Assembly: GCA_029858205.1 (NCBI GenBank)
Contig: JAOUFM010000003.1
Span: forward strand, 210,936-274,935
DNA: 64,000 nucleotides
Direction of reading: 5' to 3'
Source: Deltaproteobacteria bacterium
Lineage (GTDB): Bacteria > Desulfobacterota > GWC2-55-46 > DRQE01
Part shown: in pieces, positions 1 through 64,000 of the stretch
How positions within the stretch are numbered: the first letter of the stretch is position 1
Layout of the letters: each line of letters begins with the position of its first letter
Program-made: the position numbers and the translations under genes
Notes under the pieces: generated by a model
Database searches by the model: none
The model's input: only the letters and a program-made list of their open reading frames with translations
What the model was told of the DNA's origin: nothing

Positions 1-470
1 CGCCTCATACCTTCAGAAAACTCCAAATCATTGCACCAAACATCACAGCCAAACTCTTCATGCACTATCGCCGGGAACGGCGAGCCGGCATTCGCTATAT
101 CCATAACGCGGCTCGTTTTATATAATTTCATAAAATCCGTGGAAATGTAATGTTCGAGGCTTTTTTCAACAAAACCATCCCCATATATGCCCCTGTACGA
201 GGCATAATTGCTTTCGTGCCGCGTTATAAACCTCGCAAAGGCATCGACATCAACGCTATAGTCCACCGGAGGCAAACCAAACTTGACAAACTGCTCATGC
301 ACAGATTCAATATCGCTGGCAAGATCCCCGTCTATGGCTTGCTTTCCGGATTCCATAAAAATTTTGTAATTTTTCCTGGCGGCGACATAGTTACGGGCCT
401 TTTTCAGAAAAAACACCAGGGCCCTTTTAAACTTTCCCCACAAACCGTTCTTATCAGCACGCGTGGTCAC
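1..470 (-). CDS. hypothetical protein, N-terminal part only (gene runs off the window start); possible SAM-dependent methyltransferase
   Basis: Absent from the ORF track because the window edge truncates it. My manual minus-strand translation is open from GTG at 470 (alternative ATG at 356) down to position 1: VTTRADKNGLWGKFKRALVFF...YKTSRVMDIANAGSPFPAIVHEEFGCDVWCNDLEF. The VMDIANAGSP stretch loosely resembles methyltransferase motif I. It is co-directional with the GT gene that ends at 570. Confidence 0.3.
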   Translation of the reverse strand, partial: MTTRADKNGLWGKFKRALVFFLKKARNYVAARKNYKIFMESGKQAIDGDLASDIESVHEQFVKFGLPPVDYSVDVDAFARFITRHESNYASYRGIYGDGFVEKSLEHYISTDFMKLYKTSRVMDIANAGSPFPAIVHEEFGCDVWCNDLEFSEGMR

Positions 471-569
471 GATATCATCCGCTCTCCAGAATCAAGAAAC
501 CCTTTTCGAAAACACCCTGTCACCGCAAACCTGACACAAATCATACGCATCACAAGCCCTTTTACAACC

Positions 570-1817
570 TTATTCAAACCCGAGCCTTTCCAGAACCATC
601 ATCGCTTCTTCCCTGGCCCTGCCGATAGCATAATTATCATTCACCAACTTGTAACACTCTGCGCCTATGGCTGCGGCCTTAGCTTTATCAGTCAATAGTT
701 CGATTGTAGCTGCCGCAAACTCCTCGGGCGTATCGGCAATCAGGATATCCTTGCCGTGCGTAACATTTAACCCTTCCGCCCCGAGCGTCGTTGAAACCAC
801 CGGCACCTTACAGGCCCCGGCCTCCAGAATCTTAAACCTTGTTCCGGATTCGAATTTCAGCGGCACAAGCGCGATATCGACGTTACACAAGTACGGCAGC
901 ACCGATTCTACACGTCCGGCAATCGTTATTCTTTCATCTTTAACATCAGCCAACGTCTCGCAAGAACCGTTGCCAAGAATATAAAAACGCACTTGCGGGA
1001 TATCTTTCCAAACCAGCGGCATAACTTTTTCTATAGTCCAACGCGCGGCCTCTTCCATCGGACTGTTTTTCCCAAAACTGCCCGCCAAGTATACAGACGG
1101 CCTTTGTATACCGGGATTTTCATGACGTCCCGTATAATTAGCCATGTCTATGACATTCGAAAAAAGCATTACTTTATCTTTTCGCTCGGTAAGACCCTGA
1201 TAATACTCTTTATCCACATCAGAGACCGCAGTTGTAATATCGGCCAGGTTGGTCCACTCCGCTTCTTCCTTCTCCTTCGCCCTGCCTGCAGTCTCGGTTT
1301 TTTCTCTCACGTCCTTATCCACATGATACGCCAGGCCCCTTAAAAGAAATCTGGACCACACGCTATCCGTATCCACAACGACCCTGTACGCCGAATTTTC
1401 CTTTATATACTTCATCAAAGGATACGATATGTTCCCAAACCCAAGCCAGATAACATCGGCCTGCACGGAATCGGCCGTACGCAGCAAATCGTCAAAATCC
1501 ATCTTGCTTTCGTAATGCTGCAAAATATTTTTTCCCAATGCCTTGCGCCCAACAATATTTATCCCTCCAACAACTGTTCTGTGCAATTTGTGCCTCTTGC
1601 ATGACGGAGCCATAAAAAACTTTTTACATAATTTTTCATAATATTCCACAGCCCTGTCCCCGCCCATGTTTTCAGGCGTGACCCTTGAATAAAGATACAG
1701 CTCCGAAATGGCATTAAGCGCCTTTACGGAGTTCTCTATCCTCAGATACGGCCCTCCGGTTGCTGGATACCTCAACTCCTGGGTCGTAAAAAGTATTGCC
1801 GGGTTTTTTTTATTCAT
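570..1817 (-). CDS. glycosyltransferase family 1 (GT4-type, GT-B fold)
   Basis: The C-terminal motif FESGTRFKILEAGACKVPVVSTTLGAEGL is typical of the GT1 EX7E region. The track ORF starts at GTG 1847. ATG at 1817 (MNKKNPAILF) has an AAGGGCAGG Shine-Dalgarno-like element upstream and is my preferred start. Confidence 0.8.
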   Translation of the reverse strand: MNKKNPAILFTTQELRYPATGGPYLRIENSVKALNAISELYLYSRVTPENMGGDRAVEYYEKLCKKFFMAPSCKRHKLHRTVVGGINIVGRKALGKNILQHYESKMDFDDLLRTADSVQADVIWLGFGNISYPLMKYIKENSAYRVVVDTDSVWSRFLLRGLAYHVDKDVREKTETAGRAKEKEEAEWTNLADITTAVSDVDKEYYQGLTERKDKVMLFSNVIDMANYTGRHENPGIQRPSVYLAGSFGKNSPMEEAARWTIEKVMPLVWKDIPQVRFYILGNGSCETLADVKDERITIAGRVESVLPYLCNVDIALVPLKFESGTRFKILEAGACKVPVVSTTLGAEGLNVTHGKDILIADTPEEFAAATIELLTDKAKAAAIGAECYKLVNDNYAIGRAREEAMMVLERLGFE

Positions 1818-1864
1818 TATACGCCTGCCCTTATCGCGACCATACACCGTATACTTCGGATCAT

Positions 1865-2764
1865 TTAATACGCAAACAGCAAATAGGGGCGCGGCGGCTC
1901 AAAATAAGCGTACATGCCCCTGAACTCAATATGATAATCGCTTCTGAAAGAGCGTATTATGCGCGCGCACTCCCTGGCGTTCATATAATCGTGGTATATC
2001 GCGACGGCAAGTTTCGGCTTTAGCGATTCGATGGTATTTCGCGCTCCACGCAAGGCTTCCATTTCGTATCCTTCGATATCTATCTTTACTATACCCGGGC
2101 CTTCGACACCGTATTCCCTGACAAGATTATCTATCGTTGTAAGTTCCACCTTCTGCCAGGCATCTTTCGGCGAAGCCTCGGCGACATATGAACTGCAGTT
2201 GCTAACGGCATCTTGATTTATATAACAATGGCCCATACGGCTGCCAAGCGCTTTGGCGACCACTTTATACTTGGATTCCCTTGCCGCTTTCCCGAGGGTC
2301 AATCCCAGGGCCTCTTCCATGGCGGGAAACGGTTCAACAGCTATAAGCATCCCCGCAAAGTTCTTTCTTAAGGCAAAAAGAGAGTAGAATCCTTCGAACG
2401 CGCCGGCATCCATGACCCAGCAAGCAGCAGTCAAATCAAACTGCGGATGGTCGTAAGACGAGGGGTTTTCCCTCCAATCATCAAAGACCTCGTGGTATAG
2501 CCAGGGCAGGTCTCCGGTAGGAATGTTTTTCGGCCAATAAAATTCGATATCGCCAACTCCCAGCAAAAAATGGTTGTCGTCAGCGCCTACGACATTGACC
2601 GGCGGCAGCAGTGCCGCACGCTCCGAAACATAGAGGGCGACATCCTCTCCTGTAAAATCATAGCGCTCGGGCCTGAAATCCTTATACCGGCGCAGGGCCA
2701 GTTCGGCTTCCCATCTGCCACGACAACGTCTATACAGCCTCTGGAGGCCGTTTTTAATCTGCAT
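1865..2764 (-). CDS. FkbM-family methyltransferase
   Basis: Motifs VMDAGAFEGFYSLF and VKIDIEGYEMEAL are FkbM hallmarks. The track ORF extends to 2821. ATG at 2764 (MQIKNG) overlaps the upstream stop as ATGCAGATTAA, which suggests translational coupling. Confidence 0.8.
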   Translation of the reverse strand: MQIKNGLQRLYRRCRGRWEAELALRRYKDFRPERYDFTGEDVALYVSERAALLPPVNVVGADDNHFLLGVGDIEFYWPKNIPTGDLPWLYHEVFDDWRENPSSYDHPQFDLTAACWVMDAGAFEGFYSLFALRKNFAGMLIAVEPFPAMEEALGLTLGKAARESKYKVVAKALGSRMGHCYINQDAVSNCSSYVAEASPKDAWQKVELTTIDNLVREYGVEGPGIVKIDIEGYEMEALRGARNTIESLKPKLAVAIYHDYMNARECARIIRSFRSDYHIEFRGMYAYFEPPRPYLLFAY

Positions 2765-4460
2765 ACTTTTCCCAATCAAGGACATAATCAACGCTGCGCT
2801 TGTTTTCGGCCCATCTGGCAAAGCTTTCTATTTCTGGAGGGTACTCCTCGGCGCCAAGCCGTATCGGCCCCTCCGGCATGCAACAGAGCGAACCGAAAAG
2901 CCGAACCTCCTTGAAACCGCGCCGTATTACCGGTTTAAGCATGCTCAACCTGATCGGTTTCAAGGCAAAAATGGCGTAATAATAATACAGCGCCAACCTG
3001 ATCTTTTCTTCAGTCATCGGCGGGATGTTATGCAGGTTCCTCAAAAGGTCTCTATACTCCTGTCTGCTTTGCGGATCGATTGTAAACCCCAGGCCCGCGT
3101 ACCGTCCGCTTGCCGCGGTTATGACATTATTGCCAAAACACGGCAGCTCCATGCCAATACTGCCCCTGACGGTAATGCCGAAGTCGGAATGTCTGATCCA
3201 CGAAAGCGGGTTAACGGGCGTGGAGGGATAAATCAGCTTCACGTGATCCGGCAGATCGCCAAACGCCTCCATCACTATCCGTGCCTCCTCATATTCGGCT
3301 TTGTCGCGGTATTCCCCGCGCCAGGCATTCGACGGGTGCAGCTTAAGCAGCCAGTTCACGTGCTTGTTCTCGATAGCCACGCCAACGGTATCTACCAGCC
3401 ACTCCGCATAATTCGTATAAAGCTCCTTCTCGAAGAAATACAGTGTGTCGTAGAGAATGTGGCTAAATATCGTCGCAATGCGTTTTTGCGGCGAAAGACC
3501 GTACTTTTCCACCAGATGTTGCCTGCTTGCAAGTTCCGTATTCCGAAAATTGCGCTTTGACAAGTGCCATTTATCGGAATATCTCTCGGCAAAATTAGTT
3601 TCGACAAACTCCCTGACCGCTTCTATTTTTATGTCTTTATCGTTTACGATTCTCTCGAACGTTTCGCTCGTGACGGTATTGTGATGCATGCCGTCGTTTG
3701 CCTTATTTCTTCTCTGTATAAGAACTCTGTCGTCGATGACCGACAAATTCGTCTTTAGCACGTCCACGCCCTTATTGAGCATATAATAATAAAAAATGCC
3801 ATGCTCGTCATGAAAGGCTTCGGAGGTTATGTACACATCGGGTATTTCCAGAAAATCTTGCGCATGATGGGCAAATTTCAGGTTTTGGCAAAGCAGCCTC
3901 CTTATGCCTTCTTTCTCAGCAGCGGAAGCGTAGTCGATATTTCCGCGCAGTTGATACCGTGAATACCCCGATAACGTTATCTTACCTACCGGAAGCCCTT
4001 TATAAGTGAATTCCAGCAACTCCTTCATGTCGCAAGAACCGAGAAGTTCATCCACCTTCTGCAACAATTCTGGCGGCAAATCCTTCTTGTCAAAAAAATC
4101 GTCGATAAACCAAAAATTCCTGCAGCCAAACAGCCTGTAATATTTATTTTGGATAACCGATGTTTTCCTCGTCAACACTATAGGACGGTAACCGTTCCTC
4201 AAAAGCGGTTGAATCAGAACGGACCACCTTGTTGCCCATATAATCTCGTGATCGTTTCCGTCGATCATTACCGTTTTTTGCGGCTCTTGGCAGGCCCCGG
4301 CATCCGCAGTACTCGTGCCGCGCACCAGTTTCGAAAACTCACGAAACTGTATCTCGTCGAATATCCGCTGCCTGCCTCTCCCAAATAGATGCAAAAGATG
4401 CGCTACGGCCATTGCTCCCTTACCTTTTCCCTTGGTCGTCATAAAAGCCGCACACGGCAT
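2754..4460 (-). CDS. capsule-polysaccharide-biosynthesis-like protein (KpsS/Capsule_synth-like; candidate glycosyl or sialyl transferase)
   Basis: 568 aa. The C-terminal pattern LKLHPSN...HSDFGITVRGSIGMELPCFGNNVITAASGRYAGLGF resembles the KxHP...S.G.E....G..V...G...Y pattern I associate with the Capsule_synth family. It sits directly upstream of neuA. The call is tentative. Confidence 0.35.
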   Translation of the reverse strand: MPCAAFMTTKGKGKGAMAVAHLLHLFGRGRQRIFDEIQFREFSKLVRGTSTADAGACQEPQKTVMIDGNDHEIIWATRWSVLIQPLLRNGYRPIVLTRKTSVIQNKYYRLFGCRNFWFIDDFFDKKDLPPELLQKVDELLGSCDMKELLEFTYKGLPVGKITLSGYSRYQLRGNIDYASAAEKEGIRRLLCQNLKFAHHAQDFLEIPDVYITSEAFHDEHGIFYYYMLNKGVDVLKTNLSVIDDRVLIQRRNKANDGMHHNTVTSETFERIVNDKDIKIEAVREFVETNFAERYSDKWHLSKRNFRNTELASRQHLVEKYGLSPQKRIATIFSHILYDTLYFFEKELYTNYAEWLVDTVGVAIENKHVNWLLKLHPSNAWRGEYRDKAEYEEARIVMEAFGDLPDHVKLIYPSTPVNPLSWIRHSDFGITVRGSIGMELPCFGNNVITAASGRYAGLGFTIDPQSRQEYRDLLRNLHNIPPMTEEKIRLALYYYYAIFALKPIRLSMLKPVIRRGFKEVRLFGSLCCMPEGPIRLGAEEYPPEIESFARWAENKRSVDYVLDWEKYAD

Positions 4461-4469
4461 CCGGTGGCG

Positions 4470-5189
4470 TCACGTAGCATATTCCTCTATCCTCACAATT
4501 CCTTTTGTCACAAGCGCTTCGATTAAATACAAATCCATCATGCCATCCAAGTTAACGCTTCTCTCCTTTGGCATGACAAAAGGAAGCGTATGCTCAGGCA
4601 TGAAAGTACGTTCCCTGAGAAGAACGCCTGTATGGGTAATATAAAAGGCCCCGTTCAGGGCGTAAACCTCGGGCAAAGACTGCCTCGCAACCAGGGATTC
4701 CTTTCCGAGATAAGACTTAAGATACCCGCCATCTATCTTCTGTATCTTGTCCGGATGCGGGGAGTCGTGCCTCACGACACTTGCAACGGCATCGGCTTTA
4801 CCGGTATTCTTTTCAAGAAGACCGCAGACCCCCTCCGCGTCGGCAAGGGTTCTAAGCGGGGACGTTGTCTGAAGAAGAAATATATACGCGTCATTTATAC
4901 TCATCTCTTCCATCACATGCAACACAACATCGACGGTTCTTGCCGTATCCGTAGCGAGATGCGCTGGCCTAGGCGCCGGCATATTAACCCCGTATTTCTT
5001 CGCCAACTCATGCATTTCTGCATCATCTGTCGACACAACCACACTGTCCACATACCTGCATGCCTTCGCAAGCTTTATTGTTCTTTCAAGTAACGTATCA
5101 TTTCCAAGGCGGTACAGGTTCTTTCGCGGGATCCCTTTGCTTCCCCCGCGAGCAGGAATAAGAGCATACACTGTTTTACCGTTTAACAT
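4470..5189 (-). CDS. neuA: acylneuraminate cytidylyltransferase (CMP-sialic acid synthetase type)
   Basis: The N-terminal motif ALIPARGGSKGIPRKNL is diagnostic of the CMP-NeuAc/CMP-Kdo-like cytidylyltransferase_3 family. At 239 aa it has no C-terminal esterase domain. Confidence 0.85.
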   Translation of the reverse strand: MLNGKTVYALIPARGGSKGIPRKNLYRLGNDTLLERTIKLAKACRYVDSVVVSTDDAEMHELAKKYGVNMPAPRPAHLATDTARTVDVVLHVMEEMSINDAYIFLLQTTSPLRTLADAEGVCGLLEKNTGKADAVASVVRHDSPHPDKIQKIDGGYLKSYLGKESLVARQSLPEVYALNGAFYITHTGVLLRERTFMPEHTLPFVMPKERSVNLDGMMDLYLIEALVTKGIVRIEEYAT

Positions 5190-6249
5190 TTTTAAATATC
5201 CCTATCATCCTGCTGCCGAGATTATGCCTGTATATATACTCCGGCGTTACAAAATCGAACAATCCGTCAGGGTCTCCATGGCCATGGTACGGGTACTCGC
5301 CTGACATATAGCTCTTTATGTTGTCTATTTCGGTAATTACCGTTTCAAACCGTACGCAATCAAATCCGTGGATTGCCATCAGATGTTTCAAGCTCTTCGG
5401 CGAAAAATGAGACAGATGCTTCCACGCAAACACGGGCGACATCTCCCGCATGAGCCTTGTTGCCAGCGATTCGACATTTGGAACAAGTATGAACAACAAC
5501 CCGCCGTCTTTCAAAAGCCCCTTAACCGCCCTGATTATATTGTGAACATCATAAAGATGTTCGAGCACACTCCACATGGCCACGCAATCATACCCCGAAC
5601 CGAGCCTCGAGGCGTCAAGGGCCTCGAATGTGGAATTTATGAACTGGACCCCTTTTGCATCGGCGTAGATATCGGCATACCTCTCGTTTACATCGACCCC
5701 CACGCAGCTCTTCCAGCCCCTTTCAAACGCAACCTCCAGAAACACTCCAGCGCCGCAACCTATGTCCATTATTTTTTCAATTGACGGAGGATCGAGCTGT
5801 TCTATAAGCTCAAGCCCGTAACTATATTTTATCCTGTCTATTTCCTTTTGAAGCGGTTGGGTATAGATGTCGGAGGCCGTTTTATCGTCGGCATATATCT
5901 TCATGGCCTCGTCAAACTTTACGCGCGGGTTCAAATACCTGTGCGTGCAATCGCAGCACCTATAGATATCGAGGGCAAAGCGCGTAAGAAATTTTTCCCT
6001 GTCCTTCGACGAACACGCCGGGCACGTATCCACATCTTCCCACACCCCACTGATACACTGATAGCGTTCGGCCCCGGTATCTACAACCACCTTCGCATGT
6101 TCTCTTATCAAATATCCGCTCGAAGGCCGCCCTTGCCCTGAACGGTTAGTCTCGGCATGGAACTTCTTAGCGCCAAACCGCAGATTACCATCGAACTCAT
6201 TCTTGGCCTTTACACATTCCTCGAAATTCTTAATATCGATTTTCTTCAT
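5176..6249 (-). CDS. class I SAM-dependent methyltransferase with N-terminal Cys-rich (zinc-ribbon-like) segment
   Basis: SAM motif I is MDIGCGAGVFLE, with downstream YDCVAMWSVLEHL and GGLLFILVPN. The N-terminus carries CPACS...CCDCTH cysteine pairs. Confidence 0.75.
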   Translation of the reverse strand: MKKIDIKNFEECVKAKNEFDGNLRFGAKKFHAETNRSGQGRPSSGYLIREHAKVVVDTGAERYQCISGVWEDVDTCPACSSKDREKFLTRFALDIYRCCDCTHRYLNPRVKFDEAMKIYADDKTASDIYTQPLQKEIDRIKYSYGLELIEQLDPPSIEKIMDIGCGAGVFLEVAFERGWKSCVGVDVNERYADIYADAKGVQFINSTFEALDASRLGSGYDCVAMWSVLEHLYDVHNIIRAVKGLLKDGGLLFILVPNVESLATRLMREMSPVFAWKHLSHFSPKSLKHLMAIHGFDCVRFETVITEIDNIKSYMSGEYPYHGHGDPDGLFDFVTPEYIYRHNLGSRMIGIFKNVKR

Positions 6250-6264
6250 ACCACCCTTTTGTTT

Positions 6265-7065
6265 TTAAATCGGCACGGCAAAAAGATGCACCCGCCTGTC
6301 TATCTCCGTCTTGCCATCATAGACTACCGGCTCCTCATTATCCGCCCATTGAATCCAAACCTTATATTCGGTTATATCGATAAAATCGAGAAGATCCTTT
6401 ATCTTTGCATTATAATTCTGTAAGGCATCGGTATGCACTTCTATTACAAGTTTTGGTTTCCGCTTTAGGATTTCACCGGCCCCGCGCAGCACCTCAACCT
6501 CATACCCCTCCACGTCCACCTTCAATACGGTAGGCTTACAATCCAGATAATCGTCCAGACGCACAGAATCGACCACCAAACCCGTCCCGAAAGCGCTTTT
6601 CATAACAAAAGAATTGGACGTATTCCCGATCCGAAGCCGTCCCGTGACCACACCAACCGCCTTCTCCTCGACAAGTACATTTTTCAGACGATTAATTTCC
6701 ATATTTTTGCGCAAAATACGCGCGTTATTCGGCAACGCTTCGAAGGTAACCACCTTGCCGCTCTCCCCGACCCAGTTCGACAACAATATAGTTGTGCATC
6801 CATGATGCCCACCACATTCAAGAACAACATCTCCCTTGCCAACGATATTATCCCGCACGAACCTCATTTCAATCCAGTCAGGATCGGTACAACCAACATC
6901 GTACCATTCTCGGCCGGACGTATCTCCTATCAGAAAATCAAAAGTAACGCCCTCGATAGTTTTTCTCTTGATGTATGGCCTGAAAAACAAAGCGCGCAAT
7001 TCGCCGATTTTAGATAACATGCCCCAACACAGGCTTCTGAACCAATACAGAAGACTTTTTTTCAT
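6265..7065 (-). CDS. FkbM-family methyltransferase
   Basis: Carries the motifs VVLECGGHHGCTT and VLKVDVEGYEVEVL. Confidence 0.8.
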   Translation of the reverse strand: MKKSLLYWFRSLCWGMLSKIGELRALFFRPYIKRKTIEGVTFDFLIGDTSGREWYDVGCTDPDWIEMRFVRDNIVGKGDVVLECGGHHGCTTILLSNWVGESGKVVTFEALPNNARILRKNMEINRLKNVLVEEKAVGVVTGRLRIGNTSNSFVMKSAFGTGLVVDSVRLDDYLDCKPTVLKVDVEGYEVEVLRGAGEILKRKPKLVIEVHTDALQNYNAKIKDLLDFIDITEYKVWIQWADNEEPVVYDGKTEIDRRVHLFAVPI

Positions 7066-7080
7066 CTATACAATTCTCCT

Positions 7081-7800
7081 TTACTTTATAGCAAGGAACC
7101 CCTCGAAACAAACATATTTAAAAACCGTAATTACATCCACAAATCCGGCGCGCTTTAGCAAGTCGGCATTTCCCTGCGACGAAAACGGCTCCAGAACACC
7201 CTTTAAACTGCGCGCCTTGGACACTATTTCTTCGGCCGTATATCCCTGTCTGAGTTTATATTCATTATACAATCCGGTCATGATATCCTGAAACCGAGCA
7301 TCATTGGCTCTGACCTTTTCAAACAGAATAAAGGCCCCTCCCCAATTGAGGTTTTCATATATGCGGTTAAATATGTCCTGCCTTACGCGCGGCTTTACAA
7401 ACTGCAGTGTGTAGTAGGCCGTAAAGACATCGGCCTTCTCATAGTTATACTGGAATATATCGGCGGCCTCGAACTCGACATTTACAGCACTTGATTGTTT
7501 CTTCTTTTCCAGAGCCATCTTTATCATATCCGGCTCGATATCTATGCCTACGAACCTGGCCTCGGGCTTTGTGCTGTTATGCCGAGCGAGCTTCAGCGTC
7601 AACTCACCTGTCGATGTCCCGAGTTCATAGCATAAAGAATTTTTCCCGACAAAAAAATCGCTCAAATTACAGATCAACTCGTGCCCTTCGTTATAAAAGG
7701 GAACCGACCGCGAAACATGCTCATCGAAATTCTTGGCCACATCTCCTTTGAAGTTCCAGTTCGCATTGGCAGCCGTAAGACCGTCTCCGACACCGGACAT
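7081..7800 (-). CDS. CmoA-family SAM-dependent methyltransferase (carboxy-SAM synthase-like)
   Basis: From ATG 7800 (MSGVGDG..., GGAGAG RBS upstream) the sequence aligns by eye along its length with E. coli CmoA as I recall it. Examples are FDEHVSRSVPFYNEG, YTLQFVKPRVRQDIFNRIYENLNWGGAFILFEKV and the C-terminal FEGFLAIK. The track ORF extends 87 codons further to 8061, but that extension is Arg/Cys-rich and overlaps the next gene. Confidence 0.7.
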   Translation of the reverse strand: MSGVGDGLTAANANWNFKGDVAKNFDEHVSRSVPFYNEGHELICNLSDFFVGKNSLCYELGTSTGELTLKLARHNSTKPEARFVGIDIEPDMIKMALEKKKQSSAVNVEFEAADIFQYNYEKADVFTAYYTLQFVKPRVRQDIFNRIYENLNWGGAFILFEKVRANDARFQDIMTGLYNEYKLRQGYTAEEIVSKARSLKGVLEPFSSQGNADLLKRAGFVDVITVFKYVCFEGFLAIK

Positions 7801-7906
7801 ATTATCTCTCCTCTCTGTCTTCTTTGATATTACACGCTCGCGCAACGGACCACAACAGCGCATTGTCTGCCGCCCTCGCGGTACAAAAACCCTTGCAACA
7901 TGTTTT

Positions 7907-8689
7907 TCACTTAAAGAAATCCGAGCCCAGAATATTATATTTGCCGAGCCTTTCCTCCTGCAATTCAAAGGTTGTAATATCGCCCTTTTTGTCCCAGATA
8001 ATTTCGTACTTTCTGGTAAAATTTCTCTCGAGAAACCGCGCGTTGTTCGTTCTGCCGTCAATTATTATAAAAGTGCCTGGCAGAAAAGTCGGCTCCATCA
8101 ACAGCAAGTCCGCAGACATGACAGTACGCTCATCGCACTGAAAACTCAATCCGTTTACCTGCCCCTGCACGTCCTTGGGCGTCGGTCCGTCTAGATAAAT
8201 AAAATCAGGCACTACATCGGGCAAATTTTTATAATAATGGCAAATTTGCCCGATGTGCGTTCCTATCACAACATCGCTTTGCTGCACATGAACCCTGTCG
8301 CGCAGGTCCTCCGGAATTTTGCCTTTCGTTTGCTCTATCCAATGCATGGACGCGTCGACCGAAAAGATTTTGAACATAAAACGATTTCGTACCTCGGGTT
8401 TGTCCGGCAAGGCATTCCATTCTATTTCGTTCTTCCTTAATGCATCGGCCATAACCATTGTCGAATATCCTATCCCGAACTCCAGCACAGTGAAACACTT
8501 GCGGCTCCTGACAAGTTTATGTAACCGGACCAGGTCCGCAACCTGTAGCGGGAAAGGAAGTATCCTCTTGCCGCTTACGGAATCATAGACATCTCTTTGC
8601 GCGTCGCCGCCCGCCTGGAAATCAATTAATCTATCCAGACCGTTTGCAACGATATATTCATTATCATCCATGTTTTTTCCCAAACTCAT
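7907..8689 (-). CDS. hypothetical protein, possible class I methyltransferase-fold enzyme
   Basis: CFTVLEFGIGYSTMVMA resembles SAM motif I, followed by IYLDGP and FIIIDGRTNNARFL. ATG at 8689 has a GAGAGG RBS. The call is tentative. Confidence 0.35.
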   Translation of the reverse strand: MSLGKNMDDNEYIVANGLDRLIDFQAGGDAQRDVYDSVSGKRILPFPLQVADLVRLHKLVRSRKCFTVLEFGIGYSTMVMADALRKNEIEWNALPDKPEVRNRFMFKIFSVDASMHWIEQTKGKIPEDLRDRVHVQQSDVVIGTHIGQICHYYKNLPDVVPDFIYLDGPTPKDVQGQVNGLSFQCDERTVMSADLLLMEPTFLPGTFIIIDGRTNNARFLERNFTRKYEIIWDKKGDITTFELQEERLGKYNILGSDFFK

Positions 8690-8744
8690 TATTTGCCTCT
8701 CGATTGCCGTATTTATCTAAGCCAACGGCGCACATCGGCTTGTA

Positions 8745-9893
8745 TCACAAATATGCCAATCTTTTTTGGATATAAAGCACCACCTGTGATAATGCCGCAG
8801 CAATTTTCCCGCTGGCAGTACCGTCACCATACAGACTGCTGGGGGTAAATCCGCCCTTACCAAGCTGCTTTTTCACGGCCTCGAATATCAATGTGCGTTC
8901 AGGAGCAACAGGTAACACATTCTCCGCCACTTCGCGCCCGCCCTGCCTGTCCCCCACCAGCACGACCGGAGTTCCAAGAAAGGACGAATCCCGCACAAAA
9001 CTGCTGCTATTACCGATGGCGCACGAAGCATTTGCAAGCACCTTAAGGTAATTTTCCGGAGTAAAATTTTTTATCAAACGAAGCCACTTTGCCTCGCGTT
9101 GCTCACGAAAAGCGCGAATAACCTTGCTCACATGATCGGAGCCGGCATCAATATTAGGCCACAACCATACCGTCGGCATCTTAATCTCGCCCAATGCCGT
9201 AATAAGTTGCAACGTTTCGTCCTTTTCCATCCCATACTCGGTGGTAACCGGATGGAAAACCACCAGCAGATATTTATCCGTAGCTGCTATTTCCCCGCCA
9301 ACACCGCGCGCAAAGATATCGAACGGCAGCTCTTTATTAAGCTTTAATGCTATATCGCCGCTTGGACATCCGACAAAAAACACGGTTTCTGGCCTTTCAC
9401 CCATACTTTTCAAATGCTCGGCAGCCTTGCGCGTGGACGGGAAATGAAAATGCGCGAGTTTCGTAATGGCATGCCTTGCGCTCTCGTCTATAGATCCGCT
9501 GACCTCTCCCCCCTGTATATGCGCAATGCAAATATTCATATATGACGCGGCCAGAGCGGCGGCTAACGCTTCATACCTGTCGCCGATAATGAGAACAATA
9601 TCCGGACGAAGCCTCTGGAATTCGCTCGCGAATTCTATTACGGCAAAACCGAGCGACTTGGCCATCGTCAACGGCGTAGACCCTTCCAGTTCTATATATA
9701 TTTCACTGCTTACATCAAAACCATCGGTTCTGACAATATTTACGGGAGCTCCAAACCGCTCCAAGACCATCGTTCCGGCACATACAACTTGCAGGGCCAG
9801 ATCATCGTTACGTTTCACGGCCTCCATGACAGGCTTGAGCCTTCCATAATTGGCCCTATCAACCAAGATAACGGCAATTTTACGTTTATTCAT
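8745..9893 (-). CDS. neuC: UDP-N-acetylglucosamine 2-epimerase (hydrolysing), NeuC type
   Basis: KIAVILVDRANYGRLKPV, DRYEALAAALAA and HIQGGEVSGSIDESARHAITKLAHFHF are typical of NeuC/hydrolysing epimerases. Confidence 0.85.
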   Translation of the reverse strand: MNKRKIAVILVDRANYGRLKPVMEAVKRNDDLALQVVCAGTMVLERFGAPVNIVRTDGFDVSSEIYIELEGSTPLTMAKSLGFAVIEFASEFQRLRPDIVLIIGDRYEALAAALAASYMNICIAHIQGGEVSGSIDESARHAITKLAHFHFPSTRKAAEHLKSMGERPETVFFVGCPSGDIALKLNKELPFDIFARGVGGEIAATDKYLLVVFHPVTTEYGMEKDETLQLITALGEIKMPTVWLWPNIDAGSDHVSKVIRAFREQREAKWLRLIKNFTPENYLKVLANASCAIGNSSSFVRDSSFLGTPVVLVGDRQGGREVAENVLPVAPERTLIFEAVKKQLGKGGFTPSSLYGDGTASGKIAAALSQVVLYIQKRLAYL

Positions 9894-9920
9894 ATAATAT
9901 CCGGCTCCACCTCGCTACAC

Positions 9921-10970
9921 TCATTTCAAGTCTTTAAGACTTATGAATTCGTCGGCACAAACGCAACGCTTAAGTTTTTTTCCATAAAGCTTTTTCAGCA
10001 TGCTTGCCGGTATGCCTATATTCGGCTTTTTAAGAATAAGATCTCCTTCTTCGAGAATTTTCCCTGCCGGAAGATCTGTTCTCGGCACGACACTTCTGCG
10101 AAATATTTCCCGTATCGTCTCAAGTTCTTTTGCCACAGAGTTTTTTTTAACTGGATTTAGCGCGGCTATTTCCAAAAATCTTACTCCCTTTGCCAATTGC
10201 GCCAACTCTTCCATGGTTACGGACGCTATCACGTCGGGGCCAAACATATGCCGCGACATCGTGACATGCACCTCGACAAACCTGGCGCCAAGCGCACAGG
10301 CGGCAAGCCCTGGGTAAATCGTCCCGGAATGGTCCGACAATCCGACCGGGCAACCAAACTGCCGGCTATACCCGGCAAGAACGTTAAGCCCGATTTTTTC
10401 CGGCGGAGTCGGGTACATCGTCGTCGCCTGGAATAAGGAAAAAACAGTTTTTTCCCTTTTTAAAAACGCGACAACTTTTTTTATTTCCCTGTCGGTGCTC
10501 ATGCCGGTAGAGATCAAAACCGGTTTTCGCGTGGCAACTATCCGTTCCAACATTGCCTCATTACCCAATTCTCCGGACCCTATTTTCCACGCGGCAATAC
10601 CTGCCTTTTGCAACAGATTTACGGCCTCTAACGAAAACGGCGAACTGAGAAAATGCAGTCCCTTGCTGCGCGCATACTTTGCCAAACCGCACCATTGCTC
10701 CGGCGTAAACTCCATCCTCTTCCAATAATCATATCTATTTCTGTCCTGCCTGCTAAACTTAACCCTAAACGGTTCATCCAACGTGCTTTCCGCATCGGCG
10801 ATATGGGTTTGGAACTTAATGGCATCCACGCCGGCCTCTGCCACGACATCTACGAATGCATACGCCTGACCGAGGCTCCCGTCGTGCGTTTGCGCGACCT
10901 CGGCAATCAAAAAACACGCCTTGCAGCCTCTTTCGAAATACTTCCCGATATTTTGCATTTTCCGCACCAC
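9921..10970 (-). CDS. neuB: N-acetylneuraminate synthase family (NeuB) with C-terminal SAF domain
   Basis: CFLIAEVAQTHDGSLGQAYAFVDVVAEAGVDAIKFQTH is the NeuB signature, followed by GLSDHSG. The track start is GTG 10970, adjacent to the wzt stop. ATG 10958 is an alternative start. Confidence 0.9.
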   Translation of the reverse strand: MVRKMQNIGKYFERGCKACFLIAEVAQTHDGSLGQAYAFVDVVAEAGVDAIKFQTHIADAESTLDEPFRVKFSRQDRNRYDYWKRMEFTPEQWCGLAKYARSKGLHFLSSPFSLEAVNLLQKAGIAAWKIGSGELGNEAMLERIVATRKPVLISTGMSTDREIKKVVAFLKREKTVFSLFQATTMYPTPPEKIGLNVLAGYSRQFGCPVGLSDHSGTIYPGLAACALGARFVEVHVTMSRHMFGPDVIASVTMEELAQLAKGVRFLEIAALNPVKKNSVAKELETIREIFRRSVVPRTDLPAGKILEEGDLILKKPNIGIPASMLKKLYGKKLKRCVCADEFISLKDLK

Positions 10971-12257
10971 CTATACCACCTTTTGAGGCTGAGTCCAGAC
11001 ATAGGGCAATTTTACGGCACCAAGGCTATGGTATGACCAATTAACATTGGAATACCCCTTTGACGATGGCTCTATAGCGAAATCTAGCGCCGGCCTTATG
11101 CCGTCCTGCAAAGACGGCGCGTACATACTGAGCCAGGTAAAATATCTGCCGGGGCGCAAATAGTTCGGGGATATATCGAGCCCAAACTTGTACATTCCAG
11201 GCGCCATGACAGCCTCCATCACATCTGACAGAACCGCAAACACCTTTGCGTCCATCGAATCAAGTACCCCGAAATGTATTTCCAAAAGATCCAACTGTTG
11301 CCTCACTTCAACATAGATATCTATATGTATCGATTCTTCCTCTTCATACTGTGACCGCGCTTTGCCAATCTTATCCGAGCAAATGGCTTTTACAAAAACC
11401 GCCTTGGCGGTTTTGGGATTTACTTTATGCAAAGGTCTTTCCAAAAGCCTTAAATCATATACGCCATCCTCCCTCGCAGACAGGCCGCAGCCGGAAGGAT
11501 CTTTAACATAATGTTCTATCACTTCATGCGTTACCCCGGACATAGTCACAACGCCTTTAGTAAGCTCTATGCATCTCGTCGTGAGAGATGCTACCGCGCT
11601 CATGTTATGGCTTACAAAAAGGACGGTCCGCCCCCCCTCTGCCACCTCACCCATCTTACCAAGACATTTCTTCTGAAATCCGGCATCACCGACGGCAAGA
11701 ACTTCATCAACTACCAGTATCTCCGGCTCAAGATGCGCAGCAACTGCAAAGGCCAAACGCACATACATGCCGCTCGAATACCGTTTAACAGGCGTATCGA
11801 GAAACTTCTCTATCTCCGAGAACGCCACTATCTCGTCAAACTTGCTTTTTATCTCAGCCCTCGTCATTCCAAGAAGAGCGCCGTTTAAAAGTATATTTTC
11901 CCTTCCGGTAAGTTCCGGATGAAAACCCGTGCCGACCTCGAGAAGGCTCGCAACGCGCCCCTTCATCGTAATACGGCCGGACGTGGGCTCAGTTATCCTC
12001 GAAAGTATTTTCAAGAGCGTACTTTTACCTGCGCCGTTACGGCCTATAATACCTACAACCTCTCCTTCCTTTACGTTGAAGGAAACGTCCTTCAACGCCC
12101 AAACGATATTATCTTCTTCCTTTTTAGGAGCGCCAAAATTCTTGAACGGCGCAGTCAACGTCTGTACTATTTCATCGCGAAGGCTACCGTAAGCCATCCT
12201 TTCGCCGATCCTGTATTGTTTAGATATATTTCTTACTTCTATTATATTCTTAGACAT
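10971..12257 (-). CDS. wzt: polysaccharide ABC exporter ATP-binding protein (Wzt/TagH type) with about 180-aa C-terminal extension
   Basis: Walker A is GRNGAGKSTLLKIL, the ABC signature is YSSGMYVRLAF, and Walker B is ILVVDEVLAVGD. Residues from about 250 to 428 lie beyond the ATPase core. Confidence 0.9.
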   Translation of the reverse strand: MSKNIIEVRNISKQYRIGERMAYGSLRDEIVQTLTAPFKNFGAPKKEEDNIVWALKDVSFNVKEGEVVGIIGRNGAGKSTLLKILSRITEPTSGRITMKGRVASLLEVGTGFHPELTGRENILLNGALLGMTRAEIKSKFDEIVAFSEIEKFLDTPVKRYSSGMYVRLAFAVAAHLEPEILVVDEVLAVGDAGFQKKCLGKMGEVAEGGRTVLFVSHNMSAVASLTTRCIELTKGVVTMSGVTHEVIEHYVKDPSGCGLSAREDGVYDLRLLERPLHKVNPKTAKAVFVKAICSDKIGKARSQYEEEESIHIDIYVEVRQQLDLLEIHFGVLDSMDAKVFAVLSDVMEAVMAPGMYKFGLDISPNYLRPGRYFTWLSMYAPSLQDGIRPALDFAIEPSSKGYSNVNWSYHSLGAVKLPYVWTQPQKVV

Positions 12258-12264
12258 ACTCGTA

Positions 12265-13089
12265 TCAGACCACGTCCGAGAAATAACGCTCTACGCGGCG
12301 GAAATAAAAAACACCGCTTACAAAAACCGCAAAACCGCATACGGCAGACACAGCCAGAGATGCCCAAGGAATATCCACATGACCCAGAACAGCAGCCCGG
12401 ATTGCCTCTATGACACCGGACATCGGGTTTAGCATCAATATCATCTTATACTTTTCCGATAAAAGACCTGCCGGATAAATAACCGGGGTCACGAACATCC
12501 ATATCTGCACGAAAAACGGTATTGCATACTGAATATCCCTGTACCTTACGTTTAGCGCCGAAAACCAAAGCCCGAACCCAACAGCATTCATCATGACGAA
12601 AGACATCAATATCGGCACAAGAAAAATTCCCAAACCAGGCTTTACGCCGTAATAAACCATTATCGCGCCAAACACGAGCGCCGAGATAAAGAAATCCAGA
12701 AACACGGACACGGCGGAACTCGCAGGCATGATGATTCGCGGAAAATATATTTTTGTTATAAGATTTTTTTCAGAAACGACACTGCTGGTAGATTGCGTAA
12801 GCACTGCAGCAAAGTACTGCCACGGTAAAAGACCGGCATACACGAAAACCGGGTACGGTACGCCCTCCGATGGCATCCCCGCGAACCTGCCGAAAATTAC
12901 CGAAAAAACGACCATGGTCAGCACCGGCTGCAGCACGGCCCACACTATGCCGATAACAGCCTGCTTATACTTTACCTTTACATCCCTCCACGCAAGAAAA
13001 TACAAAAGCTCCCTGTACTTCCATATCTCGCGAAGGTCGACCGGTATAAACCCTTTTCTGGGTTCTATGACAGTAACATTATCAGCCAT
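12265..13089 (-). CDS. wzm: polysaccharide ABC-2 type exporter permease (Wzm type)
   Basis: 274 aa and multi-pass hydrophobic. The N-terminal LREIWKYRELLYFLAWRDVKVKYKQAVIGIVWAVLQP is typical of ABC-2 Wzm/TagG. It lies adjacent to wzt. Confidence 0.85.
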   Translation of the reverse strand: MADNVTVIEPRKGFIPVDLREIWKYRELLYFLAWRDVKVKYKQAVIGIVWAVLQPVLTMVVFSVIFGRFAGMPSEGVPYPVFVYAGLLPWQYFAAVLTQSTSSVVSEKNLITKIYFPRIIMPASSAVSVFLDFFISALVFGAIMVYYGVKPGLGIFLVPILMSFVMMNAVGFGLWFSALNVRYRDIQYAIPFFVQIWMFVTPVIYPAGLLSEKYKMILMLNPMSGVIEAIRAAVLGHVDIPWASLAVSAVCGFAVFVSGVFYFRRVERYFSDVV

Positions 13090-13092
13090 AAA

Positions 13093-14034
<942 letters not shown>

Positions 14035-15171
14035 TTAACCTACCGTCAATTTACTATCTGTCCAGGCTATGCCTTTTTTGGCGAGTATCTTTCTGCCTTC
14101 ACCCTTTGAATCGACACCTGCGGCCTCAAGGTCATAATCCACCATTATCTTGACCAGATCCTTGAATGTTATCTCAGGGGTCCACCCGAGTTCCTTTTTG
14201 GCCTTTCTTATGTCAGCCTTAAGCACATCGACCTCTGTAGGCCTTAAATAACGGGGATCGAGCTCTATGATTGCGTATCCCGGCTTTAGACCGTCGGCAA
14301 TGCCTTTTTTAAGAGACTTTATTACTCCCTTTTCCTTAATGCCCTTGCCCTTCCATTCGATCTCTATTCCCGCATATTCGAATGCATGGTTCAAAAAGTC
14401 CCTTACCGACCTTGTATCGCCCGTGCCTATTACAAAATCCCCGGGCTTATCGTGCTGAAGGATGCGCCACTGGCATTCGACGTATTCGGGCGCAAACCCC
14501 CAGTCCCTTTTTGCGTCGAGGTTGCCAAGGTAAAGCTTTTTTTGCTTACCCGCGACTATCGCGGCAAGGGCGCGCGTGATTTTGCGCGTAACAAAAGTCT
14601 CGCCCCTTCTTGGAGATTCGTGGTTAAAAAGTATCCCGTTCGAGGCGAACATGCGGTAGCCTTCGCGGTAGTTTACGGTCATCCAGTACGAGTACACCTT
14701 TGCCGCGGCGTAAGGGCTCTGCGGCCGAAATACCGTTTTCTCGCTTTGCGGAGGAAGCGCGCTCCCAAACATTTCACTCGAAGACGCCTGATAAAAACGC
14801 GCAGGCACTCCGCTTCTCCTGACTGCCTCGAGAAGGCGTGTTGTGCCAAGTCCGGTGATGTCGCCTGTGTATTCGGGTATATCGAAACTCACGCGAACGT
14901 GGCTCTGGGCGCCGAGATGATAAATCTCGTTTGGCGCAATATTGTAAACCAGATTAACGAGCTGTCCCGAGTCCGAAAGGTCTCCGTAGTGAAGTAAAAG
15001 TTTTGTCCCCGGCAGGTGACGGTCCTTATATATATGATCTATCCTGTGGGTATTGAAGGTACTGGCGCGCCGTATTATGCCGTGCACCTCGTAGCCCTTG
15101 CTTAAGAGAAGTTCGGCAAGGTAGCTTCCGTCCTGCCCTGTTATTCCCGTTATAAGCGCGCGCTTTCCCAT
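14035..15171 (-). CDS. gmd: GDP-mannose 4,6-dehydratase
   Basis: [46 protein letters not shown] and [21 protein letters not shown] are highly characteristic of Gmd. Confidence 0.95.
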
Positions 15172-15172
15172 T

Positions 15173-15874
15173 CTATTCTCCCGGATTGTTTTTTATTATA
15201 GTAGGCCTCTCGGCCCAGCGTTTCTTATCGACAAAAACGGTGTTAACGAACGTATCGCCGCAGACGATATATCCATTACGCTCCATCACCTTGAATATTT
15301 CATCGTTCTTCCTGTTCTCGTTATAATAAACGGTCTCTATGCAAAACACCTCGGGTCTGTACTTCTTGAAATCGAAACTCTCGAGTATCTCGACCTCGAG
15401 GCCTTCGACGTCAATGGTTACAAGGTTCGGGCATTTATCGAAATATTTTTCGATTATCCCGTTTATGGGCACGACATTTATCTTCAACACCTTCGGCTCG
15501 CCGCTGCCAATACTCTTGTAACGCTCCATGGTTTCCCTGCTGCAGGTGCTAAGTGTTGTGCCGCCCGGTATAACGTAAAAATCAATGACCCCTGCCTTTG
15601 CCGCAACGCCGACATTAAGATTAACGTCCCTTCTTCTCTTAAAACCGAACTTGGCGAAAAGCTCCGGGTCTGGCTCCACGTTCACGCCCTTGCATCCGTT
15701 CTTGTAAAAATAGTACGTGTTACTGAACTTAACGGGGTCGTGCGCGCCGACATCAAGATAAGTGGGTTTACGTATCTTTAACGCCCTCAAGATGAAATCC
15801 GCAAGCACGTCCTCGCCTGCCTGGGCGTAAGATCTCTTATAATCTCTTTTGAATATATTCCTTATGAATTTCAT
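15173..15874 (-). CDS. FkbM-family methyltransferase
   Basis: Carries the motifs [19 protein letters not shown] and [14 protein letters not shown]. Confidence 0.75.
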
Positions 15875-15891
15875 CTCATTGAACTCCGGCC

Positions 15892-17217
15892 CTACGCCGG
15901 CACCACCTTTTTGCTTTTAAATTTCCTTGCCGCGCCTCTTGCATCCACCACTATCTTGCTGTTAACAGCTATCATCTTATAGTCGTAACACGTATGGTCC
16001 GTGGATATGACGACGCAATCGTATTTCTTTAACGCCGCGGGGGTAAGTTTCACGGACTTAAGTTCGATTGCATGGTGCCGCATCCTCGGCATCTTCGGCA
16101 CATAGGGGTCGTTATAATCCACCTTTGCGCCAAGCCCCTTTAGCATTTCTATGATATGCACGGAAGGAGACTCCCTCATGTCATCCACATCTTTTTTATA
16201 CGCCGCTCCGAGCACAAGGATACGCGAGCCTTTGACGGACTTGCCTTCCTTGTTTAGCGCTGTACCGACCTTCCCAATGACATAAGAAGGCATGGAGGTG
16301 TTTATCTCCCCGGCAAGCTCTATAAAGCGCGTTGCGAACTCGTACTCCTTCGCCTTCCACGTAAGGTAAAACGGGTCTATGGGAATGCAATGCCCGCCAA
16401 GGCCCGGGCCCGGATAAAAGGCCTGGAACCCGAAGGGCTTGGTCTTCGAGGCATCGATGACCTCCCATATGTCAATGCCCATCTTATCGGTAAGCATCTT
16501 AAGCTCGTTTACAAGCGCTATATTGACGCAGCGATATATATTCTCGAGAAGCTTTGTCATCTCTGCCGCGCGCGTGGTAGAGACCTCTACCACCTTATCT
16601 ATAATCTGCGAGTACAACAGACTGCCCGCTGCCAGACAATCCTTTGTAACACCGCCAACCACCTTGGGAATCGTCTTTGTCGAAAAATCCTTTCTCCCCG
16701 GATCTTCCCTTTCGGGCGAGAATACAAGGAAGTAATCTTTGCCGACACGAAGCCCTGTTTTTTCGAATTCCGTAAGAAGTATTTCGTCGGTTGTTCCGGG
16801 ATAAGTAGTGGACTCAAGAGAAACAAGCTGGCCTATTCTAAGGCGCTCCACTATCTCCTTTGTCGTACCGACAACATAGCTCATATCCGGCTCGCGCATC
16901 TTACCCAGCGGCGTAGGCACGCATATGATGACCGCATCCGGCTCCTTAAGCCTGTTCATGTCAGCGGTCGCGGCAAACTTCTTTCCCTTGACATGTTTTG
17001 CGATATCCCCTGCGGCTATGTGCTTTATGTAAGACCTTCCGGCATTGAGCGCCTTTACTTTGGACGAGTCAACATCGAACCCGAGCACCCTGAAGCCTTC
17101 GTCGCAGAACCTGAGTACCAGCGGCAACCCGACATAACCAAGCCCGATAACGCCTATGAGCGCGCTTCGTTTTTCTATTTTTTCAAGCAGTTTTTCTTTT
17201 ACGATATTTTTCGCCAT
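15892..17217 (-). CDS. nucleotide-sugar dehydrogenase (UDP-GlcNAc/UDP-ManNAc 6-dehydrogenase-like, WbpA/WecC/TviB group)
   Basis: N-terminal Rossmann [13 protein letters not shown], a catalytic region with [13 protein letters not shown], and a length of 441 aa. Confidence 0.85.
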
Positions 17218-17253
17218 AGCACCTCATTTAAAGCCGTTTCTCAGGATTTTTTC

Positions 17254-17868
17254 TCAAACCTGTCCTTTTTTGCTGATGTCTATGATCCGTGCCTGAACAA
17301 CCCCTGCCTCTATCAATGCCTTCGAAAGTTCCGCGCTTCTATAAAACGAAGTTATTACTATGGCCTCGGCTGCGCCGTCCCTGAGCTTTTCAATACCGAC
17401 AACCGGCATATCGAAAAACTTTTCGGTTCTTTCGATATCCGAAATGCAGACAAGCTCCAACCCGGCCTCCTTTAAAGACAGATACGCTATCTCGGCAACC
17501 TCATCTACGCCGCAGAAAGCGACTCTGCTTATGCCAAGCTCCTTCAACCTTGCAAACAGTTCAGCGAAATCCGTCCTCGCAACCCTGTAGAGGTTGGTAA
17601 AATTCCTCAGATGTTCGTAGGTGAGACGGGTCTTTTCAAGAAAACCATTTGGCGTAAGATAATATTTGTAGCGCTTTGCGGGAATACCGGAGACTGTTAT
17701 GTAACCTTTTGAAATGAGATTCTTTATGTAGGAATTTATGAGTCCCAGCGCAATACCGAGGTTTTTGCTTATTTCACGCTGGGTTAGGTCGCCGTTTCGC
17801 GATATCTCGTCAAGCACGAGAAGCGAACGGTACCCATCCATATGGCCGTTTTTATCCTCGCTGTTCAT
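17254..17868 (-). CDS. winged-helix (MarR-like) transcriptional regulator with C-terminal Rossmann-like domain; first gene of the glycan cluster
   Basis: LVLDEISRNGDLTQREISKNLGIALGLINSYIKNLISKGYITV is a wHTH segment. The start is uncertain: the track ORF begins at 17919, and I prefer ATG 17868 (MNSEDK). Confidence 0.55.
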   Translation of the reverse strand: MNSEDKNGHMDGYRSLLVLDEISRNGDLTQREISKNLGIALGLINSYIKNLISKGYITVSGIPAKRYKYYLTPNGFLEKTRLTYEHLRNFTNLYRVARTDFAELFARLKELGISRVAFCGVDEVAEIAYLSLKEAGLELVCISDIERTEKFFDMPVVGIEKLRDGAAEAIVITSFYRSAELSKALIEAGVVQARIIDISKKGQV

Positions 17869-18050
17869 ACTATGAACATACCATTTAATCAGGCATTTTG
17901 TCAAGTAAAACGCGTTCATGCAATGAACTGGCCGCGCGCAAAAAATTAGTAATTTACATTTGCCGGGGTTTTATTGTATGGTATATTACTTAAAATTCCC
18001 CGTGCTGTTTTATTAAAAAATATTCCAACTTCGCTATCTGAAAAGTAAAT

Positions 18051-18080
18051 TTGGCCATGCCAGTCTTTTTATGCTACAAT
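18051..18080 (+). promoter_or_regulatory. putative sigma-70 promoter for the five-gene cassette
   Basis: TTGGCC (18051-18056), an 18-nt spacer, then TACAAT (18075-18080), 22 nt upstream of ATG 18103. It lies inside a 183-nt AT-rich divergent intergenic region. Confidence 0.3.
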
Positions 18081-18102
18081 AAAAGATACGGGTATATCCA
18101 AC

Positions 18103-20238
18103 ATGAATGCCAGAGATTTTGAAAAAGAGATAAAAATCCACATCGAAGCGCGCTACCCCATTTTGTGGCTCGTATCGTTCGAAGAGCGCCGGGTCGAGCG
18201 CATCGTCGAAAACCTCTGCAATACCAACGGGTTCAAGTTCTGGACATGGTCCGTGTCAAAAGGGCTCTACGGTAGCGACAAAAAAAAGAAAGAGCCCGTT
18301 GGCAGGGAAAAAATCCTTACCTCCATTGAGGAAAAGATAGTAAAGAACGAGGAAATCAATAACTTCTTCCTTTTAAAGGACATTGCCGGGTATTTCCAAT
18401 CCCACGAGTTCCTAAGAAAGTTTCGCGACATCCCGGGCACCATCGAGGACTATCGCTCGCTTAACACCGTCTGCATCCTCTCGCCAACACTTAGCGAGAT
18501 TCCGCCGGAGCTCGAAGAAGACATCGTGGTAATCGAGCTTAGCCTGCCCGAGTACGACGAAATCGAGGAGATGGTAAACACGAACTTTTCCAAATACATC
18601 CCCGCGTCGTGGCATTCGTCTACGAGGTCGGTTCTCTACAAATCGCTACAGGGCCTTTCTCTAGATAACATCAAAAGGGTCGTAAGAAAGGCAATCAGCC
18701 TGAATAGAGGCGTGCTGAACGAAGAATGCATCAAGTACATACAGGACGAGAAGCAGCAAATCATAAAAAAGCAGCAGATACTCGATTACTACCCCTACAG
18801 GGAAACTATCGACCACATCGGCGGCCTCGATGAAATAAAAAAATGGTTCGTCGAGAGAGAGCATGTCTTCCGTTTAAGCAAGGGCAAAATCGAAACTCTC
18901 GGCCTTGACGTTCCAAAAGGCCTCATGCTAATTGGCGTTCCGGGCTCCGGGAAAAGCCTCTGCTGCAAGGCCCTTGCCGGCATCTGGAACCTTCCGCTTC
19001 TAAGAATGGACGTAGGCCGTCTCTTTGGCTCGACAGTCGGAGAGTCCGAGAAAAATATTCGTAAGGCCATACAGCTTGCAGAGGCGGTAAGCCCCTGCAT
19101 AATGTGGATCGACGAGATAGACAAGGCATTCGGCGGAATATCCGGTTTCCAGGGGGATTCGGGCACGCAGCTAAGGGTGTTTGGCACCTTCATCACATGG
19201 CTGCAGGAAAAGGACAAACCCGTCTTTGTCATAGCAACTGCCAACGACCCGAAAAACCTTCCTCCCGAGCTATGGAGAAAAGGCCGCTACGACGAAGTGT
19301 TCTTCGTCGATCTTCCAAGCGCCGAGGAAAGAGACGAAATATTCAAGATACACCTCGAAAGAAGAGGACAAAAACCGTCGAACTTCCGCTTAAAGGAACT
19401 CTCGCAGAACTCGCAGGGCTACACGGGCGCCGAGATAGAGCAGGCCATAAAGGACGCGGTCGTTGCCACATTCAACACTCTGCACGAGGGAAAAGAAGCA
19501 AAAGAGGCCGACGCAATAATAGACGGCACCTTAACCCTCTCACTCGACACGGCAACGCTTCTCGAAGCGATACGGCACATAACGCCGCTCTCGGTTCTGA
19601 AAAAAGAGGAGATCGAGGCGCTTCGCGAATGGAGCCAGCAAAGGGCGCGGCCCGCATCGAAGTCTCTCTTCATGCAGCGCGCAGAGATGCTCTCTGACGC
19701 GGAAAAGCGCACTATCGCCATACACGAGGCCGGACATATAATAATGATGTGGCATCACTTCAATGGCACGCCGGTCTTCGTGAGCATAGATAACTACAAG
19801 GACACCTCTGCATTCACCGGCAAGAGCGAAAGCCTCGTAAACACACTTACCAAGCGCGACCTGGAAAAGGAAATCGGCGTGATGCTTGGCGGCATGGTGG
19901 CCGAAGACGAGGTCGGCGGAGCGGACTCGAAAACTGTTGGCGCCTCGCACGACCTTAGCGACGCAACGGCCAAGGCAAGAAGAATGGTCGTGGAATACGG
20001 CTTTGGCGACATAATGAAGAACACGAGCCTTGTAGAGCTCCAGGAATACGCCATGATGTCCGGGAAAGACATTCTCGAGGACATACAGAAGATAATCCAC
20101 GGCGCAAAGGAAGAGACCGAGTCCGTCATTTCGAAGAACAAAGCGCTTCTCGAAAAGCTCGCGGACAAGCTCGTGGCGGAGATACTCGTAAACGGCGAGG
20201 GATTAAGGAATTTCCTTACGCAGCACAATCTGGAATAA
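18103..20238 (+). CDS. soluble AAA+ ATPase (Ycf46-like N-terminus) fused to C-terminal FtsH-type M41 zinc-metalloprotease domain
   Basis: Walker A GVPGSGKS (aa 278-285), Walker B CIMWIDEID, second region of homology ATANDPKNLPPELWRKGRYDEVFFVDLP, and Zn motif HEAGH (aa 541-545). FtsH-like LGGMVAEDEVGG and GASHDLSDATAKARRMVVEYGFG follow. The N-terminal 250 aa are hydrophilic (ARYPILWLVSFEERRVERIV) with no TM helix. Confidence 0.8.
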   Translation: MNARDFEKEIKIHIEARYPILWLVSFEERRVERIVENLCNTNGFKFWTWSVSKGLYGSDKKKKEPVGREKILTSIEEKIVKNEEINNFFLLKDIAGYFQSHEFLRKFRDIPGTIEDYRSLNTVCILSPTLSEIPPELEEDIVVIELSLPEYDEIEEMVNTNFSKYIPASWHSSTRSVLYKSLQGLSLDNIKRVVRKAISLNRGVLNEECIKYIQDEKQQIIKKQQILDYYPYRETIDHIGGLDEIKKWFVEREHVFRLSKGKIETLGLDVPKGLMLIGVPGSGKSLCCKALAGIWNLPLLRMDVGRLFGSTVGESEKNIRKAIQLAEAVSPCIMWIDEIDKAFGGISGFQGDSGTQLRVFGTFITWLQEKDKPVFVIATANDPKNLPPELWRKGRYDEVFFVDLPSAEERDEIFKIHLERRGQKPSNFRLKELSQNSQGYTGAEIEQAIKDAVVATFNTLHEGKEAKEADAIIDGTLTLSLDTATLLEAIRHITPLSVLKKEEIEALREWSQQRARPASKSLFMQRAEMLSDAEKRTIAIHEAGHIIMMWHHFNGTPVFVSIDNYKDTSAFTGKSESLVNTLTKRDLEKEIGVMLGGMVAEDEVGGADSKTVGASHDLSDATAKARRMVVEYGFGDIMKNTSLVELQEYAMMSGKDILEDIQKIIHGAKEETESVISKNKALLEKLADKLVAEILVNGEGLRNFLTQHNLE

Positions 20239-20248
20239 GGGCCCCGCT

Positions 20249-20587
20249 ATGTCGTTTTTCACAAAGCTCAACACCGAACTCAAAAACAAACAGTACGTGC
20301 TCGCTGCCATAGCCGCCCTTAAGCAGACAGGCGAGATAAAGAACTACGCCATAAACGAAAAGAAGGAAAGCGTCGAAATAAACCGCGCCGGCGACATTAT
20401 ACAGGTAGTAAAAACAAAGACCGGCGAGTACGAACTGCAGGGAGACGCAAGAGTGGTAAGCGCCTTCTCGAGCAGGCTAAAGCAGCTCTACGCGTACGAG
20501 GCAATCAAAGACAACATGCCGCTGGACTTCGAGATAGCCGAAGAGATAGAAACCGCCGGAGAGATCCGCATCGTGCTTAAAGGCTAA
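20249..20587 (+). CDS. DUF1257-like small protein (Ycf35-like)
   Basis: 112 aa. The N-terminus MSFFTKLNTELKNKQYVLAAIAALKQTG resembles the MSHF(S/T)xIKTxl...L..AL..LG opening I associate with DUF1257. It starts 10 nt after the AAA+ stop. Confidence 0.5.
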   Translation: MSFFTKLNTELKNKQYVLAAIAALKQTGEIKNYAINEKKESVEINRAGDIIQVVKTKTGEYELQGDARVVSAFSSRLKQLYAYEAIKDNMPLDFEIAEEIETAGEIRIVLKG

Positions 20588-20589
20588 AT

Positions 20590-20775
20590 ATGGGTAAAGA
20601 GATAAAAATAAAGATAACACCCGACGGCAAGGTCGAGATAGATTCGACCGTGTTCAAGGACTGTAAAGAGGTGGCCGAACACCTATCGAAGGTCATAGGA
20701 AAGGTCGAGGTCTTCACCATAAAAGAAGAACACGAGCGCGAAGAAAAACTTCGCATAAAAAAAGGCGACAAATAA
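20590..20775 (+). CDS. DUF2997-like small protein
   Basis: 61 aa. IKIKITPDGKVEIDSTVFKDCKEVAEHLSKVIG resembles the I.I..DG.V......G..C......L...LG pattern of DUF2997 as I recall it. It has a Lys/Glu-rich tail and a 2-nt gap from the previous gene. Confidence 0.45.
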   Translation: MGKEIKIKITPDGKVEIDSTVFKDCKEVAEHLSKVIGKVEVFTIKEEHEREEKLRIKKGDK

Positions 20776-20779
20776 GCAC

Positions 20780-21364
20780 ATGGCATCGTCGATATTCATA
20801 GACACGCACGCGATAATCGAGAGGTCGCGTGTAAACGGCCCAGGACAGAGGCTGGTGGTCTTTTTCCAGGGCTGTCACAGGAACTGTCCTGGCTGCTTCA
20901 ATCCGGCAACGCACTCAATCGGCACTGGCGTCAAATACGGCATACGGGAGATATTCGCGCGTTTCCTCTCTAAAAACGTAAGCGGCTTAACTGTTAGCGG
21001 AGGTGAGCCGTTTCTGCAAAGCGCGGCGCTCTGTGAACTGCTTAAAACCGCAAAACGCGAACACGGCCTTACGACCGCCGTGTACACGGGATTCACGATA
21101 GAGGAAATACGTTCATCAACGGAGCTTAGCCCTGCGCTCGAGCACATAGACGTGCTCATAGACGGGGCGTTCGACGAAAACAACACAGAAAGGACAACTC
21201 TTGCAAGAGGTTCCACAAACCAGCGCCTTCACTTTCTCTCCGGCGTTTATTCGATAGATGATTTTATTTTGCCAGGCAAAGCGGAGATAATAATCAACAA
21301 GGACGGTTCGGTGGTAGAGACCGGATTTTCGAAGCCGGCGGGAATAAACTCCATCCTCTTGTAA
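20780..21364 (+). CDS. NrdG/PflA-like radical-SAM activating enzyme (4Fe-4S single-cluster domain)
   Basis: SRVNGPGQRLVVFFQGCHRNCPGCFNPATH carries the CX3CX2C cluster motif (C32, C36, C39) in the NrdG-type context, and VSGGEPF is the SAM-binding GGE motif. 194 aa. Confidence 0.75.
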   Translation: MASSIFIDTHAIIERSRVNGPGQRLVVFFQGCHRNCPGCFNPATHSIGTGVKYGIREIFARFLSKNVSGLTVSGGEPFLQSAALCELLKTAKREHGLTTAVYTGFTIEEIRSSTELSPALEHIDVLIDGAFDENNTERTTLARGSTNQRLHFLSGVYSIDDFILPGKAEIIINKDGSVVETGFSKPAGINSILL

Positions 21365-21377
21365 AACGACCCACACC

Positions 21378-24161
21378 ATGACGATAGAGAACTTCTTCAG
21401 GGACAATTCCGGCATAGCGCGCACAAGCGCAGTTGAGCAGCGCGACGCGGCGCTAAAATACCTGCGCTCGCTGCCAGAGTCTAGCGACAGGGCCGAGGAC
21501 TTCAAATCGGCGTACGCGTACATACGAAACATCAGCGACGCCGAAGAAATGCGAAACGCACTCATCGAGCTTGCCATCACGATGCCAAAGCACGGCCCGT
21601 GCATGGACCTGTTTAAAGAAGTGTTCCCCGGCGCCATCAACTCCACAGACGCCATACCCGAGCCCATACACCGCAAATCAACGCTTACGCGCCTTGTAGA
21701 CTGCGTGCCCGACAAACCGGAGTACGCCGAGGCATACGCGCGCGTCGTGGAAAAATACATCGAGGCCGCAGACAAGATAGACGACCGCTTTGCGCGGCGC
21801 TACGCGCTTGCGGAAATTGCATCGAGACTCAAACACAGGGACGAATACGAAGCCCTCATGCTCCATGCCATGAAGGTGAGCCTCGGGTTTGCCGGCCTTC
21901 CGGGCTTTAGGCAATACTCGCTTCCCGAGATAGCAAGGGAACTTCCGAAAAGCTGCGACGTGGAGGTCTACAGAAACCACACATTCCTCGGGCTTGCGTT
22001 CTCGCTGCCGCACAGGGGCGAGTTCCTCGAACTCTTCAAAAAGGCCCTGACCACGGCCATCGAGTCAACGGAGCACATCGTTGAGCCGTATTACAAGAAA
22101 TACGCCCTTCTCTTCATGGCCAACAGGCTGCCCGAGACAGCAGAGTTTTTACCGCTAAGAAAGAGCGCTTTCAGGGCCGCCCTTGCCTCGGTCGACACGC
22201 TCGCCGACAGCTTCGCCAGGCAGTACGGATATAACGAATTCCTAAAGGACGTGCCAAAGACGCGCGAATTCTCCGACATACTGCTCGATACGGTCGAGAA
22301 GAGCCTTCCGTTCTTTTCTCTAAGAAGCCAGATGTCGGACTACGAGCCCATAGAGATACTCGACCGGATACTGATCGTCGCGGACAAAAAAATATCGGAT
22401 TCGAAGAAAAAACATTACACCCGCTTCCATTACGCCGATTTTTTCCTGAAACAGCTGAACCTGATAGCCGATAACTTAAACGATGTGCGCCTTCTGGAAA
22501 TTCTAAGGCCCTACACGCACGTATGGGTAAGGCCAAAAACTTTCAGGGACTCGATACGCAAGGTGTTCGACAAGGTCTCGTCCTTAAAAGGCAGATACCA
22601 CGGCGCCGAAGTAGAGCGTCCACTTTATGTCAGCGAGGCATGCCTCGGCATAGACAAACGAAGCCGCACGGCATCCGTTATGGCGGATACGCGCGAAGGC
22701 TACGCGCTCTCGATAGACCTTGGCGCCACCAATACCGTTGTAATGCTTAAAAAACCCGGGGCATTCCCGGAATTCGTCAACATAGAAGGATTATCCGAAA
22801 CCATCGGAAGCGTTGCCTTCATAAGCACGGCAGTAGACAAGAACAACGACTTGATAGGCGCTGCGGCGCCGGCCCAGTCGCGCTCGAACAACATAAAAAA
22901 ACTGTTCATGGAAGGCGACGAAGAGGGGCGCGAGCTCATCGAGAAGTTTTTCCGCATCCTGTACTCCAGAATAAAGGAATCTGTCGAGGTGCCCGGGTTT
23001 TTCAAGAAACTTTCCGGCAGGATTTTCGATACCGTTTCCGTGACAGTGCCGGTCGGGTATACGGATTACAGCGGCGAACTTACCAGAATCATCGAAAAAT
23101 ACGCGGGCAGCGCGCGCATAAAGCTCGTGGAAGAGCCGCTTGCTGCGGCGATAGGCTATAACGTGGCGGAGAAAAAGGAAAAATTCGTCCTTGTTCTCGA
23201 CTTTGGCGGCTGCACGCTCGACCCGATGCTTTTAAGGCTCTCTACCGACATGACACACGTCATAGCAAAGCCCGACAGATCCAAGATGCTTGGCGGGCGC
23301 GACATAGACCGCTGGGTGGCCGAGTACGTGAACGAAAAGCATAACCTTAGGACCAACCCTTCGGGGCACGAGGCCCTGACTGCGGCAGAGGCGCTGAAAA
23401 TAGAACTTAGCGCCAAAAACTCGGCGAAGTTCGTGTTTGGCGGCCGCGATATCGCGGAACTTACGCGCATAGAGTTCGAGGAGCTTCTCTCGCGCAGAGG
23501 GTTCTACAGCGACATAGACAGGGAACTTTCGAACGTGCTAAAAAAGGCTTCGAAGCTCGGCGTTTATAAATCCATGATAGAGGCCGTCATCATAACCGGG
23601 GGCTCTTCGCAGATACCGTCGTTCAAGGAAAAGATATCTCACTACTTCCACAACCTGGCCGTGCAAAACGCGATATACGACCACAGCCCGCTGTCGTCGG
23701 TCGCAAGGGGCGCGGCCCTCTACGGCACGGCCTCGGTGCTGGACCGCCACCTGGCCATGGCGTACGCAATAAAGCACATTGCAAGGGAAGAGGAAAAACA
23801 GTTTGCCTACGAAATCGTACTCGAAAAGGGCGAATCGCTTCCGTTCAAAAAGACCTTGCGCTTTACTCCTGCCATGACGCTCGGTGGACAGAAGGAAATA
23901 TTTCTCGAACTCTTCGAGGTGCCCGATTCCCTTATCGTACGGCGCTGGATATCCGAGGGCGGCATGGAGTTCATAAAGCAAATACTTAAGCACACGCCCG
24001 ACGAACTCGATCTGAGGGCTTTCAAGACCGTCACGCTTTCATTCGACGCTCCTATAGAAGGAAGCACAGACATCACATTTATAGTGGAAGAGAACGGACG
24101 ATTGAAGGTGCGCTACGAAAAAGACGGCCGCGAACTTGCAACCGACATACACCTTCAGTAA
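21378..24161 (+). CDS. 927-aa protein: N-terminal alpha-helical repeat region (about 440 aa) plus C-terminal Hsp70/DnaK-like actin-fold ATPase with beta-rich tail
   Basis: Hsp70 motifs are SIDLGATNTVV (phosphate-1, from about aa 445), EEPLAAAIGYN, VLVLDFGGCTLD (phosphate-2) and VIITGGSSQIPSF (adenosine). The N-terminus has recurring segments such as FARRYALAEIASRL, YYKKYALLFMANRLPETAEF, FARQYGYNEFLKDVPKTREF and YSLPEIARELPKS. Confidence 0.75.
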   Translation: MTIENFFRDNSGIARTSAVEQRDAALKYLRSLPESSDRAEDFKSAYAYIRNISDAEEMRNALIELAITMPKHGPCMDLFKEVFPGAINSTDAIPEPIHRKSTLTRLVDCVPDKPEYAEAYARVVEKYIEAADKIDDRFARRYALAEIASRLKHRDEYEALMLHAMKVSLGFAGLPGFRQYSLPEIARELPKSCDVEVYRNHTFLGLAFSLPHRGEFLELFKKALTTAIESTEHIVEPYYKKYALLFMANRLPETAEFLPLRKSAFRAALASVDTLADSFARQYGYNEFLKDVPKTREFSDILLDTVEKSLPFFSLRSQMSDYEPIEILDRILIVADKKISDSKKKHYTRFHYADFFLKQLNLIADNLNDVRLLEILRPYTHVWVRPKTFRDSIRKVFDKVSSLKGRYHGAEVERPLYVSEACLGIDKRSRTASVMADTREGYALSIDLGATNTVVMLKKPGAFPEFVNIEGLSETIGSVAFISTAVDKNNDLIGAAAPAQSRSNNIKKLFMEGDEEGRELIEKFFRILYSRIKESVEVPGFFKKLSGRIFDTVSVTVPVGYTDYSGELTRIIEKYAGSARIKLVEEPLAAAIGYNVAEKKEKFVLVLDFGGCTLDPMLLRLSTDMTHVIAKPDRSKMLGGRDIDRWVAEYVNEKHNLRTNPSGHEALTAAEALKIELSAKNSAKFVFGGRDIAELTRIEFEELLSRRGFYSDIDRELSNVLKKASKLGVYKSMIEAVIITGGSSQIPSFKEKISHYFHNLAVQNAIYDHSPLSSVARGAALYGTASVLDRHLAMAYAIKHIAREEEKQFAYEIVLEKGESLPFKKTLRFTPAMTLGGQKEIFLELFEVPDSLIVRRWISEGGMEFIKQILKHTPDELDLRAFKTVTLSFDAPIEGSTDITFIVEENGRLKVRYEKDGRELATDIHLQ

Positions 24162-24168
24162 AACGCGC

Positions 24169-24654
24169 CTATGCGTGGGATTTAAGGATTTTCTCTACGA
24201 TGTTCGTGGTGGAGAGCCCTTTTACGAGCCGTATCCTGGCAACGCGCCCGCCGTTTGCCATAACAACGTCCTCGCCGACTATCTGCCCTTTTTTCCAATC
24301 AGCGCCCTTTACAAGGATATCCGGCTTTACCGCGGTTATGAGCTTAATGGGTGTTGAATCGCCAAAGAGCACGACATAATCGACAAATCCGAGCGCCGAG
24401 AGCACCTCTGCGCGCTCTTTCTCCGGAACTATGGGGCGTTTGTGGCCTTTGATGCCCCTTACGGAAGAATCGCTGTTTAGACCGATAACGAGCACATCGC
24501 CAAGCGATGCCGCCTTTTTAAGATACCTCACATGCCCGGCATGCAGGATATCGAAACAGCCGTTCGTGAAAACAACCTTTTTCCTCTTCGCCTTTTGCCT
24601 TTTCAGGCATGTAAGCAGTTTTTTAAGCCCTACGATCTCTCCCACGCCTCGCAC
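24169..24654 (-). CDS. hldC: D-glycero-beta-D-manno-heptose 1-phosphate adenylyltransferase (RfaE domain II type, stand-alone)
   Basis: VVFTNGCFDILHAGHVRYLKKAASLGDVLVIGLNSDSSV is the cytidylyltransferase-fold HxGH motif in the RfaE-II context. 161 aa. Confidence 0.85.
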   Translation of the reverse strand: MRGVGEIVGLKKLLTCLKRQKAKRKKVVFTNGCFDILHAGHVRYLKKAASLGDVLVIGLNSDSSVRGIKGHKRPIVPEKERAEVLSALGFVDYVVLFGDSTPIKLITAVKPDILVKGADWKKGQIVGEDVVMANGGRVARIRLVKGLSTTNIVEKILKSHA

Positions 24655-24684
24655 CGCGCAATGTTCGACATTCGTATAACGATA

Positions 24685-25431
24685 TCACAGTTTGACTGCC
24701 ATGGCAAACGTGGCAACATAGACCGCTGCCCCGGCCCTGGCAAGCACCTTTGAGCACTCGGCTATGGTCGCTCCGGTGGTACACACGTCGTCGATGAGAA
24801 GAACGCGCCTGTTCTTTACCGCGCCCTTGTCCCTGAGCGCAAAGGCGTCTTTCACGTTCGCACTCCGCTCGTTGTGCTCGAGCTCGACCTGCGGCCTGGT
24901 GTGCCTGATCCTTTCGAGATTGTCGTAAGAAAGGCGTGCGCCAAGCCTTTTCGAAACCTCGCGCGCTATAAGAAGCGACTGGTTAAAACCGCGCTCCCTT
25001 AGCCGTTTTAAATGAAGCGGCACGGGCATGACCGTATCGAAGCCGCCTTCGCCAAGACCTTTCGCAGCCAGAGACACCCACTTGGCCATCGGCCGCGCAA
25101 GCTCGGTCTTTTTATTGTACTTTAAATCGCGCACCGCCTCCGCAACATTGCCATCGTAGAAAAACGCACTGCGCATCGCCTCGAACCAGCGCTTTTCCGT
25201 AAGACATTCGCCGCAGCTACCCGGCGTTTCTATCGCTCCGGCAAAAGGCCTGCCGCATTTTACGCAGTGCGCAGCATCGGATATCTTCCTGATACTATCG
25301 AGACAGGCATTGCAAAGCCAGCTGTCCGAAGCTGTCTTGCCGCAAAAGCGGCAGAGGTTCGGGAAAAACACGTCCAGAAAAGGCAGCGCAAAAGTTTTCG
25401 CCCTTTTTCCAAGCTCCGTTGCCGTTATCAT
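24685..25431 (-). CDS. comF: ComF family protein (phosphoribosyltransferase domain with N-terminal Cys-rich zinc finger)
   Basis: N-terminal CRFCG...CNAC...CVKCGRP...CGEC cysteines, and the PRTase motif VLLIDDVCTTGATI. Confidence 0.8.
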   Translation of the reverse strand: MITATELGKRAKTFALPFLDVFFPNLCRFCGKTASDSWLCNACLDSIRKISDAAHCVKCGRPFAGAIETPGSCGECLTEKRWFEAMRSAFFYDGNVAEAVRDLKYNKKTELARPMAKWVSLAAKGLGEGGFDTVMPVPLHLKRLRERGFNQSLLIAREVSKRLGARLSYDNLERIRHTRPQVELEHNERSANVKDAFALRDKGAVKNRRVLLIDDVCTTGATIAECSKVLARAGAAVYVATFAMAVKL

Positions 25432-27026
25432 GCCAGGCCCCCTTTGGGCGCTGCAGGCAGCTTGACCGTGAACACCGAACCCTTGCCAGGCTTGCTATCT
25501 ACGAAGATATTGCCGCCGTGCTCCCTGACTATGCCCCTGCTAACGCTAAGGCCAAGGCCGGTGCCTACCCCAGGCTCTTTTGTCGTAAAGAACGGCTCGA
25601 AAAGCCTTGCCACCGTTCTCTCATCCATTCCCGTGCCCGTATCGCTGACACTTAATATGACATGACGTGAGTCAGGGCCGTCCTCGCACTCCGTTGCAAG
25701 CACAATCTCTCCGCCGCCAGGCATGGCGTCCCGCGCGTTGGCAACGAGATTTACGATTACCTGCTCGAGCCTGGTAGAATCGCCGATAACAGGCGGCAGC
25801 GTTCCTTTTTCAAACCTGACCTCTACACCGCTTTTCTTTAGTATCTCGCCAACGACTATGAACGCATCGTCGATAACGGCATTTAAGTCCACCTGTTTGT
25901 ACACGGGATTATCCTGACGCATGAACACGCGAAGATGCCCGACTACATTTTCCATCTTTCTTGCCGCAGAGTCTATTACTTTTAATTTTTCGAACACATC
26001 GGCGTCCATGCCTTCCTTTTTAAGAAGGTGCTGGGTAAGCCCGCTTACCACCGTAAGCGGCTGCCTTAGCTCGTGCGCGAGCACGGCAGACATCTCGCCA
26101 AGGGCCCTAAGCTTCGAGACCTGCGTCAGATGGTCCTGTGCCTGCTTGAGTTCGTTGTACGCGGCCTTCAAGTCCTTTTCTCCGTCATCGAGGATCTTTA
26201 CCATGCCAACAAGGCTGTCGACCACTTCCTCGTGCCTGCGCTCTCTTTGCTCAAGCTCCCTTTTTACCGCGCGCACCTCGCTACGTAACTCTTCGACCTT
26301 GCCCGTCTCCGTAAACACAATGACAAAACCGTCCCTTATGGTATCGAGTTTCATGGCAGCGGCCCGGATGCGTTTTTTTACTCCGCCGATTCTGGCTTCA
26401 ACGGTCATCGGGGAAGAACCAAGCACATCCATATCAACATCGCCCAAGACCTGCGCTATGTTTGGCCCCTTGGCCCCGGCATAAACGAGACCAAATGTAT
26501 CCAGAAACGTCTTGCCTGCATACAGAATGTTCCCCTTCGAATCAACGGCACAGACAAAAAAATCGCTCACAGACAAGGCCTTGCTTACTATCTCCACCTC
26601 TGCCTCCACGAGACCAACGGCCCTGCCAAGCATCGATACAAGCCCATCGTCTTTTCCGTGCTTTTTTGCCACTCCCGACATTTCAAGCCTGCTCCACTTC
26701 AATTCCAGCAAACTGCTTCTTTTAACGACCGCCGCTGCCCCGACAAACAACGTATCCAATATAGCCACTATCTTCTTCCAGAAAATAACGGAAAATACGA
26801 TACCGACCGCCAGGCCTACCAGGACAGAAAACCCAAAACTGACATATTGCGCCTGCTCCAGTATCTTTTCAGGCTCGACGGCGCCAAGTATATTCGAACT
26901 ATCCACATCCTCGACATAAAAAAGAAAAACAACCCTGGCGCCAAGGGCAATCAGCACAACGCCAAGCATTGCCGCCAGAATCGAAAGCGAAAGTTTTTTT
27001 CTTACATCCAAGAATTCTTTATGCAT
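25428..27026 (-). CDS. membrane sensor histidine kinase (2 TM, PAS-like, HisKA, HATPase_c)
   Basis: The H-box is LGEMSAVLAHELRQPLT. The N/G boxes are NLVANARDAM, DTGTGMD and GTGLGLSVSRGIV. It overlaps comF by 4 nt (ATGA). Confidence 0.85.
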   Translation of the reverse strand: MHKEFLDVRKKLSLSILAAMLGVVLIALGARVVFLFYVEDVDSSNILGAVEPEKILEQAQYVSFGFSVLVGLAVGIVFSVIFWKKIVAILDTLFVGAAAVVKRSSLLELKWSRLEMSGVAKKHGKDDGLVSMLGRAVGLVEAEVEIVSKALSVSDFFVCAVDSKGNILYAGKTFLDTFGLVYAGAKGPNIAQVLGDVDMDVLGSSPMTVEARIGGVKKRIRAAAMKLDTIRDGFVIVFTETGKVEELRSEVRAVKRELEQRERRHEEVVDSLVGMVKILDDGEKDLKAAYNELKQAQDHLTQVSKLRALGEMSAVLAHELRQPLTVVSGLTQHLLKKEGMDADVFEKLKVIDSAARKMENVVGHLRVFMRQDNPVYKQVDLNAVIDDAFIVVGEILKKSGVEVRFEKGTLPPVIGDSTRLEQVIVNLVANARDAMPGGGEIVLATECEDGPDSRHVILSVSDTGTGMDERTVARLFEPFFTTKEPGVGTGLGLSVSRGIVREHGGNIFVDSKPGKGSVFTVKLPAAPKGGLA

Positions 27027-27032
27027 TTATAT

Positions 27033-28298
27033 TTACGTCTCTTCCCGAAAATCGTCCTTAACGCCCCGCTCTCGAAGCGTTTGGCTGCCGAATGTTCCGG
27101 CCTCCTGTTTATGCATTTCCCTTTTTACGGCAAGTATGGCCAGGTCCTCGAGATTCTTTATTGCCGCCTTCAGTTTTTGCTCGCTTTCCTCGGCCCTGAC
27201 CCTTGCCTCTACGGCCTCGTCCATAAGACGCTTTTTTTCGCTCACATCTCTGGCAACAAGCAGCGCAGACTCGATTTTTCCGCCCGATGCAAGCGGCACT
27301 GCGGTTATATCCCATATACCGTCTTTGCTGCCGCCAAACTCCCTTGGTTCCTGCGGCCTTCCGTCGAACACAGCGGCCAGGAACGCTTTATAATCCAAGT
27401 CCGCTGACTTATCCATGAAATCGCCAAAGCGCGCGCCAAGGAGCCCGCTGCCGCTTTTCTTTAAAAGCCTCATCGCCCCGTGGTTCGCGTACTTTATCCT
27501 GCCGGCCCGGTCAAGTTCTACAACGCAGTCGGGCAATGACTCGAGTATCTCAATATAATGCGCTATGGAGTCCTTCAGCATAGCAACTGCCGCGTTATAA
27601 TATGCCGCGATATCGGCCAACTCGACAGTTCCTTTTTCGTCAAGTTGATAATTATAATTACCTTTGGCAAGGCACTCCATGCCAAGAACCGTGTTTTCAA
27701 GCGGCTCGACAACGATTCTACGATTAATAAGATACATTATCAAAAAACACACAACGAAGAATACGGCAAAGGCCGCTGTCATGGTCTTCATTCGCATGAC
27801 ATTTGCCGCATAATGCGCGGACATAAGCCGCACATTATCGTCTATCTGGTTTATCAGGCCCGGAATCAATACATCGAGGATCTCCGTCCGCTTACTTCTG
27901 CTGACTTTCTTATCTTTAAACTCCTTTAATGCGGTCTTTACGTTCCCCCAGCCCGCCTCAGTTGCATTAAGGCTTTTTATTATTTCCTCATTCTCGGCAA
28001 AACCCGATGTTCCATACCTGGCATCTCCGTGCTTGAGGCCATAGAGAACGCTGTCTACCTGCCCGATGTTTTCATCCAGCGCATGGGAAATTCTATCAAA
28101 TTCAGCCTCCGAAGCATTCACAGACCTTAAAACAAGATTCTGTATAGACACTACGAAAAACCTCTGACGCCCCACAAGGTTTATTTCCCCATGGCTGCCG
28201 TGGAGCGTATTAACCGTATTGACCATTAACGCAAAAAATATAATGGCAATAAGCAACAACACTCCTATGAATGATTTTGCCAGATTGGCGGATTTCAT
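27033..28298 (-). CDS. membrane sensor protein (PilJ-type N-terminal sensor helix bundle, HAMP, PAS, coiled coil) without output domain
   Basis: The LVGRQRFF motif is typical of PilJ/NarX-like periplasmic sensor domains. It also has a TM segment, a HAMP-like INRRIVVEPL...AYYNAAVAMLKD, a PAS-like ILESLPDCVVELDRAGRIKYANHGAMRLL, and a C-terminal charged coiled coil. It ends 6 nt before the kinase gene. Confidence 0.6.
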   Translation of the reverse strand: MKSANLAKSFIGVLLLIAIIFFALMVNTVNTLHGSHGEINLVGRQRFFVVSIQNLVLRSVNASEAEFDRISHALDENIGQVDSVLYGLKHGDARYGTSGFAENEEIIKSLNATEAGWGNVKTALKEFKDKKVSRSKRTEILDVLIPGLINQIDDNVRLMSAHYAANVMRMKTMTAAFAVFFVVCFLIMYLINRRIVVEPLENTVLGMECLAKGNYNYQLDEKGTVELADIAAYYNAAVAMLKDSIAHYIEILESLPDCVVELDRAGRIKYANHGAMRLLKKSGSGLLGARFGDFMDKSADLDYKAFLAAVFDGRPQEPREFGGSKDGIWDITAVPLASGGKIESALLVARDVSEKKRLMDEAVEARVRAEESEQKLKAAIKNLEDLAILAVKREMHKQEAGTFGSQTLRERGVKDDFREET

Positions 28299-28538
28299 AG
28301 GCCCTATAAAATCAATTTTTATGTATAAATCGGTTTGGTTTTTAAGGAAACGTTTAGCTGCGCTACTTACTGTATAATTATACCAAATATTATTATTATA
28401 TCAAGCCGTAATTCCGGCTCAGGTATATCAATTAACGTTCCTGCGTAAGCTCATAAAAAACTTTCATTTAAATTGCCGCTATGTTATCCTTTTATTCTTA
28501 AAGTATAGCGTAAAACTTACGCGCCAAATCGGACAACC

Positions 28539-29426
28539 ATGGTTTTCGACAGCATAAAAGCAGGACTCTTAAAAACCCGTAACGCGATAGTCGGCGGAAT
28601 ATCCTCGGCCCTTGGCATGGCGCCGACAGCAGAGACACTTGAGAAGCTCGAGGAATCGCTTCTTACCGCAGACATAGGGGTCGAAACTTCCACGGAAATA
28701 ATCGAAGCAATCAAGACGGGCAGCGGCAAAGAGCCGGACGCCCTTGCCGGAGTAATCCGCTCGAAGATTTTCGACATAATGAGGACGGTTGAGGCGCCGC
28801 TCTCCGTGGCCCCCCAGACTCCTTTTGTAATAATGGTGCTCGGCGTAAACGGGGTTGGCAAGACAACCACCATCGGAAAGCTTGCAACGTATTTTTCCGC
28901 CAAAGGTAAAAACGTGCTCATTGGCGCTGGCGACACCTTTCGCGCAGCGGCCATAGAACAACTAGACGTCTGGTGCAAACGTGCGAACTGCCAGGTCGTA
29001 AAGCACTCGCACGGCGCAGACCCTGCGGCGGTTGCCTACGACACCATACGCTCGGCAATATCCAAAAAGGCCGATGTCGTAATCCTCGACACAGCCGGAA
29101 GGCTGCATACGAAAACCAACCTCATGGAAGAACTAAAAAAAATAAAGCGCGTCATGGAAAAGGAACTCCCCGGCGCGCCACACGAAAGGCTTCTCGTGCT
29201 CGACGCCTCGACCGGCCAGAACGCCCTTAACCAGGCGCGCCTCTTTAACGAGGCCGTCGGGGTGACCGGCATAATAGTGACAAAACTCGACGGCACGGCA
29301 AAGGGCGGCATAATCGTGCCAATGGCCAGGGAGCTGAAAATTCCCATCCGTTTCATCGGGGTTGGAGAGAGCGCCGAAGACTTAAAGGAATTCAACGCAA
29401 AGGATTTCGCTGACGCCATAGTGTAG
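28539..29426 (+). CDS. ftsY: signal recognition particle receptor FtsY (NG domain only)
   Basis: Carries VLGVNGVGKTTTIGKLA, GDTFRAAAIEQL, LDTAGRLH and TKLDGTAKGG. At 295 aa it has no acidic A domain. Confidence 0.9.
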   Translation: MVFDSIKAGLLKTRNAIVGGISSALGMAPTAETLEKLEESLLTADIGVETSTEIIEAIKTGSGKEPDALAGVIRSKIFDIMRTVEAPLSVAPQTPFVIMVLGVNGVGKTTTIGKLATYFSAKGKNVLIGAGDTFRAAAIEQLDVWCKRANCQVVKHSHGADPAAVAYDTIRSAISKKADVVILDTAGRLHTKTNLMEELKKIKRVMEKELPGAPHERLLVLDASTGQNALNQARLFNEAVGVTGIIVTKLDGTAKGGIIVPMARELKIPIRFIGVGESAEDLKEFNAKDFADAIV

Positions 29427-29466
29427 CGGGCACATTACAGCAAACCGCCTAACCAAGAGAGAGCTC

Positions 29467-30003
29467 ATGGATAAGAACACCGAAATATTCTACGCAATCT
29501 CCAAAAAACGCAAAAGCATCCGCGCGTTCAAACCCGACAGCATAAGCGACGAAATAACCTCGCGCCTTCTTGAAGAACTTAGAAACTCGGAAAGCGCGGC
29601 AAACCGGCAGCCCTGGCACTTTATCGTGCTAAAAGGCGAGGACAAGAAACGCTTTGACCACGTGTTTACAAAAGACGGCTTTAAGACAGCGCCGCTTTGC
29701 ATCGTTGGCTGCGCAGAGCCAAAGCAGGCCTGGGTAAGGAAATCCGACAACGCCAACTACGCGGAAATCGACGTGACCATAGCACTTACGAGAATGATAA
29801 GCGCCGCAACTGCAGAAGGCATCGGAAGCTGCTGGATAGCGGCATTCGACCCGATTGAAGTAAGAAAAACCCTTTCTTTACCCGACGCCGTAGTACCCGT
29901 CGGCATCATAGCCCTTGGATACCCCGAGACCGAACTCAAAGTGGAAGAAAAACCGCGCAAACCTCTAAAGGAGATACTCCACCATGGGAAATGGCAAGGA
30001 TAA
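29467..30003 (+). CDS. nitroreductase family protein
   Basis: KRKSIRAF, SAANRQPWHFIVL and GSCWI are nitroreductase-fold hallmarks. Confidence 0.8.
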   Translation: MDKNTEIFYAISKKRKSIRAFKPDSISDEITSRLLEELRNSESAANRQPWHFIVLKGEDKKRFDHVFTKDGFKTAPLCIVGCAEPKQAWVRKSDNANYAEIDVTIALTRMISAATAEGIGSCWIAAFDPIEVRKTLSLPDAVVPVGIIALGYPETELKVEEKPRKPLKEILHHGKWQG

Positions 30004-30367
30004 CAAGAACGGCGACTACGTACTGCTAAGGCCCGACCGAAGGCGCGACACGCGTAAGCCGATACTCGTGCTTCGCGTAACAGAGGCACGCTCTAACGTC
30101 TTCTTTGGTTACGCAAAAAACATCAGCAGAGGCGGGCTCTTTATTTCGACCGTAAACCCAAGAAAGGTCGGTGAAGAATTCAAGATAGCCTTCGATTCCC
30201 CTGTGGACGGCAAGCAAATAATCTGCAACAGTGCGGTCGCATGGATAAGGAACTATTCACCGGAGACAAAGCTCGAGGCAGGCATGGGCATGAGGTTCCT
30301 TGATCTAAACGAAGAGGAAAGAAAAACAATCGATGAATGGGTAAAGCTCAAGCCGAAAAAAAGATAA
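29984..30367 (+). CDS. PilZ domain protein (putative c-di-GMP receptor)
   Basis: An RxxxR-type motif (DRRRDTRKP) and a D/NxSxxG motif (NISRGGLFI). It overlaps the nitroreductase gene by 20 nt. Confidence 0.75.
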   Translation: MGNGKDNKNGDYVLLRPDRRRDTRKPILVLRVTEARSNVFFGYAKNISRGGLFISTVNPRKVGEEFKIAFDSPVDGKQIICNSAVAWIRNYSPETKLEAGMGMRFLDLNEEERKTIDEWVKLKPKKR

Positions 30368-30370
30368 GCC

Positions 30371-31774
30371 CTAGTTTTTGACTGTCCATACAGTGCCCGA
30401 GGCTGTATCCTCGAGCATAATGCCCTTTTCCTTCAACTCGGCGCGTATCGCGTCTGCCCGCTTAAAGTCCTTGTTCTTTTTCGCCTCAAGCCTTTCGTTT
30501 ATAAGACGCTCTATCTCTTCCTTTGGAAGAGCTGCCATGGCCTTTAACTCGCCAAAGTAAGCAGCCGGGGTTTTGTCGAAGGTGCCAAGTATCTTCCCTG
30601 CCTCCTTTATTATGCCGAGCGAAGCGGCAATTGCCATTACGTCTTTTTTACCGGAATCAAGCGCTCTATTTATATCAGCGATTTCCTTAAACACCTCGCC
30701 CACAACTGCAGCGGTGTTAAAATCGTCGTCCATGGCCCCGGTTATCGCGCTTATATTCTTTTTGTCCGGGATATTCTTCACTGCCTCCGGGCACTCTGTC
30801 TCGACGCGCTCGAGCGTTTTATAGAACCTCGAGGCCTTTGCCTCGGCCTCAACAAGCGAATCTGCCGAGTACTCTATCGGAGAGCGGTAGTGGCTGGAGA
30901 GAAGAAAGAGCCTGACACTTTCAGCGGTATTTCTCTTTAGCACTTCCTTTATGGTAAGAATATTACCAAGCGACTTGCTCATCTTCTCTGACTCGATATT
31001 CACAAACCCATTATGCATCCAGTATCTGGCAAATGTCTTGCCGATTGCGGCCTCGCTCTGCGCGACCTCGTTTTCGTGGTGCGGGAACACAAGGTCCTTA
31101 CCGCCGCCGTGGATGTCTATTGTTTCGCCAAGGTGCTCAAGGCACATGGCAGAGCACTCTATGTGCCACCCCGGACGGCCTTCGCCCCACGGGCTCTTCC
31201 ACTTCGGTTCATTTGGCTTCGATGCCTTCCAGAGCGCAAAATCGAGCGGGTCGTTCTTGCGCTCGTTAACGTCTACTCTCGCGCCTGCCTCGAGGTCCTC
31301 GATGTTCTTACCCGAAAGTTTTCCGTACTCCTTGAACTTTCTTACCGAATAATAAACATCGCCGTCCATCACGTAGGCAAAGCCCTTTTCAACAAGCCGC
31401 TCTATGACCTCGATGATTTTCTCTATTGTCTCGGTTGCCTTGGGCCTGATGCTTGGAAGCTCCACGCCAAGAGATGCCATGTCCTCGTCGTAGGCCTTTA
31501 TGAACTCGGCGGCGACATCCTCGGATGTCCTGCCCTCTTTATTGGCACGGTTTATTATCTTGTCGTCGATGTCAGTATAATTCTTTGCGAACTTTACTTC
31601 ATAGCCGGCATACTTTAGATACCTGTACACGGCATCGAAGCTCACAGCGCTTCTTGCGTGTCCAATGTGGCTTAGGTCGTATACGGTAGGGCCGCAGACA
31701 TACATGAGCACGCGGTTGCCCGAGACCTTGAACTCTTCTTTTGCGCCTGTCTTTGTGTTGAAAATTTTAAGCAT
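30371..31774 (-). CDS. cysS: cysteine--tRNA ligase
   Basis: HIGH motif (LSHIGHARS), KMSKS motif, and WPGWHIECSAM. 467 aa. Confidence 0.95.
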   Translation of the reverse strand: MLKIFNTKTGAKEEFKVSGNRVLMYVCGPTVYDLSHIGHARSAVSFDAVYRYLKYAGYEVKFAKNYTDIDDKIINRANKEGRTSEDVAAEFIKAYDEDMASLGVELPSIRPKATETIEKIIEVIERLVEKGFAYVMDGDVYYSVRKFKEYGKLSGKNIEDLEAGARVDVNERKNDPLDFALWKASKPNEPKWKSPWGEGRPGWHIECSAMCLEHLGETIDIHGGGKDLVFPHHENEVAQSEAAIGKTFARYWMHNGFVNIESEKMSKSLGNILTIKEVLKRNTAESVRLFLLSSHYRSPIEYSADSLVEAEAKASRFYKTLERVETECPEAVKNIPDKKNISAITGAMDDDFNTAAVVGEVFKEIADINRALDSGKKDVMAIAASLGIIKEAGKILGTFDKTPAAYFGELKAMAALPKEEIERLINERLEAKKNKDFKRADAIRAELKEKGIMLEDTASGTVWTVKN

Positions 31775-31794
31775 CTATCTGCCGCTATCCCTTC

Positions 31795-32271
31795 TTAAGC
31801 ATTATCAACGAGCAAAACAACTGCATAGGCCTTTATGCCAAGCTTCGAGCCCGTAAACCCGAGGCCTTCCTCTGTCTTGCCCTTTACGTTCACCATCTCC
31901 GCGCTGCAGCCAACCGCCTTTGCAATTGTCTCGCGTATCCTGTCAATGTAAGGCAAAAGCTTCGGCTCCTCGCATACGACGGTGGAATCGATATTATGTA
32001 CCTTAAGCTTCTTTTTCTTTATCTCGGCTATGGTCTTTTCAAGAAGCACGAGGCTGGATATGTCTTTATACGTGTTGTCGGTTGGAGGAAAATGGCGGCC
32101 TATGTCGCCAAGCCCGGCAGCCCCGAGTATCGCGTCGATTACCGCATGAAGAAGAACATCGGCATCGGAATGCCCGTCAGGGCCATAGGCGCACTCTATC
32201 CTCACGCCTCCGAGCACAAACGGCCTGCCTTCCTTATATCTATGTACGTCGTAACCGAATCCTATGCGCAT
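31795..32271 (-). CDS. ispF: 2-C-methyl-D-erythritol 2,4-cyclodiphosphate synthase
   Basis: MRIGFGYDVHR, GHSDADVLLHAVIDAILGA and GDIGRHFP are IspF signatures. Confidence 0.95.
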   Translation of the reverse strand: MRIGFGYDVHRYKEGRPFVLGGVRIECAYGPDGHSDADVLLHAVIDAILGAAGLGDIGRHFPPTDNTYKDISSLVLLEKTIAEIKKKKLKVHNIDSTVVCEEPKLLPYIDRIRETIAKAVGCSAEMVNVKGKTEEGLGFTGSKLGIKAYAVVLLVDNA

Positions 32272-32314
32272 AGATTCTCCAAGGTCTTAAAGATACAGTA
32301 TCAGGGCGCGCTCT

Positions 32315-33127
32315 TCAAGGGTTTTCTCTTAGCTTTTCCCTGCCCTTCAAAAGCTCTTTGGCAACGAATTTTTTGGCCTCCATGAGCTCTTCGACAACGG
32401 TTATGTCAACGGGTGTTGTGCCATTCAAAAGCCCTTCGGCAACGGCTATGTCGACTGGCGTTGTGACCTTGATGTTCTCCGGCAGCCCCTCGACAACCGT
32501 TACGGCAATGCTTAGCCGCTCGACAAGCGAGCTTTCGTCCGTGCCGATGTAATTGTCTTTTAGGGCCGCGTCAAATGCCTTTTTTAAAACATCTACGGCA
32601 AAGCCCTGCGGCGTTTGCACGGAAATGAGCTTATCTCTATCTATGGTAGCCTTCACCCGGCCATCTGATACTTCCTTTATCGTGTCCTTCGGTTTTATGC
32701 CCGGAATGGCTGCCTTGTGTTTTATCACCGCTGCTATCACCTCGTCTATAAGCTTTACAGTAACAAGCGGCCTTGCAGCGTCGTGCACAAGGACAATATC
32801 AAAGGAATCCTTTATAACCTCGAAGCCATTTCTTACCGAATCTTGCCGCTCCTTGCCGCCCTCGACCACCTTCAAAACTTTTTTAAAGCCAAACTTCGTA
32901 ATGACTTCTTCCACGCACATCTCAACGTCTCCGGGAGGAACAACGACCACGACTGCGTCGACAAACGACGAGTCCTCGAATGGTCTAAGCGTGTGCGCGA
33001 GCATTGGACGCCCGTTAAGCTCAAGAAACGCCTTTTTCCTGGAACCGAGCCGTTTACCAAACCCTGCAGACGGAATTACGGCAGCGGCCCTTGGCCTTTG
33101 TGAGTTCATTTTCCCAATCATATCCAT
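32315..33127 (-). CDS. ispD: 2-C-methyl-D-erythritol 4-phosphate cytidylyltransferase, with duplicated C-terminal segment
   Basis: Carries AAVIPSAGFGKRLG, VLVHDAARP and VQTPQGF. The track ORF starts at TTG 33145, right after a terminator T-tract. ATG candidates are 33127, 33121 and 33109, so the start is uncertain. Confidence 0.9.
   Translation of the reverse strand: MDMIGKMNSQRPRAAAVIPSAGFGKRLGSRKKAFLELNGRPMLAHTLRPFEDSSFVDAVVVVVPPGDVEMCVEEVITKFGFKKVLKVVEGGKERQDSVRNGFEVIKDSFDIVLVHDAARPLVTVKLIDEVIAAVIKHKAAIPGIKPKDTIKEVSDGRVKATIDRDKLISVQTPQGFAVDVLKKAFDAALKDNYIGTDESSLVERLSIAVTVVEGLPENIKVTTPVDIAVAEGLLNGTTPVDITVVEELMEAKKFVAKELLKGREKLRENP
32391..32480. repeat. imperfect 45-nt tandem duplication inside the ispD 3' end
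   Basis: Unit 1 (32391-32435) begins tcgacaacggttatgtcaacgggtgttgtgcc. Unit 2 (32436-32480) begins tcggcaacggctatgtcgactggcgttgtgac. On the minus strand they encode TTPVDIAVAEGLLNG followed by TTPVDITVVEELMEA. Confidence 0.7.
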
Positions 33128-33150
33128 ATAAGATTTATACGGCAAAACCT

Positions 33151-33193
33151 GACAAAAAACAAGCTGCCCGGCATCTTACGCCGCCGGGCAGCT
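33151..33193 (-). terminator. rho-independent terminator downstream of carD
   Basis: An 11-bp perfect stem, agctgcccggc (33162-33172) with gccgggcagct (33183-33193), and a 10-nt loop. On the minus strand it is followed by TGTTTTTTGTC (plus-strand A6 at 33154-33159). Confidence 0.65.
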
Positions 33194-33224
33194 TTCCATT
33201 CCCAGAAACTTTTATAAAACCCTC

Positions 33225-33740
33225 TCAGGCCCTTTTGACCTTGAATATGATATCGAGCTCCTTCTCAACGTTCTCTTCCTTCTTCTTCTTTGCAACCGAT
33301 ATTTCCTTTACAAGAAGGTTTCTCGCGGTATCGAGCATCTTTCTCTCGCCAAAGGAAAGCTCCTTGCCGTTCTTAAGATTGCTTAAATCCCTTAGAACGC
33401 TCGCCACTTCCATAGCGCATCCGGTCTTTAGCTTCTCGGTATAATCTCTATACCTTCTGTTCCACGTCTGGCCGTCTTGAGAAGCCGACTTCTTCTGCTT
33501 AAGCACAGAGTAGACCTTCGGGACCATACTCTTCTTCATTACTTTTCTAAGTCCCACGTTATCGGCATTGGTGGTCGGCACCATGATGGTCGCATCAGAG
33601 CCGAGAACCTTAAGCACATAGAACGACGAGTCCTTACCGAGTATCTTTCGTTTCTCTATCCCCTCAACAACAGCCACCCCGTGCGCCGGATATACCATTA
33701 ATTCTCCGGCCTTAAACGTATCGATACTCACTTTCGCCAT
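33225..33740 (-). CDS. carD: CarD/CdnL family transcriptional regulator (RNA polymerase-binding)
   Basis: The N-terminal FKAGELMVYPAHGVAVVEGIE is typical of the CarD_CdnL_TRCF domain. 171 aa. The carD-ispD-ispF-cysS order is a common synteny. Confidence 0.85.
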   Translation of the reverse strand: MAKVSIDTFKAGELMVYPAHGVAVVEGIEKRKILGKDSSFYVLKVLGSDATIMVPTTNADNVGLRKVMKKSMVPKVYSVLKQKKSASQDGQTWNRRYRDYTEKLKTGCAMEVASVLRDLSNLKNGKELSFGERKMLDTARNLLVKEISVAKKKKEENVEKELDIIFKVKRA

Positions 33741-33869
33741 AATTTTAGGACCTCTCTTGGTATTTAGGTATTTATAGGCAAACGACGAGCTAATAGACTA
33801 TATCATGAATATTGCTGTTGGTCAAGGATTTTTAATGTACACTTAATCTAAGTGATACTTTTAAAGCAC

Positions 33870-33900
33870 AAAACCCCGGCAGAAATTCTGCCGGGGTTTT
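33870..33900 (-). terminator. rho-independent (potentially bidirectional) terminator downstream of glnA
   Basis: A 9-bp GC-rich stem, ccccggcag (33874-33882) with ctgccgggg (33888-33896), and a 5-nt loop. It is flanked by AAAA on the left and TTTT on the right, 28 nt after the glnA stop. Confidence 0.65.
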
Positions 33901-33927
33901 GCAAAATATACCTTTATTATCGGTATG

Positions 33928-35340
33928 TTAGCAGTCGAAATACAGGAGGAACTCGTGCGGTGTAGGCCTTAATCTGACCTCTTTAAGCTCCTTTTCGGTC
34001 TTGTACTCTATCCAGGTATCTATGACGTCCTGGGTAAAGACATCACCCTTCAAAAGGAACTCATGGTCATCCTTCAGGGCATTTAGCGCCTCGTCAAGGG
34101 AGCCTGCTGCCGACGGTATCTTCTTAAGCTCCTCAGGGGAGAGCCCGTAGATGTTCTTATCGAGCGCCTCACCCGGATCTATCTTGTTCTTAATGCCGTC
34201 AAGACCAGCCATGAGCATGGCGCTCATCGCAAGGTATCCGTTGCAGGCCGGGTCAGGGAACCTTACTTCGATCCTCTTTGCCTTTGGAGAAGGCGAATAC
34301 ATCGGTATCCTTATGGAGGCCGAACGGTTGCGGCTCGAGTACGCGAGGTTTATCGGCGCCTCGTAGCCTGGAACGAGCCTCTTATAGGAATTGGTCGTCG
34401 GGTTGCAGATGGCATTAAGGGCCTTAGCGTGCTTAAGGATACCGCCGATATAATACATGGCGAGCTCGCTCATGCCGCCGTACTTATTGCCGGCGAAAAG
34501 GGGCTTACCGCCCTTCCATATGGACTGGTGAACGTGCATGCCGCTGCCATTGTCACCGTAAAGGGGCTTTGGCATGAAGGTAACGGTCTTGTTCCACCTT
34601 CTTGCGACGTTCTTTATTATGTACTTGAACCACTGAAGCTTATCGCCCATGTTAAGGAGCGAATCGAAACGCATATCAATCTCCGCCTGCCCTGCTGTTG
34701 CGACCTCGTGATGCTGCCTCTCGACCTTTATCCCGACCTGCTCCATGATAAGGCACATCTCGTTACGAAGATCGTTTTGCGTGTCAGTCGGCGCAACCGG
34801 GAAGTACCCTTCCTTATGACGGGTCTTATAGCCGAGGTTCGGGCACTCTTCTCTTCCGGTGTTCCACACAGCCTCTTCCGAATCTATATAGAAGAAACCC
34901 TGGTGCGGGGTGCTGCTATAGCGGATATCGTCGAATATGAAGAACTCGGGCTCAGGGCCGAAGTACGCGACATCGCCTATGCCCGTGCTCTTGAGATATG
35001 CCTCTGCCTTGATCGCGATGTTCCTCGGGTCCCTTGAATACGCCTCCTTGGTTATCGGGTCAACGACATTGCATATGAGACTAAGTGTCGGCACCTCGGA
35101 GAAAGGCTCCATGACCGCTGTCCTTGCGTCCGGGATTACGAGCATGTCGCTTGCATGAATAGGCTGCCAGCCTCTTATGCTGGAGCCGTCAAAACCGAGC
35201 CCCTCTTCAAACACGTCTTCGGTCAACTCGTCTATCGGGCATACGAAGTGCTGCCATATGCCGATAAAGTCGAGGAATTTAAAATCCACCATCCGTGCCT
35301 TGTTGTCCTGCGCAAATTTTAGTGCGTCTTTCGGTTTCAT
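33928..35340 (-). CDS. glnA: glutamine synthetase type I
   Basis: Carries [27 protein letters not shown] and [13 protein letters not shown]. The adenylylation-region NLY motif is present. 470 aa. Confidence 0.95.
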
Positions 35341-35394
35341 CTTCTTATTGCTCCTTCTCTTGTTTTTTGAAAATCCCTGCTGTTTTATAAAAAC

Positions 35395-35769
<375 letters not shown>

Positions 35770-35774
35770 TTATA

Positions 35775-35791
35775 TTGCAAGCACCGTGCCT
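35775..35791 (-). promoter_or_regulatory. sigma-54 (-24/-12) promoter upstream of glnB-glnA
   Basis: The minus-strand sequence aGGCACGGTGCTTGCAa matches the TGGCAC-N5-TTGCA consensus at all but the first base. The -12 element lies about 44 nt upstream of the glnB ATG (35733). Confidence 0.6.
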
Positions 35792-35843
35792 AAATCTAAC
35801 AGCTTGATTTTATTGGATTTTATCCCGACAAGCCCGCAGCGCC

Positions 35844-35860
35844 TGCCTAAAAAATAGGCA
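35844..35860. promoter_or_regulatory. 17-bp palindrome, candidate enhancer-binding-protein (NtrC-type) site
   Basis: TGCCTA-AAAAA-TAGGCA is a perfect inverted repeat, about 60 nt upstream of the sigma-54 promoter relative to glnB. Confidence 0.35.
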
Positions 35861-35933
35861 TTATTCGGGATATCTGTGTCAAATTTAATCAGGGTTGTTG
35901 ATTAATGGTGCATACTTCTGCTAATCTTTTTAT

Positions 35934-36440
35934 ATGTCCATGCGCATTATGATAGACGGATACAACCTTATAGCGACGATGTTCCCGGACGCTCTCTCCG
36001 GCGACCTCGAGGCAAAGAGAGAACAGCTCTCAGCCTCGCTCTCTGCCTACAAAAAGCTTCGCGGCGTAAAGATAACCATCGTGTTCGACGCCCAGGGAAG
36101 CGGCAGGCTTACGGAAGGAAGCTTTAACATAAAAGGCGTGTCGACCGTATTTACCGCCAAAGAAACGGCAGACGACTATCTTAAAAAAGCCAGCGTGGAA
36201 TTCGGAGGCGGCCTGACGATAATAACATCGGACAACGACGTTGCCGGCTTTGCGGAAAAAAATGGAGCTGTGGCAATATCTTCGGAAGAGTTCGCACGGA
36301 TACTGGAAAACGCCCTTTACTACGAAATAAAGGGCGTAACCGAAGAGGATGAGGAAGATAGTTGCGGAAATAAAAAAGGCCCGTCAAAGAGGCCTTCCAA
36401 AAAAGACCGGGCGCATAGCGCCCGCCTGAAAAAACTCTGA
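35934..36440 (+). CDS. NYN-domain protein, YacP/Rae1-like putative ribonuclease
   Basis: RIMIDGYNLI, ITIVFDAQGSG, IITSDNDV, and a basic C-terminal tail. About 168 aa, like YacP. Confidence 0.7.
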   Translation: MSMRIMIDGYNLIATMFPDALSGDLEAKREQLSASLSAYKKLRGVKITIVFDAQGSGRLTEGSFNIKGVSTVFTAKETADDYLKKASVEFGGGLTIITSDNDVAGFAEKNGAVAISSEEFARILENALYYEIKGVTEEDEEDSCGNKKGPSKRPSKKDRAHSARLKKL

Positions 36441-36452
36441 CAAAAGACTATC

Positions 36453-38174
36453 TTACTTATCGGGCCCTATAGTCTGAAGTTTCAACGGTGCTGCTGCTTT
36501 TTCTATCTCGGCTGCCGGCAAACGCTCGCCCTTTTGTACTCTATCTCCGAGCGTACTATAATACTTCACCTTTTCCGGCAACTCTTTTATCACATACAAC
36601 AATGCAAGACATCTATACGCCCAGGGGTCTTTCGTATCATTTAACAATACCGCTGTTTTAAAATCGATTTCCGCCTTTTCCATATCCCCTTTTTTATTTC
36701 TTCTTTGAAAAGCATTGCCTCGCATAACATAGTGATTCCATGCTTTAGGGTTCGCCTTTATGCCTTCATTGTAGTCTATGATTGCTTCATCAAGCCTGTT
36801 TATACGGAAAAAATAATACCCCCGCTTAATACGGCTAAGGACTATCGCATCGGCATTTCCTTTGCCGACGTAGGAAAGCTCATGTGTCCAAAATGAGTAA
36901 TCGTCTCTCCAAATATTTATCTGGGACGAAGTCTTCATGGTAAGCAAAATCACGATAGCAGCCGCAATGGCTATCGCCCCGGCCTTTACAACGCGCATTT
37001 CTCTGTAACCGTAAAACGCCGCGAGCGCCGCGCCCACAAGCAGAAATAACGACAAGGATGGCAGATACATATACCTATCGGCCGCCACCTGCCCGCCGAC
37101 CTGAACAATACCGATAACAGGCAACAGCGTTATAACGTAAAAAGCCCACGCGGCGAGAAAATATGGCCGCTTTTTACAATACATAACACCAATCGCAGTT
37201 ATAAACCCAAAAAAGGATATTGCCAACAAGGTTTTTCCTGACCACAGAGATATATCTACGCTGTGCGGATAAAACGGCATAAGAACGTTCGGAAAAACGG
37301 TTTTTTCAAGGTAAAACACATAGGTCTGAAACATATGCGCCGCCCTGACAGACATCGGTTTGACCTCTAACGGCGCTATTGCACTCTTTTGGGCCATTAT
37401 GGTCGTAAGCGACACGGCAAGACTTAGCATTATAAACGGCACTTTGTTTACCGCTTCACTTATAAGATTCTTGAAACTATTTAGCCTCCCTAACGGATAG
37501 AAATCCAGTATAAGCAAAGTCACCGGTATGGAAACCGCCATCGGCTTGCTCATCATAGACAACACACAAAAAAACAGAGAATACGCATAAGCCCCGCCCC
37601 TGCTTGCCGATTCACCCGTTTTATAGCGAATATAAAACAACAGACAAAGAACATAAAACACCGCACAAAGCACATCCTTGCGCTCCGATACCCAGGCAAC
37701 ACTTTCCACATGCAACGGGTGTATGCCAAACAACATCGCGCAAACAAATGCGGCAAAAAATAGCCTGAACCTATCTGTCTCTTTGTTCAACACAACGGAT
37801 AACAGCTTATACCCGAACCAGAACACAAGCCCTGTGGCAATGGCATGCAAAGCTATATTCGTAAGATGATAGCCCATGGGATCCAAACCCCAGATCATAT
37901 AATCGAACTTATATGACAAATTAGTAAGCGGGTGCCAATTACCGGGATGCATAGAGGTAAATGCGGCGAAAATAAAATCCCACCCGTTTTGGGAAAGTAG
38001 TGGATTGTTTAAGACATAATCATTGTCGTCCCAGTCTACAAAACCAAAGGTGATGGCTTTCAAATATACAACAAAGGTAAACAATCCGATTGCCAGCGAT
38101 ATTGCCGGAACAAACCATTTTTTAGCAGCACTGTCGGAATTACCTGATTTTTCAAATATACTATTATTTTTCAT
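36453..38174 (-). CDS. GT-C-like multi-pass membrane protein with C-terminal TPR repeats (TMTC/PMT_2/DUF1736-type putative protein O-glycosyltransferase), paralog 1
   Basis: Carries YLKAITFGFVDWDDNDYV, NWHPLTNLSYKFDYMIWGLDPMGYHLTNI, FGIHPLHVESVAWVSERKD and ADRYMYLPS, with a TPR-like C-terminus. Confidence 0.6.
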   Translation of the reverse strand: MKNNSIFEKSGNSDSAAKKWFVPAISLAIGLFTFVVYLKAITFGFVDWDDNDYVLNNPLLSQNGWDFIFAAFTSMHPGNWHPLTNLSYKFDYMIWGLDPMGYHLTNIALHAIATGLVFWFGYKLLSVVLNKETDRFRLFFAAFVCAMLFGIHPLHVESVAWVSERKDVLCAVFYVLCLLFYIRYKTGESASRGGAYAYSLFFCVLSMMSKPMAVSIPVTLLILDFYPLGRLNSFKNLISEAVNKVPFIMLSLAVSLTTIMAQKSAIAPLEVKPMSVRAAHMFQTYVFYLEKTVFPNVLMPFYPHSVDISLWSGKTLLAISFFGFITAIGVMYCKKRPYFLAAWAFYVITLLPVIGIVQVGGQVAADRYMYLPSLSLFLLVGAALAAFYGYREMRVVKAGAIAIAAAIVILLTMKTSSQINIWRDDYSFWTHELSYVGKGNADAIVLSRIKRGYYFFRINRLDEAIIDYNEGIKANPKAWNHYVMRGNAFQRRNKKGDMEKAEIDFKTAVLLNDTKDPWAYRCLALLYVIKELPEKVKYYSTLGDRVQKGERLPAAEIEKAAAPLKLQTIGPDK

Positions 38175-38217
38175 TTTTCAAACTGCTCCAACACAACGAT
38201 TTTTTTAACTTGCCGGT

Positions 38218-39909
38218 TTACTTACTACTTCTTGCGACCTTAACCGGATATGCCGCTTTTTCGATATCTTCAAAAGCAAGTTTCTCACCCTTCCTGATTT
38301 TTTCCCCAAGAGATCTATAATAATCCGCTTTTTTCAGCATCCCCGAAGCCGTATATAACTTCCCGAGCTTAAAAAAAGCATCAAAATGCACGCCCCTGTC
38401 AAGCGCCAGCATCGTCTTGTAATCTACAGCAGCCTTTTCGAAATCACCTTTGGCCACATAAGCATCGCCTCTCAACATATAATCTCCCGGAATTAATGCC
38501 GTCGGGCTCAAACCTGCATCGTAGGCCGCAATTGCCGCTTCATATTGCCCTCGCAAATAAAAATAACCTCCGATTTTTATAAGCGCAAGCTGCTTCATGT
38601 CCGCCGCTACAGCGAATTTATACTGGTGCATCCACATTGCACCGTCATCGCGCCATACCTCTATCTGCGCCGACGCCTGCACGCTCAAAAGAACCGTAAT
38701 AAAAACAGCACCGACTACGGCAGATATTTTGACTATCATTTTGCGCCCGCCGCCAAGCAATACTCCAAGCACGCCTCCGGCAAGCAAAAACAAACCAATC
38801 GACGGAATATACATGTACCTGTCCGCTGCTATCTGCCCCCCGACCTGCACCAATCCTATCACCGGCAAAAGCGTCAAAACATAGTACGCCCACGCGGCAC
38901 CGATATACGGTCTTTTTTTCATCCACAAAACACACGCTGCGGTTACGGCCAGGAGCACAAGAAAAGACACTACCGTTTCCGACGAAAAGTACTTGAACTC
39001 CGCAGTTTGCTGATAAAACGGAAGGAGCGGCTCGGGATAAAACAACTTCTTGAGATAAAAAACCCAGCTTTGTATCGCATTGGCAATGCGCGTCTCGCCG
39101 GTCTTGTATTCAAGCGGCACAATGGCGGTACTTTGCGCCAAAACGGTTATAACCGACATAATCGCGCTAAGCGCGAGAAATGGGGCCTTTCTCACGGTTT
39201 CTCTGACCAGGCTCTTAAACGTATCGATTGTTCTGAGCGGATAAAAATCCAAAATCAACAAAACCACCGGCAGCGTCACGGCCATGGCCTTGCTCATAAG
39301 AGCCAGCGTAAATGCGCTCAATGACAAGGCATAAAACCACGCGGCGCGGTTCCCCTGCGCTCCTTTGTGCTCAAGATAGAATATAACGCTTAAAACAAAG
39401 AATATCGCCGAAAGTTGATCCTTTCGTTCGGATATCCAAGCAACGCTCTCTACATGCTGAGGATGAACGCCAAACAGCACTGCGCAAAAAACCGCTCCAA
39501 CAAGCCTTCTACCGTCGTTCTCGGCACCTGAAAATACTATGCCCAAAACCTTATACCCGCAAATCAACACCAGCATGGTTGCCAGTGAGTGCAGCATAAT
39601 ATTCGTTAGGTGATACCCCATGGGGTCCAGGCCCCATATTGCATAATCGAACTTATAAGACAGCATCGTAAGCGGATGCCAGTTATCCATATAAAACCGC
39701 GTAAACACGGTTTGCGTGAATTCCCACCAATCTTTTTTCAGCAAAGAATTACGGACAACATAGAAATTGTCGTCCCAATTCACAAAATCGAAGGTAATTG
39801 CCTTTAGATACAGCATGAACGTAAAAAGCCCTACGGCAAATGCCGCACCCGACACAACGTACTTTCTCGTGTCGTACCCGTTTTTATTGTTTTCATAAAT
39901 TCCAAACAT
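38218..39909 (-). CDS. GT-C-like membrane protein with C-terminal TPR repeats, paralog 2
   Basis: Carries YLKAITFDFVNWDDNFYV, NWHPLTMLSYKFDYAIWGLDPMGYHLTNI, FGVHPQHVESVAWISERKD and ADRYMYIPS. Confidence 0.6.
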   Translation of the reverse strand: MFGIYENNKNGYDTRKYVVSGAAFAVGLFTFMLYLKAITFDFVNWDDNFYVVRNSLLKKDWWEFTQTVFTRFYMDNWHPLTMLSYKFDYAIWGLDPMGYHLTNIMLHSLATMLVLICGYKVLGIVFSGAENDGRRLVGAVFCAVLFGVHPQHVESVAWISERKDQLSAIFFVLSVIFYLEHKGAQGNRAAWFYALSLSAFTLALMSKAMAVTLPVVLLILDFYPLRTIDTFKSLVRETVRKAPFLALSAIMSVITVLAQSTAIVPLEYKTGETRIANAIQSWVFYLKKLFYPEPLLPFYQQTAEFKYFSSETVVSFLVLLAVTAACVLWMKKRPYIGAAWAYYVLTLLPVIGLVQVGGQIAADRYMYIPSIGLFLLAGGVLGVLLGGGRKMIVKISAVVGAVFITVLLSVQASAQIEVWRDDGAMWMHQYKFAVAADMKQLALIKIGGYFYLRGQYEAAIAAYDAGLSPTALIPGDYMLRGDAYVAKGDFEKAAVDYKTMLALDRGVHFDAFFKLGKLYTASGMLKKADYYRSLGEKIRKGEKLAFEDIEKAAYPVKVARSSK

Positions 39910-40276
39910 TGGCTTATCTATCTTTTTAATTTTTTAGCCACACACTTCCATAAACATCAGCGCCGCCACTGCAACTGCGCCAGGTTTGTACCTCTTCGTA
40001 CTCCAATCTCCACGCGTGCTACACGCTTAATCAAACCGCCATACGACCGGCCGTTACTTCGTTCGTTTAGCCTATCATGGGAAAATCATACGCTCGGGGG
40101 AACAGCCGCCGGATCACCAGACGCTTTTTTGTAAATAACAGCGGCCTTTTTATCGTTAAGCTTCGAACCAACAACGCTTAAATTGCAATACGGTTCCTTG
40201 TACTTCGTGACGAGCTATGGTGCCTTCTTAAAACCACCGCGCACATCGACATGACATACGATTTATACCCAAAAAC

Positions 40277-42043
40277 TCACAGCCCCTCGCCTTTGGACGC
40301 TGCCTTCACTTCTATCTGCACCGGACTTACCGACACCCAGAACTCCTTATCAGAAAGAACCTCGCCTCGTGAAAGACGCATATTAAGACTCTCGTAATAT
40401 CGCGCCTTTTTGTCATTACCTGCGCCTCGAAATAACAATGCAAGATATTCATACCCGAATGCAGCCCAGGCCTTGTTAAGCGCTACGGCTACCTTATAAT
40501 CCAAAATAGCCTTGTCAATTTCACCCTTTTTTTCGTATACAGGGGCTCTGACAGCATATAATATCCAGTTCTCCGGATTGGCATTTATCGCCATCGTCAG
40601 ATCGGCAATCGCTTCATCGACCCTTCCTATGGAAAACAAATGCATGGCACGTTTCGCAAGCGGCAAAGGGAACACTTTGCCATCGAAATGCTCTATCTGG
40701 TGTGTCCAAAGCGTATAAGAATCCTTCCATATCGATATCTGAAAAGATGTTTTAATCGTCATAAGAACCAATAGAGCCGCTACTGTGACCGCGATACCGG
40801 CTTTCACCGGTTTTGCATGAGGCAATAAGAACAATAGCGCTGCCATACCGGCGCCTGCAATCAAAAACAGACCTATGGATGGTATGTACATATACCTGTC
40901 GGCAGCGGCCTGCCCTCCGACCTGCAATATGCCTATTACAGGAAGAAGCGTCAAAACATAACTTGCCCAGACGGCAGCTACGTACGGTCGGCGGCGCAAC
41001 CAGACGATACTGATGGCCGTTATGCCCAGAGCGACTACAGCCGAAACAATAACAGATACGGAAAAAAACGAAATATTTGGCGTGGGAGCATAATACGGCA
41101 ACAAGACATCCGGAATAAGAGCTTTCCTGAGATAAAAAACATAGGCAGACAACGCATGCGCCAAACGCATGGACAACGGCTTGGATTCCAGGGTCAGCAT
41201 CCCGTGTTTTTGTATCAATATGGTAACAACAGAAACTGCCGCACTAAAAACAAAGAACGGGATCTTATTTATGATTTCGGCGACCAATGTTTTTAACGAC
41301 GAAATTCTCATCAATGGATAAAAATCAAGGATAAGAAGAACAACGGGTAGCGTTACGGCCATTGGCTTACTTAACAACGCAAGAACAAAAGCGAAAAGGG
41401 AAAGCACATAAAAAGTCTTTTTTCTCACCTCATCGACATGACGATACCTAAGATATAAAACCATGCTCGCCACAAAAAATAATGCCGAGAGAATATCCTT
41501 ACGCTCGGATACCCACGCCACACTTTCAACATGTAGCGGATGTACTCCAAAAAGAATGGCCGCTATCGATGCGGCCGCTATCACGGCCCTCCGTCTATTA
41601 TCTCCTTTGAAAACAACAAGAAAAATCCTGTAACCGAAGACAAACACCAAGCCCGTGGCAACCGTATGCAGTATCACATTGGTCAAATGATACCCCATGG
41701 GATCGTCACCCCAAAAAATGTAATCGATCTTATACGACATCATCGTCAACGGATGCCAGTTACTGGCAAAGGTATAAATAAAAACATCGTTTAGGAAATT
41801 CCATCCGGTTTTCTCAAACAGGACATTCCCGAGAATATACTGATTATCGTCCCAGTTGACAAAACCAAAGGTAATGGCCTTGAGGTAAACAATGAAGGTA
41901 ACAAACGCGCAAAGCAGGCAAGCTACATACGCCGCCGACCTCGCATCGAGCATTCTTCCTACGATTCCTGTGCGCGCCGTGTCGACGCTTTTTCCCATTA
42001 AATTATCATTTTGCATTTTCATCCAAGCAGCAAGAAGTTCCAT
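40277..42043 (-). CDS. GT-C-like membrane protein with C-terminal TPR repeats, paralog 3
   Basis: Carries YLKAITFGFVNWDDNQYI, NWHPLTMMSYKIDYIFWGDDPMGYHLTNV, FGVHPLHVESVAWVSERKD and ADRYMYIPS. Confidence 0.6.
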   Translation of the reverse strand: MELLAAWMKMQNDNLMGKSVDTARTGIVGRMLDARSAAYVACLLCAFVTFIVYLKAITFGFVNWDDNQYILGNVLFEKTGWNFLNDVFIYTFASNWHPLTMMSYKIDYIFWGDDPMGYHLTNVILHTVATGLVFVFGYRIFLVVFKGDNRRRAVIAAASIAAILFGVHPLHVESVAWVSERKDILSALFFVASMVLYLRYRHVDEVRKKTFYVLSLFAFVLALLSKPMAVTLPVVLLILDFYPLMRISSLKTLVAEIINKIPFFVFSAAVSVVTILIQKHGMLTLESKPLSMRLAHALSAYVFYLRKALIPDVLLPYYAPTPNISFFSVSVIVSAVVALGITAISIVWLRRRPYVAAVWASYVLTLLPVIGILQVGGQAAADRYMYIPSIGLFLIAGAGMAALLFLLPHAKPVKAGIAVTVAALLVLMTIKTSFQISIWKDSYTLWTHQIEHFDGKVFPLPLAKRAMHLFSIGRVDEAIADLTMAINANPENWILYAVRAPVYEKKGEIDKAILDYKVAVALNKAWAAFGYEYLALLFRGAGNDKKARYYESLNMRLSRGEVLSDKEFWVSVSPVQIEVKAASKGEGL

Positions 42044-42104
42044 CGTTTGACTAAACCATGTTATTATGACATAATTCGAAGACTAAATACATGCTAAAAC
42101 TCCA

Positions 42105-42869
42105 ATGCTCCGTGAACAAAAAATAGCCGTTGTGCTTCCGGCATACAAGGCCGAAAAAACCCTCGAGGCAACGTACAGGGAAATCCCTCTCGACATCGTC
42201 GACGAGGTAATCCTCGTCGATGACGGCAGCGCGGACAAAACCGTGGCTGTCGCAAAAACTCTCGGCATAAGGCACGTCATTGTCCATGAAAAAAACATGG
42301 GCTACGGCGCAAACCAGAAAACCTGCTACAAGGCCGCCCTTTCCCTCGGCGCCGACATAGTGGTCATGGTGCACCCGGACTACCAGTACACGCCAAAACT
42401 CATCACCGCAATGGCCGCCATGATAGTGTCCGGACACTACGACGTGGTGCTGGGATCTAGGATTCTCGGCAAAAGCGCCATCAAAGGCGGCATGCCGGTC
42501 TACAAGTACATCGCCAACCGGTTTCTTACGTTTACAGAGAACCTGCTGCTTGGACTGAAACTGTCGGAATACCACACCGGGTACAGGGCTTTTTCAAAGG
42601 ACGTACTCCTTAAACTCCCGCTCACCGAGAATTCGAACGATTTCGTCTTCGACAACGAAATGCTGGCGCAGGCGGCCTTTTTCAACTTTCGCATCGGCGA
42701 GATAAGCTGCCCCACAAAATACTTCGACGAGGCATCGTCCATAAGTTTTTCAAGAAGCGTTATCTACGGCCTCGGCGTACTTTCGACATCCTTCAAGTTC
42801 TTTTTAAACCGCATCGGCGTAAAGCAATTCCCTATCTTTTCCGAAAACGGCCGCAGACTTTTATCTTAG
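42105..42869 (+). CDS. glycosyltransferase family 2 (Dpm1/polyprenyl-phosphate sugar synthase-like)
   Basis: IAVVLPAYKAEKTLEATYREIP, VILVDDGSADKT, and the DxD-like HPDYQY. 254 aa. It is divergent from the GT-C paralogs with a 61-nt gap. Confidence 0.75.
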   Translation: MLREQKIAVVLPAYKAEKTLEATYREIPLDIVDEVILVDDGSADKTVAVAKTLGIRHVIVHEKNMGYGANQKTCYKAALSLGADIVVMVHPDYQYTPKLITAMAAMIVSGHYDVVLGSRILGKSAIKGGMPVYKYIANRFLTFTENLLLGLKLSEYHTGYRAFSKDVLLKLPLTENSNDFVFDNEMLAQAAFFNFRIGEISCPTKYFDEASSISFSRSVIYGLGVLSTSFKFFLNRIGVKQFPIFSENGRRLLS

Positions 42870-42920
42870 CCGCCGGTGTTTTAGTTTGCCGCCTTGCCCG
42901 GCCTCTGCTACAATCGTTAA

Positions 42921-44354
42921 ATGACGCCGCTCCTTCTCTCTAAAATAATCGAAGAACTATGGCCACAACTCGACGGCTCACTTGTAAGTTCCGTGCACCA
43001 GCCCGACGACAAGACCGTGCTGCTAAGGCTCATGACGCGGCGCGGCCAGAGGACGCTACTTGTATCCACGCATCCTCTTTTTTCGCGCCTTAATCTATTT
43101 ACGGAAAAGCGCGAGAACCCGGCAACCCCGCCGCGCTTTTGCGCGCTTCTTAGGAGCAGGATAGAAGGACTAAGAATCACGGAAATACGCCAAAAACCAG
43201 ACGAACGCATAGCCAAAATCGCTCTCGGCGACAATGCCTTCACGCTCGTAATGGAGCTTACCGGGAAATCCTCGAACATCATTTTACTCGACAATAAAGG
43301 GGTTATTGTCGATGCGCTAAGAATCTTCGCGCCGGAGACGTCGGTGCGAGCTGTAATGCCAGGAATAACTCTTGCCGCTCTTCCCAAACAAGAGATATTA
43401 AAAGAGTCCGCACCGAAAATCGAACCAGCGGACAACGAAACATGGAACGAAGCAGTTGAAAAATATTTTTCCGCAGCCGAGGAAAAGGAGAGATTTTTAA
43501 CGCTCAAAAAAAAGCTTCTTGGCGCGATATCGGGCGCGGCAAAGCACGCAAAGCGAAAGCTCGAAAACAGGCTTAACGACAAAACTGCCGCCAACAAAGA
43601 CCTGCTATCCTCCAAAACAGGCGACATAATATCGGCCAACCTTCATAAACTCAAAAAAGGCATGCACGAGGCTTTGCTTGCCGATATATATTCGGATACT
43701 AATAACGAAGTCTTGGTAAAGCTCGACCCGACGCTCTCTGCCTCGGAAAACGCGGCCAAATACTATAAACGCGCCAAAAAAGCCGCAACCGCGCTAAAAC
43801 TTCTTGAAAGGAGCATCCCGGAGGTCGAGGCTGAGATTCTAAAACTTGAAAATCTTACCAAAGAATGCGCGGCAATAAACACCGAAAAAGACGCTCTGAC
43901 GCTGGAGAAAAAGCTCATCGCCGCCGGATACATGAAAAAGGAAGAAACTCCTGGCGTAAGGAAGAAAGAGGCCTCGCTGCCCATACGCCAGGAAAAGACC
44001 TCGGACGGTTTTACACTTCTTATAGGAAAGAGCTCGAAAGGAAACGACCTGCTTATAAAGGAATACGCATCTGACGAAGACCTATGGTTTCACGCAAAAG
44101 GGATTGCCGGAGCGCACGTTGTTCTGAAATCAAAGGGGCGCGCAAAGCCTCCGAGTGAAAAAGCCATCCACGAAGCAGCCGTAACCGCGGCCTCCTCCTC
44201 TAAGGCATCTGCGTCGACAAAGCTCGAGGTAATATGCGCAAGCGTAAGGCACGTAAAGAAGCCCAAGGGCGCAAAGCCCGGAATGGTTACTGTAACCGAA
44301 TACAAAACCCTTATAGTAAAACCGGACAGGGCTCAGATAAAATCGAAGAAATAA
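42921..44354 (+). CDS. rqcH: NFACT-family protein (RqcH / FbpA-like ribosome quality control factor; NFACT-N, coiled coil, NFACT-R/DUF814)
   Basis: The N-terminal region reads LVSTHPLFSRLNL and LTGKSSNIILLD, followed by a central Lys/Glu/Ala coiled coil. The C-terminal DLWFHAKGIAGAHVVLK is the DUF814 signature. At 477 aa it is shorter than the roughly 570-aa Bacillus form as I recall it. Confidence 0.65.
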   Translation: MTPLLLSKIIEELWPQLDGSLVSSVHQPDDKTVLLRLMTRRGQRTLLVSTHPLFSRLNLFTEKRENPATPPRFCALLRSRIEGLRITEIRQKPDERIAKIALGDNAFTLVMELTGKSSNIILLDNKGVIVDALRIFAPETSVRAVMPGITLAALPKQEILKESAPKIEPADNETWNEAVEKYFSAAEEKERFLTLKKKLLGAISGAAKHAKRKLENRLNDKTAANKDLLSSKTGDIISANLHKLKKGMHEALLADIYSDTNNEVLVKLDPTLSASENAAKYYKRAKKAATALKLLERSIPEVEAEILKLENLTKECAAINTEKDALTLEKKLIAAGYMKKEETPGVRKKEASLPIRQEKTSDGFTLLIGKSSKGNDLLIKEYASDEDLWFHAKGIAGAHVVLKSKGRAKPPSEKAIHEAAVTAASSSKASASTKLEVICASVRHVKKPKGAKPGMVTVTEYKTLIVKPDRAQIKSKK

Positions 44355-46264
44355 CGCCAGGTAAGCGCGGCATCGGTTGAGTAGATGCCGAAGGTGCGCT
44401 CCCTTTTTACTTCCAGCATAAGAGAATTGTTTTGCGAAAGCTTGACGCTTTGCAAGAGCGCGGCCTCGTAGGTCTTATGCGTATCGCCAAAGGCAAAGCT
44501 CGTTGCCCGCACATATAGATGCGCCGAGTACCTGCCCGCCGGGCTTAAAAGAAACCCGAGGGTCGCTCCGCCGCCAAGGGCATAACTATCTTCGAGCCTG
44601 CCGCTGATATCGAACATGCCGTCAACTGTAACATACGGCCTAAGGGCGCCGAAACCGGCCACATACCCTGCCCCGGCAGAGGTCCTGTACACCAGGTGGT
44701 CGTCCTTGTCCGGGAATATCCGTTGAACAAACCCGGTCCTAACCTTCCAGGAAAGCGGCTTAAAGAATATGTCGCGCGGGGTTAACGAAAGAATATTTAA
44801 AAAGTCGAAGTACTCGAGCTCCCCGTTATTTCTCTCCGGATAATGCCTGGCGCCGAGGCTGAAAAACTCTATCTGTGAGCCGTCTATGAAGCCTTCCTTT
44901 GGGTCAAGGAGGTTATGGTACGCTGGACGAAGCCTTATCTCCTCGTAAAAACGGCCGGAATCAGTGCCAATGCCAAGCGAGAAACTTTTTGAACGGTGCC
45001 CTGCCTCGGGCCCGGCAGGCGTTGGCACCGAATACACGTTCTCGCTTTTTTCGGCAATCGTTCCGCGCGCCTTGAGGATAGCGAGAAAACGCCTCTGAAA
45101 CTCGCCCTTTTCCATCTTTTCCTTTGTATAACGGTACTGCGAATATTCCGCCGCAAGGTCGAGTATTTCTATCTTCTCGGTTGCCGGGATGCCAGACGAC
45201 AGCACGCTTTCCGGCTCTATCTCTTTTTTCGCCACGGCAATGGCCGTTTTGGAACCGCTGCGGCCAACAAGCGAAGCGACATGACGTATTTTGGAGGATC
45301 TCGACGGACGGTACTCGACCTCCTTTATTATGCCGGAATCGCGTATTTTTCTTAGCGTATCAACCGGAATAACGGAGAATCCGAAACCGTCTGTAAGCCT
45401 AAGCTCCGGCCTCGCGGCCTCCATAGCGAACATAATGGTGTATGAACAGTTCTCGTCGAAGAAATAATAATATGTATACAGGTCCTTCATCTCCCAGAGA
45501 TGATACACCATCATCCTCACCTCGGCCTCCGTGAGATCGAGTTTATATTCCCACATGTCGCGCTGGTCCATGTCGTTATACTCCTGCACCTTCGTATAAT
45601 ACGGCAGGATGGAATAAAAGCCCTGATAATAACCGAAGACGCCTTTAAAGGCGTAGATAAGGCCGTTTGTGTCGGTCGGGAGCGCGGCATAATTGGCCGC
45701 AAAGGACACGAGCTTACTTTCCTTATCCGAATCTATTCTCAAAAATGTATGGCCAAACATCGAAGCCGGCGCGTTTATATGAGCGGCCGAAAACACCAGG
45801 GCCGCGCTCTTGGGATTTATATTGCGCATGGCCTCGTTGAACATGGCGCAGTTTATCGCAGGCAGTTTCGATACATCGATGGAAAGTTCTTTTATAAGCC
45901 ACTCGTGTCTGGCAACGAATCGACACCTCGGGTTTGTTTTCTCATCGGTCGAGGCGTCGAAAAGCGCGTCTATGGTTGCGTTAAGCTCTACCTCCGGGTT
46001 TCTCTTGCCTCCGAGGGCAAGAAAAAAGAACGGGTCGTCAACAAGGCTCTCCACGCCGCCGCGCACGGGCTTATAGTGCAAAAGGACTTCCCATGTCCTG
46101 CTCTGGGCAAGCTTTTTCTCCGAAGCCGCCTTTTTAAGCTCTGCTGCGTATGGATTTTCGTCTGAAAAACAAACGGAAGGAAATATCAAAACAGCCAGAA
46201 TAAGGCAAAAAAAGAGGGATACGCGCCGTGAAAATATCGCGTATCCCCTGAGAAGATGCTTCAA
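44333..46264 (-). CDS. DUF4105 domain protein (Lnb N-terminal periplasmic domain-like) with long C-terminal extension
   Basis: N-terminal signal/TM LFFCLILAVLIFPSVCF. PASMFGHTFLRIDS matches the GHTxLR motif I associate with DUF4105. 643 aa. It overlaps the convergent rqcH-like 3' end by 22 nt. Confidence 0.55.
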   Translation of the reverse strand: MKHLLRGYAIFSRRVSLFFCLILAVLIFPSVCFSDENPYAAELKKAASEKKLAQSRTWEVLLHYKPVRGGVESLVDDPFFFLALGGKRNPEVELNATIDALFDASTDEKTNPRCRFVARHEWLIKELSIDVSKLPAINCAMFNEAMRNINPKSAALVFSAAHINAPASMFGHTFLRIDSDKESKLVSFAANYAALPTDTNGLIYAFKGVFGYYQGFYSILPYYTKVQEYNDMDQRDMWEYKLDLTEAEVRMMVYHLWEMKDLYTYYYFFDENCSYTIMFAMEAARPELRLTDGFGFSVIPVDTLRKIRDSGIIKEVEYRPSRSSKIRHVASLVGRSGSKTAIAVAKKEIEPESVLSSGIPATEKIEILDLAAEYSQYRYTKEKMEKGEFQRRFLAILKARGTIAEKSENVYSVPTPAGPEAGHRSKSFSLGIGTDSGRFYEEIRLRPAYHNLLDPKEGFIDGSQIEFFSLGARHYPERNNGELEYFDFLNILSLTPRDIFFKPLSWKVRTGFVQRIFPDKDDHLVYRTSAGAGYVAGFGALRPYVTVDGMFDISGRLEDSYALGGGATLGFLLSPAGRYSAHLYVRATSFAFGDTHKTYEAALLQSVKLSQNNSLMLEVKRERTFGIYSTDAALTWRYFFDFI

Positions 46265-46286
46265 TGGTATCTGTTCCGTGCCTTAA

Positions 46287-46763
46287 TTAGCCCTTGGTAA
46301 CCGCAACGATGTTGTCGATTACGTCGGCAGCTTCAACGTTCTCGGAGGTGTAGATGTTCGAGAAGTTGGACTGAAGTGTTGCGAAGAACTCGCCTCTCTC
46401 TGCGGTCGGTACGTTCATAAGCTCCGCGAGTGTGGAAAGGCTCTCGCCCGAACCCATTGCGATGTCGGAAGCGAGGTTGTCCATGTTCGAGGCAACGAAG
46501 GTGTTGACCTCATTGGAGGCTATCTTGTCAGCCTTTTTGCAGTTCGAGGTGCCGGAGGTGATGCCAAAGGTGCCGTTGCCGCAGGTGCCGTTAAGAAGCG
46601 TCATCGCGAGCTGGGCAAGGAGTGAATCGTTATTCTGGATAAGGACCGCTCCGAGACCGCAACCCGTGTTGGACTGCGCTGCTGCATTTGCTGCCTTTGC
46701 GTCACTTGCCGACATACCGAATACAACTGCTGCTGCCGCTGCTGCTACCAAATACTTTTTCAT
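46287..46763 (-). CDS. DUF3015-like secreted protein
   Basis: From ATG 46763 (MKKYLVAAAAAAVVFGMSASDAKA signal peptide, AAGGAG RBS). NTGCGLGAVL and GTFGITSGTSNC resemble DUF3015. The track ORF begins 12 codons earlier. Confidence 0.55.
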   Translation of the reverse strand: MKKYLVAAAAAAVVFGMSASDAKAANAAAQSNTGCGLGAVLIQNNDSLLAQLAMTLLNGTCGNGTFGITSGTSNCKKADKIASNEVNTFVASNMDNLASDIAMGSGESLSTLAELMNVPTAERGEFFATLQSNFSNIYTSENVEAADVIDNIVAVTKG

Positions 46764-46958
46764 GTGCCAAACCTCCTTAGATAGATTGTTTTGTGACATG
46801 AAACCAACTGGTTAATTATAACTCTATGGGTTTTATTGTCAAGACGATAAATGAAAATTCTCGATTTCTTTTATATTACGGAACGTTAGGAACGGGTACA
46901 CGGCCTTTGGCCGTGGAAAATACCGCCCCTTGATGCTATACTATAATGACCGACCATA

Positions 46959-47822
46959 ATGACAACCATCAAAAAATACCCGGATTCCTCGGAACTGACC
47001 GTTCAAATGAAGGATACGTTGAAAAGCCGCCTGGCAAGCCTAAGGGACGGCGTGTCCGAGCACTCGTTTGCGAACCTATACCTTTTCAGAAAGATCCATA
47101 ACTATAAAATAAGCGCCCTTGAAGGCGACAACCTCATAATAACAGGCTCTGACCTCGGCAAAAAGTTCTTCATGCTGCCCTTCGAGCTGCCGGATAAAGG
47201 CACACTCGATAAGCTCTTCGAGAAGCACTTATCCATGAAATGCGTTTCAGAGGAAAAGGCAACGCGCCTAAGCCTGCTCGGCTACGCTATAAAAGAAGAC
47301 CGCGACAATTTCGACTACCTTTATAAGAGGGACGAGATGGCCTCGCTTGCCGGCAAGAAATACTATAAGAAGAAAAACCGGGTAAAAAAGTTCCTTTCCG
47401 AGCACTCGCCCGAGTGCCTGCCGCTAACCAATGACCGCATAAAGGACGCCCTCTCGGTGCTTGAGCTCTGGAAGGGCGAAAAGGACACTCTCGGGGACTA
47501 CGAGGCGGCAAAAGAAGGTCTCCTTCTTATGGAGGAACTATCCCTTTGCGGCGCGGTCTATTATATAAACAACAAGGCAGCAGCCTATACGCTTGGCGAA
47601 GAACTTCACGCTGGCGACACATTCGTCGTACACTTTGAAAAAGCAGCGCACAAGTACACGGGGATTTTTCAGTACGTTGCCCGGAGCTTTGCTTCACTTC
47701 TTCCGGAAAAATACGTCTACATAAACAGGGAGCAGGACCTGGGGCTTGAGGGGCTAAGACAGGCAAAGGAGAGCCTGAAGCCGGCTGCGTTCATAAAAAA
47801 ATACCGGGTATTTGCCAAATGA
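46959..47822 (+). CDS. DUF2156-like protein (lysyl-phosphatidylglycerol synthase C-terminal-like acyltransferase fold)
   Basis: SFANLYLFRKIHNY, NFDYLY, and GKKYYKKKNRVKKF are patterns I associate with DUF2156. The call is tentative. Confidence 0.45.
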   Translation: MTTIKKYPDSSELTVQMKDTLKSRLASLRDGVSEHSFANLYLFRKIHNYKISALEGDNLIITGSDLGKKFFMLPFELPDKGTLDKLFEKHLSMKCVSEEKATRLSLLGYAIKEDRDNFDYLYKRDEMASLAGKKYYKKKNRVKKFLSEHSPECLPLTNDRIKDALSVLELWKGEKDTLGDYEAAKEGLLLMEELSLCGAVYYINNKAAAYTLGEELHAGDTFVVHFEKAAHKYTGIFQYVARSFASLLPEKYVYINREQDLGLEGLRQAKESLKPAAFIKKYRVFAK

Positions 47823-48730
47823 AAAGTACCGAGCGGTATTACTCGCTGTCGTCGTATCTGAAAGAGACCTACGGCGCGGCACTAAGAAAGGTCTCCATAG
47901 ACGCGGGTTTTACCTGCCCAACGCGCGACGGAACGATTACTACGGGCGGCTGCGCGTACTGCAATGCCGACACGCTAAGGTTCGAGGATAACTCGCAAAA
48001 ACTCGCCATAACCGAACAAATCAATAACGGAATAGCAAGGCTTGGGGAAAAAACAGCGCCCGGGGTCATTGCCTACTTTCAGGTAAACACCAATACATAC
48101 AAAGACGCCGACACACTTAAAAAACTTTACCTCGAAGCTGCAACACATCCAAAGGTGCGCATCGTGGCTGTATCCACCAGGCCCGATTGTCTTGAAGACA
48201 GCGCTCTCGATATATTGGAAGACATCCGCAAAACAAAGCCCGTATGGCTGGAGATGGGGCTCCAGAGCTCAAACGACGCAACCCTCAAGGCCATAAACCG
48301 CGGCCATACGCAAAAAGATTTCGATGACGCGCTAAAAAAGGCCGTAAAAAGGAACCTCGATGTCTGCGGCCATGTAATATTGGGCCTTCCTGGCGAGGAC
48401 AAAGAGACCATGCTCAAATCAGTAAGGTTTCTTGCTCGTCGCGGCATCTGGGGCATAAAGTTGCATCAATTGGACATTGTAAAAGATACGCTGTTTGCAG
48501 CGAAGTACGAGTGCGGCAGAATCAAAACTCTTTCCCTTGATGAATACGCCGAAATAGTGGTAGAATCCCTTGAACTGCTCCCTGCGTCAACGGTAATACA
48601 CAGGCTTTCCGGGGACACTAAAAAAGAGCTCCTCGTTTCGCCGCTATGGGGGCTTGAAAAACTAAAGGTCAAAAATAAAATCGAAAAGCTGCTTACGGAA
48701 AAAAACACGCGGCAAGGGGCGAAATACTAG
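47819..48730 (+). CDS. TIGR01212-family radical SAM protein
   Basis: YYSLSSYLKETYGAALRKVSIDAGFTCPTRDG...GGCAYCN, and later EMGLQS. It overlaps the upstream gene by 4 nt. Confidence 0.8.
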   Translation: MKSTERYYSLSSYLKETYGAALRKVSIDAGFTCPTRDGTITTGGCAYCNADTLRFEDNSQKLAITEQINNGIARLGEKTAPGVIAYFQVNTNTYKDADTLKKLYLEAATHPKVRIVAVSTRPDCLEDSALDILEDIRKTKPVWLEMGLQSSNDATLKAINRGHTQKDFDDALKKAVKRNLDVCGHVILGLPGEDKETMLKSVRFLARRGIWGIKLHQLDIVKDTLFAAKYECGRIKTLSLDEYAEIVVESLELLPASTVIHRLSGDTKKELLVSPLWGLEKLKVKNKIEKLLTEKNTRQGAKY

Positions 48731-48767
48731 CCCTGATATAAAACGAATACAGAGGAGACCACACAAA

Positions 48768-49838
48768 ATGACCGACCCAAAGATAAAAAAGCTCGCATCC
48801 ATACTCGTTAACCACTCGGTTACAGCGAAAAAAGGCGATGTCGTGCAGATAAACGCCGGAACAGAGCTTGCAAAGCCGCTTGCGCTCGAGGTATATAAAG
48901 AAGCGCTCAAAGCCGGCGCGCATCCTTTTATAAATGTCGGGTTCGAAGAAGCAAACAAAATATTCTACGACATGGCCACAAAAGACCAGCTCCAAAACTT
49001 CCCAAAAATAAAGATGTTCGAGGCAGAGAACATAGATTGCGTCATAAGCATCGCTGCGCCGTACAACAAAAAGTCCATGTCAACGGTCAACCCGGCAAAG
49101 GTGGGAGAGAGAAGTAAGATTATCAGAAAAATCCGCGACACCATTATAAATAAAAAGCGCTGGGTCATAACGAACTTCCCCACACACGCCCTTGCGCAGG
49201 AAGCGGACATGACGCTGCCTGATTACGAGGAATTCCTTTATAAGGCCACCAACATCGACTGGAACAAAGCAAAGGTCATGGGCAATAAAATCAAGCGCGT
49301 GCTCGACAAAGGCAACACCGTGCGAATAGTCGGCAAGGATACGGACCTTACGCTAAACATCAAGGGCAGGCGGAGCATCCCCTGCTTTGGCGAGAGGAAC
49401 ATGCCGGACGGCGAGACCTTCATGTCGCCAATCGAGGACTCGGCAGAGGGTAAAATCTACTACGAGATGCCTGCCATATACCAGGGCAGAGAGGTCACCG
49501 GCATACGCCTTACCTTCAGGAAAGGCAAGGTCGTGGAGGCCAGAGCCGATAAGAACGAGGCATTCCTAAACGCCATGCTCGACACAGACAAGGGCGGCAG
49601 ATATCTTGGCGAGCTCGGCATAGGCTTTAACTACGGCATACAGAAGTTCACGAAAGACATCCTTTTCGACGAAAAGATCGGCGGCACCGTGCACCTTGCG
49701 GTCGGCAAATCCTACGAAGAGGTCGGCGGCAAGAACGTCTCTGCCATACACTGGGACATGATAAAGGATTTACGCCAGGGCGGGGCCATATACATAGACG
49801 GCAAGGCCATACAGAAAAACGGCAAGTTCCTCATATAA
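48768..49838 (+). CDS. aminopeptidase, M29 (AmpS/PepS) family
   Basis: KLASILVNHSVTAKKGDVV, NMPDGETF and GGTVHLAVGKSY. 356 aa. Confidence 0.8.
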   Translation: MTDPKIKKLASILVNHSVTAKKGDVVQINAGTELAKPLALEVYKEALKAGAHPFINVGFEEANKIFYDMATKDQLQNFPKIKMFEAENIDCVISIAAPYNKKSMSTVNPAKVGERSKIIRKIRDTIINKKRWVITNFPTHALAQEADMTLPDYEEFLYKATNIDWNKAKVMGNKIKRVLDKGNTVRIVGKDTDLTLNIKGRRSIPCFGERNMPDGETFMSPIEDSAEGKIYYEMPAIYQGREVTGIRLTFRKGKVVEARADKNEAFLNAMLDTDKGGRYLGELGIGFNYGIQKFTKDILFDEKIGGTVHLAVGKSYEEVGGKNVSAIHWDMIKDLRQGGAIYIDGKAIQKNGKFLI

Positions 49839-49850
49839 GCCACACCCTTC

Positions 49851-50930
49851 ATGTCCGTTCGCGCCGCAATATCACGCAAAATAAACATTATATATGACGC
49901 GCTCCCTGCCCCTGTAAAAATGGGTTGGGCGCGCGCGCGTGTACATATAACGCTTAAGCGCGTTATTATAATCACCGCGATACTCGTGGTTGCAGGCGGC
50001 ATTTCATTTGCCCTCTGGACGCGAAAGGCGCCGGACGTTAGTAAACTCAAAAAACAAAGCCCCGGCATAACGCTAAAGCTCAAGACAGCAGATGGCAAGG
50101 AGCGGCTCTTCGACGTCGGGACAAAGAACCCGTCGTGGACACCAATAGACAACGTGCCGCAAAACCTCATAACCGCCATAATTCAGAGCGAGGACATTTC
50201 GTTTTACTCGCACCACGGCTTCGATTTTTCCGAGATATGGGACGCGATAAAGACCGATATAGAGGAAATGAGTTATGTAAGGGGCGCATCGACCATTTCC
50301 ATGCAACTCGTGAAAAACCTCTATCTTACGAGAGAAAAATCAATGGGAAGAAAGATAAAAGAGGCCTACCTCGTCGTAAAGATGGAAAAGGCTATTTCCA
50401 AAAAGCGCATCATGGAGCTTTACTTGAACATCGTCGAATGGGGCCCCGGGGTTTACGGCGTAAAGGAGGCTTCGGCCTACTACTTCGGCAAAACACCCTC
50501 GGAACTGACGCTCGACGAAGCAGCGGTGCTCGCCGTGATACTGCCAAACCCGGTCTACTATAACCCGTACAAGCGGCCCAAGTATGCAGAGAAAAAGAAA
50601 GTACAAATACTGGAGCGCATGCTAAAACGCGGTCACATAACCGAAGAGGCATTCAAAACAGCGCTCGAGGCCCCGCTTGCCTTAAAGAACGTCGCAAAGG
50701 GCGCGGCAGAGGCCGAGGCATGGGAAAAGGGATTTCCGGATGAAGAAGACACCGAAGAAACACCCGGCACGCCGGCAAAGACTGGTGACGCTACCGCGCC
50801 TTCGAAAGAGGAATCTTTAGAAAACCCGGCAGACGCAGGAACAGCCGAAGACCAGAAACCGCAAACAGACAACGACACAGGCAAGGCAACCGAAGGTACA
50901 GCTCCGGCACAGGCTCCGGCCGCAAATTAA
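49851..50930 (+). CDS. mtgA: monofunctional peptidoglycan glycosyltransferase (GT51) with acidic/Pro/Thr-rich C-terminal tail
   Basis: IQSEDISFYSHHGFD, RGASTISMQLVKNL and KKRIMELYLNIVEWG. It has an N-terminal TM anchor. The last roughly 80 aa are low complexity (EEDTEETPGTPAKTGDATAP...). Confidence 0.85.
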   Translation: MSVRAAISRKINIIYDALPAPVKMGWARARVHITLKRVIIITAILVVAGGISFALWTRKAPDVSKLKKQSPGITLKLKTADGKERLFDVGTKNPSWTPIDNVPQNLITAIIQSEDISFYSHHGFDFSEIWDAIKTDIEEMSYVRGASTISMQLVKNLYLTREKSMGRKIKEAYLVVKMEKAISKKRIMELYLNIVEWGPGVYGVKEASAYYFGKTPSELTLDEAAVLAVILPNPVYYNPYKRPKYAEKKKVQILERMLKRGHITEEAFKTALEAPLALKNVAKGAAEAEAWEKGFPDEEDTEETPGTPAKTGDATAPSKEESLENPADAGTAEDQKPQTDNDTGKATEGTAPAQAPAAN

Positions 50931-50978
50931 GACACCTTGCCGCCTGGAATTCCCTGTCTTTTTTAAACAGTTATCCCC

Positions 50979-51008
50979 TTGACATAAAACGCGCTAAAAG
51001 GCTATCAT
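50979..51008 (+). promoter_or_regulatory. putative sigma-70 promoter upstream of gmhA
   Basis: TTGACA (50979-50984), an 18-nt spacer, then TATCAT (51003-51008), with ATG at 51024. The implied leader is very short and no clear SD is visible. Confidence 0.3.
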
Positions 51009-51023
51009 CTCATATACTATATT

Positions 51024-51604
51024 ATGGAAGAACTGACACTTAAAATATTCAGGGAAAGCATTAAGGCAAAAGAAAAATTCCTTATCAAGGCGAACGTTGC
51101 GCGACTGGTAAAGTGCGCCGAGCTCATTGCCGCGGCATTCACCTCCGGAGGTAAGCTCATCGTCGCGGGAAACGGCGGAAGCGCAGCGGATGCACAGCAC
51201 ATAGCAGCCGAGTTCGTGAACCGCTTCCTGATAGAAAGGCCGCCTCTGCCTGCGCTGGCATTAACGACAGACTCGTCGATACTTACGTCAATTGGCAATG
51301 ACTACGACTTCTCGCTTGTATTTGCCAAACAGGTCAAGGCCCTTGGCAAAGAAGGCGACGTCTGCTTGCCATATCAACAAGCGGCAATTCCCAAAACGTC
51401 ATAAAGGCCATGGACGAGGCAAAAAAGATAGGCATAACGACCATCGCGCTGACAGGCAAGGACGGCGGCAAGATGGCCAAGAAAGCGGACATAGTATTAA
51501 ACGTGCCGACTGACTCGACACCAAGGGTGCAGGAAACACACCTTGTTATACTGCACACGCTCTGCGAGCTCGTGGACACTATACTGTTCAACAAGAAAAA
51601 CTGA
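51024..51604 (+). pseudogene. gmhA: D-sedoheptulose 7-phosphate isomerase (SIS domain) interrupted by a 1-nt frameshift at about 51360-51362
   Basis: Frame A reads ...[26 protein letters not shown]...[10 protein letters not shown] and then runs into nonsense and a stop at 51402-51404. The frame shifted by one base, from 51362, reads [36 protein letters not shown]...RVQETHLVILH. Inserting one base after GAC GT restores a canonical roughly 193-aa GmhA. Confidence 0.8.
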
Positions 51605-51607
51605 GCC

Positions 51608-52558
51608 ATGAAATTCAAGCCGCTGGACCTTAAAAAAATACGCACCTATTCGGTGAAAAAGAGACGCAGCAAAGTCTCTTTATCGAAAAAGGCGGCGATA
51701 TATAAAGGAGGCTGTTCTTTTAAAGAGTTTCTCTGCACGCTGCCAGGAATACTCGCTGCAAGCGATTTAAAGGCAGTTGTCGCTGCAATGGCCAGGGCGC
51801 ACAGGGATAAACGCACCATCGCCCTTGGCATGGGCGCGCACGTGATAAAGACCGGGCTTAGCCCGCTTATAATCGAGCTCATGGAGCGCGGCATAGTAAA
51901 TGCCGTTGCAACAAATGGCGCGTGCATAATACACGACTTCGAGCTTGCGTACCTCGGCCAAACTTCGGAAGATGTGGACAAAGAACTACGAAGCGGCATG
52001 TTCGGCATGGCCAGGGAAACAGGCGAGCTTTTAAACAACGCCATAGGCAGGGGCGTAAAAAAAGGCTACGGCCTCGGTAAAGCGGTTGGCGAGTTCATTT
52101 TGAACTCGAAGTTCCCGAATAAGGATGTTAGCATATTCGCCGCTGCCGAACGGCTGAATGTGCCTATAACCGTGCACGTTGCGCTCGGCACAGACATCAT
52201 ACACGCGCACCCGAGCATGAACGGCAGCCTTACCGGAGAAGGCTCGATGCGCGACTTTAAGATATTTTCATCGGTCGTGCAGGCATTGTCAAAAGGAGTA
52301 TTTCTAAATATCGGCTCTGCCGTGCTTATACCGGAGGTTTTTTTAAAGGCACTCACGCTTTCGAGAAACATCGGGGGCGGAGAAAAGGCAGTGAAGGATT
52401 TTACGACCGTTGACATGGACTTTGTCAGGCACTACAGGCCCATGATGAACGTTGTGAAACGCCCTACCGCCGGAAGCGGCAAGGGGTACGCTCTCATCGG
52501 GCATCATGAAATAATGTTGCCGCTTTTATTCGCGGCTCTCATCGAAGAACTGGCATAG
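51608..52558 (+). CDS. hypothetical protein, possibly deoxyhypusine synthase-like (DHS-like NAD-binding fold)
   Basis: GMGAHVIKTGLSPLIIELMERGIVNAVATNGACIIHDFE loosely resembles the DHS-family core pattern. 316 aa. It starts 3 nt after the gmhA stop. The call is tentative. Confidence 0.3.
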   Translation: MKFKPLDLKKIRTYSVKKRRSKVSLSKKAAIYKGGCSFKEFLCTLPGILAASDLKAVVAAMARAHRDKRTIALGMGAHVIKTGLSPLIIELMERGIVNAVATNGACIIHDFELAYLGQTSEDVDKELRSGMFGMARETGELLNNAIGRGVKKGYGLGKAVGEFILNSKFPNKDVSIFAAAERLNVPITVHVALGTDIIHAHPSMNGSLTGEGSMRDFKIFSSVVQALSKGVFLNIGSAVLIPEVFLKALTLSRNIGGGEKAVKDFTTVDMDFVRHYRPMMNVVKRPTAGSGKGYALIGHHEIMLPLLFAALIEELA

Positions 52559-52577
52559 ACAAAAAGGTTTTCTAAAG

Positions 52578-53969
52578 ATGGCTACGAAAAATAAAAAACT
52601 CTGGGCAGGACGCTTCAAGGCCGCGACCGATAAGATTGCGGAAGAGCTGAACGCGTCCATCGCCTTCGACAAGCGCCTCTTTCGTCAAGACATACGCGGC
52701 TCGATTGCGCACGCCATGACGCTAAAAAAGGCCCGCGTGCTTACGGCAAAGGAGGCCTCGCGCATAATCACGGGGCTAAAGGCCGTTGAGGCTGAAATCG
52801 CATCGGGTAAATTCAAACCTGGCGCGGAATACGAAGACATACACATGGCAGTTGAGGCGCGGCTTACGCAGAAAATAGGCCCGCTTGGCGGAAAGCTCCA
52901 TACCGGGCGTTCGAGAAACGACCAGGTAGCACTCGATATACGCATGTATCTCAAGGACGAGATAGCAGAGATACAGAAACTTCTTACTTCGCTAAAGCAG
53001 GCGACATACGAGGTTGCGCTAAAGAACGCGGACACGGTCATGCCCGGGTACACGCACCTTCAAAGAGCGCAGCCCGTGCTTCTTGCTCACCACATGCTCG
53101 CGTACTATGAAATGTTTACCCGCGACTCGGAGCGTCTCCTGGACGTATTCAAACGCGCCGACTCGATGCCGCTTGGCTCCGGAGCGCTTGCCGGAAGCCC
53201 GTACAAGCTCGACCGCTTCTACACAGCGCGGCTTCTTAAGTTCTCGCGCGTAACGGAAAACAGCATGGACGCTGTCGGGGACCGCGACTTCATAATAGAG
53301 TTCCTTGCAGCCGCTTCTATTATAATGATGCACCTTTCGCGCCTCTCCGAGGAGCTTATCATCTGGGCCTCGAATGAGTTCAGCTTTATCGAGCTATCGG
53401 ATGAGTACTCTACCGGCTCATCCATCATGCCGCAAAAGAAGAACCCGGACATGGCAGAGCTCGCGCGCGGAAAGACAGGGCGCGTATACGGCTCGCTTAT
53501 CTCGGTGCTTACGACGATGAAGGCGCTTCCGCTTGCATATAATAAAGACATGCAGGAGGATAAAGAACCTCTATTCGACGCAATCGACACGCTAAAGGCC
53601 GTGCTCGCGGTCTTTACTCCTATGATAAAGAAGATGCGCGTAAACAAAGCGGCCATGCGTAAGGCTACTGCTGCGGGGTTTTTGACCGCAACTGACGCGG
53701 CAGACTATCTTGTCAAACGGGGGCTGCCCTTTAGAAACGCGCATGAGGTAGCAGGAAAGATAGTCGCGTACTGCATAGAAAAAGACAAAACTCTCGAAGA
53801 CCTTACAATGGATGAGTGGAAAAAGTTTTCTCCCCTCTTCTCTGCGTCTATAAAAGACGCGGTAAAGGCCGAGAGCTCGCTTACTTCGCGCGTTATTTAT
53901 GGCGGGACAGGCTACAATGCGGTTAAAAAACGCCTTACGGAAGTAAAAAAGAAGCTGAAGAAGGGCTGA
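52578..53969 (+). CDS. argH: argininosuccinate lyase
   Basis: KLWAGRF, and the fumarate-lyase signature GSSIMPQKKNPD. 463 aa. Confidence 0.95.
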   Translation: MATKNKKLWAGRFKAATDKIAEELNASIAFDKRLFRQDIRGSIAHAMTLKKARVLTAKEASRIITGLKAVEAEIASGKFKPGAEYEDIHMAVEARLTQKIGPLGGKLHTGRSRNDQVALDIRMYLKDEIAEIQKLLTSLKQATYEVALKNADTVMPGYTHLQRAQPVLLAHHMLAYYEMFTRDSERLLDVFKRADSMPLGSGALAGSPYKLDRFYTARLLKFSRVTENSMDAVGDRDFIIEFLAAASIIMMHLSRLSEELIIWASNEFSFIELSDEYSTGSSIMPQKKNPDMAELARGKTGRVYGSLISVLTTMKALPLAYNKDMQEDKEPLFDAIDTLKAVLAVFTPMIKKMRVNKAAMRKATAAGFLTATDAADYLVKRGLPFRNAHEVAGKIVAYCIEKDKTLEDLTMDEWKKFSPLFSASIKDAVKAESSLTSRVIYGGTGYNAVKKRLTEVKKKLKKG

Positions 53970-53980
53970 GACCGCGGTTT

Positions 53981-54151
53981 ATGAAAAAGGCCGTAAAGGG
54001 ATTTTTATTTTCTTTTGTCTGCGCCGTGGCGACAGCGGCTTTTTTCCTAACCGCATCCGGGTGCGGCAAGAAGACCGCGCCAAAACCGCCAATTGAAAAT
54101 AACGCTGCAGAAACACCGGCAACTACCACCAACGATAACGGAGGAAAATAA
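53981..54151 (+). CDS. small lipoprotein (56 aa; LptM/YifL-like by position), not in ORF track
   Basis: Manual translation gives MKKAVKGFLFSFVCAVATAAFFLTASGCGKKTAPKPPIENNAAETPATTTNDNGGK. It has a signal peptide plus lipobox (LTASG-C) and a Pro/Thr-rich tail. It fits exactly between the argH stop and the lysA ATG (54155). Confidence 0.6.
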   Translation: MKKAVKGFLFSFVCAVATAAFFLTASGCGKKTAPKPPIENNAAETPATTTNDNGGK

Positions 54152-54154
54152 CAG

Positions 54155-55444
54155 ATGCACCACTTCGAATACAAAGGACAAAAACTTCATGCCGAAGGCG
54201 TTGCGCTAGATAAAATTGCAACAAAGACAGGCACGCCCGTGTTCGTCTACAGCCTTAAAACGCTAAGGCGCCACATAAACGCATTTTCCGAGGCCTTCAG
54301 CTCCGCGCCCCACATTATATGCTACTCGGTCAAGGCAAACTCCAATATCGCTATCCTCAAGACCTTTGCAAGAGAAGGAAGCGGCTTTGACATCGTATCC
54401 GCGGGAGAGCTCTACAGGGTCGTAAAGGCCGGAGGAGATTCGAAGAAGGTCGTGTTTTCGGGTGTAGGCAAAAAGGTTGATGAGATAGAATTCGCAATCA
54501 AGAAAAATATTCTCATGTTCAACGCCGAGAGCCCCGAAGAGCTCGCTGCCATAAACGCCGTTGCAAAGCGCCTTAAAAAAAAGGTTGCCGTGGCGATAAG
54601 GATAAATCCGGACGTGAACCCGAAAACGCACCCCTACATTTCAACCGGTCTAAAGAAAAACAAGTTCGGCATAGAGACCGAGGAGGCGATAAAGCAGTAC
54701 GCCTACGCAAAGAGCAATTACAAGAACCTCGACATGGCGGGTGTTGACTGCCATATAGGCTCGCAGATAACGGAGCTTACGCCCTTTGGCGACGCGCTCG
54801 AAAAAGTAAAGGACGTCATCAACCGCCTTAGAAAGACGGGCACGAACATACGCTACCTGGACATGGGCGGCGGGCTCGGCATAACCTATAAGGATGAGGC
54901 AGCCCCTCACCCGTCGAACTACGGCACGGAAATACTTAAACGTACCGCAGGCCTTGGCGTTACTCTTATATTCGAGCCCGGAAGAAATATCGTCGGCAAC
55001 GCCGGAGTGCTTGTAACGCGCGTCGTGTACACAAAACAGGGCTCCCTTAAGAAATTCGTCATCTCCGACGCCGCGATGAACGACCTGCCGCGCCCGAGCC
55101 TCTACGGCTCGTACCACGCGATAAAGCCCGTTGACTTAAGAAAGAGCGCTCCTGACGAGGTCGTAGACGTCGTAGGCCCAATCTGCGAGAGCGGCGACTT
55201 CTTTGCCCACGACAGAGAAATATCAAAGGTAACAAGTGGCGAGCTCCTTGCCCTTATGAGCGCCGGGGCGTACTGTTTCTCGATGTCTAGTAACTATAAC
55301 TCGCGCCCGAGGGCAGCGGAAGTAATCGTGGATGGCAAAGACTTTCACGTGATAAGAAAACGCGAAACCCTCGAAGACATTGTGCGAAACGAAGTAATAC
55401 CTGCAAAGCTATTCAAGGGCGCAAAGGCAAGGAAAGGAAAATAA
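54155..55444 (+). CDS. lysA: diaminopimelate decarboxylase
   Basis: YSVKANSN (PLP lysine), GGGLGI, EPGRNIVGNAG, and CESGD. 429 aa. Confidence 0.95.
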   Translation: MHHFEYKGQKLHAEGVALDKIATKTGTPVFVYSLKTLRRHINAFSEAFSSAPHIICYSVKANSNIAILKTFAREGSGFDIVSAGELYRVVKAGGDSKKVVFSGVGKKVDEIEFAIKKNILMFNAESPEELAAINAVAKRLKKKVAVAIRINPDVNPKTHPYISTGLKKNKFGIETEEAIKQYAYAKSNYKNLDMAGVDCHIGSQITELTPFGDALEKVKDVINRLRKTGTNIRYLDMGGGLGITYKDEAAPHPSNYGTEILKRTAGLGVTLIFEPGRNIVGNAGVLVTRVVYTKQGSLKKFVISDAAMNDLPRPSLYGSYHAIKPVDLRKSAPDEVVDVVGPICESGDFFAHDREISKVTSGELLALMSAGAYCFSMSSNYNSRPRAAEVIVDGKDFHVIRKRETLEDIVRNEVIPAKLFKGAKARKGK

Positions 55445-55450
55445 CGCATC

Positions 55451-56272
55451 ATGACGCTAAGATTCACAAAGATGCACGGCCTGGGTAACGACTTCATCGT
55501 GCTGGACTTGAGAAAAAAAGATTTAAAGAGCCTGCCCGCTCTCATGAAAAAGCTCGGGCACAGGAACTTCGGCATTGGCTTTGACCAGGCGCTCGTGCTT
55601 AAAAACTCGAAAAAAGCCGACTTTAGGATGGACATCTATAACAGCGACGGCAGCCGTGTTGAGATGTGCGGAAATGGCATCAGGTGCCTCGCAAACTACA
55701 TATGGGAAACAGGGCTTAGCAAAAAGCCGGTTCTCGAAATAGAAACCCTTGCCGGCATTATCAGGCCAAGGAAGGCAGGAAAGCTCGTTACCGTTGACAT
55801 GGGAGAGCCAATACTCGAAGGCAAACTCATACCGACAACCGCCTCCGGCCATATAAAGAAAAGGCCGCTTAAGGCGCTGGACAGGACATTTTCAATTACA
55901 TGCGTATCAATGGGCAACCCGCACTGCGTAATACCGGTAAAGGACGTCGACTCATATCCGGTTACAAAGTACGGCCCGTTCCTCGAAACAAACAAGTTCT
56001 TCCCAAAACGTACGAATGTAGAATTTATAGAAATAACAAACCCCGCTCGCATAAAGATGCGCGTATGGGAAAGGGGCGCTGGCGAGACCATGGCCTGCGG
56101 CACAGGGGCGTGCGGCGCGGCAGTTGCGGCGAACCTCCTGGGGCTCGCAAAGCGGCGTGTCACAATGGAGCTAAAGGGCGGAAATCTGAACATACACTGG
56201 AACGAAAAAGACAACCGCGTGTACATGACAGGGCCTGCCGTAAAGGTGTTCGACGGCACGCTGGAACTTTAA
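55451..56272 (+). CDS. dapF: diaminopimelate epimerase
   Basis: FTKMHGLGNDFIVLD, the catalytic Cys contexts EMCGNGIRC and ACGTGACG. 273 aa. Confidence 0.95.
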   Translation: MTLRFTKMHGLGNDFIVLDLRKKDLKSLPALMKKLGHRNFGIGFDQALVLKNSKKADFRMDIYNSDGSRVEMCGNGIRCLANYIWETGLSKKPVLEIETLAGIIRPRKAGKLVTVDMGEPILEGKLIPTTASGHIKKRPLKALDRTFSITCVSMGNPHCVIPVKDVDSYPVTKYGPFLETNKFFPKRTNVEFIEITNPARIKMRVWERGAGETMACGTGACGAAVAANLLGLAKRRVTMELKGGNLNIHWNEKDNRVYMTGPAVKVFDGTLEL

Positions 56273-56317
56273 CGGATTTAAAGGTATAATTACCGGATAC
56301 AAAAGGAGTGGCCTGAA

Positions 56318-57205
56318 ATGTTCAAAGGATGCTTCACGGCAATAGTAACGCCGTTTAAAAACAACCGCGTTGACACCGACGCGCTCACTAACTTCATTCG
56401 CTTTCAGATAAAAAGCGGCATAGCAGGCATCGTTCCATGCGGCTCAACGGGCGAGGCTGCGACACTAACCTATGAAGAACACTACCGCGTCATCAACATC
56501 TCGCTCGAGGCTGCGAACGCAAAGATCCCGGTAATCGCCGGCACAGGCTCGAACTCGACAGCCGAGACCATAACACTTACAAAATACGCAGAAAGGGCCG
56601 GAGCGGACGCAGCGCTTCTCTCTACCCCCTACTATAACAAGCCAACGCAGCGCGGTCTCTATGAACACTACAAGGCGGTAGCAGAAGCGGTCACCATACC
56701 GCTTATCCTTTATAACGTGCCCGGAAGGACCGGGGTAAACATGCTTCCGGAGACGGTTGCGAGGCTTTCGGAACTTAAAAACATCGTCGGCATAAAAGAG
56801 GCCACCGGAAACCTCGAGCAGATAAGCAACGTAATCGAGTTCTCGAAAAAGGACTTTATCGTGCTCTCCGGCGACGACGCAACGACTCTGCCGCTTCTCT
56901 CAATTGGCGGGCACGGCACGATATCGGTCACATCGAATGTCGCGCCAGGGGACATGGTCGCGCTTTGTAGCCTGTTTTGCAGGGGCAAGATGGCGGAGGC
57001 AAGAAAGCTGCACTATAAGCTTCAGCAGCTAAACCGCGTGATGTTCATCGAAACAAACCCCGTGCCCGTAAAAACAGCGCTTGCGCTTATGGGCTTGATG
57101 GGCCCGGAACTAAGGCTTCCGCTCGTGGGGCTCGAAGACGGGAATCTTAAGAAACTAAAGGCCGCTCTAAAGGCCTACGGGCTTTTGAAAGGCCGCGCGA
57201 GGTAA
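56318..57205 (+). CDS. dapA: 4-hydroxy-tetrahydrodipicolinate synthase
   Basis: AIVTPF, GIVPCGSTGEA, YNKPTQ, YNVPGRTG, and IVGIKEATG (Schiff-base Lys). Confidence 0.95.
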   Translation: MFKGCFTAIVTPFKNNRVDTDALTNFIRFQIKSGIAGIVPCGSTGEAATLTYEEHYRVINISLEAANAKIPVIAGTGSNSTAETITLTKYAERAGADAALLSTPYYNKPTQRGLYEHYKAVAEAVTIPLILYNVPGRTGVNMLPETVARLSELKNIVGIKEATGNLEQISNVIEFSKKDFIVLSGDDATTLPLLSIGGHGTISVTSNVAPGDMVALCSLFCRGKMAEARKLHYKLQQLNRVMFIETNPVPVKTALALMGLMGPELRLPLVGLEDGNLKKLKAALKAYGLLKGRAR

Positions 57206-57212
57206 TATAGAA

Positions 57213-58016
57213 ATGGTAAAAATAGCGATAACCGGCGCTGCCGGAAGAATGGGCAAGGCCCTTGTAGCCGCAGTAACGCAAAACAACAGCGCAAAACTCG
57301 CGGGCGCGCTCGAAAAAGAAGGGCACGCTGCCGTTGGTAAAGACAGCGGCGAAGCAGCCGGAATAGAGGCAACGGGCGTAAAGATAACCGATTCGCCGGA
57401 AAAGGCGTTCAAGGACGCTGACATTATAATAGACTTTAGCGCTCCTGAGCCGACGCTACGCCACCTGGAAATTGTATCGAGCCTCAAAAAAGGCATCGTA
57501 ATCGGCACTACCGGGTTTTCACGCCATCACAAGGAGAAAATAGGCGAGGCTGCTGCTGCTACGCGCATCGTGCTCTCCCCGAACATGAGTATCGGCGTAA
57601 ACGTGCTCTTTAAGCTCGTTGCCGATTCCGCGCGCGTGCTCGGGCTTGACTACGACATCGAGATAGTCGAGAGCCACCACCGCCACAAGGTGGACGCGCC
57701 CTCGGGCACGGCGATGCGTCTTGCCGAGGTCGCTGCCGAAGCGCTAAAGAGAAACCTGGAAGAAGTTGCGGTCTACGGAAGAAAAGGCATCATAGGAGAA
57801 AGGAAACCCGAAGAGATAGGGATTCAAACGGTTCGCGGCGGCGACATAGTCGGAGACCATACGGTCATGTTCGCCGGAACCGGAGAGAGAATAGAACTAA
57901 TCCACAGGGCGCACACAAGGTCAACGTTCGCCTCCGGAGCCGTACGCGCTGCCATCTGGCTAAACAACAAGGCAAACGGACTCTACGACATGCAGGATGT
58001 GCTGGGACTCAAGTAA
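57213..58016 (+). CDS. dapB: 4-hydroxy-tetrahydrodipicolinate reductase
   Basis: VKIAITGAAGRMGKAL, IEIVESHHRHKVDAPSGTA and VRGGDIVGDHTVMF. Confidence 0.95.
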   Translation: MVKIAITGAAGRMGKALVAAVTQNNSAKLAGALEKEGHAAVGKDSGEAAGIEATGVKITDSPEKAFKDADIIIDFSAPEPTLRHLEIVSSLKKGIVIGTTGFSRHHKEKIGEAAAATRIVLSPNMSIGVNVLFKLVADSARVLGLDYDIEIVESHHRHKVDAPSGTAMRLAEVAAEALKRNLEEVAVYGRKGIIGERKPEEIGIQTVRGGDIVGDHTVMFAGTGERIELIHRAHTRSTFASGAVRAAIWLNNKANGLYDMQDVLGLK

Positions 58017-58062
58017 AGAAACCTGTCTTAAAAATCGCTAACACCATAAGGAGGTTATTACC

Positions 58063-58878
58063 GTGCTTAAAAGAATTCTTTTTGCGTTTACCCTGACCCT
58101 GATGCTCACAGCTTATTCTTCCCTGGCCCACGCCCTGACAACCGGCGCTCCGGATGTCGCCGAATGCGGCGCGTGCCACAAACTCAACATCGACGAGGCG
58201 GCAAGCCTCCTGGCCGTAGAAAAATTCAACGCCAAGGTCGTATCGGTAAAACCGGCGCAGATACTCGGGCTCTGGGAAGTAACCCTTGAACAGACCAATC
58301 CCCAGGACGCCTCGGTGCGCACAGTCACCGCGTATATGGACTTCGGCAAGAAGATGTTAGTGGAAGCGAGAATGACGCCGCTTTCCTCGCTCGGCGGCAA
58401 CGTCAAGATAGATATATCGAAGATTCCCTCAAAGGACGCCCTTATACTCGGCAACCCAAAGGCCAAGCACAAGGTCTTTATATTTACGGACCCGGACTGC
58501 CCGTATTGCAGAAAATTCCACGCCGAGGCCGTAAAAATAGCAAAGGATTTCAAGGACATAGCCTTTTACATAGTTCTCTTCCCGCTTGACATACACCCGG
58601 GGGCGTACGACAAGGCCCTGGCCATAAACTGCGAGAAATCGGTAAAGCTCCTCGAAGACGCTTTTGAGGGCAAGACGCTCGAGGCGGCAAAATGCGATTC
58701 GAAAAAGACGATAGACGCGAATTTGGCGGCCGGCAAGAACCTCGGCATCAGCGGCACTCCTGCCATCGTGTTCCCGGACGGCACGCTTAATTCCGGAACG
58801 CTGCCTTACGACGCGTTCATAAAGATGTTCGACCGGTTGATGAAGACGAAGTATTCGGAAAAACTCGAAAAGAAGTAG
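58063..58878 (+). CDS. periplasmic thiol:disulfide interchange protein, DsbC-like (thioredoxin fold)
   Basis: GTG start with an AGGAGG RBS, a signal peptide, thioredoxin motif DPDCPYCRKFH, and GISGTPAIVFPDG (cis-Pro loop). It also has an N-terminal CGACH motif. Confidence 0.75.
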   Translation: MLKRILFAFTLTLMLTAYSSLAHALTTGAPDVAECGACHKLNIDEAASLLAVEKFNAKVVSVKPAQILGLWEVTLEQTNPQDASVRTVTAYMDFGKKMLVEARMTPLSSLGGNVKIDISKIPSKDALILGNPKAKHKVFIFTDPDCPYCRKFHAEAVKIAKDFKDIAFYIVLFPLDIHPGAYDKALAINCEKSVKLLEDAFEGKTLEAAKCDSKKTIDANLAAGKNLGISGTPAIVFPDGTLNSGTLPYDAFIKMFDRLMKTKYSEKLEKK

Positions 58879-58902
58879 GCCCGATAGACGGTTTCCCGTA
58901 AA

Positions 58903-58977
58903 TGGAGCCGGCGGGGAGAATCGAACTCCCGACCTACTGATTACGAATCAGTTGCTCTGCCCCTGAGCTACGCCGGC
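58903..58977 (-). tRNA. tRNA-Thr (anticodon CGU)
   Basis: The minus-strand sequence is GCCGGCGTAGCTCAGGGGCAGAGCAACTGATTCGTAATCAGTAGGTCGGGAGTTCGATTCTCCCCGCCGGCTCCA. It has a 7-bp acceptor stem, an anticodon stem ACTGA/TCAGT with loop TTCGTAA, a T-arm GGGAG-TTCGATT-CTCCC, and an encoded CCA. Confidence 0.9.
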
Positions 58978-59046
58978 GATGCACGACAATGTAATATAGT
59001 AAAGTAAGGCCGTCCTTTTGTCAAGACCGGGGACGCCTTTTATACC

Positions 59047-60477
59047 ATGGAAACCTCGAGAGAACGAAAAGTCCTCATTGTCGACGACGACCCTCTGATA
59101 GTGGAAATGTCGGCGGCCCTGCTTGCTTCGGAGGGGCACTCGACGCGTCAGGCAAGGACCGGCCTCGAGGCATGCGAAACTGTGCGCTCCTGGCACCCGG
59201 ACGTCATTCTCCTCGACATCTCTCTTCCGATAATGAACGGCATAGAGGCATGCATGCGCATACGCGAGATGCAGCTCCCGCACAGACCTTCCATCATAAT
59301 GATATCGTCCATTTCCGACAAAGCCATCATCGCGGACACGCTTTTAAAAGGCGCCGACGACTTTATAACCAAGCCGTTCATAAAGATCGAGCTCTCTGCC
59401 AGGGTGGCTGCGCAGATCCGCCTCGTTGACATGTACAAGAGTCTCGATGCCGACAGAAGAAACCTCAAGGCCGTACTCGAGGTAACGAACTCGATTGGCA
59501 GTTCGCTAAACACCGCGTCGGTTTTAAGCACGATAGTCGGCAGGGTTGCGGAAATAACAAGCGCGATACGCTGCTCCATCGTGCTTATCTCGACTAACAA
59601 CGACGGTTACGTGCTTGCCTCTCACGAAAACCCGGAATTGAGGGACTTAAAGATAGACCTTTCGAAGTATCCCGAGATACAGCAGGTCATGAAGACTAAA
59701 AAGCCTCTTGCGCTAAACGACATCGCGCTGGATCCGATAATGTCGGGGGTCCAACCGCTTGTTTCCGACCTAAAGGGAATGAGCGTTCTCGTGCTTCCCA
59801 TAATAACCAACGAGGAAGTGCTCGGCACGCTGTTTTTGAGGGCCAGGCGTCTTACCGAAGGATTCTCGTCCGAAGAGATAAGCATCTGCCAGATAATCGC
59901 AAACGCCTCGTACAACGCCATAAGGAACGCCAGGCTCTTCGAGACCGTCGTAACGGAGCGGGAAATACTCAGGGAAATCTCAATTACAGACCAGCTGACA
60001 GGTCTATACAACCACAATTTTTTCTTCGGCAGGCTCGAAGAAGAATTCGACCGCGCCGTGCGCTACGAGAATAACCTTTCGCTTTTAATGATAGACATCG
60101 ACAACTTTAAGGGCATAAACGACCGCTACGGCCACCTTGTCGGCGATAAAGTGCTCTCCGGAATGTCGGAATTGATAAAAAAATGCGTGAGAAAAAGCGA
60201 CCTCGTTGCCAGGTACGGTGGCGAAGAGTTCTCGGTAATACTGCCGCAAACTCCGCTCGACGGCGCATTGACAGAGGCCGATAAGATACGCGCCTCCATT
60301 GCAGAACACAGCTACGGCGGCGTGATAAACGAAAAAGTAACGGTAAGCATCGGTGTGGCAGCCTTGCCGCACAAGACAATCGTTGAACCCGTTGACCTCG
60401 TTAACATCGCGGACAGGGCCCTATACAGGGCAAAAGGTTCGGGAAAGAACCGCGTACTGACCGAACAGACGAACTAA
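59047..60477 (+). CDS. response regulator receiver - GAF - GGDEF diguanylate cyclase
   Basis: The REC domain reads KVLIVDDDP...DVILLDISLP. A central GAF-like region follows. The GGDEF domain reads DQLTGLYNHNFF, IDIDNFKGINDRYGH and active-site RYGGEEF. Confidence 0.85.
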   Translation: METSRERKVLIVDDDPLIVEMSAALLASEGHSTRQARTGLEACETVRSWHPDVILLDISLPIMNGIEACMRIREMQLPHRPSIIMISSISDKAIIADTLLKGADDFITKPFIKIELSARVAAQIRLVDMYKSLDADRRNLKAVLEVTNSIGSSLNTASVLSTIVGRVAEITSAIRCSIVLISTNNDGYVLASHENPELRDLKIDLSKYPEIQQVMKTKKPLALNDIALDPIMSGVQPLVSDLKGMSVLVLPIITNEEVLGTLFLRARRLTEGFSSEEISICQIIANASYNAIRNARLFETVVTEREILREISITDQLTGLYNHNFFFGRLEEEFDRAVRYENNLSLLMIDIDNFKGINDRYGHLVGDKVLSGMSELIKKCVRKSDLVARYGGEEFSVILPQTPLDGALTEADKIRASIAEHSYGGVINEKVTVSIGVAALPHKTIVEPVDLVNIADRALYRAKGSGKNRVLTEQTN

Positions 60478-61757
60478 CGCTTTACCGGACCGTTTATCTT
60501 TATGGCGCAGAGGCTGCCGCACATAGAACAGACCTCCGTATCCGCAGGTGCGGCATTCGACCGCACGTAACGCGCTCTTTCGGGGTCCACGGAAAGCCTT
60601 ATCTGTGTTTCCCAATCGAGCGCCTTTCTTGCCTTGCTAAGCGCAATATCCTTTTCTATCGCTCCCCTGACGCCCTTTGCAACGTCCCCGGCATGCGCTG
60701 CTATTCTCGAAGCTATCACGCCCTGTCTTACGTCCTCGACACCCGGGAGCCCGAGGTGTTCGCTCGGAGTAACATAGCAGAGGAAATCGACTCCTTTACT
60801 CGCCGCTATGGCGCCGCCTATGGCGCTCGTTATATGGTCGTAACCGGGCGCGATGTCAGTAACAAGCGGCCCAAGCACGTAAAACGGCGCTCCGTTACAA
60901 AGCTTCTTTTGCAAGAGCACGTTGGCCTCTATCTGATCTATGGGCATGTGCCCCGGACCTTCTATCATCACCTGCACGCCGGAATCAAAGGCCTCTTTTG
61001 CGAGTTCGCCAAGGGTCATCAGTTCCTCGATTTGCGCCCTATCGGTTGCGTCAACAAGGGCCCCTGGCCTAAGACCGTCGCCAAGGCTTAAAACCATTTC
61101 GTACTTACGCGCGATTTTTACAAGACGCGGAAAATCTTCGTAAAGCGGGTTCTCTTTCTTATTGTAACGCATCCACTCTGCCGTGAGCGCGCCGCCCCTT
61201 GACACTATGCCCATCACGCGCCCCTGCTTATTAAGTCTCTCCACAGAGCGCATCGTAAGCCCCGAGTGCACGGTTATAAAATCAACACCATCCTCGGCAT
61301 GCTTTTCTATTCCATCGAAGAATTCCTCTTTCTCTATCTCTACAAACGATTTTCCTTTTTTAGCCGAATCCATGGCAGCCTGGTATACAGGAACGGTGCC
61401 AACCGGTATCGTGGAGGCAGCCATCACGGCCTTTCTTATGGCGTCGATATCTCCGCCTGTAGATAAATCCATCACAGCGTCGGCACCGGCGTCTATCGCT
61501 GCCTTTAGCTTTTCAAGCTCCATGGCAACGTCCATCCTGTCCTGCGAAGTGCCGATGTTGGCGTTTATCTTTGTCCTCAATCCTTTTCCAATGGCAAGCG
61601 GCTCGATTGCCTTACGCCTTTTCGAGTTGAGCGTGATTACCGCGGTGCCGTCTGCTATGCGGGCCCGCAATGTTTCCGCATCAACTCCTTCTTTTTTAGC
61701 GGTTATCTTTATTTCTTCGGTAATATTACCGCTTTTTGCAGCCTCGATGAGCGTCAT
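60474..61757 (-). CDS. thiC: phosphomethylpyrimidine synthase (short ThiC form)
   Basis: NANIGTS, MDLSTGG, VPVYQA, GPGHMP, DHITSAIGGA, CYVTPSEHLGLP, and the C-terminal CSMCGSLCA cluster motif. Confidence 0.95.
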   Translation of the reverse strand: MTLIEAAKSGNITEEIKITAKKEGVDAETLRARIADGTAVITLNSKRRKAIEPLAIGKGLRTKINANIGTSQDRMDVAMELEKLKAAIDAGADAVMDLSTGGDIDAIRKAVMAASTIPVGTVPVYQAAMDSAKKGKSFVEIEKEEFFDGIEKHAEDGVDFITVHSGLTMRSVERLNKQGRVMGIVSRGGALTAEWMRYNKKENPLYEDFPRLVKIARKYEMVLSLGDGLRPGALVDATDRAQIEELMTLGELAKEAFDSGVQVMIEGPGHMPIDQIEANVLLQKKLCNGAPFYVLGPLVTDIAPGYDHITSAIGGAIAASKGVDFLCYVTPSEHLGLPGVEDVRQGVIASRIAAHAGDVAKGVRGAIEKDIALSKARKALDWETQIRLSVDPERARYVRSNAAPADTEVCSMCGSLCAIKINGPVKR

Positions 61758-61771
61758 CTCTTCTTCTCCTG

Positions 61772-62395
61772 TTAAGCGTTTAAGGCACCAAGCAATTGCT
61801 TAGCGCTTTTTTCCGGGTCTTTGCTCGATGCTATGGCGGATATCACCGCAACTCCGCTTGCCCCGGCGTTTATTACTTCACCTATGTTATTTTCCTTTAT
61901 CCCGCCTATAGCAATAAGCGGTATCCTGATAACAGCCGCAGTTTTTTTCACTGGCTCAAGCCCTATGGGGCTTCCGTACGCGGCCTTACTCTCCGTAAAA
62001 TACACCGGCCCAAGCGTTACGAAATCCGCTCCGTCCGCCTCCGCCTTTAAAGCACCTTCGACACTGTGCGCGGACGCGCCTATCAAAAAACCCTTCGGAC
62101 AAATCCTTCTTGCGTCCGTAACAGGCATGCCTGCCTCGCCAAGGTGCGCTCCCTTCGCGCCAGAAGCAAGTGCAACGTCGATTCTATCGTTTACAAAAAC
62201 CTTTGCCCCATACTTGGCGGCAATCGCTTTTACTTTAACGGCAAGCTCGAATAACCTTGCCCCGTCAAGCCCCTTTTCCCTTATCTGCACGGCCCGGACG
62301 CCGGCTAACACTGCTTTTTCAACAACTCCGAGCGTATCAAAGCCTTTATCAGCCATTCCGTTGGTTATGAAATAAAGCTTTCGCTCAGGCCGCAT
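61772..62395 (-). CDS. thiE: thiamine-phosphate synthase
   Basis: LYFITN, VQIREK, VNDRIDVALA, GAHLG, IGASAHS, ADFVTLGPVY and IAIGGI. Confidence 0.9.
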   Translation of the reverse strand: MRPERKLYFITNGMADKGFDTLGVVEKAVLAGVRAVQIREKGLDGARLFELAVKVKAIAAKYGAKVFVNDRIDVALASGAKGAHLGEAGMPVTDARRICPKGFLIGASAHSVEGALKAEADGADFVTLGPVYFTESKAAYGSPIGLEPVKKTAAVIRIPLIAIGGIKENNIGEVINAGASGVAVISAIASSKDPEKSAKQLLGALNA

Positions 62396-63167
62396 CCCGT
62401 TTCCAGAGCCGCTTCCAGAATATTACCGCCACTACCGCCAGTATCAGCGCAATGCTAACTATCTGCGCTGCCTTCAAAGGCCCGAGCATCAGGCTGTCGG
62501 CCCTGAATGTTTCGACAAAAAGACGTCCTGCCGAATAAAGCGCGATGTAGAGCGCGAATACGAAGCCGTCTTTTCTTAAATTGTTCTGCTTTCTTATCTT
62601 CAGCCACAAAAACAGAAATATCGAAAAATTTATAAGAAGCTCATAAAGCATCACCGGATGAAGCGGTATGCCCGGATACTCGTCTCCCGCGATACTGCCG
62701 GCGGGGAACACCACGCCCCATGGAAGCGTTGTCGGCATGCCGTGCGCATCCCCGTTCATGAAGTTCCCGAACCGTCCGAACGCCTGCCCGAGTATTCCTG
62801 CCGGAGCAACGCAGTCGGCCATGGACCAGAACTTAACCTGTTTCCTCTTTAAAAAAAGATACCCGCCAAGAAGCCCGCCAATTATGCCGCCGTGTATCGC
62901 AAGCCCGCCGTGCCACACGGCAGGGATTTCCTTCAGATACTTCGAATAGAACTCCCAGTTGAACGCGACATAATATATGCGCGCAACAATTACACCTCCG
63001 GCCACCATCCAGACAACGAAGTTCATCACGTCATCGGGCGTTAGCTTTATCTCCTTACGCTTGACCTCGGACAATATGAGCCTGCTTCCGACCAGTATGG
63101 CTATGACATACATCAGGCCGTAGAAGCGTATCTCTATGGAGCCAAGACTTACAAGTACCGGATGCAC
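62385..63167 (-). CDS. lgt: prolipoprotein diacylglyceryl transferase
   Basis: IRFYGLMYVIAI, WHGGLAIHGGIIGG, FGRFGNFMNGDAHG and LPWGVVFP. 260 aa. Confidence 0.9.
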   Translation of the reverse strand: MHPVLVSLGSIEIRFYGLMYVIAILVGSRLILSEVKRKEIKLTPDDVMNFVVWMVAGGVIVARIYYVAFNWEFYSKYLKEIPAVWHGGLAIHGGIIGGLLGGYLFLKRKQVKFWSMADCVAPAGILGQAFGRFGNFMNGDAHGMPTTLPWGVVFPAGSIAGDEYPGIPLHPVMLYELLINFSIFLFLWLKIRKQNNLRKDGFVFALYIALYSAGRLFVETFRADSLMLGPLKAAQIVSIALILAVVAVIFWKRLWKRDAA

Positions 63168-63177
63168 TGCGTTTCTC

Positions 63178-63951
63178 CTATTCTATAAGCCCGCCAAGCG
63201 GGCTCGATGCCGTTGCGTAAAGCTTTCTCGGTATCCTGCCCGCTTTATATGCCAGCCTTCCTGCCTCAACGGCAAAACGCATGGCTTTAGCCATGGCTAC
63301 CGGGTCCTTTGCTCCGGCTATGCCCGTGTTCATCAAAACGCCGTCACACCCGAGCTCCAACGCTATGGCAGCGTCGGAAGCAGTGCCAACACCTGCATCC
63401 ACGATAACCGGCACCTTAATGGTCTCGAGTATTATTCTTATATTATACGGGTTCCGTATGCCAAGACCGCTGCCAATGGGCGCGGCAAGCGGCATCACTG
63501 CGGCGCAGCCGATATCTTCCAACTTCTTCGCCATGATAGGATCGTCGTTGGTATAGGGCAGCACGGTAAAACCTTCCTTAACGAGCTTTCTTGCGGCAAC
63601 GAGCAGTTCCTCATTATCAGGGAAAAGCGTTTTCTCGCTTCCTATGACCTCTAACTTCACGAGCTCTGTTTCAAGCGCCTCTCTGGCGAGCATGGAGGTG
63701 CGAATGGCGTCGTCTGCGGTGTAGCAGGCGGCGGTATTCGGGAGTATCGTATATTTCTTTCTGTCTATGTGCGTAAGAAAGGATTCCTCCTTACCGGTGA
63801 TATCAACGCGGCGCACGGCAACGGTCACGACCTCTGCGCCGGATTCTTCGAGCGCCTTTTTCATTATCTCGTTTGTCGGGTACTTGCCGCTGCCGACCAT
63901 CAGGCGCGACGTAAATTCGTATTTTCCTACTTTAAAAGTATCTTTCATCAT
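63178..63951 (-). CDS. thiG: thiazole synthase
   Basis: [46 protein letters not shown] and [17 protein letters not shown]. Confidence 0.95.
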
Positions 63952-63968
63952 ATCCTCCGCTCTGCTTT

Positions 63969-64000
63969 TTATCCTCCGCCTACCATCTTCACTATCTCGA
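63969..64000 (-). CDS. thiS: sulfur-carrier protein ThiS, C-terminal fragment (gene continues beyond the window end)
   Basis: Manual minus-strand translation ends ...EIVKMVGGG-stop (stop at 63969-63971). The C-terminal Gly-Gly immediately upstream of thiG is the ThiS hallmark. Confidence 0.6.

Follow-up and report, generated by a model that had tools for sequence, protein, structure and literature searches.

A conserved five-gene cassette that probably elaborates the Ycf46-type AAA+/DUF1257/DUF2997 module with a protease domain, a radical SAM enzyme and an Hsp70

The five genes g1 to g5 form one vertically inherited, strongly conserved operon, which to judge from its protein families elaborates the widespread Ycf46-type AAA+/DUF1257(Ycf35)/DUF2997 module. 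We give an even chance to the reading that the cassette encodes a regulated, stress- or redox-linked proteolysis or remodelling machine for specific cellular proteins, acting by a mechanism that we infer. Anti-phage defence, maintenance of class III ribonucleotide reductase (RNR) and peptide maturation are less likely and rank behind the stress/redox proteolysis reading. In the literature searched, the architecture was undescribed and no characterised homologous operon was found, in agreement with the preliminary description.

Organization of the locus

The ORF list of the window (the whole stretch of 64,000 nucleotides analyzed) places five plus-strand ORFs at 18103-24161 with intergenic gaps of 10, 2, 4 and 13 nt (Table 1), reproducing the packing described earlier, and the long ORFs on either side (570-17919 and 24169-28298) are all on the minus strand, so that the plus-strand block indeed lies between two minus-strand blocks. 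The 183-nt gap 5' of g1 (17920-18102) is AT-rich. The TTGGCC-N18-TACAAT element reported there is present but by itself is no evidence for a promoter, because it is one of several such matches: further 9/12 sigma-70-like matches occur at 17953 and 17960, and the upstream region holds 9 sites versus 4.6 ± 2.2 in shuffled sequences. No CIRCE operator was found anywhere in the window. The stop of g5 (24161) lies 7 nt from the stop (24169) of a convergent 161-aa CTP_transf_like gene; as previously described, no hairpin occurs within these 7 nt, and a terminator-like hairpin on the minus strand lies instead inside the 3' end of g5 (24144-24125).

Table 1. Genes, domains and promoter candidate of the cassette (window positions)
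Feature	Position	Strand	Details
Sigma-70-like promoter candidate	18051-18080	+	TTGGCC-N18-TACAAT, with TG before it; matches at 9/12; within the AT-rich gap of 183 nt
g1	18103-20238	+	711 aa
g1 N-terminal domain	18103-18807	+	aa 1-235; Ycf46-type N-domain common to ~500-aa AAA proteins
g1 AAA+ ATPase module (classic clade) and lid	18808-19662	+	PF00004, E 6e-30, aa 274-403
g1 M41 zinc metalloprotease domain	19687-20238	+	PF01434, E 2e-19, aa 529-699
g2	20249-20587	+	112 aa; divergent DUF1257/Ycf35, TBP-like/KA1-like alpha/beta fold
g3	20590-20775	+	61 aa; DUF2997 mini-protein
g4	20780-21364	+	194 aa; NrdG/PflA-type radical SAM enzyme, module-specific C-terminal extension of ~40 aa
g5	21378-24161	+	927 aa; alpha-solenoid and lidless Hsp70
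g5 N-terminal alpha-solenoid	21378-22337	+	aa 1-320, then helical linker to ~aa 406
g5 Hsp70 nucleotide-binding domain	22623-23723	+	aa 416-782; PF00012, E 5e-27
g5 beta-sandwich substrate-binding-like domain	23760-24161	+	no alpha-helical lid; AF2 strands aa 795-925

Domain architecture and predicted activities

Profile searches upheld all five domain calls of the preliminary description (hhalign in the case of DUF1257), and every motif it named is present and invariant or nearly so across 58-72 orthologues. g1 is predicted to be a soluble Ycf46-type AAA+ ATPase with an added, catalytically intact M41 protease domain. No transmembrane segment was found in it, and aa 3-526 match phrog_8638 (E 6e-128). 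Relatives of its N-domain fall into 1169 clusters of 50% identity at E<=1e-3, mainly ~500-aa proteins consisting of N-domain and AAA, and the 711-aa orthologues fall into a single such cluster; a second, distant cluster (P0203/L087; 35% identity, full length) has the N-domain/AAA/M41 fusion as well. Across 59 orthologues, g1 keeps Walker A (GVPGSGKS), Walker B (WIDEIDK) and the RKGRYDE arginines without exception, and HEAGH and GAS.D are conserved in the M41 part. The pore-1 loop, aligned with W-Y-G of Cdc48 D2, reads T-V-G and has no aromatic residue.

The two small proteins are ancestral obligate partners of g1. Pfam's gathering threshold misses DUF1257 in g2, so divergent is the protein, whereas hhalign supports the assignment with a probability of 96.4%; g2 is a predicted TBP/KA1-like binding scaffold. 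PF11211 (DUF2997) matches 51 of 51 g3 orthologues (best E 4e-6); g3 has an N-terminal PDG hairpin and a single invariant Cys (DCKE). This Cys and the hairpin Gly are invariant among DUF2997 proteins of 22 contexts, and the G.KG and EYY motifs of the family are lost in g3.

g4 belongs to a subfamily of radical SAM enzymes of the glycyl-radical-activase type that is found specifically with the AAA/DUF1257/DUF2997 module. It matches Fer4_12 (E 7e-34), its sole solved relative is PFL-AE, and CxxxCxxC and SGGEPF are invariant or nearly so in its orthologues. The best NCBIfam model, NrdG TIGR02491, ends at ~aa 151, and the ~40-aa C-terminal extension with its hairpin motif is common to module-linked radical SAM enzymes of 8 contexts. 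The label "orphan" given to this NrdG-like enzyme holds at the scale of the window and the fetched loci rather than of whole genomes: no NrdD or glycyl-radical domain is present among the annotated genes of L001, L003, L005, L085, L086 and L088 or among window ORFs of >=560 aa. The proteins g1-g5 themselves conserve no canonical glycyl-radical motif.

g4 could be imagined to activate the class III RNR NrdD or another glycyl-radical enzyme encoded elsewhere, an enzyme that Hsp70 and AAA protease would present for activation and whose oxygen-cleaved dead copies they would remove. The NrdG score of 117.3 bits, just below the equivalog cutoff of 126.1, the match to phrog_626 "anaerobic RNR small subunit" (E 9e-33), the conservation of all catalytic motifs and the anaerobic taxonomic labels of the carriers agree with this, and an external client is plausible because no cassette protein has a glycyl-radical motif. 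We nevertheless consider it unlikely. The loci and window ORFs listed above lack a candidate client, the extension shared by g4 and its module-linked relatives lies past the end of the NrdG model, and the radical SAM subfamily is found beside AAA/DUF1257/DUF2997 in no fewer than 8 contexts, among which the gene order is reshuffled, pointing to a partner within the module. The position of g3, a small ORF 4 nt 5' of the radical SAM gene in an operon with a protease, might also suggest a RiPP-like precursor modified by g4 and cut by the M41 protease, and radical SAM-modified peptide effectors were proposed for FtsH ternary systems (Kaur et al. 2020, PMC7159879). This is very improbable: g3 consists of a conserved, folded DUF2997 domain, found also in modules that have neither radical SAM enzyme nor protease, and is under strong purifying selection along its full length, Pfam and NCBIfam profiles find no SPASM or RRE domain in the NrdG-type g4, and an exporter and an immunity gene are absent.

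The AF2 model of the N-terminal part of g5 consists entirely of helical hairpins (pLDDT mostly 80-95), and the solenoid, which has no Pfam match, is encoded as its own ORF in L071 and L077. The Hsp70 part keeps the phosphate-1, phosphate-2 and adenosine motifs invariant (DLGATNT, DFGGxT, TGGSSQIPS), and in Foldseek ~540 columns of g5 aligned with DnaK and BiP structures that lack the lid (E 1e-19). The best NCBIfam matches are HscA (E 1e-28) and DnaK (E 1e-23), both far under their cutoffs. An HscA-like Hsp70 and a Cys-bearing small protein could build, repair or recycle [4Fe-4S] clusters, be it that of the radical SAM enzyme or those of further Fe-S proteins, while the protease would dispose of damaged apoproteins; the invariant Cys of DUF2997 and the recurrence of Fe-S or thiol-redox partners with the module (radical SAM enzyme, cyanobacterial fed7, AhpC/thioredoxin-fold gene) fit this scheme. 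We regard it as quite improbable, since HscA scores 100 bits against a cutoff of 620 with a small margin over DnaK, IscU, HscB, NifU and cysteine desulfurase are linked in none of the examined loci, and one cysteine by itself cannot bind a cluster.

Conservation and inheritance

The same five genes occur in the same order in ~60 species-level metagenome-assembled genomes (Thermodesulfobacteriota/"Deltaproteobacteria" and Nitrospirota) of uncultured bacteria, which are anaerobes by taxonomic label. This co-occurrence in ~60 independent loci with two phylum-level labels and variable flanks bears out the idea that the five families form a system. Mean identities over the same genome pairs are 80% for g1, 73% for g2, 66% for g3, 58% for g4 and 56% for g5, and those of the housekeeping controls are 71% for DnaJ, 61% for HrcA, 60% for GrpE and 50% for HemN; the cassette proteins therefore evolve at housekeeping rates or slower. 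Essentially every sampled clade member carries the cassette, and in many loci hrcA-grpE-dnaJ, hemN and further genes keep synteny with it, which points to vertical descent. Together with a GC content (0.47-0.55) equal to that of the flanks and no integrase, transposase or tRNA seen at the borders, these data accord with the earlier view that the cassette is not a recent island.

An anti-phage or abortive-infection role was the other possibility raised at first: by analogy with IetAS, the solenoid-Hsp70 would sense infection and the AAA-M41 effector would degrade phage or host proteins. PADLOC IetA models match the AAA part of g1 (E 4.5e-32), as does NCBIfam IteA (102 bits). In L060/L005 and in L058, g3 and g4 have restriction-modification genes between them; a HEPN/MNT-like pair adjoins g5 in L034, and an IS200-like ORF separates g4 and g5 in L020. 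The g5 solenoid is the most variable and fastest-evolving part of the cassette, and the core triad on phages could be counter-defence mimicry. However, the IetA and IteA matches are limited to the generic AAA domain and stay far short of the family cutoff (510 bits for IteA), PADLOC gives nothing for g2 and g3, and its matches to g4 (pVip, E 1.3e-07 and 7.2e-05) and g5 (PDC-M61B, E 5.5e-05) are weak and far from diagnostic. Near-universality in the sampled clade, conserved chromosomal synteny and unremarkable GC content also speak against defence. The role is unlikely, because none of the five proteins evolves faster than housekeeping genes and the 149 immediate neighbours show scattered one- or two-member PADLOC matches, none of them recurrent.

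The wider module

The AAA/DUF1257/DUF2997 module occurs in cyanobacteria-like contigs, phages and many bacteria. We recovered the core triad in 28 of 80 metagenome loci and in Rhizobium phage L338C (gp050-gp053), so the neighbourhood named in the preliminary description is real. The activase and Hsp70 links, in contrast, are not peculiar to the cassette. An NrdG-like enzyme joins the module in 5 of the 80 loci in shuffled gene orders; the same subfamily accompanies a triad with a ~500-aa AAA protein in other phyla (L088, L099, L114, L124, L152 and L165), and with its C-terminal extension it takes three different gene orders within the module. L088 has the order rSAM-AAA-DUF1257-DUF2997. In L090, AAA-Lon, DUF1257 and DUF2997 are followed by an ORF that opens with an Hsp70 phosphate-1 motif. 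A protease domain has been fused at least twice (M41 and Lon), and the additions to the module, whether NrdG-like enzyme, M41 or Lon protease domain or Hsp70, are gained independently. In the viral contig L091, a single 193-aa ORF joins DUF2997 to an N-terminal part that starts with MSH and resembles DUF1257, a likeness that neither Pfam nor PHROGs confirmed. The module of L120 contains an AhpC/thioredoxin-fold gene, and AAA precedes DUF1257 on a cyanobacterial-looking contig (L164). Cyanobacteria have a DUF2997-DUF1257-fed7 cluster (PMC4284462), and severe oxidative stress induces their three-gene ycf46 operon, which requires (p)ppGpp (bioRxiv 10.1101/2025.07.21.665879; PMC7496141).

Proposed function

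In the proteolysis or remodelling machine that we favour, the solenoid-Hsp70 would capture or hold clients or partner proteins and pass them to the AAA-M41 hexamer, and the DUF1257/DUF2997 pair would serve as a gate or an adaptor. The radical SAM enzyme, which is oxygen-labile, would modify a partner protein or report anoxia, either of which would couple the activity of the machine to the redox state, and the cassette may be the anaerobe counterpart of the oxidative-stress-induced cyanobacterial ycf46 operon. That the Hsp70 is the recogniser and the small proteins are radical SAM targets, as first suggested, we likewise infer. The conserved unit, its housekeeping-like constraint and the core triad with its recurrent additions elsewhere support the proteolysis reading, as does the predicted catalytic competence of proteins that keep the Walker motifs, HEAGH with GAS.D, CX3CX2C with GGE and the Hsp70 phosphate and adenosine motifs. 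A redox or stress theme is suggested by the invariant Cys of DUF2997, the AhpC/thioredoxin-fold gene, the fed7 cluster, the ycf46 operon and L164; this link is borrowed from cyanobacterial relatives, with the kinship to g1 taken at the family level. Against the proteolysis reading stand the T-V-G pore loop, without the aromatic residue that processive unfoldases usually have, the missing canonical glycyl-radical motif in g1-g5, and the absence from the cassette of a J-domain protein or nucleotide-exchange factor (Pfam). Restriction-modification, toxin-antitoxin and IS insertions in a few relatives could also hint at a defence-island-like locus.

Comparison with known systems

Like FtsH, g1 joins a classic-clade AAA+ module to M41 with HExxH and the GAS.D aspartate, and T. 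maritima FtsH is among its solved relatives. It differs in having dedicated partner genes, a 235-aa Ycf46-type N-domain instead of transmembrane helices and a periplasmic domain, T-V-G instead of F-V-G at pore-1, and an FtsH equivalog score of 173 bits where the cutoff is 600 bits. g4 shares with NrdG/PflA activases the Fer4_12 fold family, the N-terminal NGPG...GCxxxCxGC, the GGEP SAM motif and GSxNQ. It differs from them in its sub-cutoff NrdG score, its conserved C-terminal hairpin extension and its genetic tie to AAA+/DUF1257/DUF2997 with no glycyl-radical enzyme nearby.

Functional cooperation of Hsp70 with AAA+ proteins is established, e.g., in the DnaK-ClpB bi-chaperone, and g5 is likewise encoded beside an AAA+ machine, although its partner is a protease and not a disaggregase. 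Its nucleotide-binding domain with all catalytic motifs and its beta-sandwich substrate-binding domain resemble atypical Hsp70s (HscA/HscC-type); the missing alpha-helical lid, the 400 aa of N-terminal solenoid and linker, the operon without J-protein or GrpE and DnaK and HscA scores far short of the cutoffs set it apart.

The FtsH ternary systems (Kaur, Burroughs, Iyer and Aravind 2020, eLife, PMC7159879) similarly combine an FtsH-type AAA+ protein bearing an extra N-terminal domain with a protein whose N-terminal domain is large and all-alpha, with small standalone proteins and with a radical SAM enzyme. Their defining components, a MoxR ATPase and a vWA protein, are both absent from the cassette (Pfam, locus annotations), and the ternary systems in turn are without Hsp70, DUF1257 and DUF2997. 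IetAS pairs an AAA ATPase (IetA) with a protease (IetS), and PADLOC IetA models match g1, but this similarity is that of generic AAA domains (IteA), no IetS-type protease is in the cassette, and evolutionary rate and genomic context are unlike those of defence genes.

A further close system is the Ycf46 module, represented in cyanobacteria by the stress operon slr0373-slr0374-slr0376 (Synpcc7942_0416-0418). g1 aa 1-520 are 40-41% identical to ~500-aa AAA proteins adjoining DUF1257 and DUF2997 genes, g2 and g3 are homologous to DUF1257 and DUF2997, and the order AAA-DUF1257-DUF2997 is the same. Kinship of g1 to the Ycf46 of Synechocystis or Synechococcus is taken at the family level (JGI labels, COG level only). 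Apart from the sub-threshold g2 and the g3 without G.KG and EYY, the difference lies in what has been added: to a widespread three-gene stress module (Ycf46-type ATPase, Ycf35/DUF1257 and DUF2997) the cassette brings a fused M41 protease domain, an NrdG-like radical SAM enzyme and a special, solenoid-bearing Hsp70.

A conserved five-gene set

Comparison across genomes shows a conserved operon of five genes in which all predicted catalytic motifs are intact: g1 (Ycf46-type N-domain, AAA+ and M41 peptidase), g2 (DUF1257/Ycf35), g3 (DUF2997), g4 (NrdG-like radical SAM enzyme, rSAM) and g5 (alpha-solenoid and Hsp70). The five plus-strand ORFs of the preliminary description were recovered at the same positions in the ORF list, with gaps of 10, 2, 4 and 13 nt and with minus-strand genes on either side. 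The convergent gene reported at the 3' end is likewise there, its stop 7 nt from that of g5, and it encodes a CTP_transf_like product. The promoter-like TTGGCC-N18-TACAAT element is indeed present in the 183-nt gap upstream of g1, but as a 9/12 match among several it carries little weight alone. The GC content of the cassette is the same as that of its flanks, which are ordinary chromosomal genes, and this agrees with the earlier remark that it is not obviously a recent island. A MarR/wHTH regulator gene diverges from g1, and its homologues occupy the same position in five loci. A CIRCE/HrcA operator was sought upstream of g1, with no match in the window when three mismatches were allowed. A terminator-like hairpin of the convergent gene falls within the final 40 nt of the g5 coding sequence.

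The proposal that these genes belong to one system held up well: in every locus with enough upstream DNA, about 60 in all (tblastn), g1 to g5 were complete and in the same order, the one exception being L034, which has a HEPN/MNT-like pair and an outer-membrane gene upstream of g5. The g5 search gave 54 full-length relatives (37–48% identity), and a scan of species-representative genomes gave 90, all in MAGs of Deltaproteobacteria/Thermodesulfobacteriota and some Nitrospirae/Nitrospirota. The Nitrospirota loci reached via g4 hold the same five genes amid wholly different flanks. A ~145-aa TPR gene downstream of g5 was considered as a sixth component and rejected; 26 of 57 loci have it, its spacing and at times its strand differ, the window is without it, and it is treated as sub-clade synteny. 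In a few relatives, selfish elements such as restriction-modification genes lie within or beside the cassette, whose genes are all intact.

Positions of the cassette, its flanks and related features (nt unless marked aa; loci in their own coordinates)
Feature	Locus	Position	Strand	Basis or context
g1 ORF	window	18103-20238	+	ORF list
g2 ORF	window	20249-20587	+	ORF list
g3 ORF	window	20590-20775	+	ORF list
g4 ORF	window	20780-21364	+	ORF list
g5 ORF	window	21378-24161	+	ORF list
TTGGCC-N18-TACAAT	window	18051-18080
Terminator-like hairpin	window	24125-24144	-	convergent CTP_transf_like gene
GDP-mannose dehydratase-like, FkbM-like methyltransferase-like, UDP-glucose dehydrogenase-like ORFs	window, upstream flank	14035-17919		labels by eye
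MarR/wHTH regulator	window	17254-17919	divergent from g1	Pfam
CTP_transf_like, ComF-like, PAS protein, CysS, GlnA	window, downstream flank	24169-35340		Pfam
Sensor kinase-like ORF	window, downstream flank	24169-35340		label by eye
Alpha-solenoid (a helical linker follows)	g5	aa 1-320		AlphaFold model
Nucleotide-binding domain, complete actin fold	g5	aa 416-782		AlphaFold model
Beta-sandwich, no helical lid	g5	aa 795-925		AlphaFold model
Separate solenoid and Hsp70 ORFs	L071	9959-10849, 10872-12554
Separate solenoid and Hsp70 ORFs	L077	2188-3036, 3027-4481
hrcA-grpE-dnaJ operon	L001	18530-21374
hrcA-grpE-dnaJ operon	L003	18198-21028		~15 further loci
~145-aa TPR gene	L042	12899-13348		downstream of g5
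~145-aa TPR gene	L001	12864-13295		downstream of g5
HEPN/MNT-like pair	L034	1564-2255
C5-methylase + NgoFVII + Vsr	L060/L005	6601-9143		between g3 and g4
Dam-like methylase + 248-aa ORF	L058	7628-9264		between g3 and g4
IS200-like ORF	L020	8218-8813		between g4 and g5
Extra ORFs	L081	84-1880		between g4 and g5
Wadjet/Mks-like set	L086	1-4702		Nitrospirota
AAA gene and 193-aa ORF	L091	7188-9509		IMG/VR contig
Phage AAA, DUF1257 and DUF2997 genes	L092	40500-43819		record positions
TPR gene	L103	2223-3041		between DUF1257 and DUF2997
TPR gene	L114	2623-3405		between DUF1257 and DUF2997
AhpC/TSA-thioredoxin-fold gene	L120	9918-10715		between DUF1257 and DUF2997
rSAM-AAA pair	L124	1477-3116		downstream of Phage_GPD gene

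Inheritance and the defence alternative

The cassette proteins are conserved at levels comparable to those of housekeeping genes. In the same genome pairs, mean identities were 80% for g1, 73% for g2, 66% for g3, 58% for g4 and 56% for g5, against 71% for DnaJ, 61% for HrcA, 60% for GrpE and 50% for HemN as controls; within the window's own sub-clade, g1 reached 77% and UDP-glucose dehydrogenase 70.5%. In many loci, hemN, an LPG-synthase-like gene and hrcA-grpE-dnaJ remain syntenic with the cassette. In 12–18 loci, hrcA-grpE-dnaJ follows 5–9 kb downstream, and there grpE and dnaJ are not separated by a dnaK.

A defence system is a rival, less likely reading. PADLOC finds generic AAA (IetA) and weak rSAM (pVip) similarity as its only matches within the cassette, and the proposed check for neighbouring defence genes returned scattered one- or two-member matches among 149 immediate neighbours, with no recurrent family. 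Identity levels, synteny and the PADLOC pattern together fit a core function passed on by vertical descent rather than a gene in an arms race, and a housekeeping-like machine for stress-linked proteolysis is better supported than defence. One Nitrospirota locus (L086) carries a Wadjet/Mks-like set (DUF3375, JetB/MksE, SbcC-like ATPase) ~2.5 kb upstream of the cassette; no such set was seen in other loci.

Domain content of the five proteins

The annotation in the preliminary description was largely correct and the finding is real; its domain calls hold under profile searches. In g1, Pfam identifies AAA (PF00004, E 6e-30) and Peptidase_M41 (E 2e-19). The 59 orthologues show no change in Walker A, Walker B, the arginine fingers, HEAGH or the GAS.D aspartate. 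No transmembrane-like segment was detected in any of the five proteins; the peak 19-aa Kyte-Doolittle hydropathy of g1 (1.17) is located at the Walker A strand. The N-domain alone (aa 1-235) matches 1169 clusters in an exhaustive HMMER search, of which the 711-aa orthologues form one and nearly all others are ~500-aa N-domain+AAA proteins with 26–35% identity. The pore-1 loop of unfoldases is usually aromatic-hydrophobic-Gly; in g1 (aa ~309-313) it is T-V-G, aligned with W-Y-G of Cdc48 D2 and invariant in the clade. In relatives outside this clade the loop reads L/I-V-G.

For g2, Pfam reports nothing at default thresholds, DUF1257 being the best weak family in 19 of 51 orthologues (E 0.016). 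The g2 profile aligns end to end with canonical DUF1257 proteins encoded beside related AAA genes (96.4% probability, E 1.2e-9, 111 columns), and the two share an MS[H/F] N-terminus in which the MS start is invariant; an "MSH" start is a noted signature of Ycf35 (PMC13060386). Against PDB sequences, the g2 profile retrieved only fibrinogen (E 0.32), which we took as a chance match. PF11211 (DUF2997) matches g3 in all 51 orthologues (best E 4.4e-6), the window copy scoring 20.1 bits, under the gathering cutoff of 24.1. An invariant Cys and a PDG hairpin are common to g3 and DUF2997 proteins, and the DUF2997 Gly and Cys are invariant both with and without a linked rSAM.

The rSAM g4 matches Fer4_12 (E 7e-34), has NrdG as its top NCBIfam model (E 5.5e-34), and carries the CX3CX2C cluster motif, the GGE SAM motif and NrdG-type sequence. 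Maintenance of a class III ribonucleotide reductase or another glycyl-radical enzyme is a rival, less likely reading. No NrdD or other glycyl-radical enzyme was found in six annotated loci (L001, L003, L005, L085, L086 and L088) or among window ORFs of at least 560 aa, and a regex for the glycyl-radical fingerprint R-[IVLT]-x-G-[YFWH] gave no conserved match in any cassette protein (59–73 orthologues each). The g1 segment RVFGTF resembles this motif by eye; it was rejected because the L088 protein, which is rSAM-linked, has Ser in place of the Gly and because the stretch is an ordinary AAA helix.

The C-terminal tail of g4 was also compared with the DUF2997 hairpin. With a window-clade HMM, scores were no better than reversed or shuffled controls; with a diverse DUF2997 hairpin HMM, all 68 orthologues matched in the tail, with a median above the 99th percentile of 792 background ORFs, a level exceeded by 5 of 10 diverse rSAMs. 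These scores offer a suggestion that the tail hairpin may resemble the N-terminal PDG hairpin of DUF2997, although the motif, at ~10 residues, is too short to prove homology.

The Pfam Hsp70 match in g5 is restricted to aa 551-783. An AlphaFold model built from 23 homologues (pLDDT 77.7) resolves four parts, and Foldseek aligns it with lid-less DnaK and BiP structures over ~540 columns (E 1e-19). In L071 and L077, the solenoid and Hsp70 parts are separate ORFs; the split is either real or a frameshift, and if real, the solenoid is a separable subunit.

The wider AAA/DUF1257/DUF2997 family

The three core families also occur together in phages and uncultured bacteria. PHROGs has families for all three proteins (g1 matches phrog_8638, E 6e-128), and Rhizobium phage vB_RleS_L338C (L092) encodes the AAA protein (gp050), gp051, DUF1257 (gp052) and DUF2997 (gp053). 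Cluster O mycobacteriophages have an AAA relative, with no DUF1257 or DUF2997 detected near Corndog gp96 (L093). In a viral contig (L091), a 193-aa ORF beside the AAA gene has a confirmed DUF2997 at aa 133-177 and an MSH-starting N-terminal part that is DUF1257-like by eye, with no DUF1257 match in Pfam or PHROGs; it would be a Rosetta-stone hint that DUF1257 and DUF2997 proteins work together. We scanned metagenome contigs with a diverse ~500-aa family alignment and annotated 80 metagenome loci with local HMMs. DUF1257 and/or DUF2997 adjoin the AAA gene in 28 of them, and none of the 80 has the M41, solenoid or Hsp70 parts.

Parts of the cassette recur in other combinations. Five loci (L099, L114, L124, L152 and L165) encode an NrdG-like enzyme within the module, their genes being arranged in three different orders. 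An Elusimicrobia MAG (L088), whose AAA protein is 41% identical to g1 across 520 aa, has the order NrdG-like, AAA, DUF1257, DUF2997 with overlapping stops and starts, and in L087 an AAA-M41 gene is followed directly by a 188-aa NrdG-like gene. Another locus (L090) encodes AAA-Lon, DUF1257, DUF2997 and then an ORF starting IAIDFGTTNTVVA, the Hsp70 phosphate-1 motif. The longer N-domain relatives include a distant second M41 fusion (P0203), one that carries a complete Lon protease (P0248), and one with a Ser/Thr kinase N-terminal to N-domain+AAA (P0221). TPR genes between DUF1257 and DUF2997 in L103 and L114, together with those after g5, indicate that helical-repeat partners recur around the module. 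The AAA/DUF1257/DUF2997 core is ancestral, and protease, rSAM and Hsp70 are recurrent additions.

Several further features were observed in the family. Many members (P0195, P0211, P0191, P0279, P0302) have inteins in the AAA domain, some with LAGLIDADG endonucleases. The rSAM-AAA pair of L124 lies directly downstream of a Phage_GPD baseplate-hub-like gene and may belong to a prophage or a contractile injection system. On L164, which looks cyanobacterial, a small RHH-like gene, the AAA gene and DUF1257 are consecutive, with GUN4-kinase and Uma2 neighbours.

Proposed mechanism and significance

For decades, Ycf46 and Ycf35 have carried the label "hypothetical chloroplast reading frames". The cyanobacterial Ycf46/Ycf35 operon ranks with the most strongly stress-induced loci, and we know of no mechanism for it. 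The literature searched contains no description of DUF2997, DUF1257, Ycf46 or Ycf35 tied to a protease, rSAM or Hsp70, nor of an NrdG-type activase genetically linked to an AAA+ protease/Hsp70. Synechocystis has slr0373-slr0374(ycf46)-slr0376, a multi-stress operon without an assigned function (PMC7496141). The three-gene ycf46 operon of Synechococcus PCC 7942, which encodes a KaiC-interacting AAA ATPase, is induced by severe oxidative stress and darkness and needs (p)ppGpp (bioRxiv 10.1101/2025.07.21.665879). A DUF2997-DUF1257(ycf35)-fed7 gene cluster is known from cyanobacteria (PMC4284462), and freshwater red algal plastid genomes tend to be without ycf35 and ycf46 (PMC5940233).

The independent M41 and Lon fusions suggest that the AAA protein of this family acts as an unfoldase feeding a protease. 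Since g2 and g3 are non-enzymatic and co-translated partners, they are most likely an adaptor, a gate or a regulated pseudo-substrate. An arm that binds clients or partners would be supplied by the lid-less Hsp70 and its fast-evolving solenoid. An NrdG-type enzyme needs a protein partner, and because the rSAM accompanies the triad even without protease or Hsp70 (L088, L165), gene neighbourhood makes one of the three core proteins the most likely one. Recruitment of M41 or Lon, Hsp70 and rSAM argues for a core that delivers substrates to an AAA+ unfoldase or gates it.

The invariant thiol of DUF2997, the Fe-S/thiol-redox partners (rSAM, fed7 and the AhpC-like gene) and the oxidative-stress induction in cyanobacteria point to a role that is probably redox- or stress-coupled. 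The AhpC/TSA-thioredoxin-fold gene of L120 is compatible with a thiol-redox theme around this Cys. Fe-S handling and peptide maturation are further, less likely rival readings; the preferred one is a stress-linked proteolysis machine. Within that reading, the oxygen-labile rSAM step could serve as a sensor in anaerobes. An unlikely further scenario, a "radical fuse", is that the NrdG-like enzyme puts an oxygen-labile radical (glycyl or other) or a radical-derived mark on DUF2997 or DUF1257, whose destruction by oxygen or oxidants releases or activates the AAA+-M41 protease and the dedicated Hsp70. If true, it would put glycyl-radical-activase chemistry to a new use, in signalling, and would open a mechanistic way into the unexplained Ycf46/Ycf35 module, which cyanobacteria, plastids and phages share.

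The cassette and the related sub-cassettes show what the elaborated module recruits: M41 or Lon as a protease domain, an Hsp70, and an rSAM of the glycyl-radical-activase type. They make the Ycf46/Ycf35 annotation problem experimentally addressable through protein complexes, through proteolysis and through the radical or thiol chemistry of two very small proteins. The tie of an NrdG-type activase to an AAA+ protease/Hsp70, if functional, would widen the known uses of this enzyme class.

Comparison with known systems

Each large component resembles a known family and departs from it. Like FtsH, g1 has an AAA+ module and an M41 domain with HExxH and the third zinc ligand; FtsH has an N-terminal transmembrane anchor and a periplasmic domain, whereas g1 is without both, starts with a Ycf46-type domain, and scores 173.1 bits against the FtsH equivalog cutoff of 600 (NCBIfam). 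Similarly, g4 is under the NrdG equivalog cutoff (117.3 vs 126.1 bits). Canonical NrdG has ~154 aa, and the model stops near aa 151 of g4, leaving a conserved ~40-aa C-terminal extension; this extension, with its conserved hairpin motif, is common to all module-linked rSAMs, which thus form a subfamily distinct from canonical NrdG. In g5, the actin-fold nucleotide-binding domain with phosphate-1, phosphate-2 and adenosine motifs and the beta-sandwich substrate-binding domain are those of Hsp70/DnaK, but the model ends at the beta-sandwich where Hsp70 has an alpha-helical lid, and scores are far under the cutoffs (HscA 100 vs 620 bits; DnaK 83 vs 648).

Multigene systems were compared as well. 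FtsH ternary systems, defined by MoxR and vWA components (Kaur et al. 2020, PMC7159879), resemble the cassette in theme, combining an rSAM, small proteins and an all-alpha protein with an FtsH-like AAA protein that has an added N-domain, but the MoxR AAA+ and vWA are absent from the cassette and its annotated relatives. For IetAS, PADLOC IetA models match the AAA domain of g1 only, g1 falls below the IetA equivalog cutoff (NCBIfam IteA, 102 vs 510 bits), and none of the five proteins has a PADLOC IetS match. The Ycf46-type module is the closest system: g1 is an AAA+ protein bearing the family-specific ~230-aa N-terminal domain, and the adjacent g2 and g3 are DUF1257 and DUF2997 genes. FtsH, NrdG and DnaK proper each have defining features that the cassette fails. 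Its best classification is therefore not with any of those families; it represents a new and elaborated form of the Ycf46-type AAA/Ycf35/DUF2997 module.

Follow-up and report, generated by a model that had tools for sequence, protein, structure and literature searches.

A conserved DUF1257-DUF2997 gene pair in an operon with a soluble AAA+/M41 protease, a candidate cofactor of protein-remodelling ATPases

Two small adjacent ORFs, encoding proteins of 112 and 61 aa, are genuine conserved genes under purifying selection and belong to one soluble five-gene operon, in the order AAA+/M41 protease, DUF1257, DUF2997, NrdG-like radical-SAM enzyme and Hsp70-like protein. DUF1257 and DUF2997 are neighbours almost without exception across the sampled phyla, plasmids and phages, and to this constant pair AAA+, Hsp70, GrpE, WD40 and radical-SAM genes are attached as interchangeable companions. 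The reading of the pair that we favour, at a probability of roughly 0.45, is that of a small heteromeric cofactor or adaptor for protein-remodelling ATPases.

Two small genes within a five-gene operon

In the window, i.e. the whole stretch of 64,000 nucleotides that was analysed, the operon lies on the plus strand and opens with the 711-aa AAA+/M41 protease (18103-20238; Pfam AAA, 6.3e-30; Peptidase_M41, 1.8e-19), followed by the 112-aa ORF (20249-20587, ATG start, beginning MSFFTKLNTELKNKQYVLAAIAALKQTG), the 61-aa ORF (20590-20775, ATG start, beginning MGKEIKIKITPDGKVEIDSTVFKDCKEVAEHL and including EEHEREEKLRIKKGDK), a 194-aa NrdG/PflA-type radical-SAM enzyme (20780-21364; Fer4_12, 6.6e-34) and a 927-aa Hsp70-like protein (21378-24161; HSP70, 4.7e-27 over residues 551-783). 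The successive intergenic gaps are 10, 2, 4 and 13 nt. The sequence-only reading, which had the small ORFs separated by 2 nt from each other and by 10 and 4 nt from an ATPase-protease and a radical-SAM enzyme, was thus correct both in the spacing, by the ORF coordinates, and in the flanking genes, by the AAA and Peptidase_M41 matches on one side and the Fer4_12 match and CHRNCPGC motif on the other. At its 5' end, a gap of 183 nt separates the operon from a divergent gene for a MarR/EPS-type regulator (17254-17919, minus strand; HTH_24, 2.5e-12; TIGR04176, 5.6e-17, below cutoff). A scan of the window placed promoter-like sites of the operon upstream of the first gene only, namely four sigma-70-like sites on the plus strand between 17953 and 18080 (consensus scan, 9/12 match; these are pattern matches only), and found no plus-strand terminator-like site inside the operon. 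No Rfam match was obtained between 17000 and 25000, no tRNA was found near the cassette, and no GC or compositional anomaly was seen in the window.

The same five-gene operon was recovered from 74 genomes of uncultured Thermodesulfobacteriota and Nitrospirota, all five genes standing in identical order at every locus long enough to show them. Across ~75 syntenic orthologues, the lengths of the small proteins stay within 110-113 aa for the 112-aa protein and 58-64 aa for the 61-aa protein, the median dN/dS is 0.128 and 0.146, respectively, and in both genes third codon positions are 2-2.5 times more variable than the first two. Searches with the 112-aa protein returned 53 cluster representatives at E ≤ 0.001, comprising the identical protein and relatives at 52-66% identity; those with the 61-aa protein returned 45 at the same threshold, comprising the identical protein and relatives at 56-80% identity. 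The sequence-only reading had staked itself on conservation of the small ORFs beside the ATPase in related genomes; they always adjoin it there, and the reading therefore stands on this point.

Its further proposal, that the tight spacing argues for translational coupling, did not survive the comparison as evidence of an obligatory coupling. The small genes of ~75 orthologous cassettes are separated by anything from -1 to 294 nt (median 50), and only 26 of these cassettes have a gap of ≤20 nt; conserved translational coupling is ruled out, the 2-nt gap being specific to this genome. At the window's own junction (TAA AT ATG, the frames of the two genes differing), a Shine-Dalgarno-like AAAGG (20579-20583, plus strand) lies within the last codons of the 112-aa gene, 6 nt before the ATG of the 61-aa gene (TTA AAG GCT AAA TAT G, read directly), an arrangement that would allow coupling in this genome. 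Of all junctions in the cassette, the closest is that between the radical-SAM and Hsp70-like genes, where the median is 2 nt and 4-nt overlaps are common.

From its N-terminus, the first product of the operon has a domain of ~230 aa, an AAA module whose Walker A motif (GVPGSGKS) lies at residue 278 and, fused to these, an M41 zinc-peptidase domain with HEAGH at 541; it contains no transmembrane segment (maximum hydropathy 1.17). Its orthologues are ~72% identical across the 74 genomes. Residues 3-526 match the phage family phrog_8638 at 6e-128, and residues 2-521 share 34-38% identity (tblastn) with ~500-aa plasmid genes annotated as 'AAA family ATPase'. A PDB sequence search with a profile of the N-terminal domain gave nothing significant. 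Relatives of this ATPase bear the generic source label 'SpoVK/Ycf46/Vps4 family', which makes it a putative relative of Ycf46. The radical-SAM protein carries its cluster motif CHRNCPGC, of the CxxxCxxC form, at residues 32-39 within the Fer4_12 core. It scores just under the cutoff for NrdG (TIGR02491; 5.5e-34, 117.3 bits, cutoff 126.1) and matches PflA at 1.5e-19; by sequence, its only solved relatives are PFL-activating enzymes (1.1e-8). A ~40-aa C-terminal extension is conserved in 77 homologues, distant plasmid ones included. The Hsp70-like protein joins a poorly conserved, helical N-terminal region of ~440 aa, for which no PDB relative was found, to an Hsp70/actin-fold ATPase with intact nucleotide-binding motifs. 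In 59 orthologues these read ID+GA+NT (IDLGATNT in the window, the + positions being kept in 80-95% of sequences), DFGGxT and TGGSSxIPSF, and conservation mapping highlighted the ATPase motifs only.

Family assignment of the two small proteins

Taken singly, both window proteins fall below the Pfam thresholds of the families named in the sequence-only reading, DUF1257 (PF06868; E 0.016, 15.8 bits, cutoff 22.2) for the 112-aa protein and DUF2997 (PF11211; E 5.7e-4, 20.1 bits, cutoff 24.1) for the 61-aa protein; tests at the level of profiles were therefore needed to confirm the assignments. For the 112-aa protein, 13 of 31 orthologues match PF06868 at E ≤ 0.1 (best 0.0011). Aligned with canonical DUF1257 by hhalign, the family profile gave a probability of 99.2% (E 7.6e-20) over 111 columns, and against 1.84 billion sequences it matched canonical DUF1257 proteins end to end, with E from 2.4e-5 to 1e-3. 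Six of these matches were scanned and PF06868 was confirmed in each (4e-18 to 6e-26). The protein also matches phrog_20456 at 8.3e-9. The DUF1257 claim thus holds by profile-profile comparison and fails for the single sequence at the Pfam threshold; judged from its profile, the 112-aa protein is a divergent member of the DUF1257/Ycf35 family that forms a subfamily of its own.

This divergence is visible at the N-terminus. In the canonical DUF1257 set Ser2 and His3 are invariant, and a Met-Ser-His N-terminus has been reported for essentially all Ycf35 proteins (PMC13060386); the 112-aa protein has Phe in place of His3 and begins MSF, S2 and F3 being fixed in the 31-sequence alignment. MSF[YF] or VSFY is found in 71 of 74 genome orthologues, the other three having Y for F. 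Also invariant are Q79, Y81, A82 and a PLDFE motif. An AlphaFold2 model of the protein (pLDDT 86.7) has the predicted fold beta-alpha-beta4-alpha-beta2, for which a fold search gave KA1, BamC-N and the non-catalytic domain of RnlA as best matches, all of them generic alpha+beta sandwiches at 4-12% identity. PDB sequence searches with the family profiles of the 112-aa and 61-aa proteins gave nothing significant.

The assignment of the 61-aa protein to DUF2997 was borne out, as all 32 aligned orthologues match PF11211 (best E 6.5e-7) and several carry a precomputed PF11211 hit; on these matches we place the protein in the family. A joint profile of the 61-aa family and canonical DUF2997 members retrieves 1056 proteins, the best 120 of which are all 58-75 aa long and without fused domains. 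Two further features read from the sequence, a single Cys and a charged tail, were likewise found as described: there is exactly one Cys in the window protein and in 75/75 orthologues, and the last 16 residues of the window protein are predicted to be disordered. Within the 61-aa family C25, G37 and K45 are invariant and I56 is kept in at least 90% of sequences; in the wider DUF2997 family invariance is limited to the start Met, G13 and C25. The prediction is of a beta-hairpin with Gly13 at its tip, a helix opened by Cys25, and then the disordered charged tail, which bears a short conserved R-I-K-I-like motif. Modelled alone with AlphaFold2, the protein reached a pLDDT of 57, with residues 46-61 below 50, a value too low for the model to be used in fold searching.

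Two other resemblances of the small proteins were considered and rejected. A Pup-like tag (C-terminal Gly-Gly-Gln/Glu) is not supported by the C-termini of the 61-aa family, which are variable (KGDK, ETEG, DTER and others), and against a ubiquitin- or Pup-like C-terminal Gly on the 112-aa protein stands the Asp or Ser that several members have as their last residue. A C-terminal hairpin of the radical-SAM protein (EviIg.DG.v..TGF) aligned with the N-terminal hairpin of DUF2997 in hhalign (82-87%, 15-16 columns); because hundreds of background ORFs ranked at least as high as the radical-SAM proteins with an HMM of the hairpin alone, we take the similarity to be that of a generic beta-hairpin.

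The pair and its companions in other genomes

DUF2997 adjoins DUF1257 in 42 of 43 contigs of the IMG/VR viral collection, and in nearly all the other broader loci examined the two genes are adjacent or within two genes of each other. Outside the cyanophage-like contigs, an AAA+ gene of the same subfamily was found at 8 of 13 loci, an Hsp70 gene at 7 and one or the other at 12, and a radical-SAM gene at only 4. In the cyanophage-like contigs and at loci L087, L089 and L135, no AAA+ gene lies within 9 kb of the pair, hence the link to the ATPase is frequent, not obligatory. Approached from the ATPase, DUF2997/DUF1257 genes lie nearby in 4 of the 5 plasmid regions inspected that carry the ~500-aa AAA ATPase. 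Among 43 complete cassettes, the divergence of the 112-aa protein tracks that of the AAA+/M41 protein best (r 0.84, partial 0.57), a mirror-tree signal that is confounded because the ATPase, long and slowly evolving, is the best proxy for shared phylogeny. In the same 43 cassettes, the partial correlations of the 61-aa protein are 0.25 with the ATPase and 0.20 with the 112-aa protein, and about zero with the radical-SAM (0.07) and Hsp70-like proteins.

These distributions bear on the suggestion, made in the sequence-only reading, that the small proteins are the target of the neighbouring activase. The 61-aa DUF2997 protein, or the pair, would be the substrate of the NrdG-like enzyme, with a radical or modification at Gly13 or Cys25, DUF2997 acting as a miniature GrcA/YfiD-like radical carrier or as a modified peptide that is then handled by the ATPases. 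The closest families of the radical-SAM protein are indeed all protein-glycine activases (NrdG, PflA, PFL-AE), and the DUF2997 gene stands directly 5' of the radical-SAM gene in the window, L079 and L088. The strict fingerprint of glycyl-radical enzymes, searched as [STIV]-x-R-[IVT]-[CSA]-G-Y-x-[GACV], is absent from all frames of the 64-kb window, so no conventional target is encoded nearby, and the invariant Gly, predicted at the hairpin tip, and Cys of DUF2997 recall the Gly and Cys fingers of these enzymes. However, even the loose motif R[IVLT]xG[YFW] has no occurrence in the five cassette proteins or in the alignments of the small-protein families, and the idea is weak because no glycyl-radical motif is present. 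In most contexts, moreover, the pair has no radical-SAM gene, oxygenic cyanobacteria and cyanophage-like contigs included, and these count against the idea because a glycyl radical would be unstable there. The divergence of the 61-aa protein is nearly uncorrelated with that of the radical-SAM protein, small-protein divergence following the ATPase instead, the radical-SAM gene is joined most tightly to the Hsp70-like gene and not to DUF2997, and the hairpin model that places Gly13 is of low confidence. We consider it unlikely that the pair is the enzyme's target.

The invariant Cys and the recurrence of a [4Fe-4S] protein beside the pair lead to a different proposal, in which the pair is an iron-sulfur or redox accessory. 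Cys25 would act as a cluster, persulfide or disulfide ligand, and the pair would sense or service [4Fe-4S] proteins, namely the cyanobacterial Fed7 and, in this operon, the radical-SAM enzyme; its partners in this task would be an HscA-like Hsp70 and an unfoldase recycling damaged holo-proteins. Cassier-Chauvat and Chauvat 2014 (PMC4284462) describe DUF2997, ycf35 and fed7 as a conserved cyanobacterial cluster, their 'cluster g', and a DnaJ-like co-chaperone is a binding partner of Fed7 (PMC4284462); elsewhere the Fer4_12 radical-SAM enzyme takes the place of Fed7. Throughout the DUF2997 family the single Cys is kept without exception, the best named match of the Hsp70-like protein is the iron-sulfur assembly chaperone HscA (1.1e-28, versus 1.3e-23 for DnaK), and in red-algal plastid genomes ycf35 and ycf46 share a habitat-tied pattern of presence and absence, their losses being discussed alongside iron availability (PMC5940233). 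This support is circumstantial throughout: one Cys alone cannot bind a cluster, the 112-aa protein has no conserved Cys or His, and the difference between the HscA and DnaK scores is small, both being far below cutoffs. In the 43 IMG/VR viral-collection contigs a small, fed7-like CxxCxxC ORF was found directly downstream of the pair in none and anywhere in the contig in only 3. We consider an iron-sulfur or redox accessory role of the pair unlikely.

The wider setting of the module could also suggest a mobile anti-phage or anti-plasmid conflict system, with the pair as its toxin-antitoxin or sensor-effector couple, in which the AAA+/M41 protein would remove the 61-aa protein, with its disordered tail the labile partner, and so release or activate the 112-aa protein. 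On plasmids and phages the module adjoins zeta-toxin, PIN, Doc, RloB, transposase and Tn7-like genes; in two independent genomes, restriction-modification genes have inserted into the cassette, parting DUF2997 from the radical-SAM gene; the flanks of the cassette vary from genome to genome; the AAA module partially matches the anti-phage ATPase IetA; and the sizes and adjacency of the pair resemble those of type II toxin-antitoxin pairs. Yet no recognisable toxin or antitoxin family or fold is found in the pair, the 112-aa fold matches listed above including no known toxin fold, and PADLOC matched neither small protein, its matches to the other cassette proteins being generic AAA or radical-SAM ones only. 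The order of the two genes is reversed relative to the window in the cyanophage-like contigs and, according to PMC4284462, in the cyanobacterial chromosomal cluster. The flanks that were inspected (the window and loci L001-L004) consist of housekeeping genes, no anomaly was seen in the composition of the window, and ycf35 is kept in cyanobacterial and plastid genomes (PMC4284462, PMC13060386), unlike a toxin. A conflict system of this kind appears distinctly improbable.

Elements of these proposals can be joined into an undescribed chaperone-protease conflict or stress system, in which DUF2997 would be radical-marked at Gly13 or Cys25 and DUF1257 would present it to the Hsp70-like and AAA+/M41 proteins. 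We regard this combination as very improbable indeed. If true, the radical-marked DUF2997 would be the smallest known radical-bearing protein cofactor, and the Ycf35 and Ycf46 genes of cyanobacteria and plastids would gain a mechanistic frame.

A candidate adaptor and its comparison with known systems

We therefore return to the reading of the pair as a cofactor or adaptor for protein-remodelling ATPases. The folded 112-aa protein would provide a protein-interaction platform, and the 61-aa protein would become folded only once bound, with its flexible, charged tail and the short conserved hydrophobic motif in it serving as a tether or engagement peptide. The pair may then select or gate the targets that the AAA+/M41 protein unfolds and degrades, as SspB- or ClpS-type adaptors or regulated pseudo-substrates do. 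Cys25, invariant family-wide, would on the strength of this conservation be a candidate for a switch linked to redox state or iron-sulfur chemistry. As for the radical-SAM enzyme and the Hsp70-like protein, they would have been added in particular lineages and would not be the reason for the pair's existence. Of the roles listed in the sequence-only reading, we infer that adaptor, substrate or inhibitor of the cassette describes the small proteins best; note that gene adjacency fits a cofactor and a dedicated client or substrate alike.

A search of 8 million full texts found no biochemical function described for DUF1257 (Ycf35), DUF2997 or Ycf46. DUF2997, Ycf35 and Ycf46 are conserved in cyanobacteria, many algal plastid genomes also have ycf35 and ycf46, and phages and plasmids carry related genes. 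Among the loci examined, the cassette is the most explicit arrangement: in 74 genomes the ATPase subfamily is fused to a protease, and the pair is locked into one operon with an Hsp70-like ATPase and an activase of the protein-radical type, every product being soluble. It turns a vague guilt by association into concrete experiments, and the finding of a constant pair with interchangeable companions is a comparative result of value in itself. If the pair is indeed an adaptor, AAA+ and Hsp70 machines would have a new class of cofactors, and a widespread one.

The genes for the small proteins SspB and ClpS lie with or close to that of an unfoldase, and each protein has a folded body and a flexible tail that carries a short docking motif. 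The architecture that we propose for the 61-aa protein, a body and a tail with a short motif, is likened to theirs in mechanism only, no sequence or fold relationship between the small pair and SspB or ClpS having been found.

Closest to the cassette ATPase are the ~500-aa ATPases, termed Ycf46-type (COG0464), of plasmids, chromosomes and a Rhizobium phage (phrog_8638), which share the N-terminal domain and AAA module of the 711-aa protein and, like it, adjoin DUF1257/DUF2997 in the plasmid regions counted above, on chromosomes and in the phage, but lack the C-terminal M41 metallopeptidase domain. In FtsH as in the 711-aa protein, a Peptidase_M41 domain with HEXXH comes after a classical AAA module; FtsH has a membrane anchor, whereas the 711-aa protein has no transmembrane helices and a different N-terminal domain. 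Orthology to FtsH was rejected, as there is no hydrophobic segment and the score against the FtsH equivalog TIGR01241 (173 bits) is far under its cutoff of 600.

IetAS, like the cassette, combines an ATPase with a protease, and the partial matches to IetA reach 4.5e-32 in PADLOC and 3.6e-29 in NCBIfam. These matches cover the generic AAA core only (102 bits versus a cutoff of 510), the protease of IetAS is the serine protease IetS, absent from the cassette, whose own protease is the fused M41 metallopeptidase, and IetAS has no DUF1257/DUF2997 pair. The Hsp70/GrpE and FtsH-ternary conflict systems of Kaur et al. 2020 (eLife, PMC7159879) were also considered and set aside, since the GTPase or MoxR-vWA cores that they require are absent here.

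The radical-SAM enzyme is of the NrdG/PflA type, as in the NrdG-NrdD, PflA-PflB and PflA-GrcA/YfiD pairs, and its small neighbour recalls GrcA. The cassette differs from these pairs in having no glycyl-radical fingerprint, in the extra C-terminal extension of the enzyme and in an NrdG score just below the cutoff; unlike glycyl-radical targets, the small proteins occur widely without the activase-type enzyme.

The cyanobacterial DUF2997-ycf35-fed7 cluster differs from the cassette in several respects. DUF2997 comes first in the cluster and DUF1257 in the cassette; Ycf35 has a near-universal MSH start, whereas the cassette 112-aa protein has MSF and fails the Pfam threshold; the Cys loop of the cassette DUF2997 is two residues shorter than the cyanobacterial one and lacks its GxxGxxC glycines; the iron-sulfur neighbour is the ferredoxin Fed7 in the cluster and a radical-SAM enzyme in the cassette; and the hosts of the cassette are non-photosynthetic uncultured bacteria. 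The two arrangements nevertheless have in common both families side by side, their small sizes, the invariant DUF2997 Cys and a [4Fe-4S] protein as neighbour.

Layout and conservation of the small genes

The 112-aa ORF (20249-20587) and the 61-aa ORF (20590-20775), both translated from the plus strand with the sequences quoted in the sequence-only reading, lie in different frames and are separated by 2 nt (TAA-AT-ATG). Their neighbours abut as that reading described: a 711-aa ORF stops 10 nt 5' of the first and a 194-aa ORF begins 4 nt 3' of the second, followed 13 nt later (21361-21380) by a 927-aa ORF. An AAAGG site lies 6 nt 5' of the 61-aa gene's ATG, within the 112-aa gene. Four of the six plus-strand promoter-like matches fall in the 183-nt gap 5' of the 711-aa gene, the other two being inside coding sequence, and no plus-strand terminator-like site was found within 18103-24161. 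Because of these features and the gene spacing, the five genes read as one putative operon, divergent from the gene of a MarR/EPS-type regulator. The cassette is flanked by housekeeping genes. Those upstream (12000-17919) comprise the regulator, recognised by profile searches, and sugar-nucleotide/exopolysaccharide genes (GDP-mannose dehydratase-like, epimerase/reductase-like and UDP-glucose dehydrogenase-like); those downstream (24169-27026) encode a cytidylyltransferase-like protein, a ComF-like phosphoribosyltransferase and a histidine kinase, all but the regulator being identified by eye from translations. GC content gives no island signature, a search of 17000-25000 gave no Rfam match, and the sole tRNA is 35 kb away.

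Judged from sequence, both small ORFs are genes. Searches at E <= 0.001 returned 53 cluster representatives for the 112-aa protein (the identical protein and relatives 52-66% identical, nearly all 111-114 aa) and 45 for the 61-aa protein (the identical protein and relatives 56-80% identical, nearly all 58-63 aa). With one genome scanned per species, 74 loci were recovered, and the ~75 syntenic orthologues have ORFs of 110-113 and 58-64 aa. The median pairwise dN/dS is 0.128 and 0.146 for the 112-aa and 61-aa genes, respectively, and their third codon positions differ from the window by 0.61 and 0.58, versus 0.22-0.30 at the first two. The window comes from the genome of an uncultured "Deltaproteobacteria bacterium"; the genomes with the relatives belong to Thermodesulfobacteriota and Nitrospirota, and many of them derive from groundwater.

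Two known but uncharacterised families

The proposed resemblance of the 112-aa protein to DUF1257 (PF06868, Ycf35-type) stands at the profile level (hhalign 99.2%, E 7.6e-20 over 111 columns); the window protein itself misses the Pfam cutoff, and Pfam DUF1257 gives weak matches in only 13 of 31 orthologues. Among 1.84 billion sequences, the family profile reaches canonical DUF1257 proteins end to end (E 2.4e-5 to 1e-3), and the six of these that were scanned were all confirmed as PF06868 (4e-18 to 6e-26). The phage family phrog_20456 also matches, at 8.3e-9. Met-Ser-His, noted as a near-universal N-terminus for Ycf35 (PMC13060386), is invariant in the canonical set and is replaced by Met-Ser-Phe in the window subfamily, F3 being fixed in the 31-sequence alignment but replaced by Tyr in 3 of 74 genome orthologues. 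By these sequence comparisons, the 112-aa protein is a divergent DUF1257 subfamily.

The DUF2997 assignment holds for the 61-aa protein: all 32 aligned orthologues match (best E 6.5e-7), the window protein alone scoring slightly below the Pfam cutoff. A joint profile of subfamily and canonical members retrieves 1056 proteins, the best 120 of which are all stand-alone and 58-75 aa long. Besides the initial Met, divergent members share just two invariant residues, Gly13 and Cys25; the Cys loop of this subfamily is two residues shorter than the canonical GxxGxxC, and the predicted disordered tail carries conserved K45 and I56.

Both families being known, the kind is not new. What is new here is the MSF subfamily of DUF1257, divergent and missed by Pfam, a DUF2997 with a short loop and, in a fixed layout of five genes, an accompanying ATPase that has an M41 protease fused to it, together with an NrdG-like enzyme and a long Hsp70-like protein.

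The cassette and the wider contexts of the pair

The position beside the ATPase, from which the sequence-only reading had drawn candidate adaptor, substrate, inhibitor or carrier roles, is conserved: tblastn with the five window proteins recovered the same gene order in 78 related loci wherever the contig was long enough, with identities to the window of ~72% (AAA+/M41), 58% (112-aa), 60% (61-aa), 53% (radical-SAM) and 41% (Hsp70-like), and with flanks that vary from genome to genome. The tight spacing taken to argue for translational coupling is not general, the gap between the small genes having a median of 50 nt (range -1 to 294) in orthologous cassettes. The tightest junction is radical-SAM/Hsp70-like (median 2 nt, <=5 nt in 32 of 59, many 4-nt ATGA-type overlaps; 13 nt in the window itself), which suggests that the radical-SAM enzyme may work most closely with the Hsp70-like protein and not with the small pair.

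No transmembrane segment was found in any of the five proteins. The ATPase carries Walker A and HEAGH motifs and was rejected as an FtsH orthologue (173 bits versus a cutoff of 600). The Hsp70-like protein retains ATPase motifs behind a poorly conserved ~440-residue N-terminal region; its gene is split into two ORFs (215 and 709 aa) in L003 (9223-11975), probably by a frameshift or assembly error, versus one 941-aa ORF in L004 (9223-12048), a near-identical metagenome contig from a different sample. The radical-SAM protein is of NrdG/PflA type with a conserved ~40-residue C-terminal extension beyond the NrdG core (21233-21364, residues ~152-194; GSxNQ..fLt.rY..D....PgkvEviIg.DG.v..TGF), also present in distant plasmid homologues of Treponema, Bacillus and Paenarthrobacter. 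A likeness of its hairpin to the DUF2997 N-terminal hairpin (hhalign 87%, 16 columns) was discarded, its specificity being unsupported by the background control.

Plasmids of cyanobacteria, Treponema, Paenarthrobacter and Bacillus carry ~500-aa "AAA family ATPase" genes with which residues 2-521 of the ATPase share 34-38% identity; Rhizobium and Mycobacterium phages encode relatives too, and the match to phrog_8638 reaches 6e-128. Neighbours of the ~500-aa ATPases include DUF2997, DUF1257 (or divergent membrane-anchored versions), Fer4_12 radical-SAM, Hsp70, GrpE and WD40 genes, as well as toxin-antitoxin, RloB, zeta-toxin and transposase genes. Starting from diverse DUF2997/DUF1257 proteins leads to the same companions in Moduliflexus, Verrucomicrobiota, cyanobacteria and others. 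DUF2997 lies directly 5' of DUF1257 in 42 of 43 DUF1257-carrying IMG/VR viral-collection contigs. Of these contigs, a single one carries AAA+ in the vicinity and none carries Hsp70; the gene content of the two that were inspected is that of T4-like cyanophages. The 13 non-cyanophage loci carry AAA+ in 8, Hsp70 in 7, either in 12 and radical-SAM in 4. Among the contexts sampled, a few dozen loci, the pair is the constant unit, and it is associated with ATPases.

On T4-like cyanophage-type contigs, the overlapping pair (L091, 8841-9384; L122, 2010-2609) lies among clamp loader, DNA polymerase, hsp20 and baseplate genes, AAA+ being missing from the neighbourhood, and may represent two phage auxiliary genes that have escaped recognition. 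On actinobacterial and Bacillus plasmids (L082, 6107-6532; L083, 4694-5149), the DUF1257-like N-terminus is hydrophobic (MSLELLLIPAG..., MSIEIVLIPLA...), not MSH, and a membrane protein with a helix-hairpin-helix C-terminus accompanies it; the arrangement resembles a module variant anchored in the membrane. The Stanieria sp. NIES-3757 chromosome has a second DUF2997 copy (L134, 1-10204) between a Tn7-like transposition module (TnsA/TnsB/TniB-type domains) and large UvrD and DEAD/MZB helicase genes, and a third after GrpE-Hsp70-DUF1257 (L135), so that several paralogous modules can coexist in a single genome.

In two independent genomes, restriction-modification genes, recognised by sequence motifs only, are inserted between the DUF2997 and radical-SAM genes: a Dam-like methyltransferase and an HNH-type protein (L041, 8768-10404), and a C5-cytosine methyltransferase, a putative restriction enzyme and a Vsr-like endonuclease (L066, 7622-10176). 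Such insertions are a hint of defence-island-like behaviour at this locus. A toxin-antitoxin-like or defence couple would fit them and the mobile contexts, but finds support in neither family nor fold and is at odds with plastid retention.

Candidate function and relation to known systems

In the best-supported reading, the 112-aa and 61-aa proteins would assemble into a small heteromeric cofactor serving protein-remodelling ATPases and, in the five-gene operon, would select or gate the substrates of the AAA+/M41 machine. The 112-aa protein has a predicted fold of interaction type and its divergence tracks that of the ATPase (r 0.84, partial 0.57). The heterodimer, its binding to the ATPase and any role of Cys25 are inferred. 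The suggestion that the pair is instead the target of the neighbouring activase fits the family of the radical-SAM enzyme, but the glycyl-radical motif is absent, the two do not generally co-occur (4/13), and the 61-aa protein does not co-vary with the radical-SAM protein (partial correlation ~0, as with the Hsp70-like protein).

The cassette is a soluble, compact system that makes the long-open Ycf35/Ycf46/DUF2997 question directly testable, and is for this reason of moderate interest. No paper on a biochemical function of DUF1257 or DUF2997 was found in our literature search. Cyanobacteria conserve a DUF2997-ycf35-fed7 cluster, and Fed7, a [4Fe-4S] ferredoxin, binds a DnaJ-like protein (PMC4284462); an iron-sulfur/redox accessory role for the pair would draw on recurrent [4Fe-4S] neighbours and the invariant Cys, an entirely circumstantial case. 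In red-algal plastid genomes, ycf35 and ycf46 share a habitat-tied presence/absence pattern (PMC5940233). In Synechococcus elongatus, the operon of ycf46 is a module that depends on stress and ppGpp (bioRxiv 10.1101/2025.07.21.665879). The conflict systems of Kaur et al. (2020) that contain Hsp70 and FtsH have cores that differ from that of the cassette.

Follow-up and report, generated by a model that had tools for sequence, protein, structure and literature searches.

The radical-SAM protein encoded in the 64-kb window, that is, the whole stretch of DNA analysed here, is an intact enzyme of the glycyl-radical-activase lineage (NrdG/PflA type), predicted from its motifs to be catalytically competent. 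It is not the activase of a class III ribonucleotide reductase (RNR). Its gene belongs to a conserved and uncharacterised five-gene operon, of which no description was found in the literature searched, encoding in order a soluble Cdc48/FtsH-like AAA+ protease, a DUF1257-like protein, a probable DUF2997 protein, the radical-SAM enzyme, and an Hsp70-like ATPase. The radical-SAM protein is proposed to be the enzymatic component of this dedicated operon and to carry out radical chemistry on a macromolecule held by the ATP-driven partners, with a protein as the favoured target; the probability of this reading is put at about one half.

The open reading frame given in the earlier note was recovered with its start codon and length (Table 1), and the protein sequence quoted there matches exactly. 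The cysteines at positions 32, 36, and 39 and the GGEP SAM motif named in that note are present and conserved across 85 homologues. The cysteines form a CX3CX2C motif, and GGEP is accompanied by GSTNQ (GSxNQ in the family). C32, C36, C39, G74-G75, P77, G144-S145, and N147 are invariant among these homologues, and E76 and Q148 are conserved in at least 90% of them. Pfam assigns Fer4_12 (6.6e-34) and Radical_SAM (3.6e-07), both above their cutoffs. The AF2 model (pLDDT, 84.6) finds its best match among solved folds in the pyruvate formate-lyase (PFL)-activating enzyme PflA (PDB 3cb8; Foldseek, 2.6e-9; 26% identity over 138 columns), followed by QueE and viperin. The cluster motif, GGEP, and partial-barrel fold together place the protein among radical-SAM enzymes of the glycyl-radical-enzyme (GRE) activase type.

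TABLE 1 Features of the five-gene operon and its upstream gap (positions in the window)
Feature	Position	Strand	Description
Promoter-like sites	17953..18080	+	Consensus scan, pattern matches only; 183-nt gap upstream of first operon gene
Soluble AAA+ protease, 711 aa	18103..20238	+	Pfam AAA 6.3e-30, Peptidase_M41 1.8e-19
DUF1257-like protein, 112 aa	20249..20587	+	TBP-like/KA1-like alpha+beta predicted fold
Probable DUF2997 protein, 61 aa	20590..20775	+	Directly 5' of radical-SAM gene; Pfam DUF2997 5.7e-4
Radical-SAM enzyme gene	20780..21364	+	194 aa, ATG start; NrdG/PflA-type core plus C-terminal extension
Hsp70-like protein, 927 aa	21378..24161	+	Pfam HSP70 4.7e-27, residues 551-783

Approximately 40 additional residues are found at the C terminus, which canonical NrdG lacks and which are kept throughout the AAA-linked clade of the radical-SAM protein. 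MAFFT sets this segment opposite the ...KVWIRYVVVPGWSD... strands of PflA, and the extension may thus represent barrel strands that the minimal NrdG does not have. The alignment with PflA barrel strands and the PGW motif makes it less likely that the extension is a flexible tail for docking or the enzyme's own substrate. The C-terminal helices of PflA are missing, and neither a PFL nor a GrcA partner accompanies the protein.

The radical-SAM protein shares with NrdG the CX3CX2C spacing, the N-terminal GPGxR...FxxGC block, GGEP, and GSxNQ, and both consist of a single radical-SAM domain with no ferredoxin insert. NrdG is its best-scoring named family (5.5e-34), but the score against the NrdG equivalog model TIGR02491 is 117.3 bits, 9 bits short of the cutoff of 126.1. 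Five other AAA-linked relatives score 114.0, 118.9, 100.3, 86.7, and 80.8 bits, so that all six AAA-linked proteins fall under the cutoff, whereas all five NrdD-linked NrdGs exceed it (139.8 to 220.3 bits). Other NCBIfam models are further from their thresholds (70 bits against 232 for PFLA, and 27.3 against 180 for the prokaryotic viperin model viperin_w_prok), and the QueE models give E values of 1.5e-3 to 3e-3. The cassette radical-SAM enzymes form a clade of their own in 85.5% of bootstraps. Canonical NrdG adjoins NrdD in two genome cases, three plasmid cases, E. coli, and 21 of 29 viral cases; the protein studied here sits instead in an AAA+/DUF/Hsp70 operon, and in neither the 64-kb window nor 77 related loci does NrdD co-occur with it. 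The earlier note had allowed that phylogeny might place the protein firmly inside bona fide NrdG with no conservation of the operon. Both halves of that expectation fail, given the subcutoff score and separate clade on one side and the conserved gene order on the other.

The absence of a glycyl-radical enzyme from the 64-kb window, claimed in the same note, was borne out by Pfam, tblastn, and a sequence fingerprint. Pfam scans of the five operon proteins and of ten further large open reading frames of the window turned up neither an NRDD nor a PFL-like or Gly_radical domain. A tblastn search with an NrdD query (L079, verified by Pfam NRDD at 3.8e-177) retrieved nothing credible from the window or from the 77 related loci of 5 to 20 kb, and the same query detects NrdD beside 21 of the 29 viral NrdG matches. 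The published glycyl-radical-domain fingerprint, RVxG[FWY]x6-8[FL]x4Qx2[IV]x2R, which E. coli NrdD and PflB both match, occurs nowhere in the window and 77 loci. Firmicute-type NrdDs also miss this expression, which makes the homology search the stronger test. Short RVxG[FWY] matches are confined to shadow open reading frames or UDP-glucose dehydrogenase, and none of the operon proteins carries a glycyl-radical-domain motif. The window and the 77 loci thus hold no cognate glycyl-radical-domain protein of the kind that defines a GRE activase. A WSVSxGLY sequence in the N-domain of the AAA+ protease was considered as a glycyl-radical-like site and rejected, as it is not conserved in the Asgard and other AAA partners.

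The five genes are tightly packed, with intergenic gaps of 10, 2, 4, and 13 nt. The gap upstream of the first gene is shared with a divergent gene for a MarR-type regulator and contains three putative promoter matches in the consensus scan (TTTACA-N18-TATGGT, TTGCCG-N16-TATATT, and TTGGCC-N18-TACAAT). In the 711-aa protease, a conserved N-domain of roughly 230 aa, to which Pfam assigns no family, is joined to a single Cdc48/VAT-D2-like AAA domain and to an M41 peptidase domain of the FtsH type with HEAGH. Its best solved relative is the D2 domain of Cdc48/VAT (1e-51), and it scores 173 bits against 600 for the FtsH model TIGR01241. The N terminus, read by eye, presents no hydrophobic segment. 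The protease is 69 to 76% identical across loci, and about 72% across phyla, with the Walker A/B, pore loop, HEAGH, and GAS.DL..AT motifs kept.

The 112-aa protein aligns with nearly the whole DUF1257 (Ycf35, PF06868) profile at 15.8 bits (0.016), below the cutoff of 22.2, and the profile matches 9 of its 24 homologues. Its gene occupies the position of annotated or Pfam-matching DUF1257 genes in other versions of the operon. The protein usually ends in ...LKG, and a ubiquitin-like reading of this terminus was rejected: the last residue is D, S, or A in 7 of 70 homologues, and the fold is predicted to resemble TBP/KA1 and not a beta-grasp. Nor is the fold that of a glycyl-radical domain, a point against the mechanism proposed below. 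The 61-aa protein scores 20.1 bits against DUF2997 (PF11211; cutoff, 24.1), and all 18 of its homologues examined match the family, the best at 4.4e-6. One glycine, in a "DG" hairpin, and one cysteine are kept in every variant aligned, including plasmid and metagenome DUF2997 proteins.

The nucleotide-binding domain of the 927-aa protein is of the actin/Hsp70 type, and its phosphate and adenosine motifs are intact. This domain (residues 551 to 783) is the only part of the protein that matches Hsp70s; the best matches in the PDB are the nucleotide-binding domains of BiP and DnaK. The N-terminal portion of about 440 aa is poorly conserved and without a Pfam match (441 aa scanned). A short C-terminal region appears to resemble the substrate-binding beta-domain of Hsp70. 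With 97 to 100 bits against HscA models (cutoffs, 620 to 709) and 83 bits against DnaK (648), which are its best NCBIfam matches, the protein is neither DnaK nor HscA.

The order of the five genes is kept in essentially every one of the 77 related loci where the contig reaches. The five-gene form occurs in Deltaproteobacteria/Thermodesulfobacteriota and Nitrospirota, thus in at least two phyla. Clustering of all flanking open reading frames revealed no sixth conserved operon gene, the next clusters being shadow open reading frames or lineage synteny. Housekeeping and EPS genes surround the locus, and close relatives share synteny upstream of it. Mirror-tree distance correlations among the five proteins were uninformative, as they track protein length (0.90 for the AAA+ protease and the Hsp70-like protein; for the radical-SAM protein the best value, 0.69, is also with the Hsp70-like protein).

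The five-gene operon represents a single form of a much wider module that joins this radical-SAM subfamily to an AAA+ unfoldase, usually with DUF2997 and often with DUF1257. A search of representative sequences gave 7,561 matches at an E value of ≤1e-3, and the extension is present in most of the 150 top-ranking cluster representatives. Twelve further extension-bearing relatives adjoin an AAA+ ATPase, nine are found with DUF2997, and one more is found with an HSP70 gene; DUF1257 often accompanies distant extension-bearing relatives. Plasmids of Paenibacillus, Bacillus, Rhodococcus, Acinetobacter, and others carry such distant relatives, and further ones come from an Asgard archaeon and from metagenomes. 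Their further partners vary and include nuclease, helicase, or membrane proteins, and the accessory genes of variant loci encode an S1-domain protein, HhH proteins, PIN, NYN, and RNase III proteins, and SF1 helicases. A thioredoxin/AhpC-like neighbour is present in one variant locus. In an extension-bearing relative from Kovacikia, no AAA gene was found within 9 kb. The cassette clade has no members in IMG/VR, where 28 of 29 matches are short and NrdG-type and the long-looking phage match, H1, is a 167-aa NrdG-type open reading frame; a viral origin was discarded on these grounds.

The AAA+ slot of the module is filled by two unrelated types of protein, Cdc48-like and Clp/Hsp100-like, and this points to unfoldase activity as the function that is needed. 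The N-domains of these partners, however, are not conserved between the two classes, which counts against the proposed reading. Custom HMMs detected neither DUF2997 nor DUF1257 in the versions from Asgard, Treponema, Acinetobacter, Polaromonas, and Aristaeella, so that neither of these proteins can be the universal substrate. The earlier note had offered either a distant glycyl-radical partner or a noncanonical substrate within the operon. The gap in NrdG scores, the separate clade, and the conserved operon favour the noncanonical substrate. The operon may nevertheless be too narrow a limit: the AAA+ protein is the one partner that distant relatives retain, so the enzyme may act on a client of the unfoldase and not on a protein encoded in the operon.

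In the proposed mechanism, a [4Fe-4S]+ cluster on C32/C36/C39 would cleave SAM to give a 5'-deoxyadenosyl radical, as the intact motifs suggest, and this radical would take a hydrogen atom from a macromolecule that is held, unfolded, or exposed by the ATP-driven partners. A position in a protein backbone is the most probable target, because the nearest characterised families are all protein activases and all partners in this operon handle proteins. The activation of GREs needs a buried loop to flip out (PMC13450708), which provides a rationale for an unfoldase as partner. Within this operon the neighbouring DUF2997 protein, whose glycine and cysteine are universally conserved, is the leading candidate for the target; the alternative is a client delivered by the AAA+/Hsp70 pair. 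The likely outcome would be a one-off covalent change that gates or accompanies the action of the AAA+ protease. A lasting glycyl radical with a catalytic role, as in GREs, is less likely. Many hosts of the subfamily belong to aerobic genera (Rhodococcus, Paenarthrobacter, and Acinetobacter), in which an O2-labile glycyl radical would not last.

A bolder claim, which we hold tentatively, is that an NrdG/PflA-type activase has been recruited outside the GRE world and, together with an AAA+ unfoldase and usually DUF2997/DUF1257, forms the core of unrecognised, widespread systems in bacteria, on plasmids, and in Asgard archaea, where it would perform radical chemistry on an unfoldase-exposed polypeptide. 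It might install a radical or modify the backbone of DUF2997, or it might target a client protein that is foreign or damaged and thereby set off or execute a conflict or stress response. GRE activases are described as an anaerobic speciality and as dedicated one-to-one partners of glycyl-radical enzymes. Their sister group described here is large and diverse, is wired to protein-unfolding ATPases, and also occurs in genera that are aerobic. If the AAA-linked group performs radical chemistry, that chemistry is undescribed; the enzyme would be the first GRE-activase-like protein with a non-GRE protein substrate, and the module would be the first partnership between a radical-SAM enzyme and an unfoldase. 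A concrete enzymatic partner is now attached to the widespread orphan families DUF2997 and DUF1257/Ycf35, for which the only published context in the literature searched is a cyanobacterial ferredoxin cluster. Plasmid-borne modules in cultured hosts (Paenibacillus polymyxa M1, Bacillus cereus, Rhodococcus aetherivorans, and Acinetobacter) make the question directly testable.

It is very unlikely that the protein is an ordinary activase of a class III RNR or other GRE whose partner enzyme lies elsewhere in the genome, with the operon being incidental. The best-scoring named family, at 9 bits below its cutoff, and the public annotation of several homologues as NrdG speak for it, as do the hosts of the five-gene form, which appear to be uncultured Deltaproteobacteria, Thermodesulfobacteriota, and Nitrospirota; many members of these groups are anaerobes, in which a class III RNR could be present. 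However, the gene order is conserved across 77 loci, none of which adjoins NrdD, the scores are cleanly separated from those of NrdD-linked NrdGs, and the extra C-terminal segment is conserved. The same subfamily is moreover found in Rhodococcus, Paenarthrobacter, Acinetobacter, and Polaromonas, which are aerobes in which a class III RNR is not expected. GRE activases are also described as specific to, and normally encoded with, their own GRE (PMC13450708). The label [quoted passage not shown] that many members carry is probably mistaken and could misdirect the metabolic reconstruction of uncultured anaerobes. Also improbable, with somewhat more in its favour, is the view that the protein serves mainly as a scaffold, or as an Fe-S sensor of redox state or oxygen, to regulate the AAA protease/Hsp70 machine and performs little or no radical chemistry. 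In cyanobacteria, genes for DUF2997 and DUF1257 (ycf35) cluster with fed7, which encodes a [4Fe-4S] ferredoxin with a DnaJ-like binding partner and a role in oxidative and metal stress (PMC4284462). This arrangement parallels the set of DUF1257, DUF2997, [4Fe-4S] protein, and Hsp70, with the same two small proteins beside a small [4Fe-4S] protein and a link to Hsp70/DnaJ (PMC4284462), and the thioredoxin/AhpC-like neighbour in one variant would also suit a sensor. The cyanobacterial Fe-S protein is, however, a ferredoxin and not a radical-SAM enzyme, and its cluster contains neither an AAA protease nor an Hsp70 gene. The SAM motifs GGEP and GSxNQ are invariant or nearly so across the whole clade, and conservation beyond the cluster ligands is hard to explain other than by SAM chemistry.

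A serious alternative, which we regard as less likely than action on a protein, is that the substrate of the enzyme is a nucleic acid or nucleotide, like those of RaSEA, QueE, and viperin, with the AAA+ and Hsp70-like proteins remodelling a ribonucleoprotein or controlling the enzyme. A relative on a phage-like contig, P0278, is 46% identical over residues 11 to 184, including the extension, and carries a fused DUF5591 domain (1e-13), which forms the catalytic core of ArcS. ArcS works in complex with the radical-SAM protein RaSEA, its partner in the formation of archaeosine in tRNA (PMC11298593; PMC10516641). ArcS-RaSEA and phage ArcS2 are comparable in that a small radical-SAM enzyme there works in an obligate partner complex. 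QueE and viperin are the next fold neighbours after PflA, variant-locus accessory genes often encode nucleic-acid binders or nucleases, and the fold of the DUF1257-like protein is similar to the RNA-binding KA1/METTL16-VCR domains and to TBP-like domains. Yet the operon lacks TGT/DpdA, QueC/D/E and other preQ0 genes, DUF5591, and any recognisable nucleic-acid-binding domain, with Pfam finding neither DUF5591 nor TGT in the five operon proteins and ten large open reading frames of the window. All operon partners handle proteins, and the strongest profiles are those of protein activases (NrdG, 117 bits; PflA, 70 bits), with QueE and viperin far weaker. Radical chemistry on a protein remains the favoured reading.

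A role in conflict or stress response fits the wider module, whose relatives sit among mobile-element and defence-like genes, and is weakest for the chromosomal, highly conserved version in the window, given its generic PADLOC matches, the roughly 72% identity of the AAA+ protease across phyla, and the housekeeping/EPS surroundings. FtsH-type "ternary" conflict systems, enriched in Deltaproteobacteria, likewise combine an FtsH-type AAA+ protein with a distinctive radical-SAM enzyme in a multigene system, and this enzyme was proposed to modify a co-encoded peptide (Kaur et al. 2020, PMC7159879). They are, however, defined by vWA, MoxR, and an FtsH-like protein with two AAA domains (PMC7159879), and they lack DUF1257, DUF2997, and Hsp70; Pfam detected no vWA or MoxR in the five operon proteins and a single AAA domain in the protease. 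Prokaryotic viperins (pVips) are also radical-SAM enzymes in a defence context with a neighbouring fold, but the window protein is much shorter, lacks their nucleotide-binding C-terminal domain, and resembles their profile weakly. Against PADLOC-DB v2, the operon matched only IetA (AAA core), pVip (radical-SAM core, 1.3e-7), and PDC-M61B (Hsp70-like protein, 5.5e-5). In the variant loci, the Clp-like AAA proteins resemble DolB/PDC-M37B, and the PIN protein weakly resembles MkoB.

The radical-SAM protein (rSAM) is encoded by a 194-aa frame with an ATG start, and translation of positions 20780 to 21364 of the forward strand reproduced exactly the sequence quoted in the earlier note. Pfam matches to Fer4_12 (6.6e-34) and Radical_SAM (3.6e-07) each exceed the gathering score. 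Across 85 aligned homologues, no variation occurs at C32, C36, C39, G74-G75, P77, G144-S145, or N147, with E76 and Q148 kept in at least 90%, showing that the cluster and SAM motifs are under selection. The AlphaFold2 model (pLDDT of 84.6) is closest in fold to PFL-AE (3cb8; Foldseek, 2.6e-9), to our knowledge the only activase solved, followed by QueE and viperin. Judged from sequence and predicted fold, rSAM is an intact, activase-like radical-SAM enzyme that likely cleaves SAM. Its family carries a C-terminal extension of about 40 residues with the pattern ...NQxxxxLxxxY....ExxIxxDGxxxxxG[FLMW], residues that canonical NrdG does not have. Because MAFFT pairs the extension with the PflA KVWIRYVVVPGWSD strands, it may represent barrel strands restored that minimal NrdG lost, and not a tail.

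The rSAM gene is the fourth of five codirectional genes, separated by 10, 2, 4, and 13 nt, with predicted promoter-like sites solely in the 183-nt gap 5' of the first. The AAA+ protease combines its AAA domain in one chain with an M41 peptidase of FtsH type, in which HEAGH and the downstream FtsH motifs are conserved; the 230-aa N-domain of the protease has no Pfam match. Conservation is poor over the N-terminal 440 aa of the Hsp70-like protein, and at least 95% of 60 homologues keep its C-terminal ...LQ. Of 70 homologues of the 112-aa protein, 63 terminate in ...LKG and the rest in D, S, or A. A scan with one genome per species retrieved 268 rSAM relatives, and among the best 80 of these, tblastn found the five genes in unchanged order in 77 loci wherever the contig reaches far enough (Deltaproteobacteria/Thermodesulfobacteriota, Nitrospirota, and unclassified MAGs). 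Relative to the window proteins, identity is about 72% (AAA protease), 56% (112-aa protein), 62% (DUF2997), 54% (rSAM), and 41% (Hsp70-like). Clustering of all flanking ORFs revealed no sixth conserved gene, and synteny with the upstream UDP-glucose dehydrogenase and MarR-type regulator, at the junction with the operon promoter, is limited to the five closest relatives. The remaining two bacterial loci (L079 and L080, Negativicutes) match rSAM residues 1 to 150 only and lie directly 3' of NrdD; these proteins are true NrdGs and served as internal controls.

Features of the window and gene content of related loci
Locus	Coordinates	Strand	Feature or genes	Remarks
Window	570-17919	-	Sugar-nucleotide/polysaccharide cluster	By sequence reading
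Window	2754-4460		ORF, 568 aa	No Pfam match
Window	18103-20238	+	AAA+ protease, soluble, 711 aa	AAA closest to Cdc48/VAT D2, 1e-51
Window	20249-20587	+	112-aa protein	Weakly DUF1257-like
Window	20590-20775	+	61-aa DUF2997 protein	Pfam model matched by 18/18 homologues (window protein, 20.1 bits; cutoff, 24.1)
Window	20780-21364	+	rSAM, 194 aa	Fer4_12, Radical_SAM
Window	21378-24161	+	Hsp70-like protein, 927 aa	Nucleotide-binding domain intact
Window	36453-42043	-	Three tandem paralogous ORFs	573, 563, 588 aa
Window	42921-44354	+	NFACT/RqcH-like protein	NFACT_N 3e-64, NFACT-R_1
Window	44333-46264	-	Lnb-like periplasmic protein	DUF7843 + DUF7840
Paenibacillus polymyxa M1 pPPM1a			AAA, DUF1257, DUF2997, rSAM, two 2-TM proteins	
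Rhodococcus, Paenarthrobacter, one metagenome contig			AAA, 141-149-aa protein, DUF2997, TM-HhH protein, rSAM	
Bacillus cereus			rSAM, 151-aa protein, TM-HhH, AAA, DUF2997	
Metagenome contig L128			Helicase, TPR, PNKP-like, 1095-aa protein, rSAM, S1-domain protein, AAA, DUF1257, DUF2997	
Metagenome contig L134			HSP70, DUF1257, DUF2997, rSAM	
Metagenome contigs L132, L133			DUF1257 and/or DUF2997, rSAM	Immediately 5' of rSAM
Treponema succinifaciens plasmid			rSAM, AAA	Amid contractile-injection-system genes
Asgard archaeon			RNase III, 189-aa protein, rSAM, AAA, 1028-aa protein, SF1 helicase-NYN	
Acinetobacter, Polaromonas plasmids			Large AAA-domain protein, PIN protein, 371-aa protein, AAA, rSAM	
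Aristaeella			DUF4011, kinase, hypothetical protein, FHA, rSAM, AAA, phosphatase	
Bacillus (L085)	10090-10830, 10877-12553		Genes with common C-terminal motif	
Rhodococcus (L086)	4252-5880, 6545-7381		Genes with common C-terminal motif	
Paenarthrobacter (L090)	4902-6533		Gene with common C-terminal motif	
Acinetobacter sp. WCHA55 pNDM1_010055 (L087)	8847-10829		173-aa AAA ATPase, 328-aa second radical-SAM, hypothetical gene	Just 3' of AAA-rSAM
L126	6044-7219		DUF5591-rSAM fusion, 391 aa	
L127	2999-4174		DUF5591-rSAM fusion, 391 aa	

That rSAM is an ordinary NrdG whose NrdD is encoded far away in the genome is improbable, since score, extension, phylogeny, and viral and plasmid controls agree. 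Against the NCBIfam NrdG equivalog (cutoff, 126.1 bits), rSAM scores 117.3, the six AAA-linked proteins scored, rSAM among them, span 80.8 to 118.9, and five NrdGs adjoining NrdD (Negativicutes, E. coli, C. difficile, B. mycoides, and P. polymyxa SC2) score 139.8 to 220.3. A neighbor-joining tree recovered a single clade of all 16 cassette enzymes sampled in 85.5% of 200 bootstraps and set most AAA-linked variants beside it, apart from NrdD-linked NrdGs, with weak deeper nodes (21%) for this short protein. NrdD is detectably adjacent in 21 of 29 IMG/VR matches; the one match covering the extension lacks NrdD and has an AAA gene 3' of it. In the plasmid control, canonical nrdG genes come directly after nrdD.

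The claim that no glycyl-radical enzyme (GRE) lies in reach was borne out for the window. Pfam detected no NRDD, PFL-like, or Gly_radical domain in the five operon proteins or ten further large window ORFs, and tblastn of the window with the L079 NrdD (verified as Pfam NRDD, 3.8e-177) returned nothing credible. The published glycyl radical domain fingerprint RVxG[FWY]x6-8[FL]x4Qx2[IV]x2R (PMC13450708) matched E. coli NrdD and PflB and nothing in the window, where short RVxG[FY] matches fell in shadow ORFs or the UDP-glucose dehydrogenase. NrdD is also absent by tblastn from the 77 loci found among the best 80 of 268 relatives. As a regular expression, the textbook RVxG[FWY] fingerprint did not match the Firmicute-type NrdD controls (L079, NRDD by Pfam; L092, L093, and L094, annotated as anaerobic ribonucleoside triphosphate reductase); such NrdDs would escape purely motif-based searches.

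Plasmid tblastn, annotated neighborhoods, and 50%-identity cluster representatives revealed wider relatives that bear the extension, are 30 to 46% identical to rSAM, and recur beside AAA+ ATPases. The ATPases fall into two unrelated types: Cdc48-like partners, which share the N-domain of the window AAA (35 to 41% identity), and Clp/Hsp100-D2-like partners (18 to 19%), which resemble Dodola DolB and PDC-M37B models. The genomic link of rSAM to an ATP-driven unfoldase, filled by two nonhomologous AAA+ types, is obligate apart from two exceptions, namely, a cyanobacterial plasmid copy that adjoins a transposase fragment and has no AAA within 9 kb and a DUF5591-rSAM fusion on a phage-like contig. 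The window operon adds a protease domain and an Hsp70-like ATPase to this link. Custom HMMs found neither DUF2997 nor DUF1257 in the Asgard, Treponema, Acinetobacter, Polaromonas, and Aristaeella loci. In an exhaustive search of 1.84 billion representatives, in which a single representative stands for the five-gene clade, rSAM had 7,561 matches at an E value of ≤1e-3; most of the 150 best alignments extend to at least residue 180, so the group that bears the extension is large and diverse.

rSAM would cleave SAM to a 5'-dA radical, which would take hydrogen from a macromolecule presented by the chaperone machinery. A protein target is favored because the closest characterized families are all protein activases, because each partner in the window operon handles proteins, and because GRE activation requires exposure of a buried loop (PMC13450708), which an unfoldase could perform. 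The main rival is that rSAM acts on nucleic acid or a nucleotide. One relative of 46% identity is a fusion with the catalytic core of ArcS (DUF5591, 1e-13), accessory genes in variant loci include many nucleases, helicases, and S1 or HhH proteins, and ArcS with the radical-SAM enzyme RaSEA provides a precedent, acting on tRNA, with a phage ArcS homologue acting on DNA (PMC10516641, PMC11298593); the window operon, however, has no nucleic-acid-related domain. A pure Fe-S sensor, as suggested by the cyanobacterial DUF2997-ycf35-fed7 gene cluster and the DnaJ partner of Fed7 (PMC4284462), leaves the conserved SAM motifs unexplained.

For the favored protein target, DUF2997 is the best candidate substrate in the window operon, although it cannot be the universal substrate of the family. 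A persistent catalytic glycyl radical across the family seems unlikely, because several host genera of extension-bearing rSAMs are aerobes and O2 destroys such radicals with backbone cleavage; a one-off modification would fit better. No PADLOC system matches the operon. The literature searched contained nothing on it and only passing mentions of DUF2997 and DUF1257. What comes closest in print is the "FtsH ternary" conflict system, which has a radical-SAM effector, but these systems are defined by vWA and MoxR components (PMC7159879), of which the operon has neither. rSAM is therefore classed as a GRE-activase-type radical-SAM enzyme in a partnership undescribed in the literature searched. Cultured, plasmid-borne representatives suitable for experiment exist.

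Several variant loci present further features. One C-terminal motif is common to the AAA ATPase and the membrane-anchored HhH protein in versions from Bacillus and actinobacteria (Bacillus, GGRTIDF and GRMIDF; Rhodococcus, GGRTFEF and GRRLEF; Paenarthrobacter AAA, GGRQIDF), and the two Paenibacillus 2-TM proteins terminate in ...RVIHF and ...RVIRL. These ends may act as a common docking peptide, much as HbYX tails do in proteasomal ATPases. The second radical-SAM protein of L087 is larger than the AAA-paired one, and upstream lie a large AAA-domain protein and a PIN protein that in its N-terminus is weakly like Mokosh MkoB. In L084 (Treponema succinifaciens pTRESU01) and L131, extension-bearing rSAM genes lie amid contractile-injection/baseplate genes (VgrG/Pvc8, gpV, and GPW_gp25); the Treponema AAA has the window-type N-domain and may be the injection system's own loading ATPase. 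In the L126 and L127 fusions, the ArcS core contains a PC-x3-KPF-type motif, and its partner is an NrdG-like rSAM that bears the extension. The fusion gene comes straight after an FHA-domain gene, with a GroES gene near, and its product may serve 7-deazaguanine modification as a single-chain ArcS2-RaSEA-type enzyme.

Elsewhere in the window, the long polysaccharide cluster includes GDP-mannose dehydratase-like, epimerase, UDP-glucose dehydrogenase-like, and methyltransferase-like genes and ends in the MarR-type EPS-associated regulator (TIGR04176-like; 61.7 bits, under cutoff), divergent from the operon promoter. The only match in each of the three tandem paralogues is a short one to TPR at the C-terminus, and about 450 aa on the N-terminal side are unassigned. 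The NFACT/RqcH-like and Lnb-like genes are convergent and overlap slightly.
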